A DNA stretch of 64,000 bases from an uncultured Clostridia bacterium. Lineage in GTDB: Bacteria > Bacillota > Clostridia > Christensenellales > UBA1242. The notes under the pieces were generated by a model. The model was not told the DNA's origin. It worked only from the letters and a program-made list of their open reading frames with translations, and ran no database searches. Positions within the stretch are counted from its first letter, which is position 1. Every line of letters starts with the position of its first letter. A program made the position numbers and the translations under genes. Of this stretch, positions 1 to 64,000 are shown piece by piece. The DNA is taken from positions 9 to 64,008 of the forward strand of contig CALWTI010000001.1 of the NCBI GenBank assembly GCA_944384425.1, written 5' to 3'.

Positions 1-96
1 CAAAACAGTCATTTAGGTAACTAAACTCCTGCTTTGGGGCATTTTGCGAGCCTCGCCTCACTTGTTTTTTTGACAGTCTAATTTTTAACTATTTTT

Positions 97-1269
97 TTAT
101 TTTTGTTCGGTATTTTTTTCTTGGTCTACATTTTGCTCAGGTTTTTGGTCAAGATACTTTATCCATGCTCTACGACGCTTATGTTGACGATGTTCAAAGT
201 GTTTCCATAGTTGAATGATATGTATATTATATTCAAGGTTTAAGTTTGTTTCACAAGTTTTTATTCCTGCCTTTATGAAACTTGAAAGCATCTCTCTAAT
301 AATAAGTGCAGGAACACCACGAGATTGCCATTGTGGTTTGACTGCAATAAGAGCAAGGTCAAGTTCGGTAGGATGTTTAACTGCTTTTAATAGTGGGAAT
401 ATGCTCTTTAAATTTAATCTTCCTTCATATTTATTGATAACTTCACTCAAAGATGGTATTCCAAAGCCAAAGGCAACTATTTCATCATTTTCATCAACAA
501 TGACGCTGATAAAGTCAAGACTTATAAAAAGCCTAAATTGGTCGATGATTTGCTTTCTCACCTTGTCTGTGTATGGCACAACTCCATAAAGTGGACCATA
601 CGCTTCGTCAAGCAAATGGAATATTCCTTTTTGATAACGTCTAATAAAGGCACCTTTTGAATGTTTTTCAACAGTTTTTAAATGATATTTTTTCATCACT
701 GCATCGGCAACGGCGTTTATCTTTGGATCTAATTGTTTTGGAATAGTTAGTTTGAACTCAACCCAGTCGGTGTCTTTTTGATAGCCACAATACTCCATGA
801 GGTCTTTGTAATATTCAAAATTATACGCCTCTTCAAATGTTGCAATTTCGTCAAACCCCTCAACGAGCATACCTTCACGGTCAAGGTCATTAAAGCCAAG
901 TGGACCATGGACAATATTCATACCTTTTTGTCTTGCCCATGCTTCAACACTGTCAAATAGTGCTTTTGCAACATCTTTGTCATTTATTGCGTCAAAGCGA
1001 GTAAATCTCACACGCTTTTCATTGACCTTTTGATTGTAAAGCCTTTGAATAATGCCAGCAATTCTGCCCACAAGTTCGCCGTCTTTATATGCCAAAAAAT
1101 ATATTGCTTCACAATCTTCAAACGACACATTTTTCTTAGGATTAAAAAGTTCAAGTTCACTTGTTCTTAGTGGGTGAACATATTGCTTAACGCCTTTATA
1201 TAATTTTGTTGGAAAGTCTACAAAAAGCTTTCTCTGTTTTGCTGTTTTTACTTCTTTAATTTCTATCAT
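97..1269 (-). CDS. GNAT-like N-acetyltransferase family protein (long form, 390 aa)
   Basis: Full-length ORF. Segments such as YFLAYKDGELVGRIAG and QSRGVPALIIREM resemble the acetyl-CoA-binding core of long GNAT-family proteins. Recognised by eye only. Confidence 0.5.
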   Translation of the reverse strand: MIEIKEVKTAKQRKLFVDFPTKLYKGVKQYVHPLRTSELELFNPKKNVSFEDCEAIYFLAYKDGELVGRIAGIIQRLYNQKVNEKRVRFTRFDAINDKDVAKALFDSVEAWARQKGMNIVHGPLGFNDLDREGMLVEGFDEIATFEEAYNFEYYKDLMEYCGYQKDTDWVEFKLTIPKQLDPKINAVADAVMKKYHLKTVEKHSKGAFIRRYQKGIFHLLDEAYGPLYGVVPYTDKVRKQIIDQFRLFISLDFISVIVDENDEIVAFGFGIPSLSEVINKYEGRLNLKSIFPLLKAVKHPTELDLALIAVKPQWQSRGVPALIIREMLSSFIKAGIKTCETNLNLEYNIHIIQLWKHFEHRQHKRRRAWIKYLDQKPEQNVDQEKNTEQK

Positions 1270-1310
1270 ACCCTAAATATATTACTTTTTGTTGACCAAG
1301 TCAACTATTT

Positions 1311-1604
1311 TCAAAAAACAATTCTCTGTCCTATATACATTTTTTTGCCCTTTGTCACCTCTTTGATTTTGTCCACGCTAACGCCAAGTGTATTAGCAAT
1401 TTTTTCATAAGTGTCGAGAGGTTTGACAACATACACATGCTCATAGGGCTTTGGTATTAAAATAACATCATTTGCTTGTATTTGTGAAATCTGATTTAGC
1501 GTTTTTAAACTATATTCGTCAACTTTAAATTTTCTGCAAATATCTGATATGTCTTCATTTTTTTTGACTTTATAAAATAAATTAGATTTTGTCGTAATTT
1601 GCAT
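1311..1604 (-). CDS. Small protein with two LysM-like peptidoglycan-binding repeats
   Basis: Two LysM-like units: FYKVKKNEDISDICRKFKVDEYSLKTLNQ..NDVILIP and YVVKPLDTYEKIANTLGVSVDKIKEV..YIGQRIVF. The start is moved to the ATG at 1604, which follows GGAGG with 8-nt spacing; the track start at 1619 contains that RBS. Confidence 0.6.
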   Translation of the reverse strand: MQITTKSNLFYKVKKNEDISDICRKFKVDEYSLKTLNQISQIQANDVILIPKPYEHVYVVKPLDTYEKIANTLGVSVDKIKEVTKGKKMYIGQRIVF

Positions 1605-1634
1605 AATTATCGCCTCCATAAAATAAGATATGAT

Positions 1635-3170
1635 ATGAAATCATTATTCAAAACTGTTTTTATCATCATGATATTTAGTGGTCTAACACGACTACTTGGA
1701 TTCATATTTCGCATTTGGCTTTCAAGAACAATTGGAGCTGAGGCGCTAGGCGTCTACCAGATAAGTTTTTCTGTGTTTATGGTACTTTTGACTTTGGTTT
1801 CAAGCGGGTTACCACTCATAGTGTCGCGTTTGACGGCAAAGTTCACAACAAACAAAGACAAAAAAACTGAAAACAAAATTGTGACAACTGCGCTTTTGCT
1901 TGCACTTTTTATTAGTGTTATCATCTCTGTTCTTGTCATTATTTTAAACAAGCCAATATCTCACATCTTTGCTGACGAAAACTGCATAATAATACTACTC
2001 GTACTTTTGCCTGCACTTGTGTTTTCAAGTATTTACAGCACACTAAGGGGCAACCTTTGGGGTAAAAACAACTATCTTGCCTGTTGTTCAAGCGAACTAT
2101 TTGAACAAGTTATGAGAATTGTGGTTTGTATGATTTTGCTCTCTGGACTGTTCCCAGCAATAACAGGAGAAATTGGCGCTGCACTTTCTTTAACAATTGC
2201 TTGCGTGCTATCATGCACATTTGTGCTTGTGTGGTATCTTAAAAGTGGTGGAAGGTTTAATAAGCCAGAAAAAGCTCAATATGTTGAAGTTTTGAAGACA
2301 AGTTCGCCAATCACATTTATGCGTGTGGCGTCAAGTTTGATTCAACCTGTCATTGCCCTTATCATCCCACTTCGCCTTGTTTCTGCTGGTTACACAAATG
2401 CGCAAGCACTTAGCCTTTATGGAATTGCATCAGGTATGACTTTGCCACTTCTGTTTATTCCAATGGCAATCATTGGTTCACTTTCGTTTGCTCTTGTCCC
2501 AGACCTTGCAAGCGCAAAGGCAAAGCACGACGAAAAATATATCTCTTCAAGAGTAACAACTTCAATAGTGTTTTCTATGTTCGTCGCCTTTTTAATTACT
2601 CCACTATTTATTGGAGTTGGCGAACAAATAGGCGTGTTCTTTTATGACAATGCAACAAGTGGAATACTTTTAAGCACTGCGGCATGGATAATAATTCCAC
2701 TATGCTTGACAAACATATCTTCATCAATATTAAACGCTGTTGGGCTTGAACTCAAATCTTTCAAAAATTACATACTCGGTGCAATCATTATGCTAGTTTG
2801 CATATGGTTTTTACCAAAATATGTTGGCATAAACTCTTTGATTTGGGCAATGGGTGGCTGTTTCACCACATCTGCAATACTAAACATCAGAATGCTAAAA
2901 AAACAAGTTTGTCCATCGCTCAGAATTGGAAAATATTTTATTAAATTCACTTTAATAACAATTCCTGTAATTGCACTATGTAGCTTTGTTGGTGGGCTTT
3001 TAAACTATGTTTTGCCGTTGTTTTTCAATCTCGCAATAACCTGCATTATAGGAGCAACATTCTTTGTGCTTTTGTGCCTTGTGTTTAACATATTTGAATT
3101 TCACACAGTACTTGTTTGGGTTAAGAGAAACAATCCAATAAAACTAACTAAACGCAATAAAAAAGTTTAA
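1635..3170 (+). CDS. MOP-superfamily polysaccharide/lipid-II flippase, SpoVB/MurJ-like (511 aa)
   Basis: Polytopic membrane protein. The N-terminus RLLGFIFRIWLSRTIGAEALGVYQISFSVF..GLPLIVSRLTAK is typical of SpoVB-type flippases. The track start at 1599 is a TTG; the first ATG (MKSLFK) is at 1635. Confidence 0.7.
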   Translation: MKSLFKTVFIIMIFSGLTRLLGFIFRIWLSRTIGAEALGVYQISFSVFMVLLTLVSSGLPLIVSRLTAKFTTNKDKKTENKIVTTALLLALFISVIISVLVIILNKPISHIFADENCIIILLVLLPALVFSSIYSTLRGNLWGKNNYLACCSSELFEQVMRIVVCMILLSGLFPAITGEIGAALSLTIACVLSCTFVLVWYLKSGGRFNKPEKAQYVEVLKTSSPITFMRVASSLIQPVIALIIPLRLVSAGYTNAQALSLYGIASGMTLPLLFIPMAIIGSLSFALVPDLASAKAKHDEKYISSRVTTSIVFSMFVAFLITPLFIGVGEQIGVFFYDNATSGILLSTAAWIIIPLCLTNISSSILNAVGLELKSFKNYILGAIIMLVCIWFLPKYVGINSLIWAMGGCFTTSAILNIRMLKKQVCPSLRIGKYFIKFTLITIPVIALCSFVGGLLNYVLPLFFNLAITCIIGATFFVLLCLVFNIFEFHTVLVWVKRNNPIKLTKRNKKV

Positions 3171-3198
3171 AAATTCAAAAAAATGCAATAATTTTTGT

Positions 3199-3903
3199 AT
3201 GCTAACTCTAATTATTAGGTCAATAATCATATATTTTGTTGTGCTTGTTGTGTTTAGACTTATGGGCAAAAGACAACTTGGACAAATGCAACCTTTTGAA
3301 CTTGTGCTGACACTCATACTTGCAGACCTTGCAACAATACCTATGGCAGAGATGAGTGTACCACTTCTTCACGGCATTGTTCCTCTTCTCGCACTTTTGG
3401 TCATTCACTACATTATCACCATACTTTCAAAACACTTTCCAAAATTTAGTGAAGTTTTTAGTGGCAAGCCTGTGATTGTCATCAACCAAAATGGCATAGA
3501 CTACAAAGCAGTGCAAAAACTCAACTTGTCAATAGATGATATTATGGAGTCACTTCGTGGCGCAGGATATTTCAGTCCTGACGAAGTGCTTTTTGCAATT
3601 ATGGAAACAAACGGGAAAATCAGCGTTTTACCAAAGGCAAGCGCTTCGCCAGTAACTCGTGAAGATATGAACATTAAAAGTGAAGAAAATTCAATGCCTG
3701 TCACTATAATAAGTGAAGGAAAAATAATAAAAGATAACTTTCAGCAAATAAAAATCAGCCAAAATAAAATTATGGAATTTGTAAACTCGCTTGGTGTAAA
3801 GCAAAAAAAAATACTCATTTTAACACTTGATAACAATGGCAAAGTGTATTTTCAAGAAATGCATAAAAGAGCAAAGACAATAAATACTAATTTAAAAGGA
3901 TAA
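3199..3903 (+). CDS. DUF421 (YetF/YdfS-like) membrane protein
   Basis: The N-terminus IIIYFVVLVVFRLMGKRQLGQMQPFELVLTLILADLA is the hallmark of the DUF421/YetF family. It is followed by its usual DUF4363 partner gene. Confidence 0.75.
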   Translation: MLTLIIRSIIIYFVVLVVFRLMGKRQLGQMQPFELVLTLILADLATIPMAEMSVPLLHGIVPLLALLVIHYIITILSKHFPKFSEVFSGKPVIVINQNGIDYKAVQKLNLSIDDIMESLRGAGYFSPDEVLFAIMETNGKISVLPKASASPVTREDMNIKSEENSMPVTIISEGKIIKDNFQQIKISQNKIMEFVNSLGVKQKKILILTLDNNGKVYFQEMHKRAKTINTNLKG

Positions 3904-3905
3904 AT

Positions 3906-4295
3906 ATGAAAAAATTTATTACAATTGTTATTGTTGTATTGATTTTAGCTTTTGGAGCGGTGTTTGAACAAATAACAATAAACAACTATCTTGATGAAAT
4001 TCAAGATATGACTTATGAGCTTATGACACTAACCAAAGGAAGTGAAAACATCCAAACAGAAGAAATTGCCGAAAAAGTGTCAATTCTCAAAAAAACTTGG
4101 ATACATCACGAAAATGTACTTTGCACTTTTGCAAACCATAAAGATATGCGTGATTTGTGCATAGAAATCCAAAAACTTGAAGGAAACATTGAAGTCAATC
4201 AATACGAAGATTTTACTGCAAGTTTGAAAGTCATTTATCACCTTGCCGACGACTATCACAAAATTATGGGCACAAGTTGGCAAAATATATTTTAA
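3906..4295 (+). CDS. DUF4363-like small membrane-anchored protein
   Basis: 129 aa with an N-terminal TM (MKKFITIVIVVLILAFGAV). It starts 2 nt after the DUF421 gene, and this pairing is common in Clostridia. Family assignment is from memory. Confidence 0.5.
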   Translation: MKKFITIVIVVLILAFGAVFEQITINNYLDEIQDMTYELMTLTKGSENIQTEEIAEKVSILKKTWIHHENVLCTFANHKDMRDLCIEIQKLEGNIEVNQYEDFTASLKVIYHLADDYHKIMGTSWQNIF

Positions 4296-4312
4296 AATCA
4301 TATAATTTTTAT

Positions 4313-4786
4313 ATGTATGATAGACTAAGTGCCACTATGTATGCAAAAAAATGGTGGAATAAAAGAAATCCAAAATTTTATAATTTTGACGAACTTGGTG
4401 GCGACTGCACGAACTTTGTTTCTCAATGCCTTTATGCAGGTGGTGTTCAAATGGACTTTTCGCCACTTGGCTGGTACTATAACAGTTTAAACAGTCGCTC
4501 GCCTGCTTTTAGCGGAGTTGAACAACTATTCAACTATTGTGTATCAAACAAAAAAGATGTTGGCCCAAGGGGCAAGCCTGTGACAATTGACGAACTTGAA
4601 GTTGGCGACATTGTTCAGCTGTGTCAACGAAAGCCAGTATTCAACCACTGCCTACTTATAACAAAGATTGAAAAGACGCCGACACTAGAAACAATATTTG
4701 TCACCTGCCACACAAACGACGCACACGACAAAGCACTGTCTGACTACTTTTTCACTAAAATAAGATTTTTGAAAATTTTAAACTAA
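4313..4786 (+). CDS. Putative amidase-domain protein (cysteine peptidase-like)
   Basis: YDRLSATMYAKKWWNKRNPKFYNFDELGGDCTNFVSQCLYAGG matches the putative amidase domain signature (GGDCTNFVSQC). The track start at 4277 is a TTG overlapping the upstream gene; the ATG at 4313 is preferred. Confidence 0.6.
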   Translation: MYDRLSATMYAKKWWNKRNPKFYNFDELGGDCTNFVSQCLYAGGVQMDFSPLGWYYNSLNSRSPAFSGVEQLFNYCVSNKKDVGPRGKPVTIDELEVGDIVQLCQRKPVFNHCLLITKIEKTPTLETIFVTCHTNDAHDKALSDYFFTKIRFLKILN

Positions 4787-4799
4787 TACGAAAAAAGTG

Positions 4800-4828
4800 T
4801 TGACAAAAAAAATGTGTTTTGATAGTAT
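4800..4828 (+). promoter_or_regulatory. Sigma-A-type promoter for tRNA-Asn
   Basis: TTGACA (4800-4805), 17-nt spacer, TGa-TAGTAT extended -10 (4820-4828). It sits about 20 nt upstream of the tRNA. Confidence 0.55.
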
Positions 4829-4847
4829 TATATTGTTTACGAAATTT

Positions 4848-4922
4848 GCCTCGTTAGCTCAGTGGTAGAGCAACCGGCTGTTAACCGGTAGGTCGTCTGT
4901 TCGAGCCAGACACGTGGCGCCA
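4848..4922 (+). tRNA. tRNA-Asn (anticodon GTT), CCA encoded
   Basis: Manual cloverleaf: acceptor gcctcgt/acgtggc (one T4:T69 mismatch), D arm gctc-agtggta-gagc, anticodon arm accgg-ctGTTaa-ccggt, T arm gtctg-ttcgagc-cagac, discriminator g, then cca. Confidence 0.9.
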
Positions 4923-4925
4923 TGG

Positions 4926-4950
4926 TCATGGGCTTGCCCATGATTTTTTT
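4926..4950 (+). terminator. Rho-independent terminator after tRNA-Asn
   Basis: Hairpin tcatggg-cttg-cccatga followed by T7. Confidence 0.7.
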
Positions 4951-5008
4951 ATTTGTATCTTTAAATATTGTTTTATCTTTCGTATATTAAAAGCGGAGGT
5001 AAAAAAAT

Positions 5009-5947
5009 ATGAAATTAAATAATTGGCTTGAAATTTGGACAAAACAATTAAAACACAACATAAAACAAAGGAGCTTTAATTCATACCAGGACATAATAAA
5101 CAATCATATACGCCCTTGTCTTGGCAAATACGAGCTTGAAGAGTTATCACCAAAAATTTTGCAACAGTTTGTTTTTTATTTGCAAGAAAATGGAAATAAT
5201 AAAACCCATGGACCACTATCGCCAAATAGTGTCATCTTGATTGTTACAATACTAAAACAAGCAATAAAAGATGCAAATTTATATGAAATAACATCAAAAA
5301 ACTGTACAAATTTAATAAAATTACCATCAATTGATGATGGACATATTTCTGCATTTGAAAAATGGGAACAACAAAAAATTGAAAAATATTGCCTAGAAAA
5401 CAAAAGAACTAATTATGTAGGAATAATAATTTGTCTTTATACTGGCCTTAGAATTGGCGAACTTTTGGCGCTGACTTGGAAAGATATTGACTTTGAAAAC
5501 AACATCATGTGCATATCAAAATCGGCATATCAAGCAAAAGTTGACGGCAAAACAAAGATAATGGTCGACACGCCCAAAACAAAAACATCAAATAGAGTAA
5601 TTCCAATTTCAAAGCAACTTGCGTCAATTTTAAAGAAAAAAAAGAAAAAAAGTACATCTAATTATGTTATTTCAACAAAGTTTAACACAATGGTTGGAAC
5701 ACGCTCATATCAAAAAACTTTTGAAAGTATATTAAAAAAACTAAATATTGCTAAAAAAAACTTTCATTCATTAAGGCACACCTTCGCAACTCGTGCTCTT
5801 GAATTTGGCATTGATGTCAAAACCGTTTCGGAAATTTTGGGACACAAAGATGCGACTATAACGCTAAAAAGATACACTCACTCACTAATGTCACACAAGC
5901 GAACAATGATGAATAAGTTTGGAAAACTTTTAAACTGCAATTTATAA
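5009..5947 (+). CDS. Tyrosine recombinase / phage-type site-specific integrase (312 aa)
   Basis: N-terminal SAM-like domain. Catalytic elements are GLRIGELLALTWKDID (Arg), HSLRHTFAT (H-x-x-R) and LGHKDATITLKRYTH (His and the Tyr nucleophile). RBS GGAGG lies upstream. The gene starts 86 bp downstream of the tRNA-Asn 3' end. Confidence 0.85.
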   Translation: MKLNNWLEIWTKQLKHNIKQRSFNSYQDIINNHIRPCLGKYELEELSPKILQQFVFYLQENGNNKTHGPLSPNSVILIVTILKQAIKDANLYEITSKNCTNLIKLPSIDDGHISAFEKWEQQKIEKYCLENKRTNYVGIIICLYTGLRIGELLALTWKDIDFENNIMCISKSAYQAKVDGKTKIMVDTPKTKTSNRVIPISKQLASILKKKKKKSTSNYVISTKFNTMVGTRSYQKTFESILKKLNIAKKNFHSLRHTFATRALEFGIDVKTVSEILGHKDATITLKRYTHSLMSHKRTMMNKFGKLLNCNL

Positions 5948-7258
5948 ATTTTGGTCTATCTCATTGACTTTTTGTTCAAGCAGTTGTGCGTACTTTTTTG
6001 CCAAAATTTCGTCTTTGCCCATAACCATAATTCTGATGACATTTTCTGTACCAGATTTTCGCACAAGTATGCTTAGTTTATCACCACAAAGCGTTTCTAT
6101 ATCTTTTATAAAATTAGCTAAATTTTTATCGTTTATGACTGCGTATTTGTCTTTAACGGGACAATTTATGCAAATTTGAGGATAAATTTCAACATTAGCA
6201 AGCTCAGAAAACTTTTTTTGAGACAATTTCAATATTTCAGCAAGTTTCACAGCACACAAAATACCGTCGCCAGTTTGTAAATAGTCTGACATTATTATAT
6301 GCCCTGACTTCTCTCCACCCAAAACTGCACCACTTTTTAACATTTCTTCAATGACATATTTATCACCAATGTCTGCAAGTTTTATATCGATTTTATTGTC
6401 CTTCAATGCGTTTTGAATGCCAAGGTTTGTGAGCTTTGTGCCAACAACCAAATTGTTTCTCAAAATATTATACTGTTTGAAATAATTTGCAATAACATAA
6501 ATGATTTTATCACCATCAACTTCTTCGCCATTTTCATCAACTGCAATAATTCTATCGCTATCACCATCAAAAGCAAAGCCTACATCTGCTTTGTTGTTTT
6601 TTACTGTTATTTTTAATTTGGTCACATCTGTTGCTCCGCACCTGACATTTATTTTGCTCCCATCAGGTGAGCCATTTATTATCAATACCTTTGCTCCAAG
6701 ACGCTTAAATATTTTTGGTGCAATATCTGTGCTTGCCCCATGACAACAATCAAGTACTATTTTAAGCTTACTTAGGTCGCATTTTATGCTTTTTTTCAAA
6801 AAATTTATGTATTTTTGCTTCAATTTTGGCAATTTTTTATATTTCCCAAGTTGCATAACATCTTTGCGAATATAATCACCAATATAATTTTCAAGACGCT
6901 CTTCATACTCGTCGCCAAGCTTTTGACCATTTCCATTAAAGATTTTTATTCCGTTGTGAGTTGGTGGATTGTGCGAAGCAGTGATAACAATACCAAAGTC
7001 ATAACGCAAACTTTTTGCAAGATATGCAACTGTCGCTGATGGACATATGTCCACATCAACAACTGTTGCACCGCCCAAAATTGCCCCCAAACAAAATGCA
7101 AGTGTGATATAATCTCCACTCACTCTTGTATCTTTTCCCAAAATTATTTTTGGACTATCTTTTAACCTGCAAAGTGCATTCCCGCAATCAAAGGCAACTT
7201 TGTGGTCAATATTTTTAAACACTTCTCCTCTGATTCCGTCAGTGCCAAAATACTTCAT
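5942..7258 (-). CDS. glmM: Phosphoglucosamine mutase
   Basis: MKYFGTDGIRGEV N-terminus, active-site TASHNPPTHNGIKIF, and FDGDSDR Mg-binding loop. Confidence 0.9.
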   Translation of the reverse strand: MKYFGTDGIRGEVFKNIDHKVAFDCGNALCRLKDSPKIILGKDTRVSGDYITLAFCLGAILGGATVVDVDICPSATVAYLAKSLRYDFGIVITASHNPPTHNGIKIFNGNGQKLGDEYEERLENYIGDYIRKDVMQLGKYKKLPKLKQKYINFLKKSIKCDLSKLKIVLDCCHGASTDIAPKIFKRLGAKVLIINGSPDGSKINVRCGATDVTKLKITVKNNKADVGFAFDGDSDRIIAVDENGEEVDGDKIIYVIANYFKQYNILRNNLVVGTKLTNLGIQNALKDNKIDIKLADIGDKYVIEEMLKSGAVLGGEKSGHIIMSDYLQTGDGILCAVKLAEILKLSQKKFSELANVEIYPQICINCPVKDKYAVINDKNLANFIKDIETLCGDKLSILVRKSGTENVIRIMVMGKDEILAKKYAQLLEQKVNEIDQNL

Positions 7259-7860
7259 ATGTCCTCCTTTAAGTATTTGTATGCCCTTTTTGGTTTTATC
7301 GTCTCTTTTTCACGAGCGATGACAAAATCACCTTTTTCTGTATTTTTTGTCAAAGTACTACCAGCGCAAATATATGTTTCGTCAGCAACTTCAACTGGTG
7401 CTATTAAGTTTGTGTTGCTACCAATAAAACAATTTTTCCCAACTTTTGTGGTATATTTCTTTTTGCCGTCATAGTTCGCAAAAATAACTCCGCAACCCAC
7501 ATTTGTATTTTCCCCTACTTGTGCATCGCCTATGTATGCCAAATGGCTTGCCTTTGTACCACTGTGCAATATTGCGTTTTTTATCTCAACAAAATTTCCC
7601 ACCTTGCAATTATCACAAACTTTTGCCTTTGGTCTTAGTCTTGCAAATGGGCCAACCTTAACATTTTCGCCAATTTCACATTTTTGTAAGTTACTGTTAC
7701 TTATTTCGCAATTTTTTCCAATAATCGAATCTTCTATGTAGTTAAAAGGATAAATTATTGTGTTGTCACCAATCACAGTATTCCCTTTTATGACATTGAA
7801 TGGGTGTATTATCACATTTTTACCAATCACCACACTTTTGTCTATAATAGCAAACTCCAT
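7255..7860 (-). CDS. glmU: Left-handed beta-helix acetyltransferase equivalent to the C-terminal (GlcN-1-P acetyltransferase) half of GlmU; no uridyltransferase domain
   Basis: GPFARLRP..VGNFVEIKN..GTKASHLAYIGDAQVGENTNVGCGVIFANYDGKKKYTTKVG..FIGSNTNLIAPV is collinear with the GlmU LbH domain. The ATG at 7860 follows AAGGAG. The stop overlaps the glmM start (ATGA). Confidence 0.7.
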   Translation of the reverse strand: MEFAIIDKSVVIGKNVIIHPFNVIKGNTVIGDNTIIYPFNYIEDSIIGKNCEISNSNLQKCEIGENVKVGPFARLRPKAKVCDNCKVGNFVEIKNAILHSGTKASHLAYIGDAQVGENTNVGCGVIFANYDGKKKYTTKVGKNCFIGSNTNLIAPVEVADETYICAGSTLTKNTEKGDFVIAREKETIKPKRAYKYLKEDI

Positions 7861-7892
7861 TTTTGCTCCTTGATTTTTATTTATGAAAAATA

Positions 7893-7921
7893 TTGACATA
7901 TTGTTAAACTTCGTTTAAACT
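7893..7921 (+). promoter_or_regulatory. Sigma-A-type promoter for the NUDIX gene
   Basis: TTGACA (7893-7898), 17 nt, TAAACT (7916-7921). RBS AAGGAG lies before the ATG at 7957. Confidence 0.5.
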
Positions 7922-7956
7922 GCAAAACGTGAAAATAATTTAAAAGGAGAAATGTT

Positions 7957-8448
7957 ATGAAAGATTTAGCTATTAAAATTGACGATTACAAATTCAACTT
8001 CAGAGTTTGTGCTTTAATTGAAAACAAGGGGCGATATTTACTTTCAAAAAACAAAAATGATGACTTTTTCAATATGCCTGGGGGCAGAGTCCATGCTGGA
8101 GAAAATACGCATGATGCAGTTATTCGAGAATTAAGAGAAGAATTAGATGTTGATTTTAGCAATTACAATTTGCATCTTTTGAAAGTTGCCGAAGAGTTCT
8201 TTACATTTGCCGATACTACTTATCACGAAATTGATTTTGTTTATTACATAAAACTTAAAGATGACCATAGACTATGCAAAGCAAATGAAATTCAAAACAA
8301 AGACAACACTGACGAAACTTGCGTTTGGATAAAAAAGAAAGATTTGCATAATTACAAAATATTGCCAGAATTTATTTATGATATCAAAGGTTCAAAACAT
8401 ATTTCTCATTTAATATTTGATAAAATAAACAATAAAAAATATGAATAA
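7957..8448 (+). CDS. NUDIX hydrolase
   Basis: Nudix box GGRVHAGENTHDAVIRELREELDV (GX5EX7REUXEEXGU pattern). Confidence 0.85.
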   Translation: MKDLAIKIDDYKFNFRVCALIENKGRYLLSKNKNDDFFNMPGGRVHAGENTHDAVIRELREELDVDFSNYNLHLLKVAEEFFTFADTTYHEIDFVYYIKLKDDHRLCKANEIQNKDNTDETCVWIKKKDLHNYKILPEFIYDIKGSKHISHLIFDKINNKKYE

Positions 8449-8495
8449 ATATATTTTTTAAAAGAATATGTTATAATACTTACAAGAAGATAAAA

Positions 8496-8870
8496 ATGAA
8501 TGAAAATATAAAAGATATTTTTAATAGATTAAAAAATTCAAAATTCAGAAATTCATTTAGTTTAAAGCAAAAAGATTTTGATTACATAAATAAAGTTGGC
8601 ATTGATAAAATCAAAGAGCATTGTCTTGACTTTGTGACAAAGCGTCTAAAAGACCCTAGTCAATTTGCAGATGGCAAACAAACACCATTTAAAGGTCATC
8701 CTGTCTTTATTGCCCAGCATGCAACTGCAACTTGTTGTCGAGGGTGTTTATGTAAATGGCATAAAATAGAGAAAACTCATATTTTAAGTGAAAAAGAAAT
8801 AGCTTACATTTGTTCAATAATCATAAGCTGGATAAAAGTAGAAATTCAAAAGTACAAAATAGAGCAATAA
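8496..8870 (+). CDS. DUF4186-like protein
   Basis: GHPVFIAQHATATCCRGCLCKWHKI is the conserved core I associate with DUF4186. Assignment is from memory. Confidence 0.55.
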   Translation: MNENIKDIFNRLKNSKFRNSFSLKQKDFDYINKVGIDKIKEHCLDFVTKRLKDPSQFADGKQTPFKGHPVFIAQHATATCCRGCLCKWHKIEKTHILSEKEIAYICSIIISWIKVEIQKYKIEQ

Positions 8871-8877
8871 AAAAACT

Positions 8878-8910
8878 TAAAAAGTCAGACTTTTTTTGTC
8901 TGACTTTTTT
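8878..8910. terminator. Bidirectional rho-independent terminator
   Basis: aaaagtcagac-ttttttt-gtctgactttt hairpin flanked by A and T runs. Confidence 0.65.
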
Positions 8911-9010
8911 GTTCTGTGAAACAAAGAATAAATTTAGTAAATAAAAAAATTAAAATAAAAAAAATCCAATAAAGCAGACAAAAAATTTCACTTTAAAGGA
9001 TTTTTGTGTT

Positions 9011-9086
9011 TGGAGCTAACGAGCAGATTCGAACTGCCGACCTCGCGCTTACCAAGCGCGTGCGCTACCTACTGCGCCACGTTAGC
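9011..9086 (-). tRNA. tRNA-Thr (anticodon GGT), CCA encoded
   Basis: The reverse complement folds as acceptor gctaacg/cgttagc, D arm gcgc-agtaggta-gcgc, anticodon arm cgcgc-ttGGTaa-gcgcg, T arm ggcag-ttcgaat-ctgct, then t-cca. Confidence 0.9.
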
Positions 9087-9096
9087 AAACAAATTG

Positions 9097-9125
9097 AGTG
9101 TATCAAATTATTGATACATTGTCAA
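9097..9125 (-). promoter_or_regulatory. Sigma-A-type promoter for tRNA-Thr
   Basis: On the minus strand: TTGACA, 17 nt, TGa-TACACT, ending about 10 nt before the tRNA 5' end. Confidence 0.55.
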
Positions 9126-9134
9126 TTGTTTTTG

Positions 9135-10601
9135 TCATAACAATGGCGAGAAAAGTCTAAGAATTGCTTGGAATAATTTGCTAGCGAAAAACTTTCGATT
9201 GAAGTCTTTGAGCGTGACGAGTTTACTGTTTTTTATATCATTTTCAAAAATTTGTGCATTATAATCTACAAACTGCTTGTCATACAAAAGCGTTGTTAAT
9301 TCAAAATTAAGTTCAAACGAGCGATTATCTGCATTGCAAGTACCTATTGACACACAAAGGTCATCGACAAGTAGCGTTTTTGAATGTAAAAATCCGTTAT
9401 AAAAATACACTTCAATTCCAGCATCTAGTAGCTGTTTCACATACGAAAGCGTAACATAATAAACTGTTCTTTTGTCGGGTTTCCCTGGTATCATAACCTT
9501 GACATCAACGCCCGTCTTTTTTGCTATTATTAGCGACTTCAAAAACATTTCATCAGGGATAAAGTATGGAGTTTGCAAGTATATTCTTTTTTGTGCAAAA
9601 GATATCATTCTAAGATATGCGTCTTCAATGAACCTTTGACTGCTCTCTGGTCCACTTGTGACAACCTGAGCACCAATTTGCCCAACTTCTTTTAATGAAG
9701 ACTCCAAAAAATAGCCCTCTTTGACAAGCTTTTGAGCGTTTAGTCTTTGTTTTTTCACGCACCTAAAATCATTAAAAAAAACATTTTGCAAATCCCACAC
9801 TGCTGGTCCCTCAATTCTAATATGAGTATCTCGCCATGGCGAAAGTCGCTTCTTTTTGCCCATATGGTCATTTCTCAAATTTATGCCACCTGTGTAGCCA
9901 ATTTTGCCATCTATTATAACAATTTTTCTGTGATTGCGGTAGTTTACTTTGAAATTGATTAACCTTATGCCCATAAATGGTGGAAAAAACTCTGCAACTT
10001 CGCCACCCGCCTTTTTTAGTTTTCTAAAAAATCTTCGTGGGGCTTTGAGTGAACCAACACTGTCATATATAAGTTTAACTTTGACGCCCTCACGTGCCTT
10101 TTGGCACAAAATTTGCATTATTTCTTTTCCCGTTTGGTCATCATCAAAAATATAATACTCAATGTTTATATTGTTTTTTGCGTTTTTCAAGTCTTTTTTT
10201 AAGCTTTCAAGTTTTGACGGTCCATCGGTAAATACCTGCACCTTGTTCCCTATTGAAAAAACATTGTTATCATTTGACTTGACAAACTTTATGAGTTTAT
10301 AAGCATAGTCATATTTTTCATTTTTTGCACGAAGTTTATCAAAATTTATGCGTTGCCAAGAAATAAACTGCAAATAGTCTTGTGTGTATCTTCTTTTTCG
10401 GCGTATATATACCCTCGTTCGTATGCTAAGTCCGCCACCAAACAAAATATATAAGAAAAACCCAACGTAAGGAAAAACTGCCATTATTGCAAACCACCCA
10501 AACACGCTTTGTGGCTGTTTTCTTTCAACAAATATCATTACAAGCAAAAGTAACAAGTTTATTACATATGAAACTATCAAAACTATTGTACCAACTGGCA
10601 T
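9135..10601 (-). CDS. cls: Cardiolipin synthase
   Basis: Two N-terminal TM helices and two HKD motifs (NHRKIVIIDGKIGYTGGINL and LHSKTLLVDDLCVSIGTCNADNRS). RBS AAGGAG. Confidence 0.9.
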   Translation of the reverse strand: MPVGTIVLIVSYVINLLLLLVMIFVERKQPQSVFGWFAIMAVFPYVGFFLYILFGGGLSIRTRVYIRRKRRYTQDYLQFISWQRINFDKLRAKNEKYDYAYKLIKFVKSNDNNVFSIGNKVQVFTDGPSKLESLKKDLKNAKNNINIEYYIFDDDQTGKEIMQILCQKAREGVKVKLIYDSVGSLKAPRRFFRKLKKAGGEVAEFFPPFMGIRLINFKVNYRNHRKIVIIDGKIGYTGGINLRNDHMGKKKRLSPWRDTHIRIEGPAVWDLQNVFFNDFRCVKKQRLNAQKLVKEGYFLESSLKEVGQIGAQVVTSGPESSQRFIEDAYLRMISFAQKRIYLQTPYFIPDEMFLKSLIIAKKTGVDVKVMIPGKPDKRTVYYVTLSYVKQLLDAGIEVYFYNGFLHSKTLLVDDLCVSIGTCNADNRSFELNFELTTLLYDKQFVDYNAQIFENDIKNSKLVTLKDFNRKFFASKLFQAILRLFSPLL

Positions 10602-10618
10602 AATTTCTCCTTTTAATC

Positions 10619-10646
10619 AAAAGGTGGAAAATACTTCCACCTTTTG
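10619..10646 (-). terminator. Putative terminator downstream of giant gene A
   Basis: 11-bp stem aaaaggtggaa/ttccacctttt with a 5-nt loop, 27 nt after the stop. The U-run is partly inside the stem, so this call is only moderate. Confidence 0.5.
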
Positions 10647-10672
10647 AAATATTATTTGAACTTTGCTTTTTA

Positions 10673-13600
10673 TTATTGCACTGTGATATTTAAAGTATTT
10701 GTATATAGTACGATGTCTTGGGCTCCTTGTTTTTCTTCACCACTTAAATTGTCATAAACTGTTATATAAAATTCAACATCTACACTTATTGAATTAGATG
10801 ACAAATTAGTTGAATTTAATACTAGTGAATAACTGCCATTATTGTTTTTAAGTGTGACATCTGAACTTTTTACGCGAACATAAATATCATCCACATTCAC
10901 CCCGTACATACCAGACAAAAGGGTAAACACATTTTTATAGTTCTCGTCGATTCTTGTGGATAAATATGTAACGACTTCACCAGTAGTTGCATCAATTGCC
11001 GAGCCTTTCTCTTGATTTCTATACAAGAATGAACAATTAAACGCTTTTCTATTACTATCGATGCCATACTCAATAGTCAAAGATATTAACTTTTTATCAT
11101 AACCAGAAAGCGAACCAGATGAGACAAGTAAGATACCTTCTGTGCTAATTGTGACATTGAACATATTATCAATCTGAGTGCCGTTTACATATGTGCTAAT
11201 TATCGTAGCTGATACTCCTGATGTAAATGGATATTGTGTACCAATGTCATCTTTTGAGATAAATATAAAGTCATTTGTTTGTGTTTCTTCGCCCTCAGGG
11301 TCTACAAGCGTTGTGATTGTATTGTACCCGTAAACTTTAATATCTGAGAAGTCAATAACATTACTATTTACAAAGTTGATTGTACTTTCTCCTGGCTCCA
11401 TTGCTAGATTTGCCTCTCCGTTTATTTGTTCCGCGTTTTTGTAAACATAAACGGTAATTGTGCCGTATTTTGTTAAAGCTGTGTTGTCAGTTTGTGATAA
11501 GTTATTACCCAAAGTGTAAGTTAGAGTTGTCAAAATTCCATTTGTCGTTGTTAAGCAAATAACTTTATCAGAGTTAATCAATTTTTCACTATCTTCTATA
11601 GAATCTAAATTAAATATGTCAAGTCCAGAATCTATGTTTCCATATATATTTCTAAGTTGAATTTTAGGAAGCAACTTCTTGAATATTTCGTCTGCCCCTT
11701 CTGTTGAAACACATTCGTATATTGAACTTGAAACAAGACTATTTGCGCCATAGCGTGTGTCAACAAACGAAATGTTATTGAGTCTAACTCCAACATCATC
11801 ACTTCCTTTAAGCTGAACAACCATATAAATGCTTGAATTTGCATATTTGTTTGGAATTGAAATTGAATTTACACCGTCCCAGTCAACTATTTTTCCCAAG
11901 TTTTCACCTTGTTGTGTTTCGTACAAACTCACAACAATATCAGGGAAACGAGTTGTTATTTCTTTGCCTGTATATACCCTTGAATGTTCATCTGATATTG
12001 AGAGCATTTGAAGTATGTCTTTGGTCTTGACATCAAAGTAATTCTCCGTTTTGCTTGCGACCTTTGGCAATCTTGGCACGTTGGCCGTAATTGTGTAGGT
12101 TGTTGCACTTGCGTCTGTGAAATACAATCTCACTGTGTCAATGTATTCACTGACATCTTTCTTTTCTCCATATTTAACCGCAATGTCAATCATAAGGTAA
12201 TTAGACTCTATATTAAATCCTGGATACAATGTTATTTTTCCGTTCTCATCAATTTTTGCATATTGGCTTCCGCTCGACTCTGCTGTGTTTATTGAATAAA
12301 CAAAGTCACCACCGTTGCCACTAAGTGTGGTGTTATCAGAATCTACAAACGAAGTTGCAGATGTGTATCCTGCCACGAGCTCAAATGGTCTGATTGTTGT
12401 CCCAGCCCAAGTGTCAAGTTCAACAACAGTGTCGTCACCAGAGATGTATGAATCCAAAACAACATTTCTTGCTTGCTCTGAACCATATGCAAGTGTTGAA
12501 TCAACATCAACATATTTTAAGGTTATTCTTATGTCAGCAGTGTAGTTCTTTACATTTTTGGTTGCAACACCATTACTAAATCCATATGAAACATTAATTT
12601 GAATACTACTTTCGGCATACTTTATATTTAAACCATCAGTGCTTGTTAAGAATGTTGAGCCGTCATTTATATACTTTACCATATTGTAGATAAGCGTACT
12701 CTCATCACTATCTTCACTATCGGTACTTTCAGCAAAAGATATGCCTTTTAATTGTGCCCACTGACTCACGCTCAAGCCATCAATAATTGTTCTTGATGAA
12801 TTTGTGTAGAGTGACACTTTTTGAGAACCTTGAATTACACCAAGTTCACGCAGTGAGTATGTCGCGACTTCATTCTTATTTGCAGTCAAACTCACATTTT
12901 GTACTTCACCTGCTTCATTTACGAAATAAACTGTTAACTTTGAATCGTTTTCAATTTCTCTTAAACCTATTGATAGTGTTTGGTCTGCTATTATATAAGA
13001 GGTATTTATCTTTATTTTGTATGTCTTATTTTCAGTTTCTTGAGCATTGTCATGATATGTATAATTAAACTCTGAAGCTTCTGATTCACCTTTGTAAGCA
13101 CTGCTTGTTTCGTTAGACAAATAGTAATATACGCTTCTATCTCCATCTGAATAAGTGAATTGATTGCCCGCAACAATTGAAGTACTTGTATTTACTCCTT
13201 TTTCGTCATAGACATAAGTCGTTACCGAGTAAGTTATTTGGAAACGATAATTGCTTATATCTGTTATTCCGAAGTTATCTATTGAGAAGTAAACTTCAGA
13301 ATTGTCACTTCTCGGAATTGTAAGTGAAATTTTTTGATTGTTTTGCAAATTGGTTGCAGTAACTTCCAATGAAAGTACATTTTGCACATCAGTAAATTTC
13401 ACTTCGTGACCATCATTGTCAAATATGGTGTAATCAAAATATATTGTGTACGAATCTTTAAGACTTCTTTCGCCAACTGTATAATTTTTACTATTGTCCA
13501 CAACGTCAATGATATCAAGCAAACTAAACTCTACACCATCTCTCACATATGGAGTATCGCTCGTCGACAAACTGTATCTTTCACGTATGACTGTTGGAAT

Positions 13601-16600
13601 TTTTATTTCAATTTCATTGCCTTCGTCGTCTTTGGCACTTAATGTTAAATCTCCATATATTCTGCCATCACTATCAGCAAACACACTGTAATCTAATAAA
13701 CCGATTTGGAAATAAAATACTTGTGATTGGTTAGCACCTGTACTCAAAACATCAAAAGTAATAGCATTATTCCCAGCATATTCAAAACTTGCAGTCCAAT
13801 TTGCACTGAATCTAGCAAGCGTCATTTTGTCGCCAGAATCACGATTTACAAATGTGACAGGTATGGTGTGGTTATATTCATTTACAGATGTGTCCTTATC
13901 AATTAGAGCCACCGTATCTAACTCAAACGCAGTCAGAGTGTTAGTTGTGTAACTAATGTTATATTGAGCAACTATTGTCACATAATATGTCATTTTGTAG
14001 CCATATGGGTCAGTGAGTGTGATATCTACATTTTTGTTACCAAACTTGATGTCAGAGAATTTGAATGCCAAATCATAGTTTTGTGAACTTTGTTCATATT
14101 TAACCACATATTCCCCACCCTGGTCATAAGTGACATTAAACATAGGGGCGACGTTGCCTGGTTCGTTTTGATTCTCGTTTTTATGTTCAATGTATATGTA
14201 GTTTGCAATACTTGAATTTTCAATAATTGATTTGCTACCCCATTTTGCAAAGACTATGTAATCTATGAAATTGTAATCGCGAATCAAATTTCTATTTAAA
14301 GAAGTGTTTATTGTTCTATCTGAGTTAATTAAACTTTCATTGACATAGTCATGACTTACAATAAATGAGAAAGTATAATCTTTTGTTATTGCGCCATAGG
14401 CAACAGTTAACACCAAAGTCACTGTAACAGTAGTTTCTTTTGGTGAGCCATATGCCATAAAGTTATAGTCGTAGTTAATAGCATCACTTTCGGCAGCAGT
14501 GTATCTTAAATATCCAACACCATCTTTAATGAGATTTTGATATTCAGAATTTGTTGCACTGTTTGACATCTTTTCAGTAATGTTCAAACTTAGTCCTGTG
14601 CTCGAAAAGTCAGAAGGTAGATAATAAGTGTTATCTGAGCCCCTCTTCATATTCAAAAGGCTAATATAGTTTGCGTTGCCATATCCCGCACCATTGTGTA
14701 ATACGCTAGTGTTTTGACCTGCTGACAACTCAATGTCACTTGTCTTGTCAAATACAATATCAAAGCCGTAGTTAACATAATATGTACCGATTGCAGTTCC
14801 TGCTGTTTGGTCGGCGATTGCATGACCATTTCTTGTGTTCACATATATTGATTTTGATATCACTTGTTCTTGGGTAATAGTTTCGCTTGATTGAACAAGT
14901 GTGCAATCTGTTCCACTTAAAAGTCCGTATGTTTTAAAGAAATCAATAGTAGTGAATGAAGTTGTTGGGACATCACCACTTGGACTTAATGCTGTAACTG
15001 TTCTGTAAGAAAGGCTAATTCTTGAATCAAATGAAATTTCAAGATTGTTCCATACATCATCAAGTGTCTGTACTCGCTCATATTCTCCATTATCAGAAAG
15101 TTCATATATTTCCCAAGTCACGCCCATATCGCTTGATACAAAGCCTGTCATATCCGAAACTGTCAAGCCTGAAAGCGTCACATAAAATGAAATATTAGTT
15201 CCTTGGCTCCCCTGAGCAAGTGCCACATAATCTGAATTTGCACTTAGTCCATTTATTGCAGAAATTTTAACATATTTTGTTGTAGAAAGGTCTACACCCA
15301 TTGGAACGGCAAGTGTCACTTTGATTTTTGAAAGTATATCATCATTTGAGCCAATGTATATATTTTCTGGATTATTTGAACTGTTAGTCATTACAGATGT
15401 GTTGTAGTTGTATCCTGTAAATTGATAAACACTATTAAATACAACAACATTGTAAACCCCAATTGGAATAAATGTTGTCTGTCCGTCTAATGCATAATAT
15501 AGACCAAATTGAATGTTAAGACCATCATACACGCTAACATGTTCGCTGGATTGAATACTAAATTCTGTGTTCAAATTCAAATATTGGTTACCAACAGCTT
15601 CGCCGTTTGCATAGACATATTCAGCACCATTTCCAACCCTGACATAAATGTGACTTGCGTAATTAATATCATCGCTTTGAGCTTCTTCGGTGTTTTCGCT
15701 TTGAACTTCAACACGTACCCCCTGTGCAAGGTCTGCCATTTCTGTTAAAGAAATAACATTTTGTGCATTAGCCGACGAATCAAACCAATATGACTCGGCA
15801 ACTGCAATCAAGTCGTCATTTGGAGATGGATAGTTTGTGACAATTTTGAAGTTTGGAGTAACCGTAAAGTTAAAGTACGAGTTCATGACCAAAATATCAT
15901 CGCCACTTACTGTATTATAATATGATACTCTAAATGACAAATTTGTTTCATCAGCAACTTCGCTTATGTCTAACTGTACAACATAATGATTGTTTTCATC
16001 TAAAACAACACTACCTTTGAAATCACCATATGCATTTTGGGTTATAAGTTCAACGCTCAATTTACCAAGGTTGTTATCAACAACATTTTGATACCACTTA
16101 TCAAAGTCTACGCCAGTGTAATCAAACAATGACAATAATATGTTGTCGACATCTTGTGTCTTGCCTGCTTGAATATTCTCAACTGGCAACATATTGTTTT
16201 GAGATATTTGCTGATAATTAAGCGTGCCAACTTTTAATGTTGCTTTAATCGTAAGTGAAAAATCAAAGTTGTATGTGACACTTTGTGTGTCATCTGTAAA
16301 TATAAACTTAATTTTAATTTTAACAGCTGTATCTTCTGTAACAACGCCAATTTTTAAACTGTTTGTTTCTTGAACATATTGTATTGCTGAATTTGGCGTC
16401 ACAATTTCAGCAGTTATATTATCAAAATCACTAAATGTTTCACCTGTGTCATCTTTAACAATTTGGAAGGTATCTGCTATATTTAGTACATTGCCTACCT
16501 CAATTTCATAAGCACCAGATGATGCTTCGGTCAAAACAGAATCATCAATAAGTTTGATGCTATAATTTGAAAGTACAAACAAGGTCACGACATTTAAAGT

Positions 16601-19600
16601 TCCATATTTGGTATAGAATACCATATTTGTGTTCCAGTTTTCTGTCGTATCGTCTGCATACAGTTTCATCGTGTCATAATCAATGTGTGCACTTTGACCG
16701 TCGACGCCTGTTGGAACGATATAATAACACAACAACTCATTTGCTGATGTTAAACTACCTGACTGATTTAAGTACATTGAAAGTGAATATAACCCATCAA
16801 GCGATAAACCTTCATCGCCAGCTTTTAAGTTTATATCCTCAATATCTGGAGATGAAACTCCCATTTCTGTGCGTTGTGTGAAACTAAACTCAGGGATTTC
16901 ACCTGCACTTATATAATAGTAAGCTGTAAGTCCACTTTCGGTTGTCATACCAACTTTAACTCTGACATATTGTGCACCGCTACGGTTTATTGTCACAACT
17001 CCGTCAGAAGTTACTTGAGCATATAAAGAAACATTTTTTGCTGTGAACCAACCATAGAAATAGTATGCCACTTCAGAAATACTAAATGTCAATTTTGATG
17101 ATGGTACTGGCTCAACTTGTGGCGTAAATTGTCCATTTACGAGAATACCAACCACAATTCTCTGCCCGTTTTGTGAATTTGGTGTGAGATTGTCAAATCT
17201 TTCAAGAAGATTTAATTTTGCACTGCCTTTGTCATCAAAACTCAAATACTCCATATCGTACTTAACGTCTTGAACATTGCCATAAAGCTCACTACCACTA
17301 ATGTTTTGATTTTCAGAATTACCCAAAACATATGGATAGTAAATATTTACATCTAGCATTTGCTCAATTTTTACTAGGTATGGAACAATCAAACTATTTA
17401 CTGCACGATTTAATTTAGCTTCAATAATTACATATGTTTCTTTCCCGACTGGCTCAACAATAAGTTTGTCACCATCAAATCTTGCATATGAGTGCAAGTC
17501 TTGTTCATCTATGTTCTTAACAGATAATATAGAGCCTTTTAAGTAGCTTGACAATCCGTAATTTTGTGTCTGCCCGTCAATAAAGATGTTGTAGCCATCT
17601 GCATTATATTCTGAAATTGTGTAATAAAGTCCATTCTCCATCACCCAATCTATGTCAAGCAGGTCAAGAAGGTCATATTCTTGGTCCTGAATTTGGTTTG
17701 GATAAATAACATATGGTAAATCAAAAGGTAAAAGTATGATATTGAATATAATGCTGTCGCCACTGCTTAAAGCTAATACTGCTGAATTTTCTGCAATTAT
17801 ATTGTCGTTTACCCCTTGAATTGTGACAATGTTACCTTGAACCACAATGTTATTAGTGCTTTCTATGTTTAACTGTGCAGTAATTTGAGCAGTACTATTT
17901 TGGTCATGCGTTATAGTAAATGCTTGCAAAATATCATCAAATGTATATTGCTCGCCATTGACAAATTTAATGTAGTACTCTCCGCCATAAAGCACCCACA
18001 TTGTGCTATCAGTGTTCCTTGTTATGTTTGGACGAACATTGAGTGTAATTTCATATGTCTTTCCGTCTGATGTCAAAACATCAATGCCGTTGTATGTAAC
18101 AATAAGTTTGACATTTTTACTGTTGTTTATATTTGAAAGACTGTAAATAACAAATTCATTTGTTGCAGGCTTTTGTTGTATAGCGAAATTGTTGCTATCA
18201 TTTTCGTCAACAAACCTAAATCCTATTTGTGAATAGTCTATATCAAATGCTATGCCGTCAATTTCAATGTTTGAATTATATATTCTATTTATGGTAAGTG
18301 GTGCATTTACTGTTCCAAGAAGTGTTGCACTTCCATAATAACGAGTACTGCCACCGTTTATTGTATCATATGCAACATCAAGCAAAATCTCATCACTTGA
18401 CTGGGTTGTCATCACATTTGGATTGATGTAAAGATATATTTGACTTGAAGCATCGACACTTGCATTTATTTGAGCATCGCTTACATTTTTTTCAAATGCG
18501 AGCATCACTCTTCTGTATCCGTTGTTTTCGGTCAAAGATTTGAATACAATGTAAACATCATAGTTGTATATATCTTTTGAGCCGTCTAGTCTTTGTACAC
18601 CAGCATTGTTTTGTATTTCTTCATTATCCCCACTCAGCTTAAAACTTGCTACATATGCATTTGCGTTGGCGTTTGCATTGTTGCCTAACAAAATTTTGTC
18701 ACTAAGGTCACCATTTTCGTCATATTCATAAAGGAATAGAGAATATGCAGATTGGTCAAGAGTAAAATCTTCTGAGCCCGTTCCTGCCAAATAGTGAACT
18801 TGTATGCTTACTTTATAAAGCGAATCAGCATAAGCTCCAAGATAAGGGACATTGCCAACACTTGAAATTGGTTCAACTTGATAATCATTACCAGACGAAT
18901 TTAATGCCAATGTGATATTGCTTTGAATTTCAAGCACAACTATTTGTGAAATTCCCAAAGGTGCTACTGTTATGCGAAGTTGCAAACTATATGGTTTGCC
19001 AAAATCTTTGAGTATAGTCAAACCGCTGAGATTTGATGTTGTTCCCTCGAATCCAACATAATCTTCAAGAACCGTTGCGTCTTGGTCGTTAACAAGTGAA
19101 ATATTCAAAAGGCTTGTAAGATATCCGCTTCCACTTGGCGAAGTGTAATAATATGTTAAAAGGTTTGCATCGCCTACCGTTGTGGATTTAAAGTTTACTA
19201 TTGAGCCTGCGTATCCGACAACTTTGATTGATTGTTGTGCAAAATCATATAATTTTTCAGCGCTATACTCTTGCGACACCATAGATTTTGAGTATGGAGC
19301 AGAAGGCGTTTCTTGCAACTGTTCAACTTTTGACACATAACCTTCTTGCACGCAAGTAAAGTAAAGTGTATCTTTCACAGCCCCCTTTGCGTCACGAAGA
19401 TAAACTTCGACATTTCCTGTACCATTAAACGTGAAGGTTCCGTTTGAGACAGTCAAAATTGATGTATTTGAACTTTCCAAAGTGTACTGGCTTGAAATTG
19501 GCAATTTGCCATATTTGTCAGCAAGCACAACAGAAAGTGTTGAATAGTCAATTTCCCCAAGGTCATCTGTTTCAAAAAGCATACTGCTTACATCATTGCC

Positions 19601-22018
19601 ACCAAGTGTGTATGATGTTGTGATGCTATTAATGTAATCGTTTTGTGATGCTATGTTGGTGCTGACCAAAATTCTATTGTCTACACTTGACTCATATATT
19701 CCATCTTCTTGTATGTTCAAGTTGAAATCAAACACTGTTGCAGAGCCGTCATAAACTTCAATGCAATCAAAAGTTTGAGCGTCGTTATATAAGTTGACTT
19801 CGTATTCTCTAGGTGCATTGAATGCGTCATTGTCGTATACAACATAGAGTTTTATTCTGCGTTCACTCACTCCGTCCGAAAGTTCGCCAATATTCATTGA
19901 AAATGCAAATTGTGTGCCATCATTTTGTTGCGTTACAGAGTCAGTATAAATAAGAGATGTTTCTGAATTTGACTCTTCTATTTTTGCAACGACATAAATT
20001 TCATTGTTGTTCACTGCGTCCGCAAATATTTGTTGTTCATTTATTTGTTCGCTCTGTGTCGCTGATTGTGGCAAAGCAAGCTTAACAACAACTTCAAATG
20101 GAGCAGTTGTGTTTTGAACATATGCTATATCATTTGTTTCGTCATTTAATGTCAAGTTATCGTCGCTGAGTGCTGTTTGAATATGATTTTCAAGTCCATA
20201 AAGTGTTTTGTCAACATACAAATCAAGAGTGCTTATCGCATTAAGATTGTCTTGACTGTATTTTTGCACAATATATCTTTCTTGTTCATCAAGTTTTGGA
20301 TTACCTTTATAATCTGTTTGAATGGTCATAAACAGTATTTCAAAAGTTCTGCCATAAGCCTCAGTTGATTTTGGTTGAATTATACCTTCTTCAATTTCAT
20401 AAAGCGTAACTGTTTGTGCACCGAGTTGATAATCAACAGCTTCACCCTTTGTGTAAATTAAGTCACTCACTGAGTATTGCGAAGATTCCAAAACAAAGTA
20501 TTTAGGTGTTTTGTATAAATTTTGTTGTGGCACAACAGCTAGTGGTTTTACATCAAAAGATTTGAAAATTGGATTTTCACCGTCAATTATTGTAAGCGTT
20601 TCGCTGGTTTTTGACCAATAGATGCCTGCATCTGTAACTGCATTGGTAGAAAAATCTACTGTTAATGGTTCAATTTGTTCAAAGTTTTTACCAAAATATC
20701 TAATTTCGATGCGAATAGCATTTGCATCAACATATTTTGAAACTGCAAATTCCCACAAATAATCGTCAACACTTTGAGTGATTTTTGGGAAATAATATGT
20801 ATAAACTTGTCCGTCAATCTCAACTTGTCTTGTTTCGCCATAGCCATCATCTATCATAGAAACAATGTTATATGCACTGTTTTGATTGTTTACGGCATCA
20901 TAATAGCCATTACCAACTTTATATAAAAATCTTATTCCGACGTTTTTAAGTTCATTTTGAAGAGAAATTGACTCATCAAGACTTGAATAAAGTTTAATTC
21001 CAAGATTTGACTGTCTTGCAGACTGAGTCACATTTTTGTTTGCATAAAGGGTGTGCGTTGTATCAATATCGACATTATTCACAGTCCCTTCAAGACGCAT
21101 ACTATCAACTTCGACTTCAACAATGTTGAATGCTTTTACAGCTTTATGTGCCTGCAAAGATGTTTCTGAAGACTGTGTTGAAAGTTGTTCAAGTCTTGTA
21201 AGCACTGCCGAATATTTTGCTTCATCATCTAGGTTTTGCAAACCAAGAAGTATTCTCTCTTCAATTGGGGTTGACGAGAACACATATCCAACAATGGTGC
21301 TTGAACCTATGCGATTTGTTAAAAATGAATTTGTGTGCTCATTTTGAGTAATATTTTCATCGGTTGTTGACTGTGGCATAAAATATGTAGTTTTGTATTC
21401 CACTTCACCGTCTGAACCATCATGACTATATTTGTATGCACTGCGCTCTGGATAAAATTTCAAACTTGCATTCACAGTTGAACCAACTGCAAAAACGTCG
21501 CTATCTTCTTCCTGCGCGCTGACGCGTGTTTCAAGTGTAACGCTATAAACTGGGACATCGACATTGACCGTAGCATTAATTGGGTTGATTTTTTGATTTT
21601 GAGAAGTTGCAGTAATTACACTATGCCCACCTGTTATCCAATCTAGCCCACCACATTCATCATCATGAAGCGTTTTGTTAAGTGTGACATTAAAAGGCTC
21701 ACCTATTGTTGCAGTTTGAGGAATTGAAATAACTCCGTCACTAATTCTAACTTCACCATTTTTTTCAGTGTACAATTCACCATTTTGCAAACTTAATGTC
21801 AGTTGTGTAACGGTCACATCTTCTGTTGTTGTGGTAATTGTGATTGAAAAATCGCTATCGACATTATAGACATCTCTGTCAAAAGCAATGTTTTCAGGCA
21901 TAATACTTGGTTGGTTGAAATATCCGGCTATTGCCATAACACCGACGCCAATGCCAATCGCACCAATAAAGCACGCAAGTGATATTGCAAAAACTTTTAA
22001 AAATGTAGTAAATTTCAT
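10673..22018 (-). CDS. Giant protein A: 3,781-aa N-terminally membrane-anchored surface protein of unknown function
   Basis: 11.3-kb stop-free frame in AT-rich DNA. RBS GGGAG lies 7 nt before the ATG. The N-terminus MKFTTFLKVFAISLACFIGAIGIGVGVMAIAGYF is a long hydrophobic signal-anchor. The rest is N/S/T/V/D/Y-rich, Lys-poor and beta-strand-like. By eye there are no GLUG-like motifs, catalytic motifs or LPXTG. Confidence 0.9.
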   Translation of the reverse strand: MKFTTFLKVFAISLACFIGAIGIGVGVMAIAGYFNQPSIMPENIAFDRDVYNVDSDFSITITTTTEDVTVTQLTLSLQNGELYTEKNGEVRISDGVISIPQTATIGEPFNVTLNKTLHDDECGGLDWITGGHSVITATSQNQKINPINATVNVDVPVYSVTLETRVSAQEEDSDVFAVGSTVNASLKFYPERSAYKYSHDGSDGEVEYKTTYFMPQSTTDENITQNEHTNSFLTNRIGSSTIVGYVFSSTPIEERILLGLQNLDDEAKYSAVLTRLEQLSTQSSETSLQAHKAVKAFNIVEVEVDSMRLEGTVNNVDIDTTHTLYANKNVTQSARQSNLGIKLYSSLDESISLQNELKNVGIRFLYKVGNGYYDAVNNQNSAYNIVSMIDDGYGETRQVEIDGQVYTYYFPKITQSVDDYLWEFAVSKYVDANAIRIEIRYFGKNFEQIEPLTVDFSTNAVTDAGIYWSKTSETLTIIDGENPIFKSFDVKPLAVVPQQNLYKTPKYFVLESSQYSVSDLIYTKGEAVDYQLGAQTVTLYEIEEGIIQPKSTEAYGRTFEILFMTIQTDYKGNPKLDEQERYIVQKYSQDNLNAISTLDLYVDKTLYGLENHIQTALSDDNLTLNDETNDIAYVQNTTAPFEVVVKLALPQSATQSEQINEQQIFADAVNNNEIYVVAKIEESNSETSLIYTDSVTQQNDGTQFAFSMNIGELSDGVSERRIKLYVVYDNDAFNAPREYEVNLYNDAQTFDCIEVYDGSATVFDFNLNIQEDGIYESSVDNRILVSTNIASQNDYINSITTSYTLGGNDVSSMLFETDDLGEIDYSTLSVVLADKYGKLPISSQYTLESSNTSILTVSNGTFTFNGTGNVEVYLRDAKGAVKDTLYFTCVQEGYVSKVEQLQETPSAPYSKSMVSQEYSAEKLYDFAQQSIKVVGYAGSIVNFKSTTVGDANLLTYYYTSPSGSGYLTSLLNISLVNDQDATVLEDYVGFEGTTSNLSGLTILKDFGKPYSLQLRITVAPLGISQIVVLEIQSNITLALNSSGNDYQVEPISSVGNVPYLGAYADSLYKVSIQVHYLAGTGSEDFTLDQSAYSLFLYEYDENGDLSDKILLGNNANANANAYVASFKLSGDNEEIQNNAGVQRLDGSKDIYNYDVYIVFKSLTENNGYRRVMLAFEKNVSDAQINASVDASSQIYLYINPNVMTTQSSDEILLDVAYDTINGGSTRYYGSATLLGTVNAPLTINRIYNSNIEIDGIAFDIDYSQIGFRFVDENDSNNFAIQQKPATNEFVIYSLSNINNSKNVKLIVTYNGIDVLTSDGKTYEITLNVRPNITRNTDSTMWVLYGGEYYIKFVNGEQYTFDDILQAFTITHDQNSTAQITAQLNIESTNNIVVQGNIVTIQGVNDNIIAENSAVLALSSGDSIIFNIILLPFDLPYVIYPNQIQDQEYDLLDLLDIDWVMENGLYYTISEYNADGYNIFIDGQTQNYGLSSYLKGSILSVKNIDEQDLHSYARFDGDKLIVEPVGKETYVIIEAKLNRAVNSLIVPYLVKIEQMLDVNIYYPYVLGNSENQNISGSELYGNVQDVKYDMEYLSFDDKGSAKLNLLERFDNLTPNSQNGQRIVVGILVNGQFTPQVEPVPSSKLTFSISEVAYYFYGWFTAKNVSLYAQVTSDGVVTINRSGAQYVRVKVGMTTESGLTAYYYISAGEIPEFSFTQRTEMGVSSPDIEDINLKAGDEGLSLDGLYSLSMYLNQSGSLTSANELLCYYIVPTGVDGQSAHIDYDTMKLYADDTTENWNTNMVFYTKYGTLNVVTLFVLSNYSIKLIDDSVLTEASSGAYEIEVGNVLNIADTFQIVKDDTGETFSDFDNITAEIVTPNSAIQYVQETNSLKIGVVTEDTAVKIKIKFIFTDDTQSVTYNFDFSLTIKATLKVGTLNYQQISQNNMLPVENIQAGKTQDVDNILLSLFDYTGVDFDKWYQNVVDNNLGKLSVELITQNAYGDFKGSVVLDENNHYVVQLDISEVADETNLSFRVSYYNTVSGDDILVMNSYFNFTVTPNFKIVTNYPSPNDDLIAVAESYWFDSSANAQNVISLTEMADLAQGVRVEVQSENTEEAQSDDINYASHIYVRVGNGAEYVYANGEAVGNQYLNLNTEFSIQSSEHVSVYDGLNIQFGLYYALDGQTTFIPIGVYNVVVFNSVYQFTGYNYNTSVMTNSSNNPENIYIGSNDDILSKIKVTLAVPMGVDLSTTKYVKISAINGLSANSDYVALAQGSQGTNISFYVTLSGLTVSDMTGFVSSDMGVTWEIYELSDNGEYERVQTLDDVWNNLEISFDSRISLSYRTVTALSPSGDVPTTSFTTIDFFKTYGLLSGTDCTLVQSSETITQEQVISKSIYVNTRNGHAIADQTAGTAIGTYYVNYGFDIVFDKTSDIELSAGQNTSVLHNGAGYGNANYISLLNMKRGSDNTYYLPSDFSSTGLSLNITEKMSNSATNSEYQNLIKDGVGYLRYTAAESDAINYDYNFMAYGSPKETTVTVTLVLTVAYGAITKDYTFSFIVSHDYVNESLINSDRTINTSLNRNLIRDYNFIDYIVFAKWGSKSIIENSSIANYIYIEHKNENQNEPGNVAPMFNVTYDQGGEYVVKYEQSSQNYDLAFKFSDIKFGNKNVDITLTDPYGYKMTYYVTIVAQYNISYTTNTLTAFELDTVALIDKDTSVNEYNHTIPVTFVNRDSGDKMTLARFSANWTASFEYAGNNAITFDVLSTGANQSQVFYFQIGLLDYSVFADSDGRIYGDLTLSAKDDEGNEIEIKIPTVIRERYSLSTSDTPYVRDGVEFSLLDIIDVVDNSKNYTVGERSLKDSYTIYFDYTIFDNDGHEVKFTDVQNVLSLEVTATNLQNNQKISLTIPRSDNSEVYFSIDNFGITDISNYRFQITYSVTTYVYDEKGVNTSTSIVAGNQFTYSDGDRSVYYYLSNETSSAYKGESEASEFNYTYHDNAQETENKTYKIKINTSYIIADQTLSIGLREIENDSKLTVYFVNEAGEVQNVSLTANKNEVATYSLRELGVIQGSQKVSLYTNSSRTIIDGLSVSQWAQLKGISFAESTDSEDSDESTLIYNMVKYINDGSTFLTSTDGLNIKYAESSIQINVSYGFSNGVATKNVKNYTADIRITLKYVDVDSTLAYGSEQARNVVLDSYISGDDTVVELDTWAGTTIRPFELVAGYTSATSFVDSDNTTLSGNGGDFVYSINTAESSGSQYAKIDENGKITLYPGFNIESNYLMIDIAVKYGEKKDVSEYIDTVRLYFTDASATTYTITANVPRLPKVASKTENYFDVKTKDILQMLSISDEHSRVYTGKEITTRFPDIVVSLYETQQGENLGKIVDWDGVNSISIPNKYANSSIYMVVQLKGSDDVGVRLNNISFVDTRYGANSLVSSSIYECVSTEGADEIFKKLLPKIQLRNIYGNIDSGLDIFNLDSIEDSEKLINSDKVICLTTTNGILTTLTYTLGNNLSQTDNTALTKYGTITVYVYKNAEQINGEANLAMEPGESTINFVNSNVIDFSDIKVYGYNTITTLVDPEGEETQTNDFIFISKDDIGTQYPFTSGVSATIISTYVNGTQIDNMFNVTISTEGILLVSSGSLSGYDKKLISLTIEYGIDSNRKAFNCSFLYRNQEKGSAIDATTGEVVTYLSTRIDENYKNVFTLLSGMYGVNVDDIYVRVKSSDVTLKNNNGSYSLVLNSTNLSSNSISVDVEFYITVYDNLSGEEKQGAQDIVLYTNTLNITVQ

Positions 22019-22077
22019 AACTTTACTCCCACAACAAAACCGACTTTAAATTATTATTTACATTATTAGACAAAATA

Positions 22078-22106
22078 ATTATATAGTTTACGCCTATTTA
22101 AGTCAA
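22078..22106 (-). promoter_or_regulatory. Consensus sigma-A promoter of giant gene A
   Basis: Minus strand reads TTGACT-taaataggcgtaaacta(17)-TATAAT. The predicted leader is about 50 nt. Confidence 0.7.
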
Positions 22107-22337
22107 TCAAATTAAAATCAAAATATACTCGAAATAAAAAATATTTCAAAAAAATAATTATGAAAATAAAAAATAATTTATATAAATATTGAAAAAATAA
22201 AAAAAAATATAAAAAAATAAAAATAAAAAAACTTTTTTATTATAAATAAAAAAGTTATGCGTTTTTTGATTTTTAATATGTTTTTTTGATTTTTGTGTTA
22301 TATTTCAGAGCTGCTTCAATACTCAAAATATTGTATG

Positions 22338-22366
22338 TTGACAAAATGTGCTATTTGGTATATAAT
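22338..22366 (+). promoter_or_regulatory. Consensus sigma-A promoter of the 884-aa membrane protein gene
   Basis: TTGACA-aaatgtgctatttggta(17)-TATAAT, then AGGAGG (22384-22389) and the ATG at 22395. Confidence 0.75.
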
Positions 22367-22394
22367 TCATATAAACTTTAATAGGAGGTTTACC

Positions 22395-25049
22395 ATGTCA
22401 GATAGCAAGTCAGGTTTTTACATTAACATAAAATACAAAGACCATGTTGAAAGTCAGAATTTTAAAATGGAAAAAGGCGATGATGCAATTTGCCTTTATG
22501 AAAAAAATCAAGACAATGCAATTATGGTGGTTGAACCACTAAGTAAAACATTCTCTATTGACAATTCGTCACATAGATTTGACGCAATTTCAAAAAACGA
22601 TGTTATTATCTTTCGTGGTATTAAAAATGTCAGCGCTGAATATAACAGCGATTTTGTTGTTACAATTGACACCGAAAAAGGTAAACAAACATACAAAATT
22701 TCACACAACGCATTAAGCGTGAAAAATGGAAAAAGCTTTCAACCTGTTGTGAGTTTTGAACACCCACTTGATGTCACATTGCCAGAGAGTTTGCCATCTC
22801 AAATTCAAAACAACAGCATAAATATGTCAACATTCCCTGCCCAAATGACGCAAATGCTTATTGAAGCTTATGGATATAGTTATCTTAAACTTGAAAATGG
22901 TATGACAATATTAAAATCACCAGACGGAAAAATCATATTCCCTGATGGCTCAAAATTAGCAACCTCAACACTAACAGATATAGTTAAAGCGCCTAGTGGA
23001 CTTGTTTTGAGATTTTTACCAAGTATGGAGATGAAAAAAATGAAAGAAAATCGAGTTAAAAAAGGAATTAACATAACCGAGAAAGATGCCAACGCACTAA
23101 ATCAGTTTATGGGCAAAAATCAAAGTCTTGATGATATTCCTACCTTAACATCAGATTCTTCATATGTAAAAATTAAAAAATCTTCATCAGCTTCAAGACT
23201 TGGCAAAGACCAAAAGGAAAAGCAAAAAGACGAAGAACCTATTTATAATGTTGCCTTTAACGACAATAATGATAAAAAATATAACGTTGACATTGACCAA
23301 ATGAGCAAGGACAGCATTAATAAAGACACAGTAGACACTTATGAAAATTCAAGTCAAACCAATATCCTTGACAACATATCCACCACTAATGACAAAGTTG
23401 ACAGTAAAATAACCGACTATGTCACAACCGAAGGTGTGGACAGCAACGATGTTCTTAAAGATTCAGATTCAAGTTTGGGCATTCGTTCAAACGACGCTCA
23501 AAATCAAACAAATGACGAAACGCAAGAAGAACAAGCTAACCAAACCGAAGCTACTCAGCAAGATGCAGAATTAAAAAAACAAAATGATGACAACTCTGAT
23601 CCAGACAACAATGCTCCAGCATCTTCCTCAACAGAGCGTGCGCAAACACAACCAAAAGACAAAAAAGATGATGGCGTAGAAAATGGCAACATAAAGGCTA
23701 GCAGCGAGCAAACCCCTACCGACGAGCAGAATGCTCCCGCTCCAAGCGATAAGAGTGATAAGGACAAAAGTGATAAAGACAAGAAAGAAGCAATAAAGCA
23801 AAATGACGATAATCAAAAAAAGACCATGGACGAGAAAAAGTTTAATATGTTCCATAAAGGTTTAAGGCTGATTCTTTTGGTTGCCGCTGCCAACTTCTTT
23901 ATGGCAGGATTTATGCTCGCAAATCCTTTATTTGCCTTTCTTGCAATCGTGTGTATTACTGGTATGGCAGCTTCGGCATGGGCTCAAAATGCAAAATTCT
24001 TATTCAGTTCAGTATTTAGTATTTTCAAAGATATTCATGATTATTTCAAAGCTAAACACGCAATCAAAGAACTAACAAAGAAAGAAGAAAAGAAACTTAA
24101 CAAACTTTTAGAAAAACAATCAAATGGTCTTTCAAAACGCCAGCAGAAAAAACTTAACGCCTTAAAAGAAAAAGCAGAAATAGCAAAAACGAAGACTTTA
24201 AGCAAAAGAAAGACCAGAAAGATGAATAAATTGCTAAGTAAACAATCAGAGGGTCTTTCAAGACGCGAACAACGAAAACTTAACTCCTTATTGAAAGAAA
24301 AAGAAAAGATAACTTCTCTAAGCAAAAGAAAAACCAAAAAGATGAATATATTGGTAAATAAACAGGCCAATGGACTTTCAAAGCGTGAGCAAGACAAGCT
24401 TGAGATGTTACAAACAAGAAAAGAACATGACATGTCTTACACAGAATATAAACAATTTAAGAAAAACGATGCACCTTCTATGTTCTCACTAAATCAATAT
24501 AAAGCCACAGCACAAAAACAAGAAGATGCTTTCAGACTTGCAAAAGCGCAAAAGCTTGCAGAAATTGACAAAGAGATAATGTATCGCAATAAATACTTAG
24601 ATTTTGGCAAAAAAGCCATTCCAGAGCAAACACGAGAAGCAATCAAAGAAGACACCAAAAGGTTAATGGCATACAGAGAAAATGTTAACCAATTAGAAAA
24701 TATTTCTCAAACATCAAACAGAGAAAAAATTAGCAACATTGAAAAATCATTGATAGAAAAGCCAACCAATTGGCTTAATGAAGACCTAAATATTGACGAA
24801 ACATCATTTGAAAAAATGGCAGAGTCAATGGGCATTGAACAACCTTCTTTGGAGATTGACAACCAAACATTAAAGAAAAGCGAAGAAGAGCTTATTAGAC
24901 GCGTTGAACAGCTATCACAAAATGAAGAGCAATCACAAAACCAGCAAGAAGATAAGACTAGTGAAATCAATGATGCTCAGCAAAATGATGACGTTATAGA
25001 ACAAAATCTTCCACAAATTAATCACGACGATGAGACCCTGACACGCTAA
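22395..25049 (+). CDS. 884-aa membrane protein of unknown function: N-terminal globular domain, acidic disordered linker, TM hairpin, basic coiled-coil-like C-terminus with tandem repeats
   Basis: Start is set at the ATG at 22395 (AGGAGG RBS, promoter at 22338-22366). The track start at 22293 is a TTG upstream of that promoter. There is no signal peptide. A low-complexity D/N/Q/S/K region spans about 23180-23840. Two hydrophobic helices span 23862-23984. K/R/E/L-rich repeats span 24072-24437. Confidence 0.85.
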   Translation: MSDSKSGFYINIKYKDHVESQNFKMEKGDDAICLYEKNQDNAIMVVEPLSKTFSIDNSSHRFDAISKNDVIIFRGIKNVSAEYNSDFVVTIDTEKGKQTYKISHNALSVKNGKSFQPVVSFEHPLDVTLPESLPSQIQNNSINMSTFPAQMTQMLIEAYGYSYLKLENGMTILKSPDGKIIFPDGSKLATSTLTDIVKAPSGLVLRFLPSMEMKKMKENRVKKGINITEKDANALNQFMGKNQSLDDIPTLTSDSSYVKIKKSSSASRLGKDQKEKQKDEEPIYNVAFNDNNDKKYNVDIDQMSKDSINKDTVDTYENSSQTNILDNISTTNDKVDSKITDYVTTEGVDSNDVLKDSDSSLGIRSNDAQNQTNDETQEEQANQTEATQQDAELKKQNDDNSDPDNNAPASSSTERAQTQPKDKKDDGVENGNIKASSEQTPTDEQNAPAPSDKSDKDKSDKDKKEAIKQNDDNQKKTMDEKKFNMFHKGLRLILLVAAANFFMAGFMLANPLFAFLAIVCITGMAASAWAQNAKFLFSSVFSIFKDIHDYFKAKHAIKELTKKEEKKLNKLLEKQSNGLSKRQQKKLNALKEKAEIAKTKTLSKRKTRKMNKLLSKQSEGLSRREQRKLNSLLKEKEKITSLSKRKTKKMNILVNKQANGLSKREQDKLEMLQTRKEHDMSYTEYKQFKKNDAPSMFSLNQYKATAQKQEDAFRLAKAQKLAEIDKEIMYRNKYLDFGKKAIPEQTREAIKEDTKRLMAYRENVNQLENISQTSNREKISNIEKSLIEKPTNWLNEDLNIDETSFEKMAESMGIEQPSLEIDNQTLKKSEEELIRRVEQLSQNEEQSQNQQEDKTSEINDAQQNDDVIEQNLPQINHDDETLTR
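24072..24437 (+). repeat. In-frame tandem repeat, 3 units of 126/120/120 bp (each unit made of two LSKRxxxKLNxLL half-units)
   Basis: Unit 1: LTKKEEKKLNKLLEKQSNGLSKRQQKKLNALKEKAEIAKTKT. Unit 2: LSKRKTRKMNKLLSKQSEGLSRREQRKLNSLLKEKEKITS. Unit 3: LSKRKTKKMNILVNKQANGLSKREQDKLEMLQTRKEHDM. Unit starts are at 24072, 24198 and 24318. Confidence 0.85.
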
Positions 25050-25080
25050 CAAAATCTTCTTTCTATCGTTTAAAATGTCT

Positions 25081-25120
25081 ACAAAAAACAGTCGTTTTAA
25101 TCAAACGACTGTTTTTTATT
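25081..25120. terminator. Bidirectional rho-independent terminator between convergent genes
   Basis: 13-bp stem aaaacagtcgttt/aaacgactgtttt with a 5-nt loop, an A-run on the left and a T-run on the right. Confidence 0.75.
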
Positions 25121-25121
25121 T

Positions 25122-25697
25122 TTATTTTTTATCAAATCTTTTTTGCTCTAATTTTTCGTGTTTTTTTATTATGCTTTCAATTTTTTTCAGTGTCTTGTTT
25201 AAATTCAAGTTTTCAATGACATAGTCATAGTTTTTGGCATAACTAAGTTCAAATTCCATTCTTGAAATTCTTAGGTCAATGTCGTGGTCACCACGCGCTT
25301 TTAAGCGTTTGATAAGTTCTTCTTTTGGAGCTGTCAGGAATATTGAAAGCACTTCAACTTTATTTTTAAGTGCACGCTTTAAATTTATTTGCCCCAAAAC
25401 TCCTATGTCTTTTATATAATGGCATTGTCTTTTTTTGACTTCATCAAGTGAACTTTTCAAAACTCCATAAAAGTTATTATGAATTTCCTCGTGCTCAAAC
25501 AGTTCACCATTTTTTATCTTATTTTCAAATTCTTCACGAGATACATAGATGTATGGGCTGAGCATATCCTCGTCGGTGTGTCTTGGCATACGCGTTGTGC
25601 AAGTCTTCATAAGTTTGATGTCTGGATTGTTATTTAGTATTTGAGTTATGATTGTATTTTTGCCCACCCCTGCTGAACCTGAAATAATAATTAGCAT
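25122..25697 (-). CDS. Guanylate kinase-like P-loop kinase (divergent paralogue)
   Basis: P-loop ISGSAGVGKNT, then TCTTRMPRHTDE..YIYVSREEFENKIKNGELFEHEEIHNNFYGV, collinear with Gmk TTRxxR..Y.F..eF motifs. The ATG at 25697 is preferred over the GTG at 25703. Confidence 0.55.
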   Translation of the reverse strand: MLIIISGSAGVGKNTIITQILNNNPDIKLMKTCTTRMPRHTDEDMLSPYIYVSREEFENKIKNGELFEHEEIHNNFYGVLKSSLDEVKKRQCHYIKDIGVLGQINLKRALKNKVEVLSIFLTAPKEELIKRLKARGDHDIDLRISRMEFELSYAKNYDYVIENLNLNKTLKKIESIIKKHEKLEQKRFDKK

Positions 25698-25754
25698 ACT
25701 CACCTCGTTATTAAGTGAGTATACAATATCATTAAAATATTGTCAACGGTATCT

Positions 25755-26639
25755 TTACACCACAGTGAAGTTTGCTTTGACATTTTCACCGGTATCTGCA
25801 TCTTGATATGTTATCCAATATCCATATTCATTTTCCTTTGTACTGTCAAGTGGAAGCCACTCAGCATAGCCACGAAGTTCTTTTGGTGGTGCATCAGTGT
25901 AAAGCCCTGGCACGCCATAACATATGTATTTGACTTTATCGTTTTCATAGATAAGTCCCAAAACGTAGTAATTGTCACCGTCCTCATTTTCAACCTTAAC
26001 CCACTTTGAGTATGGTATTATTTGCGACAAAAACTCCTCTTCGCTGTGAGTTGAAAACAAACTGCCTATATCTTCACTTATGCTATCATAAAAGCTCTCA
26101 CTCTTATTTTCTTCGCCATTTTCATCACTAAAAAATGCATAGCGATATTTGCAAGTTGTGCACTTGTCACCACACGCTGAAAGCTGACTATCTATTTCAC
26201 TATCAATTTTTTCTTGGTCTTCAAGCTCAATATGGTTTTTATCAAGCACATCTTTGCACTCTTCGTAACCTTTAACATCTTGCATTTCAAGTACTGCCTG
26301 AGCTAAAAATTCGTCAGAAAGCTTGCTGTTTTGTGTGCATCCGTGAAGTAATGGCTTTGCTTCGCCTTTGTAAATGTTTACAACTGCGCAAGAAAATTCG
26401 CCAAGCTCCAAAGGGGTCTGCGTTGCAAAAGTATACTTAAAGTTTCCAACTCTTGTTAAACCAATTTTAACAACCCTCTCTCCTTCTTTTAAGCCAAGCG
26501 ACAAAATTCCATTTGGCTCATCATGAAAGTTATATAACCTAACTTGTCCCTGCGTGTCGCCACTTTCTTTTTCAAAACTTATTACCGCTTTTTCGTTGCC
26601 ACCATCAACAGATGACAGTACCAAAGTTTTTTTTAACAT
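25755..26639 (-). CDS. Conserved-looking hypothetical protein (294 aa) with a central Cys cluster
   Basis: AGGAG lies 6 nt before the ATG at 26639. It has an acidic middle, CGDKCTTCKYRY, and a C-terminus YYVLGLIYENDKVKYICYGVPG..GYWITYQDADTGE. No family recognised. Confidence 0.6.
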   Translation of the reverse strand: MLKKTLVLSSVDGGNEKAVISFEKESGDTQGQVRLYNFHDEPNGILSLGLKEGERVVKIGLTRVGNFKYTFATQTPLELGEFSCAVVNIYKGEAKPLLHGCTQNSKLSDEFLAQAVLEMQDVKGYEECKDVLDKNHIELEDQEKIDSEIDSQLSACGDKCTTCKYRYAFFSDENGEENKSESFYDSISEDIGSLFSTHSEEEFLSQIIPYSKWVKVENEDGDNYYVLGLIYENDKVKYICYGVPGLYTDAPPKELRGYAEWLPLDSTKENEYGYWITYQDADTGENVKANFTVV

Positions 26640-26721
26640 AAACATCTCCTAAAAATAAAAAAATTACACTATATATTATAGTGAAATTTTGTGTTTATGG
26701 TGATTACAATAATGGCAAATA

Positions 26722-27522
26722 TTATCTAACTTTGTCGAATGTTTTGGCTAAGTTAATATAGTCGCATACAGTCAAATTTTCTGCCCTTGCATTCTCTGAA
26801 ATACCACAGCTTCTTAACCATTTTAATATCTCATCTTTTGAAAAATCAAAGCCAGACTTTAAGTTGTTGTAAATTGTCTTTCTTCTCATTGCAAAGCTTT
26901 TATGGACTATGTCAGAAAAAATGCCCGCATCACATACACACTCTTTAAGGTCAATTCTAACAACGGCAGAGTCAACATTTGGCATTGGAGTGAAACATTG
27001 CCTTTTCACAGTTCTTAGCACCTTTACATCGCCGTAGAAACTTAGCATAACAGTCAAAACACCATAGTCAGAAGTATTGACATCTGCTACCATTCTTTGT
27101 GCAACTTCTTTTTGAACCATAACAGTTATGCTCTTGACTTTTTTTGATTCAATAAATTTAAAAATAAGTGGAGTGGTGATATAATACGGCAAATTTGCAA
27201 CTATTTTAAAATTATTTTCAAAATTATTTTCAATGTCTTTAATATTTGCTTTTAGTGCATCAGAAAAAACTATTTTTACATTGTCATAATTTTTAAATTT
27301 TTCTGTTAAAATAGGCTTTAAATTTTCATCAATTTCATATGAGACAACTTTTTTTGAATTTTGCGCTAAAATCTCAGTAAGAGTTCCAGCGCCCGTGCCT
27401 ATTTCAAGCACTTCATCTTCTTTATTTACGCCTGAATCACGCACTATTGCAGATAATAAATTTGTGTCAAAAATAAAATTTTGACCATATTTTTTTTTAA
27501 ATTTAAAATTATTTAATTCCAT
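26722..27522 (-). CDS. rsmA: 16S rRNA (adenine1518/1519-N6)-dimethyltransferase
   Basis: KKYGQNFIFDTNLL, SAM motif VLEIGTGAGTLTEIL, NLPYYITTP. Confidence 0.9.
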   Translation of the reverse strand: MELNNFKFKKKYGQNFIFDTNLLSAIVRDSGVNKEDEVLEIGTGAGTLTEILAQNSKKVVSYEIDENLKPILTEKFKNYDNVKIVFSDALKANIKDIENNFENNFKIVANLPYYITTPLIFKFIESKKVKSITVMVQKEVAQRMVADVNTSDYGVLTVMLSFYGDVKVLRTVKRQCFTPMPNVDSAVVRIDLKECVCDAGIFSDIVHKSFAMRRKTIYNNLKSGFDFSKDEILKWLRSCGISENARAENLTVCDYINLAKTFDKVR

Positions 27523-27532
27523 ATTTTTTCCA

Positions 27533-28297
27533 TTAAATATTATATATTTTTTTTGTATTTATTTCCATTATTTTTTCAAGTTCTGAAATTGGTATATTTT
27601 TTATTTCACTTATTTTTTGAGCAATTATTGGTATATTTTTGGGCTGATTAGAAATGCCACGAAGTGGCTCTGGTGACATATATGGGCAATCGGTCTCAGT
27701 CAAAATTCTGTCAAGCGGAGTGACTTGAACAATTTCTCTTAAACTATTGGCATTTTTAAATGTAATTGCTCCGCCATATGAAACATAAAACCCAAGTTTA
27801 CATATTTCATCAAGCACTTCTTTTGAACCGTGAAAGCAATGAAAAACTCCACCTTTTTTGAAGTGAGATTTGTATTTTCTCACTATGTCAAGCGTGTCAC
27901 CCATAGCGTCGCGCGTGTGAATAACGACAGGAAGGTCAACCTTTTCGGCAAGAAGAATTTGCCTTTCAAACACCTTTTGTTGCAACTCTTTGTTTTGTTT
28001 AGAGTAGTGATAGTCAAGGCCAATCTCACCTATTGCGATAACTTTTTTATTTTGACAAAGTTTAATAAGTTCGCTTTCAACTTGGTCGTTATAGTCCTCA
28101 CAGTTTTCTGGGTGTACACCAACTGTTGCAAATACGCCGTCATATTTTTCGCTTAGTTTAATTGCGCCTATTGATGAGTTTAAGTCATAACTTGAACATA
28201 TGATTTTTTGTACATTATTATTTTTTGCATTTTGAACCACATCTTGTGCAATATTTAAAAGTTCATCTTGAAGATGTGCGTGTGTGTCAATAAACAT
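27533..28297 (-). CDS. tatD: TatD-family metal-dependent hydrolase
   Basis: MFIDTHAHL N-terminus, IGEIGLDY, VVIHTRDA, ETDCPYMSP. Confidence 0.9.
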   Translation of the reverse strand: MFIDTHAHLQDELLNIAQDVVQNAKNNNVQKIICSSYDLNSSIGAIKLSEKYDGVFATVGVHPENCEDYNDQVESELIKLCQNKKVIAIGEIGLDYHYSKQNKELQQKVFERQILLAEKVDLPVVIHTRDAMGDTLDIVRKYKSHFKKGGVFHCFHGSKEVLDEICKLGFYVSYGGAITFKNANSLREIVQVTPLDRILTETDCPYMSPEPLRGISNQPKNIPIIAQKISEIKNIPISELEKIMEINTKKIYNI

Positions 28298-28375
28298 TAT
28301 AACCTCTTAGTTTGAATTATATATTATTTTGATTTTAAACACAAATATTTTTCAATCACAAGCATATACATTGAT

Positions 28376-28936
28376 ATGAGCAAAATTTGGACTAGCTTAA
28401 TGATTATTAGTCTTTTGGTGCTGATTTTTGTTGAGCCTAATTTGATTATTAGCACAATGATTGACCAGTCAAAAGATGTTGTGAGCCTTTGCATAAATCT
28501 TTTGGCAATTTATGCCGTTTGGCTTGGAATACTTGAAATAGTTGAGCAAAGTGGTCTTGGGGAAAAACTTTCAAAACTACTTTCACCACCTATTAAAAAG
28601 CTTTTCAAAATAAATGATAGCGAGCAAATAAAATATATATCCTATAACATTTCTAGCAATCTTTTAGGCCTTGGCAATGCGGCAACGCCAAGTGGAATAA
28701 AGGCAGTAAAATGTATGGAAAAAGACTTGAAACACACAAAGTTTGCCATGCTTATGCTTTTAGTGGTCAATTCAACAGGCATACAACTTTTGCCAACGAC
28801 AATAATTGGACTTAGAGCAAGTGCAGGCAGTGTATCTGCATCAGACATAATTTTTCCAACAATTATTTCAAGCGTGGTCACCACCGTAATTTGTGTTTGC
28901 ATTTTGTTTTTATATAAAAAGTTTAAAAAACTATGA
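28376..28936 (+). CDS. spmA: Spore maturation protein A-like (nucleoside-recognition-domain membrane protein)
   Basis: Polytopic membrane protein with NLLGLGNAATPSGIKA. It is paired by a 4-nt overlap with an SpmB-like gene. Confidence 0.7.
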   Translation: MSKIWTSLMIISLLVLIFVEPNLIISTMIDQSKDVVSLCINLLAIYAVWLGILEIVEQSGLGEKLSKLLSPPIKKLFKINDSEQIKYISYNISSNLLGLGNAATPSGIKAVKCMEKDLKHTKFAMLMLLVVNSTGIQLLPTTIIGLRASAGSVSASDIIFPTIISSVVTTVICVCILFLYKKFKKL

Positions 28937-29436
28937 GCGTTTACATAATACCTATAATCTTAATTGTTTTGATTTTGTACGGGACATACAAAAAAGTCAA
29001 TGTGTATTCCGCCTTTTGTCAAGGAGCAAAAAGTTCGTTTGACCTTGTTAAAGGCATTTTCCCATACATTGTTGCAATTATGATTTCAGTTGCTCTTTTT
29101 AGGGTTAGTGGGCTTGCAAGTCAGCTTGTACAATTTTTAACACCGCTTTTTAATGTTTTGGGTATACCTAGTGAAGTGTGCGAACTTGTGCTTTTAAAGC
29201 CGTTTACTGGCAGTGGAAGTTTGTCTATTTTGGAGGACATAATCTCTCGCTACGGCGCTGACAGTTACATATCCCGCTGTGCCTGCGTGATAATGGGCGG
29301 AAGCGAAACTGTTTTTTATGTTTCTGCTGTGTATTTTGCTGGCTCTAAACAAAAAATTGCACCTGCCATTATAATCTCGCTTTTTGGTGGCATACTTAGT
29401 GCAATTATTGGATGTCTCTTTTGTAAAATTATGTGA
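28933..29436 (+). CDS. spmB: Spore maturation protein B-like membrane protein
   Basis: 167-aa membrane protein with LKPFTGSGSLSILEDI. Translationally coupled to the spmA-like gene. Confidence 0.7.
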   Translation: MSVYIIPIILIVLILYGTYKKVNVYSAFCQGAKSSFDLVKGIFPYIVAIMISVALFRVSGLASQLVQFLTPLFNVLGIPSEVCELVLLKPFTGSGSLSILEDIISRYGADSYISRCACVIMGGSETVFYVSAVYFAGSKQKIAPAIIISLFGGILSAIIGCLFCKIM

Positions 29437-30229
29437 GGGAAAGTGCAAGCTTATACACTTCGTTTTTTTTGACGCCAAAATTTTTGGCAACCGTCTTTAT
29501 TGCTTCATTTTTGTCCATGCCCTCACCCATAAGGCGTTTTAACTGTTCCTGTATGCTCTCAGTTTGTTCTTGTGTATGAGGTTGATTTTGAACAACAAGC
29601 ACATATTCACCTTTTGGCTCAATATTAAGCTCGTCGCCTAGGTCAAAAAATATTGTCTTTTCGTGAATTTTTGTTATTTCATTCACAAGGCAAGCTTTTT
29701 GCGTGCCAAGGCATGAATATATGAATTTTATGTCATCAAAAACATTGTAAGGCGAAACATAAAAAACTATTGCGCCACAAAAGTTTTTGACATTTTCAAG
29801 TTGCATTTTCCTTTTTTTGTTTTGTTCACTCAAAAAGCCCACAAAACAAAATTCACTCCCTGCAAAACCACTCAAAACAAGTGCCGACAAAACTGCGCTT
29901 GCGCCTGGTATTACAGTAAACTCAATGTTATTTTCTATCAAACTCTTTGTAAGTATCTCGCCTGGGTCAGAGATAAGTGGCGTTCCACTGTCACTTATTA
30001 CTGCGATGTTTTTGCCTTCTTTGGCTAGGTCAACAATACCTTTTGAACTCGTTTTTTCATTAAATTTGTGATATGCAATTAGTTTTTTGTGAATGTCGTA
30101 GTGATTAAGTAATTTCAACGAATTTCTTGTGTCTTCGCACGCAATGACATCAACGCTTTTCAGTGTTTCAAGCGCTCTTAGCGAAATGTCTTTCAAATTA
30201 CCTATTGGAGTGGATACAAAATATACCAT
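29429..30229 (-). CDS. rsmI: 16S rRNA (cytidine1402-2'-O)-methyltransferase
   Basis: YFVSTPIGNLKDISLRALETLKSVDVIACEDTR tetrapyrrole-methylase-fold N-terminus, typical of RsmI/YabC. Confidence 0.85.
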   Translation of the reverse strand: MVYFVSTPIGNLKDISLRALETLKSVDVIACEDTRNSLKLLNHYDIHKKLIAYHKFNEKTSSKGIVDLAKEGKNIAVISDSGTPLISDPGEILTKSLIENNIEFTVIPGASAVLSALVLSGFAGSEFCFVGFLSEQNKKRKMQLENVKNFCGAIVFYVSPYNVFDDIKFIYSCLGTQKACLVNEITKIHEKTIFFDLGDELNIEPKGEYVLVVQNQPHTQEQTESIQEQLKRLMGEGMDKNEAIKTVAKNFGVKKNEVYKLALSLT

Positions 30230-30942
30230 TATTTTACCTCATCACGATATAATTTTTGAATTGTTTGCACATAGTTGCCGTCAAGGTCGTTGGTGATAAG
30301 CACTGGCATAACCTTAACTGAAAACTTTGCGTCTTTTTTACACATAACATAGACTGTACTCGCGTCTTTATTTTTTGTTGGCTGTGCAAAAAACATTTTC
30401 TTTGGCATCAATTTATTTTTGACAAGCTCAACAATAAGTTCACATAGCCTATTCGCTGGATAGACAACATAAAAAGTGCCACCACTTTTTAATAATTTAC
30501 TCGAAGCACTCGCAACAACATTTAAAGGAAGATATTTTTCATGTCTTGCGATTGCCACTTCTTCATTTGGACTTGTTGTTTCACCAGTAAAGTATGGCGG
30601 ATTAGCATACACAACATCAACTTGGTTTTTGATGTATTTTGCATAATTTTTTATATCATCATTTATTACTTCAATGTTTTCTATGTTGTTATATTCAATA
30701 TTTTTTTTAGCTAAATCACTATATTTTTTTTGAATTTCAAAGGCGTATATTTTTTTTACATTTTGTTTGTGTGACAAAAGTATTGATATTATTCCACTGC
30801 CCGTCCCTATTTCAACACAAACGCTGGACGCTGGCGCTTTGATGAAATTGCTTAAAAGCACGCTGTCACTTGTGAAGTTATAGCCGTCAACATATTGATA
30901 AAGTTTGAGCCCGTCAAGCATAAGGTCATCAAGCCTTAACAT
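30229..30942 (-). CDS. SAM-dependent N6-adenine methyltransferase, YabB/TrmN6-like
   Basis: SAM motif VEIGTGSGIISILL and NPPY catalytic motif (VYANPPYF). Its position between the rsmI and yaaT homologues matches Bacillus. Confidence 0.7.
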   Translation of the reverse strand: MLRLDDLMLDGLKLYQYVDGYNFTSDSVLLSNFIKAPASSVCVEIGTGSGIISILLSHKQNVKKIYAFEIQKKYSDLAKKNIEYNNIENIEVINDDIKNYAKYIKNQVDVVYANPPYFTGETTSPNEEVAIARHEKYLPLNVVASASSKLLKSGGTFYVVYPANRLCELIVELVKNKLMPKKMFFAQPTKNKDASTVYVMCKKDAKFSVKVMPVLITNDLDGNYVQTIQKLYRDEVK

Positions 30943-31759
30943 CTTTGACCTCTAAAATGGTGATTTCGTCGAGTGCATAGTTTACAATTTCAAAACTATC
31001 ACCTTTTTCAAATTTAACATCAACAGTTTGTTTTAATAAGTTGTTATAAACAACTTTGCCAATTCCGTCTTTTGTCTTAACCTCTGAATTTATTTTTGGC
31101 ATTTTCTTTGCAATTTCGGCGTAGTGCTCATTTTCATATGCAAGGCAACACATGAGCCTACCACAAAGTCCACTTATTTTGGTTGGATTGAGACTAAGTC
31201 CTTGATTTTTCGCCATTTTGATTGTGGCGTGGTCAAAGTCTTTTAAAAATCTACTGCAACAAACTTCTCTTCCACATGGGCCAAGGCCACCAAGGAGCTG
31301 AGTTTCCACGCGTTGACCTATTTGGTGAAGCTCAATTCTGCACCTATAAATGCTTGCAAGTTTTTTCACAAGTTCACGAAAGTCCACCCTGTTGTCAGAT
31401 GTGAAGTTGATTACAACTTTTGATTGGTCAAGACTGAGTTCTGCGTTTGTTATCTTCATATCAAGACCAAGGCTTTGGCTCAAACTTTCTGCCGTTTTTT
31501 TGATTTCTTTTTCCTTTTCGACATTTTTTTGTTTTTGTTTAATGTCGTCATCGGTCGCCATTCGAACAACTTTTTTTAACTGGTCCTCATGTGGATAATT
31601 TTCCACATATTCAACATCTGTAACAACATATGCAAGTTCCAAACCTCGTGAAGTGTCAACGACAATTTTGTCGCCCTTTTTTAGTGCCATACCATTTGCT
31701 AAAAAAGAATATATCTTTCCATTTGGCTCATATGATACATCGACTTTATCTATGCGCAT
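30929..31759 (-). CDS. ricT: PSP1-domain protein RicT (YaaT)
   Basis: PSP1 C-terminal domain with Cys clusters GPCGREVCCSRFL and LCGRLMCCLAYE. Confidence 0.85.
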   Translation of the reverse strand: MRIDKVDVSYEPNGKIYSFLANGMALKKGDKIVVDTSRGLELAYVVTDVEYVENYPHEDQLKKVVRMATDDDIKQKQKNVEKEKEIKKTAESLSQSLGLDMKITNAELSLDQSKVVINFTSDNRVDFRELVKKLASIYRCRIELHQIGQRVETQLLGGLGPCGREVCCSRFLKDFDHATIKMAKNQGLSLNPTKISGLCGRLMCCLAYENEHYAEIAKKMPKINSEVKTKDGIGKVVYNNLLKQTVDVKFEKGDSFEIVNYALDEITILEVKDVKA

Positions 31760-32715
31760 AAATATTTTACCTCCAAAATGCTAGTAAGCAAACTCTCAAA
31801 CAAAAGTGAAAGCGTTACATTTGAATATTGTTTTTTGTTTACATCATTTATTCTTTTTATTATTTCAACAATCGCCTTCATTGAAAATTCATCAGAAATA
31901 CTTTCGAAAACGCCAATGAGTGTTTTATTTTTGACTAAATTGCTGTTTTTTGATTTTACAAGGGCGATGTCCCTATACATATTTTGCATAAGTCCAATAG
32001 TGCCAAGAAACTGGCTTTTGGTCATCTTTGGCACAATATAGTCAACAATTTGTGAACTTGATTTAAGCTTTGTGACAATGTTTTTTGCTAAATTGTAATT
32101 TGTCATAAAGTCTTGGTCAAGTAAAATTTGCTTTGTTTCACCAATATAGCCGTTTGAATAGTCCAAAGCAAGTGAAAAATCTTGTTGACTTTGATAGTCA
32201 GAAAAAATTTGTGTCAAAGTGTCTTCATCAAATGGTGGAATTTCAACTTTTAATAGTCTTGACTTCACCGTTGAAAGCACTTTGTTTAAATTGGTTGTTG
32301 ATATTAAAAATATGGTGTTTTTTGGTGGACTTTCCAAAACTTTCAGCAGTTTATTTTGTGACTGCTCACTTGAATTTTCAAGATTTTTTATCATTATGAT
32401 TTTATATTCGCCCATAATTGCCTTTTTGTTTGCGTCAAGTATCACCCCTTGCGAATCATCTGTGCTGAACGCATCACCTTTTGGATACACGCACACATCA
32501 GGGTGCGACCCACACTGAATTTTTTGACAAGTTGGACAATTATCGTCGCCACCGCCGTCACATAAAATTTGTTTTGCACAAACTAGCAAAATTTCATCAA
32601 GGGTGAGCGTGTCAGGGCAATAAAAAAGATAGCCACCAACAAGTTTTTTTTGTGCTTTTTGGTGCAATATATCTTGCATATATTTTTGTTTTAAAAAATA
32701 TTTTTGAAAATTCAC
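31750..32715 (-). CDS. holB: DNA polymerase III subunit delta-prime
   Basis: GGYLFYCP region, zinc module CPTCQKIQCGSHPDV, SEQSQNKLLKVLESPP, TVKSRL. GTG start with no obvious RBS. Confidence 0.75.
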   Translation of the reverse strand: MNFQKYFLKQKYMQDILHQKAQKKLVGGYLFYCPDTLTLDEILLVCAKQILCDGGGDDNCPTCQKIQCGSHPDVCVYPKGDAFSTDDSQGVILDANKKAIMGEYKIIMIKNLENSSEQSQNKLLKVLESPPKNTIFLISTTNLNKVLSTVKSRLLKVEIPPFDEDTLTQIFSDYQSQQDFSLALDYSNGYIGETKQILLDQDFMTNYNLAKNIVTKLKSSSQIVDYIVPKMTKSQFLGTIGLMQNMYRDIALVKSKNSNLVKNKTLIGVFESISDEFSMKAIVEIIKRINDVNKKQYSNVTLSLLFESLLTSILEVKYLCA

Positions 32716-32761
32716 ATTTTTATTTTATCACAAATATATTTTTTTTCAAATACTTACGCAT

Positions 32762-32795
32762 AAAAAAACAATGAAGTTGAACTTCATTGTTTTTT
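32762..32795 (-). terminator. Rho-independent terminator of the giant B/C unit
   Basis: Stem acaatgaag/cttcattgt with A- and T-runs on both sides, about 10 nt after the giant B stop. Confidence 0.7.
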
Positions 32796-32801
32796 ATTGT
32801 G

Positions 32802-35800
32802 TTATTCATTCGAAGGCCAAGAAGAAATGTCGCCATTAATATAGCCGTAATACCCGTCTCCCACTCTTTCAAAGTTATTTATGCTGAAATTGCCAAGCTT
32901 AGCTTCTAACCCTTCATAGCCAGATGGAGAAAAACCATAAACCACAGTAGACAAATAAATTGCATATTGAAGTGGTATTCCTGTAATTGTATTGCCCATA
33001 CGCAAATTTTTTATTGACAAATCAATTTCCACATTTAGCCCATTTCTTACTGCCAACTCGATGTCATTGACTTCTTCTAAGATGTCGCCATTGTATCCGC
33101 CAATAAGCTTGGATACATAAACTCTATAAAGTTCTGAACCTTCTTCTTGTTCTGTATCACTTATTGAATTGTCACCATAAATGCTGATATCAGATGAAAT
33201 TGAAGTGTTTATACTGTTTGCAATTATTTCCAAAGTGCCACCTTCTGTTACGCTAGCACCGTCACTTGTAATTAAACCAATAACACTTCCAGCATAACTT
33301 GCATCCGATGTTTCTTCTTGTGCTAGTTTTGCTGGTTTTATAAGTTTGAGATTGGTTGCTTCATCTTTGCCAACTGTAAAGTCAGTGATTATGACATTAC
33401 CAAAAGTTCCACTAAATTCCACTTCGCCAATAATTCCACCAAGTGCATTTTGACCAGTTAAATCACCAGTAAAATTACTATTATTTATTGTCACACTTTG
33501 CGAAACTTTGCCTGCAAGTCCGCCCACACTGTCAACTGCAATGGTATTATTAAATTGTATGTCTATGTCAACATCACAATCATAAATGTTTGCTGGTTGC
33601 TGTGCAGAGCCTCTGACAATTCCACAAAGTCCACCAACTGCAATTGGAATTTTTGGCGTGAGATTGAAGATATAGTACGGCGTCACATCTTCGCCGTCTT
33701 CTATACTTACGCCTGAAACTTTGACATTTCTTAATGTTCCTTTAAGGTCGCCGACAATAATGCCACCATAAGCGCTTGCACGAATAAAGTAATTATCAAG
33801 CATTTGGTATTCATACGAGATGTCACGAACTTCTGCATTCATACCAATTCCGCCAAACATAAATCCGCTCACCATTCCTATTGTTGCAACGGCGTTTGTT
33901 ATGTTTGCATTTTTGAGTACACCAACTCCACCAAGATATCCAACAATACTTCCTGAATACGAAACAGTGTTATAATTTGAACCACCTTCTTCATAAAGTA
34001 TTTCTTTTTGAACAGATTGAGTTGTCCAATTAGAATTGTTGTTTGTTTGATAAGCATTTGTTGAAATTGAGGAGTATATATTTTGAATATCAAATGAATT
34101 TATTGTTCTTCCGAAAACTCCTCCAACAATGTTCTTTCCCAAAATCACATTTGAACTATTTCCAGAGTTATACCCATCGACAGTTATGTTATAAGCATAA
34201 ACTCTATAAACTGTACCTGCGACCGTACCAACATTGACTGCATTTGGAAGGTTTATGTATTTTGGAGAAAATTCAACATTTTGTATTGTTGCATAATCAT
34301 TACCATCGCCTATTTGTGCGAAGTATCCGCCCGATGTTAGTCCCGTACTTGTGTTGATTGAGAAGTTTGAAATAGTAAGACCATTGCCTTCAAAATATCC
34401 TGCTAGCGTGTATGAGTATAGCGAACTTACAACCAAGTTTTCTGCTGTGTAGTCAATATCTTTAACAAGTCTGTAATATTTTGAGTTGACATTTCTTATG
34501 CTATTTGAAATAAAATCTTCTTCAAATCTCACAGCTGATGTCACAATAATTGGGTTATACATTGAGCCTTCAGTGTTAGAGCCAGATGTTTCCGCGTACA
34601 CATACAATGTTTCGCCCGTTTCTTCAACATATTGACTGCTTTCTATATATTTTGATGACGATGCTAATATGTTTGCAGCAACTAGTTGTGGTCTATTCTC
34701 TCTAAATTGCATATATTGTCCATCGCTTTGCAAACTCTGAACAGTGATAAGCCTTGAATATTGCAAATAATTTCTATAATCACTTGCTGAAATTTTTGAG
34801 CCCGTGGTAATTGTGTTGTTAGTTAAATATGAATTGTTGTCTTTTGCATAGAACCAAACACCACTTGTTATGTCGTTGTTTGTGTTTATTGCAAAGGTGT
34901 TGAACAATTTTTCCCCAACAGTGTAATCTGAACCACTTGATGTGACTGCATAACCAATAGCAAACGAAATCACTGGTATTGCAGTCAAGCCTTCGCCGTA
35001 AAGTCCATTTGAAACATTTATTCCAACATTGAAGTTTTCATCACTTAAATAATAACTATCACTTATTGTTCCTGTGCAAGTGATATAGAATGGATAGTTA
35101 CCTGTGTCTCTATCTCCAAGTTTACTTGTTGTGTAAGATGATATTATTTCCCCGTTATTTGTACAAACAAATCCAGAGTTTATTGATGAAGATGTCAATG
35201 GAATATTTGCATAACAATTTGATATAGTTCCCTCATTTATATAAGCAAATGCACCCGCAATTGAGTTTGCTCTTATGATGTAATTTGTGTCTGTGGCGTA
35301 TATGTATGAAAGTCCAGTGGAAAATGCACCTTCAATATAACTTGCAAATACCGTTCCATAGTTTTGAGCAACAAAGCCCGCTGTGGAGTTGTTAACATTT
35401 GTACTTGAATTTCTTATGTAACTTCTCTTTACATAACTTGATGCAATGTGTCCATTATTTACTGCTACAAAGCCAGCAAGGTTTGCACCAAAACTTTCAA
35501 TGCGAACATTCACTCTTGAATTTGTTATAAAGCCCGAGTTAACCGCAACAAAAGGTGCAATGTTTGAAGTTGAAGTGAGTGACATAGGCGCCGAATTCGT
35601 CACGATGAGCGATGATGCATCATCTTGATAAACAACTCGGCAGTTGGTTATTGTGCCGTTGTTTTGAGCAGCAATTAGTCCAAAGTTAAATGAGTTAGCA
35701 CTGCTTTCATTTCTAAAATTGAATGTTGTGTTTCGACCAATCTCGACTGTTAGGTTGCAAATAACTGAATTTTCATCAACTGTTGAGAATAGTCCGAAGT

Positions 35801-38800
35801 TGTCAAAAGATGTGTAATCAGAATAAATTCCACTGAAAATTATTTTGTGGCTGTTACCATCAAGCCTTGCAATGCTTGCATCAATTGGTGTGAAATCTGA
35901 TGTGATTGTTATGTCGTCCATCAAAATATAGTAATTGTCATCACTCATATTCATAAGTTGCTCTTGTGTATATATTGGAAGTGGACTATCTAAAGATGTG
36001 GTTTGATTTACTGTTACATTAAACTGTTTAATATCAACATCGCTTATTTTTTCTATTTCTTCATCGCTAAGTGCCATGACTTGAACATAACCATCGAGGT
36101 ATTGAAGCTTTGCGAACACTCCGAGCGAGAATAGATTTTCACCAACATATTTAGTTGTTATGTTGTAGCCAGTTATATCCAAAATGCCATTACTTACATT
36201 TGTTTGGTTTGTAATTCTAACTAATCCATTTTCATCACTTAATTTATAATAGAACACACCATTTTGCTTTAAACTTGCTTTTAAGGCATTTACTGCTGTT
36301 GTTGCGTTGCCAGAATACTCCACATTAAGATTATCAATAATCAAATCTCTTATGTCGACACTATTGCCACGATTGAGTATTATCTCAGAATTTTCAAAAA
36401 CTTCATTCATATCATTAAGGTCACCGAGTACATATTCAACAATTGTGCATATGAACGAATTTCGTATTCCACTTGTTGTTACTCCGTCAACTGTGGTTGT
36501 TCCATAGTATGTGATTGTGACATCATAACCACCATATTGCTGACCGTGAGGATAGCTGATGTTATCTGCAATTTTTAAAAAGTATGCTCCGTTGTCGTTG
36601 ACTATTTGCGCATATGGTGATGAGCTATCAATGACTACATCTGAAACATTATAGCCCACTGTATTTATGTTTAATAAGTAATTATATCCCCTCGCAACAT
36701 AGTAATGGTCAGAAACATCTCTATCTGCAATTGAAACTTCAACAGTTTTGTTTAGAGAAATTGTCAATACTTTTTGTTGCTGAGAATATATAACTTCACC
36801 TTCTGCATTGTAGAAGTTTACATTGAGCGTAATTGAATCACCTTCAATGACATTTGTTGCCATTCTGTAAAGCACATTGAGTTCGCCACCGACAATTGAT
36901 GACTTCATAACTCTTATGCCCGTGCTTGTGAAAAATGCGTCAGAAGATATGACTGCTTGCCCTGGTTCGTTGTTTCTTGGAACCAAAAGTCCAAACAAAA
37001 CAACGTTGCCACTTGAAATGTTTTGTTGAGAATTTGTTACTTCAATGTAGGCATAGTCTGAATATTCTGGGTTTATTACAACTTTTAATATATTTGGCTC
37101 GCCCGCTGTTACAATGTTTGTTTCCGTCATTGAATAACTTGTGTTATAGACATAGTATCCATCACCTGTATCAATCAATATGACATCTTCGTTATTTGTG
37201 AAACTGTAATTCTTAACAATAACATTATTTATTGGTTGAGCTGAAAAATTTGCGTAAACATCTTTTTTAACTACGCCATCAGAACCTGTAAATGTAAATT
37301 TGTAATTACCTATTCTTACTGCGTTTTCTGTGTTCATTTCAAAAGTGTAGTCTATGTAATATCTACCATTTTCAAAATAAACTTCTGAGACCTTTGCAAT
37401 GAAATAATTATCAAAGTCTTCATCACCAAATTTGAGCACTTCGCCATTTTCAAGGTATGTGACATAAAGTTCAATCTTGTCATCTATATCGTCTGTTAAA
37501 TAACTTACTTTGACCATAAACACATCACTTGGTACCAAAGAAATGTTGGTCTTGTCACTTTCAATATTGTATATACCTTGTGTGTATGTCGTGTAAAGTA
37601 CAGCACTTGGCTCTACTTGGTCTTTTGTTGTTTCAACAAAAACATATTTTTGTGCATCATCGACATTTTGTGATTGAACAAGATACATCTTTGCGTTATT
37701 TACATCAAGATATATATAAAATTTAACTTCTTGAGGCACTGTTTGACTTTCAGTTCCTGCCCCTTGCAAAATCACAGTACCTGAGCTTTGCATTACTTTT
37801 ACATTATCGTTTGCGTCAATTTCAAGTTTTGCAGTGTTGTTGCTGACAAGTTCAACTCGCATATTCCCAACACTTGCAGTTGCATCAAATCTTGGATAGA
37901 TATTTACTGCATCTCTATTTGTCACTGCGATTTGAGAGTTTTGTGTTAGCATATTTGTGTAGTCTGACGACAAATACAAGTTTACGCCACTAACATAATT
38001 TGTGACAACGCAAGTTATTTGTTGGCTTATTGAAGCGTTGTGAGCAGAAGTCAAAGTTAATATCACCGAACCTGTCTTGTGCAATCTAAGTTTTCCTTCG
38101 CTCGTGATTGAGACAACAGAAGTTGCATTTGATGAAATTGTTATATCCACACTATTTGCGAATATATTTGAAGGCAAACTTTGAGTATTTAAAATGTTTA
38201 AATAACTTTGAAAAGCACTATCTTTTGCTTCATAATACATCAAAACAATTTTGTCTGTTTTTAAATTTAAATAATTTTCTGGCATGTCCATGTCGAAAAC
38301 TTTTTCAAACTGGTCAAGCTGAACATTTGCACCCGCTACAAGTTCGCCATAATAGGTGTTTATGTCTTCTTTGTTACCACTTTGCCCGTATTGAACAAAC
38401 GCCCTTGTTATGTATGAAAGTGCAGTATTTGAAGAATCAACTGCAACATTTACCGAATTGAATATTTTCGCAATACTTGCACTCGCATTTGAAACGATAA
38501 GTGTTGCGTCAAGACCTTGTGATGTTCTGTCATCTGTTGCTTCTACCTTGTTGTTTGCGATATCTTCTGTCGCGCTGTTGACCACATAACCGATGAGTCC
38601 TGCAACATAAGAATTACCACGAACAAACACCCTTGAAGTGTTATTCATAACTTCACCAGCATTGTCCATACGCCCAATAAGTCCGCCAACATTTGTGGAC
38701 TGCATTGCACTCACTCTTCCTGCTACAAGCAAGTTTGTGACTTCGCCACCATAATTTTGTCCGACGGTGCCACCAACTCCACCCATGGTTGAGTTAGAAC

Positions 38801-41800
38801 CCGTTACATTCAAATAAACTTGTGATGATAGTCCATAATTATTGTATGTGTTCATATTAGCAGGCTTTATAAACTGCAAAAGCCCTCGGTTTTCACCAAC
38901 AATACCACCGACATAACTAGTTCCCCCACTAAGCTCTACATCAAAGGTATCACCAGTTTGCATATTCACAAACAAAGTAGAGTTTGGTGCTGATGTAATT
39001 ATGTCAACAATGTATTCACCTTTGTTTTGACCAACACCACCGCCAATATATACAGCAGACTGGGCTTGTACAAAACTTTGCGTGAGATTGATGTTTACAT
39101 TTTCTATTTTTCCGTTGTTTACACCAGCCAAAAGTCCTATATATGAAATACTTGTAACATTGTCAATATCAATAGCTCCTTTAACAATCAAATTTTTTAT
39201 GTAAGCACCACTTGCAATACTTGAAAACAAACCGTAATAATCTCCAGCGTTTGCGCCTGTTGTTACAACATATGGAGAAGTAACTTTGAAGTTTGTTATG
39301 GTTGACACAGAACCGTCACTAGATGTCATACCTGAAATTCCACCTGTCAGTTCACCCAAAGGTGCGATTTCTTCACCGCCACCATCAATTGTTCCGTCAA
39401 TGACATAATATTTGGATAGGTCAATTGTTTTTAATTGTTCCCATGTTCCAATGTGAAGAGGGCTTGAAATTGAGCCATCTCCAACAACAATAGGGATTTC
39501 CATAGAAAAGTTATAATCATTTCTGTCACTGCTATTAAAAGATGAATTTGGTACAATTCTTATAATGCCACTTCCCCCACCAGCTCCCGTATATGTGACG
39601 ACAATTTTATTTTCATCATATTGCAACTGAACTATTGTTGAACTTGTTTCGTCATTTGGCTCAAACCATGCCGTGAAGCTTTGATTTGTTGCATTTTGAG
39701 GCAAAATATATGGGTCAAGTGTCTCTTGTGTATGCGATGGGTCAAGATATATCTCATCAACATAATTGTAAAGCCAAACCTCTTCAACTTGAACATACTG
39801 AACAATATTTATTTTTACAGTCGAAGAGATGATTGTTCCATATTCATAAATTTTTGCTGTTATTGTGAATGTTGCAATAGGACTTCCTGTTGCATCGCAC
39901 ACAAATGTCATTAAATCATTGTAGAAATAGCCATAAACAATACTTCCAGAATCTGTCAATTCATATCTTGAATTTGCAGAATCATAAATTGAAGAAACAG
40001 AAAATTCAAATTCAAGGTTTAAATCTTTTAAAAGCAAGTCATTTACATCAGTTAAAACACCATCAACCAAGATTCTAAATTCAATCATTGACATTGGTGT
40101 GTCAACATAACCAAGTGGAGTGTTTAAATCATAAACATCGACAGTACTTGAATATGTGGCGTCCAAATCTCCAGTATTTACTGCGTCAAATGTGAAACTT
40201 GATATTGGCTTGAAACATATAACATCAAAATCAAATTGTGTGCTTTGAAGCACATCATCATCAATGACTAGCATAAAGTTTTCTATTCTATTCATTTTAA
40301 CTTCTACATGAATAGTTTGCCTTGTATTGTCAACAGATGTGAATGTGAGCATATTTTGATTTATTGAAATGTTTGTACTATCTGTCTGATATGAAATCTC
40401 AAACATTGATTGACCTTGTATGTCGCGTGGAGATGTGTTTGCTAAAATTACAACATCACCAAGTCCACGCACTGCAATAAAGTCAATTGTTTCATTGTCG
40501 CCTATTTGTCTATACTCTACTTCTGCAATTTTTTCTTCGTTAGTGCCGACATAAAACCACAAATTGTCAACATCGAGCTCATCTCTAACTATTATGGTGA
40601 TATGCGTTGAAAGTCCACTTTCAAGCACAAGCGTGTAGTGTGCTTCACCAGCTCTATGCGCCACAATGTCAATTGAAGCAGTATTCTCTGCCGTTTGAGT
40701 AATTGTACAAATATTTAAAGACACTACATCGTTGTTTGAAGCAACTATTTTGCCGATGTATGCGTCGGGTTCTTGAACAACAAAACCGTTAAATGTTACA
40801 CTTTCACCATTTTTTACATAAATAGTTGAATTGGTGTAAGTTTCATCAACTCTAAAATCTGTTGCGCTTTTTTGTATTTTAAATTCTATGTCGTTATATA
40901 CTGGCTCACTTGTCAATTCTGCATTTACCATGGCTCTGACTAATATTGAATCGCCAATTGTTTCTGGCAAGACAGAACGACCATAAATTTTAAATGGAAC
41001 TGTGAGGTCAGTAATTTGGATATCGTCGCTTACTTGCTCCACTCCATAAATGATGCAAATATATTGGGCAATATCCGAGTAAGTTACTTCACGAAGTTCA
41101 TTTTCATCTTTGATATAATATGATAAAGTCAAATATCCATAATCAGAATTTGAAGGCTTTACGCTAAACAAAAATTGTTTTGCACTATTGATATCGTCAT
41201 TGTTGAATAAATTGACTTCTTGTACATCGCTAAGCCCGTTTATTAAAATACTTTCTAGCACTGATGCGATTTTGACATTATACATTAAATCAACATAATA
41301 AGCATCATAGCCAGCATACTTTACCCTAACCACCAAAACATCATCAACAAGCGAAAAGTCACTTGCTTGAATTGTCACATCTTTGATGTTTTGCATATTT
41401 GATGATTGAGTTGTTTCGGCAGGCGTATTCGTACTTTTTGAAAAGATTTCATATACATATGCCTCATCATACGCAAGTTGCAAAGTCTTTTGAAATAACT
41501 CTTTATCATTTTTAATTAGTTCAATATAGCTTTCGCCATCTTGCTGTATTGTTGGCAAAACTTTGCCATTTTCACTTAAATATATATTTTGTGTGTCAAT
41601 TTGATTAAACACTTTGACTGAAAATGAGCAAGTTATGTTTTCATTTGTCAAACTGACAGCAGTCACAACCACTTCGTCGGGCGTATCTTGGTCTGTTACA
41701 AGCAAGCCATTTTCAATAGTTTCAGTTCCTATTTGAAAACGAACACCACGGTCAAGTATTGAAGGTGGATTAAAATCTATCATATCACTTGAAAGTTGTA

Positions 41801-42215
41801 AAGATTGTCCACGAATTACATATAAAATAGTTCCACTTTTTAAACTCATACTTGATAGAGGTTCATAAACTTTGACTGGAATATCTATATATTTTAAATT
41901 TTCAAGCAAAGTTATTGTCAAAGTTGCTTTCCCTGGGGTATGGCCCATCACAGTTATGCGATATTTTCCATCACCAAGGTCTGTTGTTTTTGTTACAGTC
42001 GCAATTTGTTTGTCAAAAGAGTAGTTAAAGTTAATACTGGTAGAAAAATAATTTTCAACCGTAATTTCATAATCTTTACTTGAATTTTGTTCAAGTTCGA
42101 TGCTTTGGCTTGAAAAATGGAGAGAAAGATTATCATAACTTTCTCCGCAAGCTGAAAGTAGCCCCATGAATATTGAAATTAAAATCAAACCAAATGTTAC
42201 AAAATATTTTTTCAT
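32802..42215 (-). CDS. Giant protein B: 3,137-aa lipoprotein-type surface protein with Big_2-like Ig domains and three GLUG-like beta-helix blocks
   Basis: 9.4-kb stop-free frame with RBS GGAGAG. Signal peptide MKKYFVTFGLILISIFMGLLSAC has lipobox LSAC. Big_2-like segment: LPQNATNQSFTAWF..GSGIIRIVP. Repeated motifs: VGGIVGENRG, VGGLIGRMDNAG, AGLIGYV, AGFVAVNNGHIASSYV, AGFVAQNYGTVFASYI, VGGVFGR, VGGLCGIV, VGGLAGKV, LGGIIGEV. Confidence 0.9.
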   Translation of the reverse strand: MKKYFVTFGLILISIFMGLLSACGESYDNLSLHFSSQSIELEQNSSKDYEITVENYFSTSINFNYSFDKQIATVTKTTDLGDGKYRITVMGHTPGKATLTITLLENLKYIDIPVKVYEPLSSMSLKSGTILYVIRGQSLQLSSDMIDFNPPSILDRGVRFQIGTETIENGLLVTDQDTPDEVVVTAVSLTNENITCSFSVKVFNQIDTQNIYLSENGKVLPTIQQDGESYIELIKNDKELFQKTLQLAYDEAYVYEIFSKSTNTPAETTQSSNMQNIKDVTIQASDFSLVDDVLVVRVKYAGYDAYYVDLMYNVKIASVLESILINGLSDVQEVNLFNNDDINSAKQFLFSVKPSNSDYGYLTLSYYIKDENELREVTYSDIAQYICIIYGVEQVSDDIQITDLTVPFKIYGRSVLPETIGDSILVRAMVNAELTSEPVYNDIEFKIQKSATDFRVDETYTNSTIYVKNGESVTFNGFVVQEPDAYIGKIVASNNDVVSLNICTITQTAENTASIDIVAHRAGEAHYTLVLESGLSTHITIIVRDELDVDNLWFYVGTNEEKIAEVEYRQIGDNETIDFIAVRGLGDVVILANTSPRDIQGQSMFEISYQTDSTNISINQNMLTFTSVDNTRQTIHVEVKMNRIENFMLVIDDDVLQSTQFDFDVICFKPISSFTFDAVNTGDLDATYSSTVDVYDLNTPLGYVDTPMSMIEFRILVDGVLTDVNDLLLKDLNLEFEFSVSSIYDSANSRYELTDSGSIVYGYFYNDLMTFVCDATGSPIATFTITAKIYEYGTIISSTVKINIVQYVQVEEVWLYNYVDEIYLDPSHTQETLDPYILPQNATNQSFTAWFEPNDETSSTIVQLQYDENKIVVTYTGAGGGSGIIRIVPNSSFNSSDRNDYNFSMEIPIVVGDGSISSPLHIGTWEQLKTIDLSKYYVIDGTIDGGGEEIAPLGELTGGISGMTSSDGSVSTITNFKVTSPYVVTTGANAGDYYGLFSSIASGAYIKNLIVKGAIDIDNVTSISYIGLLAGVNNGKIENVNINLTQSFVQAQSAVYIGGGVGQNKGEYIVDIITSAPNSTLFVNMQTGDTFDVELSGGTSYVGGIVGENRGLLQFIKPANMNTYNNYGLSSQVYLNVTGSNSTMGGVGGTVGQNYGGEVTNLLVAGRVSAMQSTNVGGLIGRMDNAGEVMNNTSRVFVRGNSYVAGLIGYVVNSATEDIANNKVEATDDRTSQGLDATLIVSNASASIAKIFNSVNVAVDSSNTALSYITRAFVQYGQSGNKEDINTYYGELVAGANVQLDQFEKVFDMDMPENYLNLKTDKIVLMYYEAKDSAFQSYLNILNTQSLPSNIFANSVDITISSNATSVVSITSEGKLRLHKTGSVILTLTSAHNASISQQITCVVTNYVSGVNLYLSSDYTNMLTQNSQIAVTNRDAVNIYPRFDATASVGNMRVELVSNNTAKLEIDANDNVKVMQSSGTVILQGAGTESQTVPQEVKFYIYLDVNNAKMYLVQSQNVDDAQKYVFVETTKDQVEPSAVLYTTYTQGIYNIESDKTNISLVPSDVFMVKVSYLTDDIDDKIELYVTYLENGEVLKFGDEDFDNYFIAKVSEVYFENGRYYIDYTFEMNTENAVRIGNYKFTFTGSDGVVKKDVYANFSAQPINNVIVKNYSFTNNEDVILIDTGDGYYVYNTSYSMTETNIVTAGEPNILKVVINPEYSDYAYIEVTNSQQNISSGNVVLFGLLVPRNNEPGQAVISSDAFFTSTGIRVMKSSIVGGELNVLYRMATNVIEGDSITLNVNFYNAEGEVIYSQQQKVLTISLNKTVEVSIADRDVSDHYYVARGYNYLLNINTVGYNVSDVVIDSSSPYAQIVNDNGAYFLKIADNISYPHGQQYGGYDVTITYYGTTTVDGVTTSGIRNSFICTIVEYVLGDLNDMNEVFENSEIILNRGNSVDIRDLIIDNLNVEYSGNATTAVNALKASLKQNGVFYYKLSDENGLVRITNQTNVSNGILDITGYNITTKYVGENLFSLGVFAKLQYLDGYVQVMALSDEEIEKISDVDIKQFNVTVNQTTSLDSPLPIYTQEQLMNMSDDNYYILMDDITITSDFTPIDASIARLDGNSHKIIFSGIYSDYTSFDNFGLFSTVDENSVICNLTVEIGRNTTFNFRNESSANSFNFGLIAAQNNGTITNCRVVYQDDASSLIVTNSAPMSLTSTSNIAPFVAVNSGFITNSRVNVRIESFGANLAGFVAVNNGHIASSYVKRSYIRNSSTNVNNSTAGFVAQNYGTVFASYIEGAFSTGLSYIYATDTNYIIRANSIAGAFAYINEGTISNCYANIPLTSSSINSGFVCTNNGEIISSYTTSKLGDRDTGNYPFYITCTGTISDSYYLSDENFNVGINVSNGLYGEGLTAIPVISFAIGYAVTSSGSDYTVGEKLFNTFAINTNNDITSGVWFYAKDNNSYLTNNTITTGSKISASDYRNYLQYSRLITVQSLQSDGQYMQFRENRPQLVAANILASSSKYIESSQYVEETGETLYVYAETSGSNTEGSMYNPIIVTSAVRFEEDFISNSIRNVNSKYYRLVKDIDYTAENLVVSSLYSYTLAGYFEGNGLTISNFSINTSTGLTSGGYFAQIGDGNDYATIQNVEFSPKYINLPNAVNVGTVAGTVYRVYAYNITVDGYNSGNSSNVILGKNIVGGVFGRTINSFDIQNIYSSISTNAYQTNNNSNWTTQSVQKEILYEEGGSNYNTVSYSGSIVGYLGGVGVLKNANITNAVATIGMVSGFMFGGIGMNAEVRDISYEYQMLDNYFIRASAYGGIIVGDLKGTLRNVKVSGVSIEDGEDVTPYYIFNLTPKIPIAVGGLCGIVRGSAQQPANIYDCDVDIDIQFNNTIAVDSVGGLAGKVSQSVTINNSNFTGDLTGQNALGGIIGEVEFSGTFGNVIITDFTVGKDEATNLKLIKPAKLAQEETSDASYAGSVIGLITSDGASVTEGGTLEIIANSINTSISSDISIYGDNSISDTEQEEGSELYRVYVSKLIGGYNGDILEEVNDIELAVRNGLNVEIDLSIKNLRMGNTITGIPLQYAIYLSTVVYGFSPSGYEGLEAKLGNFSINNFERVGDGYYGYINGDISSWPSNE
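42147..42215 (-). other. Lipoprotein signal peptide of giant B (residues 1-23, Cys23)
   Basis: KK n-region, hydrophobic core, L-S-A-C lipobox. Confidence 0.7.
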
Positions 42216-42259
42216 TTTCTCTCCATTTTTTGCCTTAGTTTACTTGTCAAATACTTGTA

Positions 42260-45200
42260 CTATGCTTGTATTTCTACTGTGCAACTTAAATTTCCAAACA
42301 CCACATCAAATGTGCTTTGTCCCACAACAATTACAGCAGAAGCAAAATCAGTACCTTTAATTTCATCAGATGATATATAAATTCCGTAAGGTGAGTATCT
42401 ATTATAATTAGGTGCAACATCACTAAAACTGTTTGTGTCAAAGTATTGAATAAGATTTGTGCTTGTATCAAATGTCCATGTGTACTCTTGTATTGAATAA
42501 ACGCTTCCAACATTTCCATCCATTCCTGCAACTCCATCAAGTGTTGTCGTCACGGTTTCAACAAATGAGAATGTTCCAGAGCCATCATCACCGACAATAT
42601 CTCTTTTGATAACAACAGTTGCGTTCGCTTCAGCTATTGTTGCGTCCTCCCCTTCACCGTCAATATAAGACATCGTCCCTGTAAATGTTGTTTCACCTAT
42701 ATCACTAAGTCCATTGTCCCCATTGTACCAGTCATTAGCCAAGTTGTGTCTAACATAAACATACTCGCTAACTATTCTTTCTTCGCCAAACTCCGTAGTG
42801 AATTTTGCATTGTTTTGCAAAACGCTAACTCCGCCTGGCACAGAAACGCCTAAACTCTTATATGTTGAAACCTCAACATCTTCACCAACATACAAAATTT
42901 GACCTTCAATTTGTTCTAGCAAATATCCTTCCAAAGTGTAATAAACTTTTTGTTCTTCTGAAAGCTGTACTGCATAATTTTGGTTGAATGGTATTAGTTT
43001 AATATCGCCTATGTTGATACCAAAATCTAGTTCCAATGATATTTGTTTATTACCATAAGTCCATTCAACTTTTGAATGAGATTGAAGTTCGCCGTCAATA
43101 TATGTATTGTCGTACAAATAGTAATAAATTGTCGACAATGGCAACAAGTCTGAATAATCAGATTGTGCTGTCAAATCATCATCCATATTGAAGCGGTATC
43201 CATTACTTATATCATATAACAAACTGTCCACTCTGAGCAATATAACACCACTACCATTTTTGCTTAGTGCCATATCGGTCATAGTCGATTTAATGTCATT
43301 ATAAACATCCTGACCACTCTTAAACAATGACCAATCGCCGTCTTGCTTTACGAAAATCAAAGTATTGTTCGACTCGTCAACAAAAGCCTGTGCTTCGACA
43401 TCAAGAGAACTATCTGATGCTGTGTAGGTTTCAAGTTTGCTTAAAGTTTGTCTTTCAAAGATAGCAACTGCTTGCTCTTCGCTTAAAGCGGTATGCACTT
43501 CGATATATCCATTTGTTGTGTATGAAGCCAACCAATCCTTAAATACATAGTAGAAGTTTTGTCCAATTAGTTCGGCAGAATCTTTTGAATCGCTTGCAGT
43601 GTAGTAGACATACTGTCCGTCTGTAAGCTGTACACTATTTGTCAAACCATTAAATGAAAGTGTGATTGTCGCATCGCTTTGTGTGTAAGATTCAGATATT
43701 GTGTATTTCCCTTCATCCATAGAAATCGTAACTTCATGACCAATTAATACGAAATTGCCATCAACATATTTAAATATATATGTCTCATTATCTTTTGTTA
43801 CTAGCAGTTGGTTTGTAGCCTTATCGTATTTGAACATATATCCTGTCCCCGAAAGCTTTATGTAACCTGTTTGGGCGGTATCACCAATTGTATTTATAAA
43901 GGTAAGCAGTGTGTCGCTGTCTACAATTTCGACAGTTACTCCAAAATCATTTCCGTCTTCGGTATCGCTATTTGAGAAGTCGCCTTCGTTGCCCAAAGCT
44001 CCCTCTTGAATTATGTAACGATTGTTATTAAATACAAAGCCATCAGTATACGAAACGAAATCGGTAAGCACACCATCAGTGTAGTTAAATACAAATATTT
44101 GTGTGGTTGCTCCGCCGTCGCTAGTTGCTCCTTCTACCTTGCTCATAGTCAAAACCACTGCATTTAATGGTGTTTCAAGGTCTTGATACGAATAGACTGG
44201 TGTATTCTTTATTGTGTATGATCTCCATGTGCTATTTTCGTTCACGATAATGTTAGCAGTTCGCACTTCTTGGTCGACTATTGTTTTCTCACCTACATTT
44301 GCCGTAAAGGTAAAGTTGATGCTTATGTCTCTAATAGATTTTATATCAATGCTATCAAAATAGACTTTGTATGTGCTATTTTGTGTCACTGTATGCTCCA
44401 TTATCTTCGACAAATTGTCTGGGCTTGCTGCATCAATATAGTAACTTGTATCTGTTTTTGTAGTTTTGATTTCAAATGAGATAACATCTCTAAGATCAAT
44501 GTCGTTAACATTTTTGATTTTATCTAATGAAAGCAAGTTGTTTTCATAAGACATAATATTTGCATCTTGTGTAGGGAAGAACATAAAATTCCTTGCCATT
44601 GCATCTTTAAATTCAATAAGCTGGTCGGCTGAGTATGAAATAGAACCAAGATAATATGCACTTAAAGAATTGCCAGAATTATCAATTAACATTATGTGTT
44701 CTTGATACAAATAAACTGTTTGATTGTTGTTATTTTCAGTTCTGCCATTATAAATTGATATAAACAAAGGTTTGTATTGTTTAAAATCATCTATGCTTAT
44801 TAAATTGCCAACAGTGACAGATACATCTTGTGAATCGTCACGCACATAATCATAACTTGAACTGTCAATTCGAGCATTTTCTATATAATTTTCCTTGCCA
44901 TCTGGAAGCTTAATATATAGTTCGCTATTTGTTGTTGAAACAATGCCTTCAATGTCTGTTTCGCTACCATCTTCATTTGTGAAGTTTAAAGATACTTTGT
45001 TCTTGCCAGAAGATTGTAAATCTTCATAAATGCCCCCATTCTTTTGTTTGTAAATTTCGATTGATTTAGGGTCAGAATAGCTTGGAGCCGCATTATTTTT
45101 AGACGATAACGTGCGATAGGTTAACACTAGCGACTTGTTTATAATATCAATACTTTCATATATTATTGAATTTGACTCCACCTCCATACTTGATGTGTCA

Positions 45201-48200
45201 AAATTTATTGATTGAATCTCTAAATTGAGCAAAAGGGTTTTGTCATCTAATAATGAATATTTTTCGCTAATACTTTCTGCTCTATCTTCATTGTCTGCCT
45301 TCACATATTCTTTTTTAGTATCTATGTATGAGTTGCCATCTGCTGATATTTGCGATGTCGATACTTTTTCAATTAAGAATTTAAAATCACCAGACTTTAA
45401 TACGAAATTGTCACCTCTTAAACTCATTGGAATTTCAGCGCCATCTTTTATTGCCTTTTGATAAATATCGCTTGTTATGTTGTATTCATACGCACATACG
45501 AATTGTATTGATGCATCTGTCACAATGTCACTAATCCGTGAATTGTCGAACCTATAACCTTTTATTTCAAACTTATATATGCTTTCTTCAATATTATGAA
45601 CATCATCATCATAATAAGCATCTTTGTAAACATTGCCATTTGATATAACAATATATATATCTTTTTTATAATTATATACTGTATATTGTTCACCATTCAC
45701 ATATGCATTTGACATTTTGGTATCTACTTGAGTTTGGTATTCATACATATCGATTTTTGCGTATGATACTTCTCCCGTTGAGTTTTTGGCTATTTTCCCT
45801 ACAACTTGTGCAGAATTTATAAGCAAATCATCGCTTGGTTTTAACATTTGACTATTTTCGTCAACTGCATAGCTTGGTTTTGCCATTGCAAGAACAGAAG
45901 TTTGCACATTTGATGTACCTAACCACTCATAACCACTGCCTCTATTACCAATAAAGTTATCGGCATATGCATACTCTGAGTATTCTGTGCCATTTACACC
46001 TGAAGTTATGATTAACTTATGTGCTGTACTTCCAATATTTAAAGTTGTTTGAGTTGATATTGGCAAGTATGTGTTTTGATTTGAATATCCTATAACACCA
46101 CCAGCATAAGTGCTTGTTCCGCTTATTCCAGCAGTTGCTTCAATAGAGTCAAGGTCAATTGATATTTCACTTAACTTAATTGCGTCTTTCGTATCAGAAT
46201 TATCAAAATATCCAACAAGTCCACCTGCATAAACTGAATCTGAATAGGTGTTTTCAACATCAATTTTGCCAGTTATGTCAAGTTCTGCATTTTCTCCTAA
46301 AATTGTTGAGTTTTCCATATATCCAATTGCGCCACCAACTGTCGTGTTTGCCGATGTTGACACAATTCCATCATCAAACAAGTTTATCGAAACAATGCCA
46401 TCTAATGATATGCTAGTTTCATTAGCATAGCCAACAAGTCCACCAATCCCTGTTTGTGCTGTTTGACTTGCGTTGCCTGTACCTGTTAAGTCTGTTGAAA
46501 GCTCGACTTTGCTATTTTGAATTATTACATTACCATTTTCAATTTTGCCGATGAATCCGCCGATATTTTGTTTCCTGATACTGGTCTTTTGACCTTGGTC
46601 ATAGTCACGAATGTGCAATGAAACATCAGTGTTTGTTATTGTGATTTCACCACCATCAACAACTGTACCAATAAGTCCACCCATTGATTTATCTAATAAA
46701 GCAATTGATTCTTGCTGAGTGTGATATGACAAATTAATGTCAGAGATTGTTACATTTTTGCCATAACTCACTAGACCAATCGATTTTGATTGTTCAGTAT
46801 CTGCAACCAAAAATTCGGTAATCTCTGCTTGTTCGTAATTTGATGATGTGATTGTTCCACTAAAAGGATGTCTCTCGTCAACGCCAAATCCACTCACCGA
46901 TGAGCCAAAACTTATGCTGTTCCCTACGAAGTCTAATGCAATTGTAATCTGCCCTGTTTCTTTAATTGCATAAACAAGGCTAGCAAATTTTTCGCTGTCA
47001 TTTAAAGTGTCAAAATCACTAGAAGCAATCGCTTCACTACTTGTATATTTTAAAATATTATTGACAAATTTTACTGTTCCCCTGTAGTCTTCCAAACTTT
47101 TTACTTCTATTGTTGCCTCTGCATCCTCTTCACTGCCAGATGCCGATGTATTGTTATTAAACAACTGTTCATAAGATGTGCTAGCATATTCAGGAGAATT
47201 ATTTATAACGATATTTCCGTCTATATACTCCCAACCACCATCCCATGCCACATCACTTGACCAGGCATTTGGTTGGTTTCCTGTTCCAACAGTTGAGATT
47301 GAATCAATTACGCTTTGTGGAGTTTTAAATAAATACTTGTAATCGCTATCTTTCATTGAAATGTCATTCAATGAATACAAATTTCGACTTCCAAAACTAT
47401 CAGTAACATCATTTGTATCGTTTGGTTGATAGAAAACATCTTTTTTCCATGCGACATTACTGCCTGTATCTCCGTCGTTTTCTGCCTCTTTGCCAATTGG
47501 ATGGAAATACACGTTATAAACATACAAGTCCTCTCTATTGTTGCCATCAAAATTTTCATGGGTGTTATAAATATAATTATTATAAACACCTAAGCCCATC
47601 CATTGTTCGCCATCACGCAATTTAGATATATACTCTTTAATAATGGATTTATTTTGTGGATTGAGCTTTGGGTTGCCTAATGTGAAATCCAAGCCTTCAA
47701 CTGTTTCTGATTTAAAAATGAAAGTTCCTGGTGCAATTACAAAAGACTTTATTATTGATAACAAGTCAAAATTTTCCCACATATCCATAACTCCTCTGTG
47801 AATATCAGGGTAATAATCTGACATCAATTGTGCATCAAACCCACTGCCTTCTGCATAATAAGCATCTACATCAACATTGACAAAAATCGACGCTACCAGT
47901 ACGGCCACATAAGGATAAAAATTATAATGAAACATGCTCGTTAGCCATGCATAAAGTGCACCCAAAAGGGCATACGACATGTAGGCTAGAGGCTCTGAAT
48001 CAACATCATAATATGCAAGTACTTTCCTCGCTTCTATTCCACCATATACATTTTCACAGTTATTTGATACTCTATTTATATAATTGTAATTATTGGCTAT
48101 TCCAGCAGCATATGCATGTTGCGATACTTTCGTGTAAACTAATTTATCATAATGGTTAAATAAATTATCATCGATACTGCTTGTATAAACATTGTACGAT

Positions 48201-51200
48201 TTTATCGCATTCTCCGATTCCCAATCTGTTATATCGTCATCGTTTTCATATGAATCAGATAAACTATCATAATTATATTTCGCATTAGCCACTATATTTG
48301 ACGCATTGTTATAACAATCTTCTATGCGTCCACCAAATCCGCTTATTCCCCCAACATAGCAAGTTGATATATTGTATGGATTTCCAGCATATATTTCTGC
48401 TTTTGATAGAAGTGCAGAATTAATAATGTCCGACTTAGTCGTTGATACTTCTTCACCATTAAGACTTCCCACATATCCTACTATTCCGCCAACATACAAT
48501 GTTATATTTTTATCGCAGTGCTGTGTGTTAAATGAGTCATTTGCATACACTATATCAGACAAAACATACATTGAGTTTGATAGATAGGCATTTGAAACAG
48601 TACCATCTTCCAAAAGTCCAACAACTCCGCCTACAACTATTGTTTCATCAACAGTTGGCTTGTTTCTAAACGATATAATAAGTTCCTTACCAACGTCACA
48701 GTTTGTAACAGTTGCACCATTGGTTACATGACCAACAATACCACCATAAACAAATTTATTAAAGTCAACTATATTCAACGCAACCGAATCATTGTCGTTT
48801 GTTATATCTGGCGAAGTTGCACTACATTCAGAGAGCTTCGATCCCTCTCCAAGCTGACCAACGATATTGCCATAGTAATATGTTTCCCCATTTTCCGACT
48901 GCACAAACTGGTAAATCTCTGGGTTTACACCAGTCACTTTAATATTTGTTATTACAGATGATTTTGCTATATTAGCAATTAAACCAACTATATAATTTTT
49001 ATTTTGTATTGTTGGAGACAAATTATCAATAACCAAATTTTTAAATATACAGTTTGTAGTTACATTAAATATTCCGCCCCCAGTCACATTTAAATTAGAT
49101 ATTGAATGTGTATATCCTTCAAGGGTATCATAACCATCCAAAACAATATTTTGGATATCTTCTAATGAACTCCACTTTAAAGTTGATTGTGAAACATAAC
49201 TACCATTTATGTCATTGATTAAATTAAAATATGTTTGCGTAGCTGGTGAAGTTTCTGATGGAGTGTCAGAAGATTTAGGCAATGTGTCCAATTGTCCAAG
49301 TTTGCCAAGATTTGGTATTTGGAATGGATTATCCAAAGTTCCTTTTCCTGTTTCATGATGCATATAATCAATATCTTGATATGCACCACCACTGAACGAA
49401 CCATAACCATATGCATACTCTTTGTCATAACTAAACGTTCCGATTTTCGTTGTTGGCATTGTTCCTGTGTAATTCACACTTAAAGCATTTGTTAAAGAGC
49501 CAGTTCCAGCCCCTTGTATGTAAAATTCAGCGGCGACTGAATCATAGTAACAATTTATAACAGTTTCAGATTCTGAATCATAAGCGTAAATACTATAATT
49601 ATTTTTCATATTACTCCCGCTTATTTCTTTATCTACGCCAAACACTACTCTCATGTTTGTATAACTATCATACACAGTGCCAGCAGAAACAAGGTAGACA
49701 TAAAGGTTTGAACCTTCAGATTTCACTGCATTTTCAGCATCAATGTTACCACTTGAATAGCTGTTAACAATCACTCCATCGTTTGTTCCCACTAATCCTG
49801 CGGCTGCGACATCTTGTTTTTGCGACTCGTTATCAGGATGACCAACATAGGTGTTGTCATTACTACCTGCATAAGTCGTGGTAATATTTAAACTTACAAA
49901 ACTATCTTTTATAAGTCCTGTGTTTATTCCCACAAGCCCTGCAATAGGAGCTTTCCCTGCATCAATTATTCCAACAAGTTTTTGTGGATTCGTGCTTGTT
50001 GATTCAATAGTGCTTATTGTTGTATCCAAACTGCTATTTATTTCGTTACTTCTGCTTACATTACATGAATATATTATTCCATTATTGCTATATGTTAGCC
50101 CAGCAACCGGTATTTCATTTGAACTATTAACTCCAGACGAATTTTTTGAATCAATGACAAAGTTTGCAACCACCACCACGCCTGACACACTGCTGTTTTT
50201 ATCTATCGATGAAATTGGTGAAATTGATGAAATTGATTTTGCATCTTTAGGTATATTGTTGTTTGAAAATGTCAAATATGCACCATCGCCAATCACCACT
50301 GTGTTAACTAGGTCTCCAATTTTATTTACTCCACCAGTTGTGTCGTCAGACAATCTTGTGTACCAAGTTTCGTTGTTGTTAATACTTGGTCTATTAAAAG
50401 AATTTGAAGGGTTTAATTTTGTTCCGCCTGTTTCGCCTCTATAAAGAATTTGAATATATTCGTTATTTTCTTCATTGTTTTCATCAAAACCTATGACAGA
50501 TTTTATGCCACCGTTAAGGTTATCAAGAATATTGCCATAAGCAACATTTGTACCAAGGCTATCCGTGCAAAGAGTTGCAACGTGAGCATAATAATTAGTT
50601 GAAGTGTCTGCTGCGTTTGAAACCTTGCCAGAGCCGACAAGTGCGTTTGCTATGTATGAATCGTTTACTAACGCTCTATCATATCTATTAAACAATGTTG
50701 CAATTGACGTGTTGTTTTCAATGTATGCCGTAGTACCTTCACTACTAACCACGCCAATAATTCCACCATATGTGAGATTATTGAGTACTTTTGAAATAGA
50801 TTTTGTATTTGGCGTGCTTTTATCTCCACTTTCTTCATATGATGGATAGAAATTGCCAGCACTTATGTTTTGTTCAAGTATTACATTTTGACCATTAACC
50901 ACACCAGCAATTCCTGACAAAACCAAAGAAACCTTACTATAATCTGAACTATTGACAATTTCTTGATTATTGTTTTCTTCTACAATGTGTTTAAAATCTC
51001 CAAAAGAGAAGCAAGAACCCAGTGTAGATTCTCCATCAACATTGCCAGCAATTCCACCTGCATAAACAGAATAAGAATTTGTTCCATTTGTTGCTCTTAA
51101 AATTATATCACCATAACTTTCTGCCCCGTATAAAGAGCCGTCCATTTTGCCAACAATTCCACCAATGTATGCGTAGCGTCCACTTCCACTTAATGTGACA

Positions 51201-54200
51201 TCAATAAGAGACTGCATTGAGTGCTTGTTGCCATTATTTAAACTTGCATTTTCCAAACTGCCAAACAAGCTACCAACGCTATTTCCATAATCTTCCCTTA
51301 AAAGGCTTAAGCTCGTAACATTTATTCCGAAAACATCATCATCTTTTGTTGAATTGTTTACAACAATTTTTGCGTCCTCGCTTAAAGATGTGGTTTTGCC
51401 ATATCCCAAAATTCCACCTATGTTTGAATTTTGAGAAGAGATATCAATCAAAACGTCAATATCTATCTTGTCCAAAGTCACATTTTGAGAATAGCCTATA
51501 ATTCCACCAATATATGAATTAACAAATTTTACGCCACTTTCTGCCGACAAATCTACTTTTAGTCCCATGGAAGAAATAACGGCGTTGTCAGCACTTCCAA
51601 ATAGCATACCCATATTCAATCCATACACTGTTGAGTCTTTTGACTGTGACTTAAACTGTATGGTTGAATCAGAAATTCCAAATTCGCTTTCACTATCTTG
51701 TGAACCGTTAATTGAAATTGTTGACTGAGAATTCGATGCAAAACGACCACCAACTAGTCCAACGGAGAATGAATTTACATCGCTATTTTTTATGTCGTTA
51801 AAAATTATAGCACAATTTTGTATGTTAATTGAAGATACTCCACCACCACTTGTAAATTGTGAATCTCCAAATACAAGACCAACATAGAGTGAACTTTGCA
51901 ATGTATTTGATGCACCCGCAGAAGCCTCATATGTTATTTGACTTGAGGTGATTGAGATATTTCTAAATGTTGTTATTCCTCGTGCCATACTTGTAACAAG
52001 ACCAAAGCGAGAAGTTAATGTACTTATTTTGGCATTCACATTTACAAAACTAAGATCAGTGAATGTTGTGTTTGATGCGTTTGTGACAAGTATTGCATTT
52101 TGACTAATGTTAGCACTTTCAAAAGATGCACCCTCTTCAAATGATATCGTGAAATTGCTAAATGTTGCATTAGCAGTATTTAAGAAAATTGATTTTGTTT
52201 GAGTAACTCCTCTGAATACAAAACCATATTCATATCTGTTGTCAAGACCTCTCAAAGTACCAGAGAATGATGTAATTGGTTCTATTGGCTCTGTTATCCC
52301 AATATAGTGTGCTGAACTAGTTATGACATTGTTTACATCATTAAGGTCTGGATCAATAACAAATACGTCATCTTCACCAGCTGTACGCAATCTTTCAATA
52401 TCACTTTGAGTTCTAATGTATTGAATGTTGCTTGCATATCCAAATAAGATATGTGGGAACAATTCATTTTCATCTCTGTCCCAAGAATTTATATCCCATT
52501 TATTGCCAGTAAAGAATACCGAATAATTAGCCCCATCATCGCCAAAGCCTGTTATTGTGCTTGCGAATGAAGGTAGTTCACTGCCACCATTTTCATCATC
52601 AATATATTTTGTATCAGAAATAGCAATATTTGTATCGCCATTTTTAAAGACGATGTTATCTTTATTAAATGATACTACATAAGTGTATGTAAGGTCTATG
52701 TTATTGACATCTTCAACCTTGCTATCAACTTGAATAACGGCATTTGCCTGCCCCTCAGACTCATCTGCAAGCCAATTGCCCCAATAGTTTATTGCGTTGA
52801 CCTTGTCAAGACTCATACTTGCACGTGCAAGTCCGACAATTCCTGATGCATATCTTGACTGAACATCGCCTGACGCATAAACTTCAACAATGTTTGTTTC
52901 AACATATGTGTCAGGATTTGATGACATCTCACTTAGACCGACTATTCCACCTGCATAAACACCACCACTTAGTGAATTTTGAGTGTTTGTGTTAATAACG
53001 TTTAACTTTGAATAAGACTTTTCAATCTTTCCGCTAACTTGCAAGCCAACAAGACCACCTATCGCTATTGGAGTGTAACCCTGTGTCATAAATAGCGTGG
53101 TGTTTCCTCTATCTACGCTGTAATCACCTTGATAATAATTTTTTATATTTGCTTCAATGCTGTCATCACCAGCGTCGTTTGGATCGTCATCGCCTATCTG
53201 CCAAGTTTTTTCGTGTTCACTTCTAACTTGACGAATATATCCTGCGTTATATCCAACGATACCGCCTGCAAAACCATTGTAAGAATATATACCTTGTTTT
53301 GTGTAGTCAGTTGAATCAACATAACTTAGCTCATACAAAGCATCTTGAAGAACTGTTAATGGCCCTACATATCCAGTGACGCCACCAACTGTTCCTCCTG
53401 ATATTATGCTTGTTCCAAGTGTTTTAAGCATAACGGCGTTGCCATCAGACGAAACTTCTGACTCTGCATAAGTGGTTACATTGATTGAGCCTTCACCATA
53501 CGCATCTATGATACCAACAACTCCGCCAGCATATGAAATGTAAGCGTTTAATATGTCACTTGTTCTATTATAAGTATTATATGATATATAACTATTTGAA
53601 ACATAGTTAGTTGGATTCATACTTGCAGTAACACTGACGCTTTCCACACTTAAATTAAAGATGTAAGAATCGCCAATAACTCTACCAACAAGTCCACCAA
53701 CAACATTTCTACCTCTGACTGTGACGCTGTTTGTGTCTGGGAATGCCGAAGTGAGTGAAACATTAGTAATTGTTGAATTTTCAACCGTTCCGCTGAGTGC
53801 ACCTACATACTCGACACCTGATGCTTCAACACCGAATACATCTCCACTTGCATTTGTTGAACCCAAAACCAAATTGACATTTTGAACAATCGCACCATCG
53901 GTCACACTTGCGAACATACCAAAATTGATAGCGTTGCCTTCTGGGTCAGAAAGTGCAAGTCCTGAGATTGTCAAGCCGTTTCCATCAAATTTACCTATGG
54001 AGCCTTGATTTCCTTCATCTTTGTATTTTCCAGTTAAGGTCATACTTGATGAAGCAAGGGTATATGTATTATTTGAATCGGTAACAAGTTCACTTAAATC
54101 AATATCCTTTATCAATCTATATGAACCGAATATCTCGCCAGTTGTGGTATTGACATATCTTGATGCGCTTGTGTTATTTGTCCCACTAAATACACTAGCA

Positions 54201-57200
54201 AATTCTTCTGCCGACCTTATGAGTATTGGGTTATTTTTTGAGCCATATCTGAATTCATCAACATATGTGAACATTGGCTTTGCTGATGTGCTTATATTTT
54301 TTACATATCTTAATGAAACAGCAATTTGATTTGCACTTACAAGCTCTGGTCCAGCACTAGTCATCATCCAAATACCATCGTCAAAGTCTAGGTTTGAAAG
54401 ATGTGCAAAACTAAAACCGTAAAGATAACTTTCATTTTTTACATTTGAAATGTATTTTGCTCCCTCGCCATATGCCGATTCAATAAGGATAGACGAATCT
54501 GAAAGTGAAACTTCATCATAATAATATGAGTTTGTTATTTCACCCAAATTTTGATAGTTGCCATAGTCATCAACACCTGCAAAATTCATTTGCGTTGTTG
54601 TTGAACCAACAATTCTTGAAAGAGATAAACTTGTTTCAATAACACCAGTATTTGTATTTCTGTACACAAAACCTGCACTGTTTCTTCCTGGATTATTGTT
54701 TTGATTTGTTAGTGTTATATTTGAATAGCTGTTGTTAATTTCTCCTGAGTTTTCGTATACAAATCCTGCACTTATGCCAGAAGTTTCTATTCCGTAAAGT
54801 GTTGCATGGACATCGGCATCGTCTTCTTTAACTCCTTTTGCATAGCTTGCACTAATAAGTCCAGCATTTTCAATAGCAAAACCCGCCGTCACTGTGGTGT
54901 AATCAATATTGCTATTGTTGATTATACGCATATTTGATGCATATGAACTAACTATATGTCCTGAACTTGAATTGTTACTTACAAAACCTGCAATTTCTCC
55001 AAATGATGAAATGACAAAAGGTGAAAGAACATGTGTTTTTGGAGTAACTGCACCAGTATTTTGTATTTGTCCATTAACTATCTGAATATCGTAGATATAT
55101 TCAACAGCACTTTCACCACCAACACGACTGTTTGTGATTATTCCATTGTTTGTCACAACAAATCCCGCCGTTATTGCAGAAACGCCGATTGTTGAATCAA
55201 TTTCTACACTAAGTCCCGAAACTGCTGGGGCAATTTCATTTGTAAGAGCTCTGAAACTTACAACTTCACAATTTGTTATTATACCATTGTTTGTTATTGC
55301 AATTGGTGCAATGTTTACCGTCTTTGTGTATGCAGAATTTAATGAGATTGTGTTCAAATGGAATACATTGACTCTTAAATTTTTAAGGGTTGTATTTGCT
55401 GATACAGTATTAAACAAAGCAAGGTTAATTTGAGATTGTGTATTGTCATAGTTAAAGCTCATTATGACAATTTGATAGCCATTACCATCAAGACTGCGTA
55501 TTTTTGAAGTATCACTTGCTGGGGTGTATTCGTAAAGGTATATATCCTGAGTCAAAATATAGTCATCTTCGTTCTCGGCGTTTAAAGCCTTTGTGAAATC
55601 TTCGGCACTTGAAATTTGTGCTGGAGAATCTTCGCTTGTTGGGTCAGATATCACAATTGAGAAGAAGTATGTGTATGTGTAAATTGTCAAATCTGGCATT
55701 TGAACACGCATTTGAAGCATCATATTTTGTGTGCCATTTTGTGTTCCGATGAATCTAACGTCGCCGTTCACATCTTCAATAAAATTGACAATTGTGCCAC
55801 TTGGCGATGAAATATTTCCCGCACTGTTCATTACTGGAGTGTAGGTCTTTCCATTTACGTAATAAAGATTATATAACAGTGAGCTATGTTGAGCCCCACC
55901 AATATTTACAATATAATCGTCGTTTGCATAGTAGTTTTGTGCAACAAAGGTGTTATAAGCTTCTTCGCTTGCTCCGCCTTCAACATATCTCCCACCGAAG
56001 TTGAATTCAAGTGTATGGTAGAAATATTGGTCGCCAATCGCTACATCACTTCCATCTTCATTTGCTATATGTGTGTTTTCGAAATCAAGTTCAAAATCAA
56101 TGACGTACACAATCAAATATGAATATACAGTTTCTTTGACACCATTTATTGTTCTTGATGTGTCAACTCTTACTCTGAAATTGCCAGCGTCTTCGCCAAC
56201 AGTTATGTCGATTGATGCTCGATAATAGCTTGTTCCATATTCTTCGCGGTCAGCATCACTTATGTTTGATGGCAAATATACATCATTGGCAACTATTGTA
56301 TCTACACTGCTATCTGCATTTGGGTCTGTGCTTGAACGCAAAGCAAAAGCAGTTATTGACTCTATGTTTTGAGTCATATCCCAAATTATATCAGCAGTTA
56401 TTGTCTCCCCGCGTATTGCATAAATTGAAGATTCGCCATTGACGGTTATACCTGCTTTTTCCTGAGGAACTATAATTAGTGAGTATGGCAATGAATATAC
56501 AACTTCATCATTATTATAAACATTTACATATATTGTATAAACAGTGTCAACCGCAACGCCTTCTGGCACTTTCACTCTGACAAAATATCTTGCGACTTCG
56601 CTCTCGGCATCAACTTTGTAAATTTGAATACCGTTTGTTATGTATTCAAATGTGCTTGCAAGATTGACGCTATAACCCTGGCCATTCTTTTTCATGTTGA
56701 GGAAACTGAGCTCATAGCCGTTTTGTGGTTCGCTTGTCACTGTTATGTGTGTGTATTTTGAGTATGAAGGATAAAGCATTATATCCAAAAGTCCAATTGA
56801 GTTTGGTGACAAAACATTATTTGGATAATAATCGAATAGAGAAACTCCTGATATTGCACCAGAACCCCTATACGCATAATGATTAACATCGACACGAAGA
56901 ACTTCTTGTTCAAGCACGGTCAAATCAAGCGTTGCTGTTATATCATAATATTCACTTGGACCATCTGCCTTGAAAACTACTGTATAATTATTGTCGAAAG
57001 TTGAAAGACTTGTATTTAATCTTATTGATACTTGGTATGTTCTTATTGTCGTTGCGTTATTTTTAATTTCGCCAATAAGATTGATGTCATATAATATATC
57101 ATCTGTTGTTAATTCTTCGCCGTCACCATTCAATATCTCTATCACAAGTTCAGAATTTATTGTTTCGAGATATTTTGTATCAGAAGTTATCTCAACATTT

Positions 57201-60200
57201 ACAGAAAGATAGTCGCTAGCCGAAATGGTCGCTTGACTAACTGAACTAACAAGAGAAATTGGTCCATATATCTTATTTAAAGTAATTGTCTTTTGTGTGT
57301 AATTTTTAAGTGAGTCCAAATTATTTTGTGACAAGCCATCAAGACTAAGATAAATATTGACATTTACTTGGTCTTGTTCAAAATCTCCAACAACTGTATG
57401 TGTGCCAAGTTTTGAACCAATTATGAAACCGACATTTTCACCACTTTCACTTTGAACAAAGCGAACATCATAGTTGTTTTGTTTAAGAGAAATTTGTCTA
57501 TCAACAAGAACTATTGAAGATTCAAGCGAAGAAGTTAATGTTTCGTTTACACTTGTTCTTACATTGATTGTAGATGAAGAACCTAAATTTTGACCATTGT
57601 ATGTCAAAACTAGTGGTGAACTGTAATAGATTACTGTAACGACAACTTGTCTTGAACCAACTGAGAAGTCATACAAAGAACTTATTGTCAATGTTGTCGT
57701 TCCAACATTTTTAACTATAAGACTATTTGATGTTGTTGAAATTACTGTTGTATCAGAAGATGTAACAACAAGTCCGCCAAGTGAATATGTGCCAAAAATC
57801 TCACCATATGATATGGTGTTAATAGCGGTTAAGAGTTGTTGCTCCCTATTTGTTAGATTTATACCACTCGCACTATACAAAAACATTAGTGCTTCGCCAC
57901 CATTTTCTGCAAGTGAAAGTCTTGAATTGGTTATTGTTAGGCTTTTTAACTGTTCACTAGTTATTGACGAAGGTGGCACTAGTGCATACAAATATGGGAA
58001 GCCATGGTTTACACTTTTATTTGTGTCTCTCCAAATAGCGACAGATGAGCTCATATCCACACTTGGATAATTTTGCTGTTCAGTACTTGAATAACTGCCC
58101 GCAATTGTTTTTCTTAATGCGTTTGTCATGTAGTATGTGAACACATATTCGGTATCGGTGGTTTTTGCTGTTGTGTAACTATCTTTAATAATTGAAGTCA
58201 AGTCTTCTTTTGTCACATCTACAAGTTTAGCATAAAAATCACCAACATTCCCAATTTCTGCAAAACAATTGACTATCTTTGCATCGGTTGACGATATTAT
58301 GCCAACAATTGCTCCGACATTTTGCGATGCTAAAATTTCTTTCTTACTGAAATTATATGCATAGCTGTATTCAATTCTTCCCTGTCCTTTAAGTTCTCCA
58401 ACTATTGCACCAACAACGCTACCTCTTAAAGTTGTTGTTGTGTCACCTTCAAAATTGTAGAAAAGAACTTTGCTATGACTTATTTCTCCGTTGTTGATTG
58501 CAACAATGCCACCAACAATTGCATCTTCTTTTGTTGAAGTGATATTTCCAGCAAAAGTTACATTTTCAATTGTGCCATAGTTTTCTTGTGCAATACCTCC
58601 TGCGTTATCTGTTGCACTAACGCTAGAAGGTAGAATTTCATCACCTTTTATGTCGACATTAACTGTCACATTTTTGATCGTGCCTTGATTTATGTCAACA
58701 AGCATTGACGATGCAGTGACATTGCCAACAATATTTATGTCTGATATGGTTGCGTTTGGTAACAAAGCACCAAAAAGGTTGCTTCCGCTTAATGAAATTG
58801 TAACAACGTCTTGCGAACCTTCCAAAACACTTCCATAAAGTCCACCACTAAATGATGCAAACAATTGATTTGTTGAAGAATATGATGTGTTGTTTAATAG
58901 TATATAATGTAATTCTTGATGTTTAACTTCACTTAAATCTGATATTCTAAGTGCTGTTTCGCGTGTTCTTCCATCTGCGACCAAGATGTCAACTTCTGCA
59001 TACACATATTCATCGCGATAATATTCATGACCGTTTTCGTCAACGAACACACTGTCCTTTGGAATTACTCTTATAGTACCACTTCCGCCAAGCATACCCG
59101 ATGTGGTAATTAAACCATCGTCACTAATTGTGATTATTGTGCTAAGTGTTCCACTGTCTGGAATAAATCTGTAAACTACGCCTTGATTTAAAGCATTGTT
59201 TGGCGAAACACTGACTGCAAGTTTAAAAGAAGTTAAACTTATGTCACTAGTAAGATTTGGGGCTTCCAAGTATATCCCATCACTTCCGACATTTCCGATG
59301 ACCACTTTTTCAACAAGTTGAGGCTTTTTCATAGTCACTGCCACTGTGATAGAATATTTATTTCTTTCAAGATTAAGGTCACGAGAAACAAAGTCAATAG
59401 TTGCCGATTCAAACTCTGACTCACCAATTCCGTCTGTGCCGTCATCATTACGAGTTAGTGCACTTACAAGGAATTGATAACTATTCAATCTTTCTACTTC
59501 AAAATTTACCACGCCGTTTATAAAGTACTGATAAAGCCCGTCCACCATACCATCGACTTCAATGAGGTCGTATGTTGGCAAAGCCGTTCCACGATTGACA
59601 GTGAGTGTAATTATTTGTTGACTAAGTGCTTGATTTTCTTGACCTAGCTCGTCTGCTGGATACAAACTAACTTCTTTTGCATCAATTTCTATTGAGACAA
59701 TAGGATTATATATTTCAACTAACAAATATTTGCTTATTTGAACATCTGTGTAAAAATACTCGCCATTTTGTTCGATAATTTGTTTCCCGCTAAAAGTTGC
59801 TCTTATCCAAACTTTCCCAACATTTATTGGAGATATGTGATTGAGTGCTCTTAAATAATTTGCACTTATCACCTTTGAAGTATTTGCAGTAAATGCCTCA
59901 TCGCCTGGCTGATTTTTGCCAAAATTGACATATGCACCATTTTCGTCATAAACATTGTCGACCTCGCTGTCATAAACATAATCGACAAAATTAAATGATA
60001 CACTTTCTATTTCTGCATCACCTGTAAAGGTCAAAGGCAAAGTTTGACCATATTTGAGTGCAACATATGAAAGGCTTTCACCATCATACCTTAAATCACC
60101 AATAGCAGATGAAATGGCAAAATTTGAGTCTATGCCGATGCTGACATCACTCAAATTTTTGATAACACTTACATTTGCCCTGATGATTTGTCCTGAAATA

Positions 60201-61885
60201 AAGCTGATTACAAGTTCGCCACTACCCTCACTTTGAGCAAGTAGTTCAATGCTATATATATTTGCACCATTAAGTGTTTGATTTGTGTTTGTTATTTGTC
60301 CAATTTCAAAAGCATCTGATGTTGAATAAATTTCAACGCTTTTTAAAGTCGTCAAATCTATTGATGCAGGAGCAACAGCGACTTTGACATTTAAAACAGA
60401 ATGCTCGGCCGTGTCAAGATAATATTGTCTTGATGATTCAACACCGTCGCCAGTACTATTCACAAAGCCCAACGATGTCACGCCTTCTTTAAGTGACATT
60501 GTCAAAGTTTTTTGAACATTTACATTTTCTTTTTCGCTTTTCACAATCACAGTGACCGTGTCGCCAATATCAAATCCAGCTCTTGCCATAAAGTAAAATG
60601 TGTCGCCACTGTTGAAAAGATATTTGTTGTCAGTAAATTCAACAACATTTCCTCTTCCATCTCTGACAATTAAGTAATTGCGATCAACTGCACTGATGTT
60701 GAGTGAGAGCTGTGAACTTGTTGCAGTTGAAGGAATCGCAGAAAAGGTAAGTGCATAGCCTTGAACTGAGCCAGAAACATAAGTTGTGAAAATATCAATG
60801 GAATTTTCTGTGTCAATAATTATTCCGTCACTTGTCACGCTTATATCACGAATTTCATCAACAACACTTATTGTCACAACCCCGTTTTGTGCGTTAGAAG
60901 TAGAATACTTAAATTCAGGATAGTTTGTGTAGCTCAAAACAAACCAAACACGGTCAGTCCCGACTGATGAATTTTCTGACAAAACAGTAAAGTCAAAGGC
61001 ATATTCATAGTATGCCCCACCATCAACAGGATAGCTTGTTGAGTTGTCAAGGAAAATACCTTTGTCGTTATATGCAAATACAGGTGTCACATCAAGTTTT
61101 TCTCTTGTTACAGAGTATGGAACTCGTACATAAATTGTTGCTATTGTTGATGTGGTGCTTGTCCTTGATATTTCGACATTACTTAGGTTTGCGCCAGCTC
61201 CGTCAACTATGAGAACATTTGAAACATCAATTGCTTTCACAACTGTGACGCTGAAAGTTTCCCTAACATTGTCTCTATTGGCAGGCACAACTTCAACTGC
61301 GATTTCTTGAGGTAAATTGCTAAGCCTTGGCTCAATTGTCAAAGTGTTGTTTTCTATTGACACACCTTGAATTTCGCTAACAAGATGATAAGTTAACTGA
61401 GTTTGGTTTGTCCCCTCGGGAGAAATAGTGAACATATCGTTTGTAAAGGTCAAACTTCCCCCGTCTTGAAAACTGTATGATAATGGGTATGTATTTTGAT
61501 TTGGAGTTATTGCTGTGACGGGCTGAATTGCCGTAACAGTGAAAGATGTTGATTTTTTTGCACCGATTACTGAAACATCAATATTTTGACATTGCCTTAA
61601 TGCTTTAACTGTGATTTCGCTAATGCCGTCACTTGATGGCTCTTTGACACTAACTTGAATACTTTTAGAGTCGCACTCTACTGATACTTTTTTGTCAACA
61701 GCATTTTCGACCGTCGCATATAAAGTTGCAGTATTGTCATTTTCTCCAAGAATAATTTCAACATGCGATGTGCTGAGAGAAATTGTCATGTTATCATTAT
61801 TCTCCCCACAGGCATACAAAACGCCACCTGCACACCCCACAATGAGCATTAACAGAGAAACAAGTAATGTCTTAACCTTTTTCAT
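42260..61885 (-). CDS. Giant protein C: 6,541-aa lipoprotein-type surface protein with Big_2-like Ig domains and about seven GLUG-like beta-helix blocks
   Basis: 19.6-kb stop-free frame. The ATG at 61885 follows GAGGAG with 6-nt spacing; the track start at 61912 is a TTG containing that RBS. Signal peptide MKKVKTLLVSLLMLIVGCAGGVLYAC. Dozens of G-G-[ILV]-[VIA]-G / AGFV..N.G.I..S motifs. No LPXTG at the C-terminus. Confidence 0.92.
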   Translation of the reverse strand: MKKVKTLLVSLLMLIVGCAGGVLYACGENNDNMTISLSTSHVEIILGENDNTATLYATVENAVDKKVSVECDSKSIQVSVKEPSSDGISEITVKALRQCQNIDVSVIGAKKSTSFTVTAIQPVTAITPNQNTYPLSYSFQDGGSLTFTNDMFTISPEGTNQTQLTYHLVSEIQGVSIENNTLTIEPRLSNLPQEIAVEVVPANRDNVRETFSVTVVKAIDVSNVLIVDGAGANLSNVEISRTSTTSTIATIYVRVPYSVTREKLDVTPVFAYNDKGIFLDNSTSYPVDGGAYYEYAFDFTVLSENSSVGTDRVWFVLSYTNYPEFKYSTSNAQNGVVTISVVDEIRDISVTSDGIIIDTENSIDIFTTYVSGSVQGYALTFSAIPSTATSSQLSLNISAVDRNYLIVRDGRGNVVEFTDNKYLFNSGDTFYFMARAGFDIGDTVTVIVKSEKENVNVQKTLTMSLKEGVTSLGFVNSTGDGVESSRQYYLDTAEHSVLNVKVAVAPASIDLTTLKSVEIYSTSDAFEIGQITNTNQTLNGANIYSIELLAQSEGSGELVISFISGQIIRANVSVIKNLSDVSIGIDSNFAISSAIGDLRYDGESLSYVALKYGQTLPLTFTGDAEIESVSFNFVDYVYDSEVDNVYDENGAYVNFGKNQPGDEAFTANTSKVISANYLRALNHISPINVGKVWIRATFSGKQIIEQNGEYFYTDVQISKYLLVEIYNPIVSIEIDAKEVSLYPADELGQENQALSQQIITLTVNRGTALPTYDLIEVDGMVDGLYQYFINGVVNFEVERLNSYQFLVSALTRNDDGTDGIGESEFESATIDFVSRDLNLERNKYSITVAVTMKKPQLVEKVVIGNVGSDGIYLEAPNLTSDISLTSFKLAVSVSPNNALNQGVVYRFIPDSGTLSTIITISDDGLITTSGMLGGSGTIRVIPKDSVFVDENGHEYYRDEYVYAEVDILVADGRTRETALRISDLSEVKHQELHYILLNNTSYSSTNQLFASFSGGLYGSVLEGSQDVVTISLSGSNLFGALLPNATISDINIVGNVTASSMLVDINQGTIKNVTVNVDIKGDEILPSSVSATDNAGGIAQENYGTIENVTFAGNITSTKEDAIVGGIVAINNGEISHSKVLFYNFEGDTTTTLRGSVVGAIVGELKGQGRIEYSYAYNFSKKEILASQNVGAIVGIISSTDAKIVNCFAEIGNVGDFYAKLVDVTKEDLTSIIKDSYTTAKTTDTEYVFTYYMTNALRKTIAGSYSSTEQQNYPSVDMSSSVAIWRDTNKSVNHGFPYLYALVPPSSITSEQLKSLTITNSRLSLAENGGEALMFLYSASGINLTNREQQLLTAINTISYGEIFGTYSLGGLVVTSSDTTVISTTSNSLIVKNVGTTTLTISSLYDFSVGSRQVVVTVIYYSSPLVLTYNGQNLGSSSTINVRTSVNETLTSSLESSIVLVDRQISLKQNNYDVRFVQSESGENVGFIIGSKLGTHTVVGDFEQDQVNVNIYLSLDGLSQNNLDSLKNYTQKTITLNKIYGPISLVSSVSQATISASDYLSVNVEITSDTKYLETINSELVIEILNGDGEELTTDDILYDINLIGEIKNNATTIRTYQVSIRLNTSLSTFDNNYTVVFKADGPSEYYDITATLDLTVLEQEVLRVDVNHYAYRGSGAISGVSLFDYYPNNVLSPNSIGLLDIMLYPSYSKYTHITVTSEPQNGYELSFLNMKKNGQGYSVNLASTFEYITNGIQIYKVDAESEVARYFVRVKVPEGVAVDTVYTIYVNVYNNDEVVYSLPYSLIIVPQEKAGITVNGESSIYAIRGETITADIIWDMTQNIESITAFALRSSTDPNADSSVDTIVANDVYLPSNISDADREEYGTSYYRASIDITVGEDAGNFRVRVDTSRTINGVKETVYSYLIVYVIDFELDFENTHIANEDGSDVAIGDQYFYHTLEFNFGGRYVEGGASEEAYNTFVAQNYYANDDYIVNIGGAQHSSLLYNLYYVNGKTYTPVMNSAGNISSPSGTIVNFIEDVNGDVRFIGTQNGTQNMMLQMRVQMPDLTIYTYTYFFSIVISDPTSEDSPAQISSAEDFTKALNAENEDDYILTQDIYLYEYTPASDTSKIRSLDGNGYQIVIMSFNYDNTQSQINLALFNTVSANTTLKNLRVNVFHLNTISLNSAYTKTVNIAPIAITNNGIITNCEVVSFRALTNEIAPAVSGLSVEIDSTIGVSAITAGFVVTNNGIITNSRVGGESAVEYIYDIQIVNGQIQNTGAVTPKTHVLSPFVISSFGEIAGFVSNNSSSGHIVSSYASNMRIINNSNIDYTTVTAGFAIENAGLISASYAKGVKEDDADVHATLYGIETSGISAGFVYENSGEINNSYSNITLTNQNNNPGRNSAGFVYRNTNTGVIETSLSLSRIVGSTTTQMNFAGVDDYGNYQNLGEITNSYYYDEVSLSDSSILIESAYGEGAKYISNVKNESYLYGFSFAHLSNLDFDDGIWMMTSAGPELVSANQIAVSLRYVKNISTSAKPMFTYVDEFRYGSKNNPILIRSAEEFASVFSGTNNTSASRYVNTTTGEIFGSYRLIKDIDLSELVTDSNNTYTLASSSMTLTGKYKDEGNQGSIGKFDGNGLTISGLALSDPEGNAINFGMFASVTDGAIVQNVNLVLGSTNASGDVFGVEASGVEYVGALSGTVENSTITNVSLTSAFPDTNSVTVRGRNVVGGLVGRVIGDSYIFNLSVESVSVTASMNPTNYVSNSYISYNTYNRTSDILNAYISYAGGVVGIIDAYGEGSINVTTYAESEVSSDGNAVMLKTLGTSIISGGTVGGVTGYVGPLTVLQDALYELSYVDSTDYTKQGIYSYNGFAGGIVGYNAGYIRQVRSEHEKTWQIGDDDPNDAGDDSIEANIKNYYQGDYSVDRGNTTLFMTQGYTPIAIGGLVGLQVSGKIEKSYSKLNVINTNTQNSLSGGVYAGGIVGLSEMSSNPDTYVETNIVEVYASGDVQSRYASGIVGLARASMSLDKVNAINYWGNWLADESEGQANAVIQVDSKVEDVNNIDLTYTYVVSFNKDNIVFKNGDTNIAISDTKYIDDENGGSELPSFASTITGFGDDGANYSVFFTGNKWDINSWDRDENELFPHILFGYASNIQYIRTQSDIERLRTAGEDDVFVIDPDLNDVNNVITSSAHYIGITEPIEPITSFSGTLRGLDNRYEYGFVFRGVTQTKSIFLNTANATFSNFTISFEEGASFESANISQNAILVTNASNTTFTDLSFVNVNAKISTLTSRFGLVTSMARGITTFRNISITSSQITYEASAGASNTLQSSLYVGLVFGDSQFTSGGGVSSINIQNCAIIFNDIKNSDVNSFSVGLVGGRFASNSQSTISINGSQDSESEFGISDSTIQFKSQSKDSTVYGLNMGMLFGSADNAVISSMGLKVDLSAESGVKFVNSYIGGIIGYSQNVTLDKIDIDVLIDISSQNSNIGGILGYGKTTSLSEDAKIVVNNSTKDDDVFGINVTSLSLLREDYGNSVGSLFGSLENASLNNGNKHSMQSLIDVTLSGSGRYAYIGGIVGKMDGSLYGAESYGDIILRATNGTNSYSVYAGGIAGNVDGESTLGSCFSFGDFKHIVEENNNQEIVNSSDYSKVSLVLSGIAGVVNGQNVILEQNISAGNFYPSYEESGDKSTPNTKSISKVLNNLTYGGIIGVVSSEGTTAYIENNTSIATLFNRYDRALVNDSYIANALVGSGKVSNAADTSTNYYAHVATLCTDSLGTNVAYGNILDNLNGGIKSVIGFDENNEENNEYIQILYRGETGGTKLNPSNSFNRPSINNNETWYTRLSDDTTGGVNKIGDLVNTVVIGDGAYLTFSNNNIPKDAKSISSISPISSIDKNSSVSGVVVVANFVIDSKNSSGVNSSNEIPVAGLTYSNNGIIYSCNVSRSNEINSSLDTTISTIESTSTNPQKLVGIIDAGKAPIAGLVGINTGLIKDSFVSLNITTTYAGSNDNTYVGHPDNESQKQDVAAAGLVGTNDGVIVNSYSSGNIDAENAVKSEGSNLYVYLVSAGTVYDSYTNMRVVFGVDKEISGSNMKNNYSIYAYDSESETVINCYYDSVAAEFYIQGAGTGSLTNALSVNYTGTMPTTKIGTFSYDKEYAYGYGSFSGGAYQDIDYMHHETGKGTLDNPFQIPNLGKLGQLDTLPKSSDTPSETSPATQTYFNLINDINGSYVSQSTLKWSSLEDIQNIVLDGYDTLEGYTHSISNLNVTGGGIFNVTTNCIFKNLVIDNLSPTIQNKNYIVGLIANIAKSSVITNIKVTGVNPEIYQFVQSENGETYYYGNIVGQLGEGSKLSECSATSPDITNDNDSVALNIVDFNKFVYGGIVGHVTNGATVTNCDVGKELIISFRNKPTVDETIVVGGVVGLLEDGTVSNAYLSNSMYVLSDIVYANDSFNTQHCDKNITLYVGGIVGYVGSLNGEEVSTTKSDIINSALLSKAEIYAGNPYNISTCYVGGISGFGGRIEDCYNNASNIVANAKYNYDSLSDSYENDDDITDWESENAIKSYNVYTSSIDDNLFNHYDKLVYTKVSQHAYAAGIANNYNYINRVSNNCENVYGGIEARKVLAYYDVDSEPLAYMSYALLGALYAWLTSMFHYNFYPYVAVLVASIFVNVDVDAYYAEGSGFDAQLMSDYYPDIHRGVMDMWENFDLLSIIKSFVIAPGTFIFKSETVEGLDFTLGNPKLNPQNKSIIKEYISKLRDGEQWMGLGVYNNYIYNTHENFDGNNREDLYVYNVYFHPIGKEAENDGDTGSNVAWKKDVFYQPNDTNDVTDSFGSRNLYSLNDISMKDSDYKYLFKTPQSVIDSISTVGTGNQPNAWSSDVAWDGGWEYIDGNIVINNSPEYASTSYEQLFNNNTSASGSEEDAEATIEVKSLEDYRGTVKFVNNILKYTSSEAIASSDFDTLNDSEKFASLVYAIKETGQITIALDFVGNSISFGSSVSGFGVDERHPFSGTITSSNYEQAEITEFLVADTEQSKSIGLVSYGKNVTISDINLSYHTQQESIALLDKSMGGLIGTVVDGGEITITNTDVSLHIRDYDQGQKTSIRKQNIGGFIGKIENGNVIIQNSKVELSTDLTGTGNASQTAQTGIGGLVGYANETSISLDGIVSINLFDDGIVSTSANTTVGGAIGYMENSTILGENAELDITGKIDVENTYSDSVYAGGLVGYFDNSDTKDAIKLSEISIDLDSIEATAGISGTSTYAGGVIGYSNQNTYLPISTQTTLNIGSTAHKLIITSGVNGTEYSEYAYADNFIGNRGSGYEWLGTSNVQTSVLAMAKPSYAVDENSQMLKPSDDLLINSAQVVGKIAKNSTGEVSYAKIDMYEYQTQVDTKMSNAYVNGEQYTVYNYKKDIYIVISNGNVYKDAYYDDDVHNIEESIYKFEIKGYRFDNSRISDIVTDASIQFVCAYEYNITSDIYQKAIKDGAEIPMSLRGDNFVLKSGDFKFLIEKVSTSQISADGNSYIDTKKEYVKADNEDRAESISEKYSLLDDKTLLLNLEIQSINFDTSSMEVESNSIIYESIDIINKSLVLTYRTLSSKNNAAPSYSDPKSIEIYKQKNGGIYEDLQSSGKNKVSLNFTNEDGSETDIEGIVSTTNSELYIKLPDGKENYIENARIDSSSYDYVRDDSQDVSVTVGNLISIDDFKQYKPLFISIYNGRTENNNNQTVYLYQEHIMLIDNSGNSLSAYYLGSISYSADQLIEFKDAMARNFMFFPTQDANIMSYENNLLSLDKIKNVNDIDLRDVISFEIKTTKTDTSYYIDAASPDNLSKIMEHTVTQNSTYKVYFDSIDIKSIRDISINFTFTANVGEKTIVDQEVRTANIIVNENSTWRSYTIKNTPVYSYQDLETPLNAVVLTMSKVEGATSDGGATTQIFVFNYTDGVLTDFVSYTDGFVFNNNRYIIQEGALGNEGDFSNSDTEDGNDFGVTVEIVDSDTLLTFINTIGDTAQTGYIKLSGTGYMFKYDKATNQLLVTKDNETYIFKYVDGNFVLIGHEVTISMDEGKYTISESYTQSDATITLSFNGLTNSVQLTDGQYVYYTASDSKDSAELIGQNFYYVFKDWLASYTTNGYIEVHTALSEEQAVAIFERQTLSKLETYTASDSSLDVEAQAFVDESNNTLIFVKQDGDWSLFKSGQDVYNDIKSTMTDMALSKNGSGVILLRVDSLLYDISNGYRFNMDDDLTAQSDYSDLLPLSTIYYYLYDNTYIDGELQSHSKVEWTYGNKQISLELDFGINIGDIKLIPFNQNYAVQLSEEQKVYYTLEGYLLEQIEGQILYVGEDVEVSTYKSLGVSVPGGVSVLQNNAKFTTEFGEERIVSEYVYVRHNLANDWYNGDNGLSDIGETTFTGTMSYIDGEGEDATIAEANATVVIKRDIVGDDGSGTFSFVETVTTTLDGVAGMDGNVGSVYSIQEYTWTFDTSTNLIQYFDTNSFSDVAPNYNRYSPYGIYISSDEIKGTDFASAVIVVGQSTFDVVFGNLSCTVEIQA
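61808..61885 (-). other. Lipoprotein signal peptide of giant C (two candidate lipobox cysteines, Cys18 and Cys26)
   Basis: I-V-G-C is a canonical lipobox. The second Cys, in LYAC-GENNDN, aligns with LSAC-GESYDN of giant B. Confidence 0.65.
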
Positions 61886-61916
61886 AGCGAACTCCTCATC
61901 TATTGTTTTCAAATTT

Positions 61917-61943
61917 TGGTTTTATTATTACATAATAAACCAA
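61917..61943 (-). other. Perfect 11-bp stem / 5-nt loop at the 5' end of the predicted giant C leader
   Basis: ttggtttatta-ttaca-taataaaccaa. It begins about 6 nt after the predicted TSS and ends about 17 nt before the RBS. Confidence 0.5.
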
Positions 61944-61955
61944 TTTTATATGCTT

Positions 61956-61984
61956 AGTATAAGAATATTTGAGAATTATGTCAA
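61956..61984 (-). promoter_or_regulatory. Consensus sigma-A promoter of the giant C/B unit
   Basis: Minus strand reads TTGACA-taattctcaaatattct(17)-TATACT. Confidence 0.7.
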
Positions 61985-62148
61985 ATTATTTGATTAAAAA
62001 TTTGGCTGTTTTAACATTTAGTCAAAAAATGAAAATTAAAAAATATTTTAAAAAAAATAAAAATAAAATAAAAATGATTTTTAAAAAAAATCCATATTTT
62101 AACATAGTTAAAATATGAAATTCAAAATAAATTTATAAAAAATATAAT

Positions 62149-62403
62149 TTATTTATTTTTTAACAAATATTTATTTTTTGTTGAAATTCCCCCACGAATA
62201 TGCTTTTCGTTAAAATTTTTATCAAGTATTTTTTGAACTTCATAAAAAAGATTTGCATTTATTTTTTTTAATTTTTTATGTATATCCAAATGCACGGTTG
62301 ATTTTGAATAACCAAAAAAATTCGCAGTTTGGCGTATGGTAGCATTGTTTATAAGTATGTAATTTGCAAAATCTAACACTCTATCTTTATTGTTCACTTG
62401 CAT
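62149..62403 (-). CDS. spoIIID: Stage III sporulation protein D (mother-cell transcription factor)
   Basis: KDRVLDFANYIL..ATIRQTANFFGYSKSTVHLDIHKKL..EVQKILD..KHIRGGISTKNKY is collinear with Bacillus SpoIIID (HTH GVSKSTVHKD, C-terminal RGGEATKLKY). The start may be the GTG at 62397, with AGGAG 6 nt upstream. Confidence 0.85.
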   Translation of the reverse strand: MQVNNKDRVLDFANYILINNATIRQTANFFGYSKSTVHLDIHKKLKKINANLFYEVQKILDKNFNEKHIRGGISTKNKYLLKNK

Positions 62404-62492
62404 CTCCTATAGAAATGTATGCAAGCGAAAAGCGTAATATGTCACAATTTGTCCAATAATGTAAACAACATAGCAAAAATCTTTTTAAGCAC

Positions 62493-62521
62493 TTTACAAA
62501 ACACAGTAAAAATGTTATTAT
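62493..62521 (+). promoter_or_regulatory. Sigma-A-type promoter for acpP
   Basis: TTTACA, 17 nt, TGt-TATTAT (extended -10), then GGAGGA and the ATG at 62552. Confidence 0.55.
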
Positions 62522-62551
62522 ATGTTTGGCAAAAATTTAATGGAGGAAATT

Positions 62552-62785
62552 ATGACATTAGATAAAGTAAAATCTCTTATCGCTTCTCAACTTGGTATAA
62601 GCGAAGACAAAATAACAGAAGATTCAAGACTTATTGAAGACCTTGGTGCTGACTCACTTGACACAGTTGAAATGCTTATGACACTTGAAGAAGAATTTGG
62701 CATTGCAATACCAGACGAAGAAGCAATGACCTTGACAACAGTCAAATCAATTGTTGACCTTATTGACAAACATCAAAAAGCGTAA
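62552..62785 (+). CDS. acpP: Acyl carrier protein
   Basis: 77 aa with the phosphopantetheine site LGADSLDTVEMLM. The ATG at 62552 follows GGAGGA; the track start at 62522 is an upstream extension. Confidence 0.9.
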   Translation: MTLDKVKSLIASQLGISEDKITEDSRLIEDLGADSLDTVEMLMTLEEEFGIAIPDEEAMTLTTVKSIVDLIDKHQKA

Positions 62786-62796
62786 AAAAATTACAT

Positions 62797-62826
62797 AAAA
62801 AAACCCTTTTTAAAAGGGTTTTTTTA
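62797..62826. terminator. Bidirectional terminator between acpP and the M23 gene
   Basis: aaaaaaccctttt-t-aaaagggtttttt palindrome with flanking A and T runs. It overlaps the M23 stop codon. Confidence 0.65.
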
Positions 62827-63396
62827 TTTGTTTTCAAGAGTAAGATAGTTTGAAGGGTCAACTTTTTGTCCATCTTTATAGAGCTCAAAATGTAGATGAG
62901 CGCCACTTAATAGTTCATTTGCAGATGATTCACTCATTGTTCCAATGACTTCGCCAGCACTAACTTCATCTGAAATGGTTACAGGGGTTTCTTCGCTAAG
63001 TGAAGAATATTTGCTAACATATCCATCTGCGTGTGTTATTGTAACAACTGTTCCGTCTTCATATGTTGTTTGAACATCAGTAACGACACCGTCCAAAACG
63101 CTGTAAACATTTAAGTTGTCGCTCGTCATGTCAATTCCCTTGTGACTCTCCCATTGGTTTAAAGTGTCATTATAAAATAGCTCTGTGTCACTATACCACT
63201 TCAAAACTGTTGGCGACTGAACAGGCAAACTAAATACAACAGGTGTTGTTTGTGATGGCACTTCTTCCTCATAAGGCTCTACATTGCTAGAAAACACGAC
63301 TGCAAGCGTGATGCCAAGCACCAAAACAAAAGCCAGTGCGTAGTACCCATATTTTTTTAATAATGTTTTGACCCTACCCTTTTTGTTTATTTCCAT
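62824..63396 (-). CDS. Membrane-anchored M23/LytM-domain metallopeptidase, possible SpoIIQ equivalent
   Basis: N-terminal TM YYALAFVLVLGITLAVVF. LytM motifs HKGID (HxxxD) and AHLHFEL (HxH) are intact. The ATG at 63396 follows GGAGG. It lies near spoIIID. Confidence 0.7.
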   Translation of the reverse strand: MEINKKGRVKTLLKKYGYYALAFVLVLGITLAVVFSSNVEPYEEEVPSQTTPVVFSLPVQSPTVLKWYSDTELFYNDTLNQWESHKGIDMTSDNLNVYSVLDGVVTDVQTTYEDGTVVTITHADGYVSKYSSLSEETPVTISDEVSAGEVIGTMSESSANELLSGAHLHFELYKDGQKVDPSNYLTLENK

Positions 63397-63456
63397 TTTT
63401 ACCTCCGAACAAATTGTTGACATGTTTTTAATTTGTTATACATATAAATTTTAAAA

Positions 63457-63909
63457 TCAATAACTTCCAAGAAGAAGTGGCGTACCTATAAAAATTTTTT
63501 GACCGTCAAAGTAGCCTTGAACATTGACCTTTTTGTTGTAAGCCATAACCCCACCGTCAAAATAATTGGTATAACCCAAAAAATCTGTTTCGCCACTTTG
63601 GACAACTTTGACTTTAAGGTCAGATATGCAATCAAGATATGTTTGTTTGTCCCCAGTGAAAATAAAAGTAACTCCATTGACATCTCGAAGGCTTGATGAA
63701 AGCATTTTGTAATCAGCATATGTGCAAGATATAATTTGACCACTGCCGTTGGCTGTAACCATAACACTTCCACTGCCTGTGATTTGAGGCGTGCTTGTGA
63801 AAATTTGAACATTTAAATTATCATAGACAGAAAAATCAAATTCCTTTTTAAACAAACTTGCAGTGAATAAAAAAATACACAAAATAAAAAAGACAATAAA
63901 TTTTTTCAT
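63457..63909 (-). CDS. Hypothetical exported or membrane-anchored protein (150 aa)
   Basis: N-terminal hydrophobic signal MKKFIVFFILCIFLFTASLF. No motif recognised. Preferred over the overlapping alternative-frame ORF 63486-63812. Confidence 0.55.
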   Translation of the reverse strand: MKKFIVFFILCIFLFTASLFKKEFDFSVYDNLNVQIFTSTPQITGSGSVMVTANGSGQIISCTYADYKMLSSSLRDVNGVTFIFTGDKQTYLDCISDLKVKVVQSGETDFLGYTNYFDGGVMAYNKKVNVQGYFDGQKIFIGTPLLLGSY

Positions 63910-64000
63910 ATAAAAACTTATTGCCTTTATTTTTTTATTTTATACCACCTATTTACATGACATTACATATTCCAAGTCCGCCCATTAGAGAAACAACATA

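Follow-up and report, generated by a model that had tools for sequence, protein, structure and literature searches.

The flotillins FloA and FloT are attached to the membrane through a hydrophobic hairpin, most of the protein lying in the cytoplasm, and have charged helical C-terminal regions. The metazoan ER ribosome receptor p180/RRBP1 combines a membrane anchor with highly basic tandem repeats and an acidic C-terminal coiled-coil region, and is associated with the production of very large secreted proteins (PMC3326322). HMW1 and HMW3, accessory proteins of the attachment organelle of Mycoplasma pneumoniae, are cytoplasmic and largely intrinsically disordered, with acidic or proline-rich regions, and correct trafficking of the large surface adhesin P1 depends on them (literature cited in PMC4923136). 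The making, export, anchoring and positioning of bacterial surface proteins of several thousand residues are poorly understood, especially in uncultured gut Firmicutes, in which such giants are common and unannotated.

We analysed a stretch of 64,000 nucleotides (the window) from an uncultured member of the Clostridia, in which a gene for an 884-aa protein, here termed X884 (22395–25049, + strand, stop codon included), is transcribed divergently from the gene of a giant protein, giant A (10673–22018, − strand), the two lying head-to-head and 376 bp apart. A longer ORF from TTG 22293 is also present; we preferred ATG 22395 as the start of X884 because of an AGGAGG motif 6 nt upstream, the position of the promoter inside the longer ORF, and the starts of the homologues, all of which begin at the equivalent Met (P0001–P0010 align from there). 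The preliminary description had credited the gene with a perfect TTGACA-17-TATAAT promoter and an AGGAGG ribosome-binding site, and both can be read directly in the sequence, at 22338–22366 (+ strand; −35 box 22338–22343, −10 box 22361–22366; 12/12 match to the consensus) and 22383–22388 (+ strand), respectively. In an intergenic alignment of eight orthologous loci, TTGACAA and the −10 box are kept, the −35 and −10 boxes are invariant or nearly so, and GGAGG is invariant. An intrinsic-terminator-like hairpin (25083–25117, + strand; 15-bp stem, with A and T runs on both sides) separates X884 from a convergent guanylate kinase gene, and X884 is monocistronic, with its own terminator.

Giant A has a promoter of its own, TTGACT-17-TATAAT (22078–22106, − strand; 11/12 match), which is conserved in orthologous loci, followed by a leader (22019–22077, − strand) that is nearly invariant across them (alignment columns 1–100) and has no Rfam match; nor did any other part of the intergenic region match a structured RNA in Rfam. 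The spacer had been described as an AT-rich control region of about 375 bp shared by the two genes. Its AT-richness and its length are as stated, but a shared regulatory site is not apparent: no shared operator is evident, because each gene has its own near-consensus promoter in the spacer, at a distance of about 230 bp from the other, and the centre of the spacer is unconserved across orthologous loci.

X884 begins with a globular domain (aa 1–271; 22395–23207, + strand), mostly beta with three helices, in which 119 of 271 columns (44%) are invariant among eight homologues. This is followed by an acidic, polar, low-complexity linker (aa 272–487; 23208–23855, + strand; net charge −23). Both the length and the sequence of the linker are hypervariable, with 2 of 216 columns (1%) invariant in the homologue alignment. 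The linker leads into a two-helix hydrophobic hairpin (aa 488–531; 23856–23987, + strand) that turns tightly at Asn-Pro and has numerous conserved G, A, N, S and C residues. Conservation of the hairpin (20 of 44 columns invariant, 45%) equals that of the globular domain. Hydrophobicity in X884 is confined to these residues, and there is no signal-like segment at the N-terminus; a single hydrophobic block, of 35–58 residues, was likewise found in all 29 family members examined. In the close family, the Asn-Pro turn is invariant and the flanks of the hairpin are both net basic. The N-terminal domain without signal peptide, the acidic low-complexity linker and the two adjacent hydrophobic helices of the preliminary description are all borne out by these data, and the strings quoted there (SDKSDKDKSDKDKK, LRLILLVAAANFFMAGFMLA and LFAFLAIVCITGMAASAWA) are all found in the X884 translation.

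The region after the hairpin, previously summarised as K/R/E/L-rich, is indeed charged but not uniformly so: its net charge of +14 (aa 532–884) is made up of a basic segment (aa 532–700, +28) and then an acidic one (aa 701–884, −14). The basic juxtamembrane region (23988–24494, + strand) contains LSKR-QKKLN-type motifs, of which homologues have from one to about eight copies, often a single one. Within it lies a 120-bp tandem repeat of 2.2 copies (24114–24382, + strand; TRF score 279), the copy number of which varies between near-identical strains, P0002 and P0003 being without one 42-aa unit. The acidic segment, which is moderately conserved, comprises the C-terminal domain that is conserved in the family core (aa 701–830; 24495–24884, + strand), predicted to be helical from composition only, with invariant columns that include Q709, F713, I728, R731, W793 and P817, and an acidic Q/E-rich variable tail (aa 831–884; 24885–25046, + strand). 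Over the C-terminal region, 11% of columns are invariant in the homologue alignment. A coiled coil was not demonstrated, as a crude, home-made heptad scan gave no discrimination between the distal region and the rest. Despite sequence divergence, 26–28 of the 29 members keep a charge layout in which an acidic linker precedes a basic juxtamembrane region and an acidic distal region: net charge is negative over the 150 aa preceding the hairpin in 28 members, positive over the 100 aa directly following it in 27, and negative over the distal region in 26. From the missing signal peptide, the conserved hydrophobic block and its basic flanks, we infer that the hairpin anchors X884 in the membrane and that its two large parts are cytoplasmic, a topology that had already been predicted; an even number of spans is expected because the central turn is very short.

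Comparing this architecture with the described systems, we found that X884 parallels p180/RRBP1 in its predicted cytoplasmic-side basic tandem-repeat region after the anchor (net +28, with the 120-bp repeat, and basic in 27 of 29 members), followed by an acidic C-terminal region, and in the link to very large secreted proteins. No homology to p180/RRBP1 or kinectin was found in Pfam or among PDB sequences. Moreover, p180/RRBP1 has 54 repeats, whereas members of the X884 family have 1–8 short motifs, and X884, unlike p180/RRBP1, has a two-helix hairpin and an additional N-terminal part of 487 residues (globular domain and acidic linker), and is linked genetically to one client gene only. With HMW1 and HMW3, X884 shares an acidic, presumably disordered region, and the linkers of several of its homologues are rich in Pro, Glu, Asp and Lys. 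The linker of X884 itself is acidic, but with no more than 7 Pro among its 216 residues it does not qualify as an acidic proline-rich (APR) region of the HMW1/HMW3 kind. Homology to these proteins was likewise not found, no Pfam family, and thus no EAGR-box model present in the library, being matched. HMW1 and HMW3 are cytoskeletal rather than membrane-inserted, unlike the predicted hairpin of X884, whose gene adjoins that of its presumed client in a host that has cell-wall genes. With the flotillins, X884 has in common, on its predicted topology, the hairpin anchor, the cytoplasmic bulk and the charged helical C-terminal regions; we found no SPFH/Band-7 or flotillin domain in X884, its hairpin lies in mid-protein whereas that of flotillins is N-terminal, and its gene occurs in strict pairing with that of a giant.

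X884 belongs to an uncharacterised, previously undescribed family. Full-length X884 had no match in NCBIfam, PADLOC, PHROGs or PDB sequences, its best Pfam matches, DUF6249 (E 0.11) and Ribosomal_S18 (E 0.8), fell far short of the cut-off, and family profiles likewise had no match in Pfam, NCBIfam, PADLOC, PHROGs or PDB sequences. In a member-by-member profile scan of 29 N-domains and 11 C-terminal cores, no family was matched by more than one member; weak Pfam matches to TcpE (E 0.0065), Ribosomal_S18 (E 0.059), MG4 and SPOCS, each in one member, were attributed to chance. A defence-system or phage origin was set aside after the PADLOC and PHROGs searches gave no match. We modelled the N-domain with AF2 from a 29-sequence alignment with high confidence (pLDDT 91.1, pTM 0.87), and discarded an earlier model based on a 6-sequence alignment (pLDDT 46). 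Foldseek searches with the confident model gave no significant structural neighbour, the best matches having E values of 6e-3 to 0.1, probabilities of 0.3–0.72, TM scores of 0.23–0.28 and rmsd of 10–13 Å. The sole recurring theme among these non-significant matches was the tandem PH-like domains of histone chaperones (Spt16-M, Pob3-M/SSRP1-M, Rtt106), represented by 4ioy (probability 0.72), 9eh2_y (0.63), 3tvv (0.51), 2gcl and 5ums; the order of beta-sheets capped by helices in the model is compatible with two PH-like modules. The judgement that X884 falls in no recognised family was therefore upheld in each of these searches.

The family is small, with about 10 close and about 45 distant relatives among billions of proteins, all from low-GC uncultured Clostridia of animal guts. 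Part of its conservation reflects shared ancestry, since the whole family is confined to this one bacterial lineage. An N-domain HMM picks up about 28 further, more distant proteins; in distant members (P0012/L015, P0023/L017, P0020/L020 and P0022/L021), the N-domain is 20–26% identical to that of the window. An HMM of the hairpin and C-terminal core additionally reaches a subfamily without the N-domain, including P0040/L023, P0048/L031 and P0045/L032, at E 9e-13 (nominal database of one million sequences). Three proteins, P0036–P0038, with weak, multi-stretch profile matches (total E 8e-6 to 4e-4) were left out of the family; P0038, the sequence of which we inspected, has a repetitive architecture unrelated to X884. 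X884 itself shows all the family features: acidic linker, hairpin, basic juxtamembrane region, conserved C-terminal domain and a head-to-head giant A orthologue.

Giant A (3,781 aa, encoded by an mRNA of 11.3 kb) is non-repetitive, rich in S, T, N, V, I and Y, and has a net charge of −258. It had no match in Pfam, PADLOC, PHROGs or PDB, and its C-terminal 800 aa used as a query gave no match at 1e-10; we judged its distribution from individual loci. Its N-terminal membrane anchor (aa 1–34, MKFTTFLKVFAISLACFIGAIGIGVGVMAIAGYF; 21917–22018, − strand), rich in small residues, is the most conserved segment of the protein, with 67–88% identity as against 21–78% per 100-aa bin elsewhere, and ranks top in all five giant A comparisons. 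Such conservation is unusual for a mere export signal, and the anchor is probably uncleaved. The predicted cytoplasmic part of giant A amounts to only about 8 residues.

We found that a collinear orthologue of giant A lies head-to-head with every family member for which upstream DNA could be read, at about 17 independent loci. The paired set spans close homologues (L001–L013), members that are 20–25% identical, and the subfamily without N-domain, and the paired giants, of 3,200–3,800 aa, are collinear orthologues of giant A and not of giants B or C, which lie in the same window without an adjoining X884-type partner. Pairing persists down to 20–25% identity in X884 and 25–37% in the giant. The flank opposite giant A changes at least seven times among these loci (gmk/ksgA/tatD, RF-1/PrmC, TyrRS, LRR/M50/CdsA, LysR/RnlAB, Fe-ADH/YhhN and an unknown gene), indicating that the pairing is not explained by retained synteny alone. 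In the reverse direction, a scan of metagenomes with giant A N-termini as queries identified an X884-family gene upstream in four of four testable loci, in which the giants were 40–62% identical. The N-domain is replaceable while the hairpin, the C-terminal core and the pairing persist, suggesting that it is the core that carries the link to the giant.

Pairing is not universal across everything that resembles giant A. In the distant giant relatives L027–L030, which form one clade and match only the first 200–370 residues at 29–35% identity, an ABC-F gene and no X884 is found upstream. Giant relatives without an X884 neighbour bear a K-rich cytoplasmic tail of their own, of 20–25 aa. Hairpin and anchor classes, compared by eye in 14 pairs, follow phylogeny with L021 and L025 as exceptions, and were not retained as evidence of co-evolution. 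Overall, the functional link to giant A that had been suggested from the divergent arrangement gains strong support from comparative genomics, and X884 and giant A very probably work together; literature searches on giant proteins in Clostridia yielded nothing on such a module.

We tentatively favour a reading in which X884 is a dedicated membrane partner of giant A on the cytoplasmic face. The hairpin, rich in conserved small and polar residues, would pack in the membrane against the anchor helix of giant A; the basic repeat region behind it would rest on the anionic inner leaflet, and the globular N-domain, held out by the acidic disordered linker, would engage a cytoplasmic component. The giant, otherwise tail-less, would thereby be inserted, retained, clustered or positioned by way of a handle in the cytoplasm. 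The K-rich tails of giant relatives without an X884 neighbour speak for this reading. Physical contact between the two proteins is presumed in this proposal, as are the direction and nature of its effect. Alternatively, X884 could be an independent envelope, division or membrane-organising scaffold, adjacent to giant A by inherited gene order only. All members belong to one clade of uncultured Clostridia, the promoters are separate and the spacer unconserved, a hairpin with a disordered linker and charged helical regions is a generic membrane-scaffold architecture, and distant giant relatives exist without an adjoining X884 gene. We nevertheless regard this as unlikely, as the pair has outlived the rearrangements of its other flank and the replacement of the N-domain, and has held to degrees of divergence in both partners that are unusual for a divergent pair without selection. 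Somewhat less probable than this, and in our view doubtful, is a platform like p180/RRBP1, the basic repeats of which would bind ribosomes or giant A mRNA at the membrane, with long polysomes or translocons being organised by the acidic distal region together with the N-domain for the efficient export of a highly acidic protein of this size. The succession of membrane anchor, basic and acidic regions resembles that of p180 (PMC3326322), the basic character is widely retained across the family, and the partner of X884 is a giant exported protein. The likeness is, however, compositional, without sequence homology; the number of repeats in X884 is variable, often one motif, the heptad scan demonstrated no coiled coil, and lipid binding accounts equally well for basic juxtamembrane segments. 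Furthermore, linkage to one gene is not needed for a general ribosome platform, and neither giant B nor giant C has an adjoining partner. In p180 itself, polysome assembly required the coiled-coil domain and not the basic repeats (PMC3326322). A stricter version, to which we give slightly less weight still, would make X884 a client-specific analogue of p180, its basic repeats capturing ribosomes or the 11-kb mRNA and its hairpin passing the nascent signal-anchor to the translocon.

Among biogenesis, localisation and regulation, the three roles first suggested for X884, regulation is the least likely. A membrane-tethered regulator of giant A transcription, acting through the divergent promoter region as a ToxR/CadC-like activator or an anti-sigma-like factor, would fit an arrangement typical of regulator and target pairs, and the near-invariance of the giant A promoter and leader. 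We consider it very improbable, as no DNA-binding, HTH, winged-helix or anti-sigma domain was matched by any profile, both promoters are of near-consensus sigma-A type with no conserved operator between them, and the N-domain is dispensable in one subfamily. Moreover, X884 has no extracytoplasmic sensor, because its only extracytoplasmic part is a very short loop centred on the invariant Asn-Pro. An equally small probability attaches to an opposite or mixed topology, in which one large part of X884 would be extracellular and touch the ectodomain of the giant directly. The topology of X884 is a prediction, and the hydrophobic block of up to 58 residues in some homologues leaves room for other arrangements, but 487 highly charged N-terminal residues would need to cross the membrane without a signal peptide, and both the net basic flanks and the even number of spans expected from the short turn argue against it.

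The partnership of X884 and giant A defines a conserved two-gene module of a giant with an N-terminal helix anchor and a hairpin protein predicted to face the cytoplasm. No relative of known function was detected for either component, and the N-domain of X884, although confidently modelled, is without a recognised structural neighbour in the libraries searched. The current value of the module is limited by its uncultured host; as a candidate source of a dedicated biogenesis or anchoring factor, it is concrete and testable. If X884 were p180-like, it would be a co-translational export factor dedicated to one giant gene, and to our knowledge no such component has been described in bacteria. Even if X884 acted neither on the anchor of the giant nor as a ribosome or mRNA platform, it would still be a useful genomic marker for the giant A family. 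Action on the giant's anchor in the membrane, or a role as client-specific platform for ribosomes or mRNA, would make X884 a new type of accessory factor in bacterial protein export.

The main result on X884, the gene for an 884-aa membrane protein (22395..25049, + strand), is its link to giant A, a 3,781-aa protein encoded on the opposite strand (10673..22018), whose start lies 376 bp away. All members of the X884 family with available upstream DNA stand head-to-head with a giant ORF of 3,200-3,800 aa, at a distance of 250-640 bp. We identified this arrangement in close relatives (L001-L013), in distant members (P0012/L015, P0023/L017, P0020/L020 and P0022/L021) and in members without the N-terminal domain (L023, L031 and L032), giving about 17 independent loci; the contigs L014, L018/L019 and L024 end too near the gene and were left out of this count. 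By blastp, the compared partner giants are collinear orthologues of giant A, with 34-67% identity over about 3,200 aa (the two most distant align patchily, at 25-37%), and none resembles giants B or C, the two further giants of the window. The opposite flank of the X884-family gene occurs in at least seven different settings (gmk/ksgA/tatD; RF-1/PrmC; an unknown gene; TyrRS; LRR/M50/CdsA/UppS; LysR/RnlAB/integrase; Fe-ADH/YhhN), indicating that the pair has been kept through many rearrangements. In L021, an RnlA/RnlB toxin-antitoxin pair, a TPR protein and a phage-type integrase lie downstream of the X884 homologue (14767..18883), which indicates a putative mobile-element insertion adjoining the conserved pair.

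For the reverse test, metagenome contigs were scanned with an alignment of giant A N-termini, yielding nine loci. An X884-family gene was found upstream in all four testable loci with giants 40-62% identical. The functional link that the preliminary description had suggested from the divergent pairing now has strong support from comparative genomics. In one clade (L027-L030), the gene upstream of the giant encodes a 526-aa ABC-F ATPase, not an X884 homologue. The giants of this clade, which start at about 4908, 2221, 4911 and 3276 of their respective metagenome contigs, match giant A over the first 200-370 residues only (29-35% identity), and are predicted to have their own lysine-rich cytoplasmic tail of 20-25 residues before the N-terminal membrane anchor. 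No tail of this kind is present in X884-paired giants, which begin MKFTTFLK... or MKRFL...; the tail and the X884 partner may be complementary or coincidental, and the comparison rests on one clade.

A longer X884 ORF is readable from TTG 22293. The sequence identifies ATG 22395 as the true start, because AGGAGG (22383-22388) lies 6 nt upstream, the sigma-70-type promoter (TTGACA 22338-22343, 17 nt, TATAAT 22361-22366; 12/12 match) is situated within the longer ORF, and the equivalent Met is the first residue in all aligned homologues. Past the stop codon lies a strong hairpin resembling a terminator (25083-25117), and the gene is accordingly read as monocistronic. The ORF, perfect promoter, ribosome-binding site and divergence from giant A that had been described were all found in the window, and every quoted sequence string is present in the translation. 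The control region had also been thought to be shared; we identified instead two separate, near-consensus promoters about 230 bp apart, that of giant A being TTGACT-17-TATAAT (22106..22078, - strand). Both promoters, the X884 ribosome-binding site and a giant A leader of about 55 nt are kept across orthologous loci, and the AT-rich centre of the spacer is variable. The intergenic alignment thus gives no evidence for a shared operator, and the proposed regulatory role of X884 for giant A is unlikely, no operator being conserved across loci. The giant A promoter and leader (22019..22110) are nearly invariant even between loci whose proteins share only 34-38% identity, and could be a candidate regulatory or translation-control element; no Rfam match was found in the intergenic region, leader included.

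Ten close homologues of X884 (36-99% identity) were recovered from 5.8 billion clustered proteins. Invariant columns in their alignment number 119/271 in the N-domain (aa 1-271), 2/216 in the linker (aa 272-487), which has numerous indels, 20/44 in the hairpin (aa 488-531), including an Asn-Pro turn and many small or polar residues, and 38/353 in the C-terminal region (aa 532-884). Net charge is -23 in the linker, +28 in residues 532-700 and -14 in residues 701-884; the layout described earlier as bipartite is therefore in fact acidic, membrane, basic, acidic. Hydrophobicity of the whole protein agrees with the reported adjacent helices and missing signal peptide, residues 488-531 being the sole hydrophobic block and no signal-like segment occurring at the N-terminus. 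Within the basic part, LSKR-QKKLN-type motifs are encoded by a 120-bp tandem repeat (24114-24382, 2.2 copies), whose copy number differs by one 42-aa unit between strains 93% identical overall (884 aa and 842 aa). LS/TK(R/K)EQxKL-type motifs number from 1 to about 8 per X884-related protein. A crude heptad score singled out no coiled coil, so none is claimed.

The family extends beyond the members found at first, though it remains narrow. An N-domain HMM recovered 31 proteins from 1.84 billion cluster representatives, 26 of them below E 1e-10. Most are of 650-850 aa with parts ordered as in X884: N-domain, low-complexity acidic or proline-rich linker, hydrophobic block of 35-58 residues, basic stretch and charged C-terminal region. 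The linker is acidic in 28/29 members, the first 100 residues past the hairpin are basic in 27/29, and the remainder is acidic in 26/29. A profile of the hairpin plus C-terminal core recovered an additional subfamily (P0039-P0054; 510-615 aa; locus L023 2745..4616, - strand), in which a basic T/K-rich N-terminal segment and 1-4 'YPLEVREK...' repeats replace the globular N-domain; one such protein matches a core HMM built without it at E 9e-13 (nominal database of one million sequences). This subfamily also has a small conserved element, 'KCKLYLVPNH..NLYYYFEE..KFYREVKPRKPR', and its repeat unit, of ~40 aa, reads 'YPLEVREKVLADR..ADK.VN.IT.KE'. Thus, the invariant core comprises linker, hairpin and C-terminal region, and the N-domain is a swappable module. 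All named genomes with the family are 'uncultured Clostridia bacterium' MAGs of ~32-34% GC, and from sample and cohort names we infer animal-gut metagenomes as the putative source of the contigs.

That no family would be recognised was borne out by searches of Pfam, NCBIfam, PADLOC and PHROGs, which gave no match to X884; when 29 N-domains and 11 C-terminal cores were scanned singly, no family was matched by more than one member, and family profiles found no match among PDB sequences. An early AF2 model of the N-domain from 6 sequences was poor (pLDDT 46). The model from 29 diverse N-domains is confident (pLDDT 91.1, pTM 0.87) and predicts a mainly beta fold, with helices at residues 133-138, 149-157, 210-214 and 229-238; a Foldseek search with this model gave no significant structural match.

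Giant A matched nothing in Pfam, PADLOC, PHROGs or PDB sequences, and self-comparison revealed no internal repeats. It is S/T/N/V/I/Y-rich, with a net charge of -258. Its N-terminus consists of a short basic tail, a long small-residue-rich hydrophobic helix (GAIGIGVGVMAIAG) and then acidic sequence, which predicts an N-in, C-out anchor with nearly the whole protein outside the cell. The 34-residue anchor is the most conserved segment in 5/5 pairwise comparisons (67-88% identity, against 21-78% in 100-residue bins). In secreted proteins the export signal is usually one of the least conserved portions, and this conservation therefore points to a putative sequence-specific role for the helix. A search of the 5.8-billion-protein collection with the C-terminal 800 aa (10676..13075, - strand) retrieved no homologue at E <= 1e-10, even though contigs of that collection carry called orthologous giants; the explanation is either a hypervariable C-terminus or a swamped word index.

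With its gmk, ksgA, tatD, cls, glmM-like and murJ-like genes, the window is an ordinary stretch of chromosome. Downstream of giant A, after a gap of 71 bp and in the same orientation, comes a cardiolipin synthase gene (9135..10601, - strand), possibly part of the same transcript; should the basic juxtamembrane region of X884 bind anionic lipid, this gene could bear on it. Two tandem giants (32802..42215 and 42260..61912, - strand; 3,137 and 6,550 aa) both carry a signal peptide of the lipoprotein type (LLSAC|G, VLYAC|G). Neither is related to giant A in sequence, and neither has an X884-like gene beside it. Pfam gave no match for the first, and a giant of 3,174-3,188 aa follows holB at the same position in L001 and L003. 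Between gmk and ksgA, a 296-aa ORF (25755..26645, - strand) without Pfam or NCBIfam match has equivalently placed counterparts of 293-294 aa in L001, L003 and L006. A tRNA gene (4848..4919, + strand) is directly followed by a tyrosine-recombinase gene of the phage integrase family (5009..5947, + strand), a possible boundary of an integrated element.

We tentatively favour X884 as a dedicated cytoplasmic-face membrane partner of giant A. Both ends of X884 are predicted inside the cell, given the missing signal peptide, 487 highly charged N-terminal residues, very short turn and basic flanks, in agreement with the cytoplasmic, membrane-tethered domains first proposed; an outside-facing topology is highly improbable. 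Giant A is predicted to expose about 8 residues to the cytoplasm, so any direct contact with X884 would occur in the membrane or during synthesis. No other short segment is conserved as well as the hairpin in X884 or the anchor in giant A, and both abound in small residues of the kind that mediates helix packing; the simplest model is thus packing of hairpin to anchor. Going further than gene pairing, conservation and composition themselves, we infer a mechanism in which the hairpin would pack against the anchor inside the membrane, the basic region would rest on the anionic inner leaflet, and the acidic linker and N-domain would connect to a cytoplasmic component.

X884 could instead be an unrelated scaffold whose adjacency to giant A is merely inherited, but this is unlikely, as the opposite flank has been rearranged repeatedly while the pair stays. 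A ribosome or mRNA platform resembling p180 (RRBP1), the ER ribosome receptor, is quite doubtful. X884 mirrors p180 in having a membrane anchor, then basic tandem repeats, then an acidic C-terminal region, and depletion of p180 preferentially blocks secretion of large matrix proteins, according to earlier work cited in PMC3326322; however, the likeness is compositional only, and the critical part of p180 is its coiled coil, not the basic repeats (PMC3326322). That X884 is a membrane-tethered regulator is hardly credible, since it has no DNA-binding or sensor domain and no operator is conserved. A functional analogy may be drawn with HMW1 and HMW3, accessory proteins of the Mycoplasma attachment organelle, which combine disorder with an acidic or proline-rich composition; trafficking of the P1 adhesin requires HMW1, according to literature cited in PMC4923136. 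They have no homology to X884 and no membrane insertion.

Sequence searches detected no relative of known function for either X884 or giant A; the architecture of the module matches no described family, and no description of it turned up among the papers searched. Its place outside known kinds would therefore reflect the absence of any match, not a demonstrated new mechanism. Although orphan membrane proteins are common in uncultured lineages, this two-gene module, whose conservation extends as far as sequence similarity can be detected, is of moderate interest: its N-domain is confidently folded in the model and unassigned, and the module offers a testable hypothesis on the biogenesis of giant surface proteins.

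Follow-up and report, generated by a model that had tools for sequence, protein, structure and literature searches.

The window analysed here, 64,000 nucleotides of a contig from an uncultured Clostridia bacterium, carries two very large neighbouring genes, giant C and giant B, and a third, giant A, that was used as a control. The features of the C-B locus are given below in window coordinates.

61956..61984, (-): promoter-like site TTGACA-17-TATACT, 11/12 matches, by consensus scan only; ~70 nt upstream of ATG 61885
42260..61885, (-): giant C, C-type paralogue of ~6,541 aa from ATG 61885, with a lipobox-type signal
52763..61885, (-): B-homologous part of C, aa ~10-3050 (ORF numbering), by profile and global alignment
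42263..52762, (-): C-specific C-terminal extension, aa ~3051-6550, ~3,500 aa, by block-profile matches and GLUG-core clusters
42216..42259, (-): C-B intergenic spacer, 44 nt; a GGAG ribosome-binding site lies 6 nt ahead of the B ATG
32802..42215, (-): giant B ORF, B-type paralogue of 3,137 aa
42147..42215, (-): putative signal peptide of B with lipobox (MKKYFVTFGLILISIFMGLLSA followed by C), by pattern from the N-termini alignment
39789..42146, (-): N-terminal beta-rich region of B, aa 24-809, homologous to C 13-~865
39474..39788, (-): Ig-like domain of B, aa 810-914, directly ahead of block 1; beta-sandwich in AF2 model 1, at a junction common to C
38526..39473, (-): beta-helix block 1 of B, aa 915-1230 (helix ~920-1211), entry SSPLHIGTWEQLKTIDLSKYYVIDG, from AF2 model 1
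35994..38525, (-): central spacer of B, aa 1231-2074, collinear with C ~1225-2090
35016..35993, (-): beta-helix block 2 of B, aa 2075-2400, entry DSPLPIYTQEQLMNMSDDNYYILMDDI...LDGNSHKIIFSG, from AF2 model 2
34569..35015, (-): small alpha/beta domain linking blocks 2 and 3, aa 2401-2549 (model 2 residues ~337-478)
33096..34568, (-): beta-helix block 3 of B, aa 2550-3040, entry MYNPIIVTSAVRFEEDF...YYRLVKDIDY...FEGNGLTISNFSI, from AF2 model 2
32805..33095, (-): B-specific C-terminal tail, aa 3041-3137, of low model confidence and with no counterpart in C
32763..32795, (-): terminator-like hairpin and T-run directly after the B stop codon

Giant C is listed as an ORF at 42260-61912 (-) starting at TTG 61912; translation probably begins at ATG 61885, which has a GAGGAG ribosome-binding site ahead of it. 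The two genes most likely form a two-gene operon and would be co-transcribed, a reading drawn from the promoter-like site before C, the 44-nt gap with its ribosome-binding site and the terminator-like hairpin after B. The scan listed this hairpin on the + strand; read on the (-) strand, it shows the stem (caatgaagt/acttcattg) and then ttttttt.

Both products are predicted, by the pattern of a lipobox-type signal, to be lipoproteins. The lipobox cysteine of B is invariant in 19/19 B orthologues in the N-termini alignment, and C has two candidate lipobox cysteines. The motif check of B and C found no LPxTG, HExxH or C-terminal hydrophobic anchor. Orthologues of B range in identity from 99% down to 26% and in length from 3,112 to 3,606 aa. 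The linker domain is conserved among the B-type orthologues and has no Pfam match, and no family match was found for the central spacer. Together with the N-terminal beta-rich region, the spacer leaves about 60% of B (aa 24-809 and 1231-2074) without a family assignment.

Fold and mutual homology of the beta-helix blocks

The original prediction described three beta-helix blocks in B, each opened by an entry motif. The strings it quoted were all found in place (9/9 in B and 3/3 in C), with the B entries at nt 39467 (SSPLHIG...), 35990 (DSPLPIY...) and 34562 (MYNPIIV...), and the AlphaFold2 (AF2) models agree with the three blocks. In model 1 (B 796-1260, pLDDT 87.3), B ~812-911 forms an Ig-like sandwich and ~920-1211 the beta-helix behind it. 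Model 2 (B 2065-3137, pLDDT 79.8) has helices at B ~2079-2390 and ~2556-3070, the latter extending block 3 to aa ~3070, with the small alpha/beta linker between them. As modelled, all three blocks are right-handed beta-helices. Each has an N-terminal cap composed of a strand (xPxxI), a short helix (xEQL) and a second strand (YYxL..DI), to which blocks 2 and 3 add (F/L)(D/E)GN(G/S)xxI. A loose regular expression for the entry motif finds one site in B and two in C where shuffles expect 0.015-0.03; the motif is degenerate in block 1 of both proteins.

The blocks were said to be the same, which holds at the level of profile and fold but not by plain BLAST or phmmer, neither of which detects block-to-block similarity within B. 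Aligned with hhalign, the blocks are in register from the entry motif: block 1 with block 2 at 99.4% (P 3.7e-21), block 1 with block 3 at 99.0% (4.7e-18) and block 2 with block 3 at 94.9% (4.6e-8), against 0.1% for block 1 with the Ig-like domain and 0.0% for block 1 with the linker. In addition, copies of the GLUG-core motif (GG[LIV]xG, AGFV and similar) number 12 in B, all of them within the three blocks, which make up 36% of its length; 22 copies in C cluster at ~7 places, and giant A has 0.

Family membership was assessed with Pfam GLUG, whose cut-off is 20.5 bits. Block 1 scanned alone reaches 21.1 bits and block 3 reaches 22.1, while block 2 stays below the cut-off at 7.9; scans of the whole protein or of the 465-aa segment return no GLUG match. 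Among the 13 sequences of set A1 (B, 11 orthologue segments and the C counterpart), GLUG is matched by four, with a best E of 2.7e-11. The blocks of B and C are divergent GLUG-type helices, and membership is marginal for the window's own blocks.

Profile searches of PDB sequences gave nothing at E<=1. In Foldseek, the best matches of block 1 are the IgA1 protease entries 7uvl, 7uvk and 6xjb together with 3n6z (E 9e-5 to 6e-4, probability 1.0). For blocks 2 and 3 all matches are right-handed beta-helices, none from the PDB at E<1e-3, and the highest probability again belongs to 7uvl. A phage "putative IgA1 protease" was matched in BFVD at 5e-5. By fold, the closest solved helix to the modelled blocks is the non-catalytic N-terminal helix of streptococcal IgA1 protease.

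The domain ahead of block 1 had been called Big_2. Its fold in the AF2 model is Ig-like and it is present in C, but Pfam does not support the label, with no Big_2 match at E<=10 for B aa 796-914. Its Foldseek matches include titin Ig domains and 2l04 (TM 0.66), the Ig-like domain at the C-terminus of gpV, the lambda tail tube protein, which is classed as Big_2. The domain is like Big_2 (PF02368) in being an Ig-like beta-sandwich with 2l04 among its structural matches, and unlike it in having no Pfam match. Only the first N-terminal domain of B scores: the first ~200 aa of the N-terminal region show sub-threshold Invasin_D3/Big_2 similarity only (Big_2 15.8 bits, cut-off 22.8).

Paralogy of B and C and the age of the duplication

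There is strong support for B as a shorter paralogue of C that arose by duplication. The relationship goes further than originally proposed, as B is collinear over its full length with residues 1 to ~3,050 of C. BLASTP with composition-based statistics gives three collinear HSPs: B1-213 to C13-235, B797-1111 to C854-1176 and B2065-2765 to C2084-2806, the last being the best (E 2.5e-41). A B-orthologue profile matches C at 10-1144, 1125-2264 and 2300-3034, also collinearly (E 1e-39, 4e-40 and 8e-47), and these matches extend beyond the beta-helix blocks. Aligned globally, B and C are identical at 28.6% of 2,735 columns, with a score of 1091, compared with 135 +/- 33 for locally shuffled C. Pairwise alignment of the two proteins was the check proposed originally, and similarity above background was found outside the low-complexity motifs.

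The segment before the first block aligns between B and C, as predicted: a phmmer tile matches B 836-962 to C 901-1027 at 6e-8, and the Ig profile matches C 890-964 at 6e-9. The mature N-termini, by contrast, had been described as near-identical; they are homologous (E 1.6e-10), but only 23% identical over B 1-213. Block 2 of B aligns with block 2 of C at 105 bits, and its profile scores 3e-23 twice in C. For block 3 the values are 58 bits (to block 3 of C) and a profile match to C 2557-3033 at 5e-22. Both of these blocks resemble the block at the same position in C far more than they resemble the other blocks of B. For block 1 the divergence between B and C is so large that its body scores at background level (22 bits), and the equivalence of this block in the two proteins rests on collinearity and the flanking junction.

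This low score could also be read as favouring convergence or compositional bias between N/S/T/G/I/V-rich repeat proteins with similar GGxxG rungs. The amino-acid composition of all three giants is nearly equal, and beta-helix rungs are short, degenerate repeats. However, the B profile does not match giant A, reversed C or any of 20 locally shuffled copies of C, and the B-C alignment is collinear over 3,000 residues, ~1,700 of them outside helices. These controls and the BLAST E-value contradict convergence, which is hardly credible.

Duplication followed by differential expansion had been proposed. The duplication stands, but the size difference is not one of internal block number: it is due to a single C-terminal extension of C (~3,500 aa) with no counterpart in B, which could reflect either gain in C or loss in B. 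The extension holds ~4 further beta-helix blocks, roughly at aa 3470-3780, 3970-4150, 4260-4630 and 4980-5410, with approximate boundaries.

The original prediction also suggested checking whether block number varies between strains. A recent duplication whose block number is still changing by recombination, as in a contingency-type adhesin locus, would fit the tandem, same-strand arrangement with its 44-nt gap. C-type lengths do differ between species (4,692 to >7,114 aa), and a fourth block is present in a subgroup of B-position genes. Several results contradict such a recent origin, which is very improbable. First, B and C are widely diverged in amino acid sequence, and no DNA-level repeat was found between them beyond ~40-nt GGxxG-coding fragments. 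Secondly, B-type proteins at 99%, 91% and 88% identity are equal in length within ~16 residues, and the layout with three blocks stays fixed even at 26% identity. In 41 fetched loci, some of them from one contig or species, block 1, block 2, the linker and block 3 follow in this order at the same positions, and an Ig match precedes block 1 in all but L036. Third, a neighbour-joining tree (midpoint-rooted, without support values) places a B clade apart from a C clade and splits same-genome pairs between them (L003; L015/L052; L016/L051); a divergent group with four blocks is placed on the C side.

The duplication is an ancient one, and the pair recurs in tandem in related Christensenellales-like gut genomes. 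For example, L001 has a C-B tandem of 6,599 + 3,213 aa and L003 one of 5,193 + 3,222 aa, both with spacings of ~30-40 nt; the B of L003 is 27% identical to that of the window. With a duplication this old and a B layout that stays the same between species, block number is not strain-variable. A profile of blocks 2 and 3 matches 1,114 cluster representatives at E<=1e-30; the best 150 of these are nearly all either 3.1-3.9 kaa long (matched at ~2,100-3,400) or 4.8-6.6 kaa long (matched at ~2,085-3,110). Among 19 relatives of B, names were given for two, both "hypothetical protein", and none of the 19 has a precomputed Pfam domain. B and C belong to an undescribed family and represent a real but fairly ordinary adhesin-like gene duplication.

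Proposed function and comparison with known systems

Our preferred reading, to which we assign a probability of about 75%, is that B and C are an ancient tandem duplicate, now a two-gene operon for lipid-anchored, adhesin-like surface proteins. Triplication of the helix would have come first, followed by the B/C duplication and then by speciation in what appears to be a lineage of uncultured, low-GC, gut-associated Clostridia (Christensenellales-like). Both proteins have the same layout: a lipoprotein-type signal is followed by ~800 aa of beta-rich and probably Ig-like sequence and by an Ig-like domain, and then come three beta-helices, with a ~850-aa spacer between the first and the second and a small linker between the second and the third. 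C goes on for ~3,500 residues with ~4 more helices. An N-terminal diacylglyceryl-cysteine may tether the proteins to the membrane, the Ig-like and beta-rich stretches may form a stalk that crosses the wall and projects from it, and the beta-helices may offer binding surfaces, without catalytic activity, to ligands from the host, the diet or neighbouring cells. The homology, the fold, the conserved layout and the old age of the duplication are results of this analysis; surface display, co-transcription and an adhesive function are most likely.

The non-catalytic reading draws on three lines of evidence. First, alignment A2 has G, N or hydrophobic residues in almost all of its invariant columns; D37 and R518, the sole charged exceptions, are both in entry motifs. 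Secondly, the equivalent compact helix of pneumococcal IgA1 protease, formed by residues 781-1070, gates the active site in addition to binding the Fab of IgA1 (PMC7695701). Third, GLUG proteins of a gut archaeon have been proposed to be adhesin-like (PMC9723798).

Alternatively, the blocks could be catalytic, making B and C very large enzymes tethered to the surface, either polysaccharide lyases or hydrolases (pectate-lyase, PL6 or tailspike-like depolymerases), that act on dietary or host glycans. The lowest Foldseek PDB E-values for the model of blocks 2 and 3 belong to the PL6 alginate lyase 7o7t (0.023), the fucoidan lyase FdlA, the GH55 laminarinase and phage tailspikes, the BFVD matches include pectate-lyase-superfamily and tailspike proteins, and glycan degradation is a common function in the gut habitat indicated by the sample names. 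However, these lyase and tailspike matches are not significant (E > 0.02, probability 0.08-0.38, rmsd > 15 A), whereas at probability 0.99-1.0 the matches are to the non-catalytic IgA1-protease helix and to a GLUG-annotated phage protein. The helix body has no conserved Asp/Glu/Lys/His/Arg cluster, and no Pfam or NCBIfam lyase or hydrolase family is matched at E<=0.1-1. A catalytic role is therefore unlikely, though less so than either convergence or a recent duplication.

One of the closest known systems is the GLUG domain (PF07581), solved in the N-terminal domain of the M26 IgA1 metalloproteases (Streptococcus pneumoniae 6XJA/6XJB and Gemella haemolysans 7UVK/7UVL) and in Bacteroides ovatus BACOVA_03286 (3N6Z). 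Both sets of helices are compact right-handed parallel beta-helices of ~290-320 residues with GGxxG-type rungs and no large excursions, and blocks 1 and 3 reach Pfam GLUG, which some orthologues do clearly. Unlike the proteases, B and C lack an M26 catalytic domain, HExxH, a G5 domain and LPxTG, appear from the signal pattern to be lipid-anchored, and carry the helix three times (B) or ~7 times (C) rather than once. They also differ in being so divergent that whole-protein Pfam and PDB profile searches find nothing and block 2 remains under the GLUG threshold.

A second comparison is with gut adhesin-like proteins bearing GLUG or Listeria-Bacteroides (Flg_new) repeats, which are likewise membrane-bound proteins of gut organisms with no enzymatic domain and a presumed role in adhesion; Flg_new was not detected in B or C. 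Methanimicrococcus blatticola has 15 GLUG membrane proteins (PMC9723798). These are archaeal and far smaller, whereas B and C, of 3.1 and 6.5 kaa, are conserved as a pair of paralogues in which the domain order is fixed. Lastly, the giant modular adhesins of Gram-positive bacteria that join Ig-like stalks to a beta-solenoid, such as the Lactobacillus reuteri serine-rich-repeat protein (5NXK), are also very long, beta-rich and surface-displayed, with a beta-solenoid as the binding region. They depend on an LPxTG/sortase anchor and accessory Sec export, whereas B and C have a lipoprotein-type signal and neither serine-rich repeats nor a sortase motif; 5nxk is among the Foldseek matches of blocks 2 and 3, at a level that is not significant.

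Gene layout and paralogy of the giant genes

Giants A, B and C are the three giant ORFs of the window. Their positions, with those of two neighbouring genes, are as follows.

Genes of the window (positions, strand, description)
9135-10601, minus strand: cardiolipin-synthase-like gene of PLD type, with two PLDc domains; follows giant A closely
10673-22018, minus strand: giant A, ORF of 3,781 aa
32802-42215, minus strand: giant B, ORF of 3,137 aa
42260-61912, minus strand: giant C, ORF of 6,550 aa
62824-63423, minus strand: M23-peptidase gene, on the far side of a hairpin from the C promoter region

Giants B and C together occupy 29 kb, or 45% of the 64 kb window. The mechanical ORF of C opens at a TTG (61912). 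The true start is probably the ATG at 61885, because this codon is preceded at 8 nt by a GAGGAG ribosome-binding site and opens a typical MKK signal peptide, which would give a product of 6,541 aa. A near-consensus promoter-like site (TTGACA-17-TATACT) lies about 70 nt upstream of C, the gap between C and B is 44 nt with B having its own GGAG site, and a hairpin and T-run follow directly 3' of the B stop codon. For these reasons, as judged from consensus matches, C and B look like one two-gene transcription unit. Downstream of B the window carries holB, a PSP1-domain gene, a methyltransferase and rsmI, and the chromosomal context is thus ordinary, in a Firmicutes-type genome of about 34% GC. 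A perfect 15-bp A/T-flanked hairpin, resembling a bidirectional terminator, lies at 62795-62827 between the M23-peptidase gene and the C promoter region. In addition, a 188-aa ORF with a GTG start lies within giant C on the opposite strand (49878-50444, plus strand); it is most likely open only by chance, the DNA being low in GC.

The original prediction that B is a shorter paralogue of C was borne out by three comparisons. First, BLASTP with composition-based statistics returned three collinear HSPs: B1-213 to C13-235 (1.6e-10), B797-1111 to C854-1176 (1e-9) and B2065-2765 to C2084-2806 (28% identity over 810 columns, 2.5e-41). Secondly, a profile of B and 19 orthologues matched C at 10-1144 (1e-39), 1125-2264 (4e-40) and 2300-3034 (8e-47), and these matches span the whole length of B, including about 1,700 residues outside the helices. 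The same profile did not match giant A, which has a near-equal amino-acid composition, nor reversed C, nor any of 20 shuffled copies of C. Third, the global alignment of B with C 1-3100 gave 28.6% identity over 2,735 columns and a score of 1091, against 135 +/- 33 for C shuffled in 50-residue windows. Since alignment above background is present between the two proteins outside low-complexity motifs, B is paralogous over its full length with the N-terminal half of C. In evolutionary terms such a paralogy is ordinary.

Block-by-block scores show the same correspondence for two of the three beta-helix blocks of B. The second blocks of B and C scored 105 bits and the third blocks 58 bits, and all non-corresponding pairs scored 18-34 bits. 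The first blocks scored only 22 bits, and their equivalence is therefore argued from collinearity and from the conserved Ig-like junction. The last ~100 residues of B have no counterpart in C, which runs on for about 3,500 residues and has more helices near 3470-3780, 3970-4150, 4260-4630 and 4980-5410. Of the proposed duplication followed by differential expansion, the duplication stands; the paralogy is end to end and the surplus of C is one C-terminal extension. The description of the B and C N-termini as near-identical was too strong for the 1.6e-10 match between them. Recent gene conversion between B and C was considered and rejected, the DNA comparison showing only GGxxG-coding fragments of about 30-44 nt. 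It is settled that B and C are neither recent repeats nor assembly artefacts. Giant A was also rejected as a third paralogue, with no BLAST, profile or motif match to B, C or any locus fetched from relatives. Giant A has no Pfam family, though its composition is nearly identical to those of B and C, and its N-terminus (MKFTTFLKVFAISLAC...) resembles a signal or lipobox, with another hydrophobic stretch after it.

The beta-helix blocks and the Ig-like domain

All twelve motif strings quoted in the original prediction occur at the nucleotide positions assigned to them. Two AlphaFold2 models of B were built, each on orthologue alignments. The model of B 796-1260 (pLDDT 87.3, pTM 0.83) is an Ig-like beta-sandwich leading directly into a beta-helix, and that of B 2065-3137 (pLDDT 79.8, pTM 0.83) contains two beta-helices split by a small alpha/beta linker, with confidence falling off over the last ~150 residues. 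The modelled helices, at about 920-1211, 2079-2390 and 2556-3070, agree with the block limits drawn from the sequence. In the models the "entry motif" of each helix is its first strand, a short helix and the second strand, which together form the N-terminal cap. This motif is well preserved in blocks 2 and 3 of B and C and degenerate in block 1. All 12 GGxxG-type rung motifs of B fall within the three blocks, which make up 36% of its length; C has 22 in about six visible clusters, and giant A has none.

The three blocks had been called the same, and this holds only at the level of profiles. No block-to-block similarity inside B was found by plain BLASTP or tiled phmmer. The block-1 profile matched block 2 at 1e-8, beginning at profile position 2 and residue 2075, and hhalign gave 99.4% for blocks 1 and 2 (P 3.7e-21), 99.0% for blocks 1 and 3 (P 4.7e-18) and 94.9% for blocks 2 and 3 (P 4.6e-8), against 0.1% and 0.0% for the Ig-like domain and linker controls. 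At profile level the blocks of B are clearly old and much-diverged copies of one module.

Several results bear on the identity of this module. The GLUG family (PF07581; Pfam gathering cut-off 20.5 bits) scored 21.1 bits for block 1, 22.1 bits for block 3 and 7.9 bits for block 2 when the blocks were scanned alone. GLUG was matched by four of 13 sequences in the block-1-region alignment (B of the window, 11 segments of orthologues and the counterpart from C; best E 2.7e-11) and by one of 11 in the block 2-3-region alignment. Pfam scans found no GLUG match in whole B, whole C or the 465-aa and 1,073-aa segments, and no family was found in A, B or C by whole-protein scans with Pfam and NCBIfam. 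Automated annotation of giants of this kind is therefore expected to report no domains, because GLUG passes only in blocks of about 300-500 aa scanned alone. PDB searches with sequence profiles from both alignments returned nothing at E<=1. In Foldseek against the PDB, the top matches of block 1, at probability 1.0, were 7uvl (8.6e-5), 7uvk (2.1e-4), 3n6z (2.3e-4) and 6xjb (5.8e-4). Of these, 7uvl, 7uvk and 6xjb are IgA1 metalloproteases of G. haemolysans and S. pneumoniae, and 3n6z is a "putative IgA1 protease" of Bacteroides ovatus. In a viral structure library, a phage "putative immunoglobulin A1 protease" matched at 5e-5. For blocks 2-3 all matches were right-handed beta-helices and none reached 1e-3, the sole match at probability 0.99 being 7uvl (E 0.05), and significance by probability here extends only to the fold class. 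The models (pLDDT 87 and 80) and Foldseek matches have the right-handed parallel beta-helix fold of solved GLUG-containing helices, and the helices are described here as putative divergent GLUG-type modules.

The helix of the pneumococcal IgA1 protease (781-1070) is unusually small and without protruding elements; it binds the IgA1 Fab and moves as a gate, and is not catalytic (PMC7695701). Unlike the M26 IgA1 metalloproteases, B and C have no HExxH motif, which is also absent from A, and no peptidase family was found in the Pfam or NCBIfam scans.

The domain before block 1 had been labelled Big_2. Its fold is indeed Ig-like, with matches including the C-terminal domain of lambda gpV (2l04, TM 0.66) and titin Ig domains. 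However, the Pfam label was overstated, with no match of Big_2 (PF02368) to B aa 796-914 at E<=10. Aa 24-220 of B scored 15.8 bits for Big_2, under the 22.8-bit gathering cut-off. When the non-helix parts of B were scanned as ten Pfam tiles, sub-threshold Invasin_D3/Big_2 matches appeared only in the first tile (the first ~200 residues), and the other nine had no Pfam match.

Spread, age and genomic neighbours of the pair

A collection of 5.8 billion proteins yielded 19 relatives of B with identities from 99% down to 26% and lengths of 3,112-3,606 aa, except for the truncated P0013 (2,080 aa). None has a precomputed Pfam domain, and only two have source names, both "hypothetical protein"; one of the two comes from a "Clostridia bacterium" MAG. 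Contigs of two relatives carry the same C-B tandem (6,599 and 3,213 aa; 5,193 and 3,222 aa) with gaps of about 30-40 nt. Scanning a single genome for each GTDB species gave 58 loci, the closest 91% identical, nearly all from MAGs of uncultured Clostridia, Christensenella, Catabacter or Caccovivens of human and animal guts. When all 1.84 billion cluster representatives were searched with HMMER, 17,371 proteins passed E<=1e-3. At E<=1e-30 there were 1,114 representatives, matched at conserved positions, which exposes a large family in uncultured gut Clostridia that is wholly unannotated, with no whole-protein Pfam or NCBIfam match. The best 150 matches were almost all B-type (3.1-3.9 kaa, matched at ~2,100-3,400) or C-type (4.8-6.6 kaa, matched at ~2,085-3,110), the remainder including some truncated sequences.

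The layout of the family is fixed. In 41 fetched loci the block profiles placed block 1, block 2, linker and block 3 in the same order and positions, and an Ig match precedes block 1 in all of these but L036. The layout common to these loci and B is a lipobox, ~800 aa, the Ig-like domain, helix 1, a spacer of ~850-950 aa, helix 2, the linker and helix 3. C-type proteins have the same first half, including the three blocks, but differ beyond it, with lengths of 4,692 to >7,114 aa. It had been asked whether block number varies between strains. Near relatives at 88-99% identity are equal to B in length, so that for B it does not.

A neighbour-joining tree of the block 2-3 region puts B-type and C-type sequences in separate clades, with the two members of a same-genome pair on opposite sides in three cases (L003; L015/L052; L016/L051). 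Because of these separate clades and split same-genome pairs, and because there are no B-C DNA repeats, the order of events is helix triplication, then B/C duplication, then speciation, making the duplication ancient. Seven divergent loci have a fourth, C-terminal block. These loci (L039, L041-L044, L046 and L047), mostly from Hadza gut MAGs, have B-position genes of 3,420-4,067 aa in which a block-1-like fourth helix follows block 3, and they fall on the C-type side of the tree. This subgroup may be an intermediate or a separate duplication.

In most related genomes, ORFs of ~1,240 and ~1,180 aa lie directly 3' of the B-type gene on the same strand (L008, L010, L017, L022, L024-L037 and others). 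In L008, the sole locus checked for motifs, these ORFs carry rpoB (GEMEV) and rpoC (NADFDGD) signatures. Because such rpoB/rpoC-like ORFs follow B, the giant pair would often lie directly 5' of the core genes of RNA polymerase. In the window itself, rpoB and rpoC do not follow B, their place being taken by the holB-to-rsmI genes. In three loci the gene that directly follows B is an ORF of 939 aa.

The 939-aa ORF in relatives (locus, positions)
L001, 19779-22598
L015, 13362-16181
L016, 13363-16182

This ORF, a third and smaller member of the module family, contains two block-1-like beta-helices (1e-7 and 2e-6). The 918-aa ORF of the window (22293-25049, plus strand) was considered as a relative of this GLUG protein and proved unrelated on comparison; it has no Pfam match. 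In L028, L031, L032, L036 and L037, a complete ORF of ~915-918 aa, rather than a C-type giant, lies directly upstream of B.

Anchoring and likely function

The N-terminus of B consists of MKK, a hydrophobic stretch and LSA-C with the Cys at residue 23, and the signal of C ends as in B (LYAC-GE) with an earlier IVGC. The Cys is invariant in 19 B orthologues (consensus [LF]x[AG]C-G-E). By pattern, the site fits the lipobox [LVI][ASTVI][GAS]C of bacterial lipoproteins, which are Lgt/LspA substrates. The sortase motif LP.TG occurs nowhere in A, B or C, and their C-termini are not hydrophobic and offer no C-terminal anchor. The identity of the two largest genes of the window is settled: they are an old paralogous pair of beta-helix proteins, putatively GLUG-type and with predicted lipid anchoring and surface location.

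The best reading is that C and B would be co-expressed, lipid-anchored, adhesin-like surface proteins. They are termed adhesin-like because the helices are read as binding modules, which would be held on Ig-like or beta-rich stalks. An adhesin-like role has likewise been proposed for GLUG proteins of an archaeon from the gut (PMC9723798). The main rival reading is that the helices are enzymatic, acting as a lyase or depolymerase, as suggested only by the non-significant Foldseek matches of blocks 2-3. However, these matches have E-values >= 0.02 and low probability, and no Pfam or NCBIfam match was found to PL1, PL6, GH28, GH55 or tailspike-type enzymes. In addition, the invariant columns of the orthologues do not include a charged cluster: almost all are Gly, Asn or hydrophobic, as expected for beta-helix rungs, and the sole charged ones are within the entry motifs.

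A second alternative, which we consider unlikely, is that the C-B pair forms a conserved heteromeric envelope structure (e.g. a lipid-anchored fibre or coat), rather than interchangeable adhesins, restricted to a large, uncultured gut lineage of Christensenellales-like bacteria. Each helix of B keeps its identity, position and length while overall identity drops to 26%, and the pair stays in tandem and often sits directly upstream of rpoB-rpoC. These features fit such a structure but not fast-evolving adhesins. The fixed helices would be explained by a fixed structural role or by three fixed, different ligands. If correct, this would be a new protein family with >1,000 sequence clusters and >90% of its length invisible to current domain libraries.

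Christensenellales-like bacteria have been linked repeatedly to host phenotype, and their cell surface is poorly understood. Under the preferred adhesin-like reading, B and C are leading candidates for the apparatus by which these bacteria attach to host or particles. A duplicated giant surface protein is an ordinary pattern; the family is undescribed and surprisingly conserved, and no description of these giant lipoproteins was found in the literature on GLUG and on Christensenellales surface proteins. The domain boundaries and profiles obtained here (Ig-like domain, three helices and linker) could be used for new family models.
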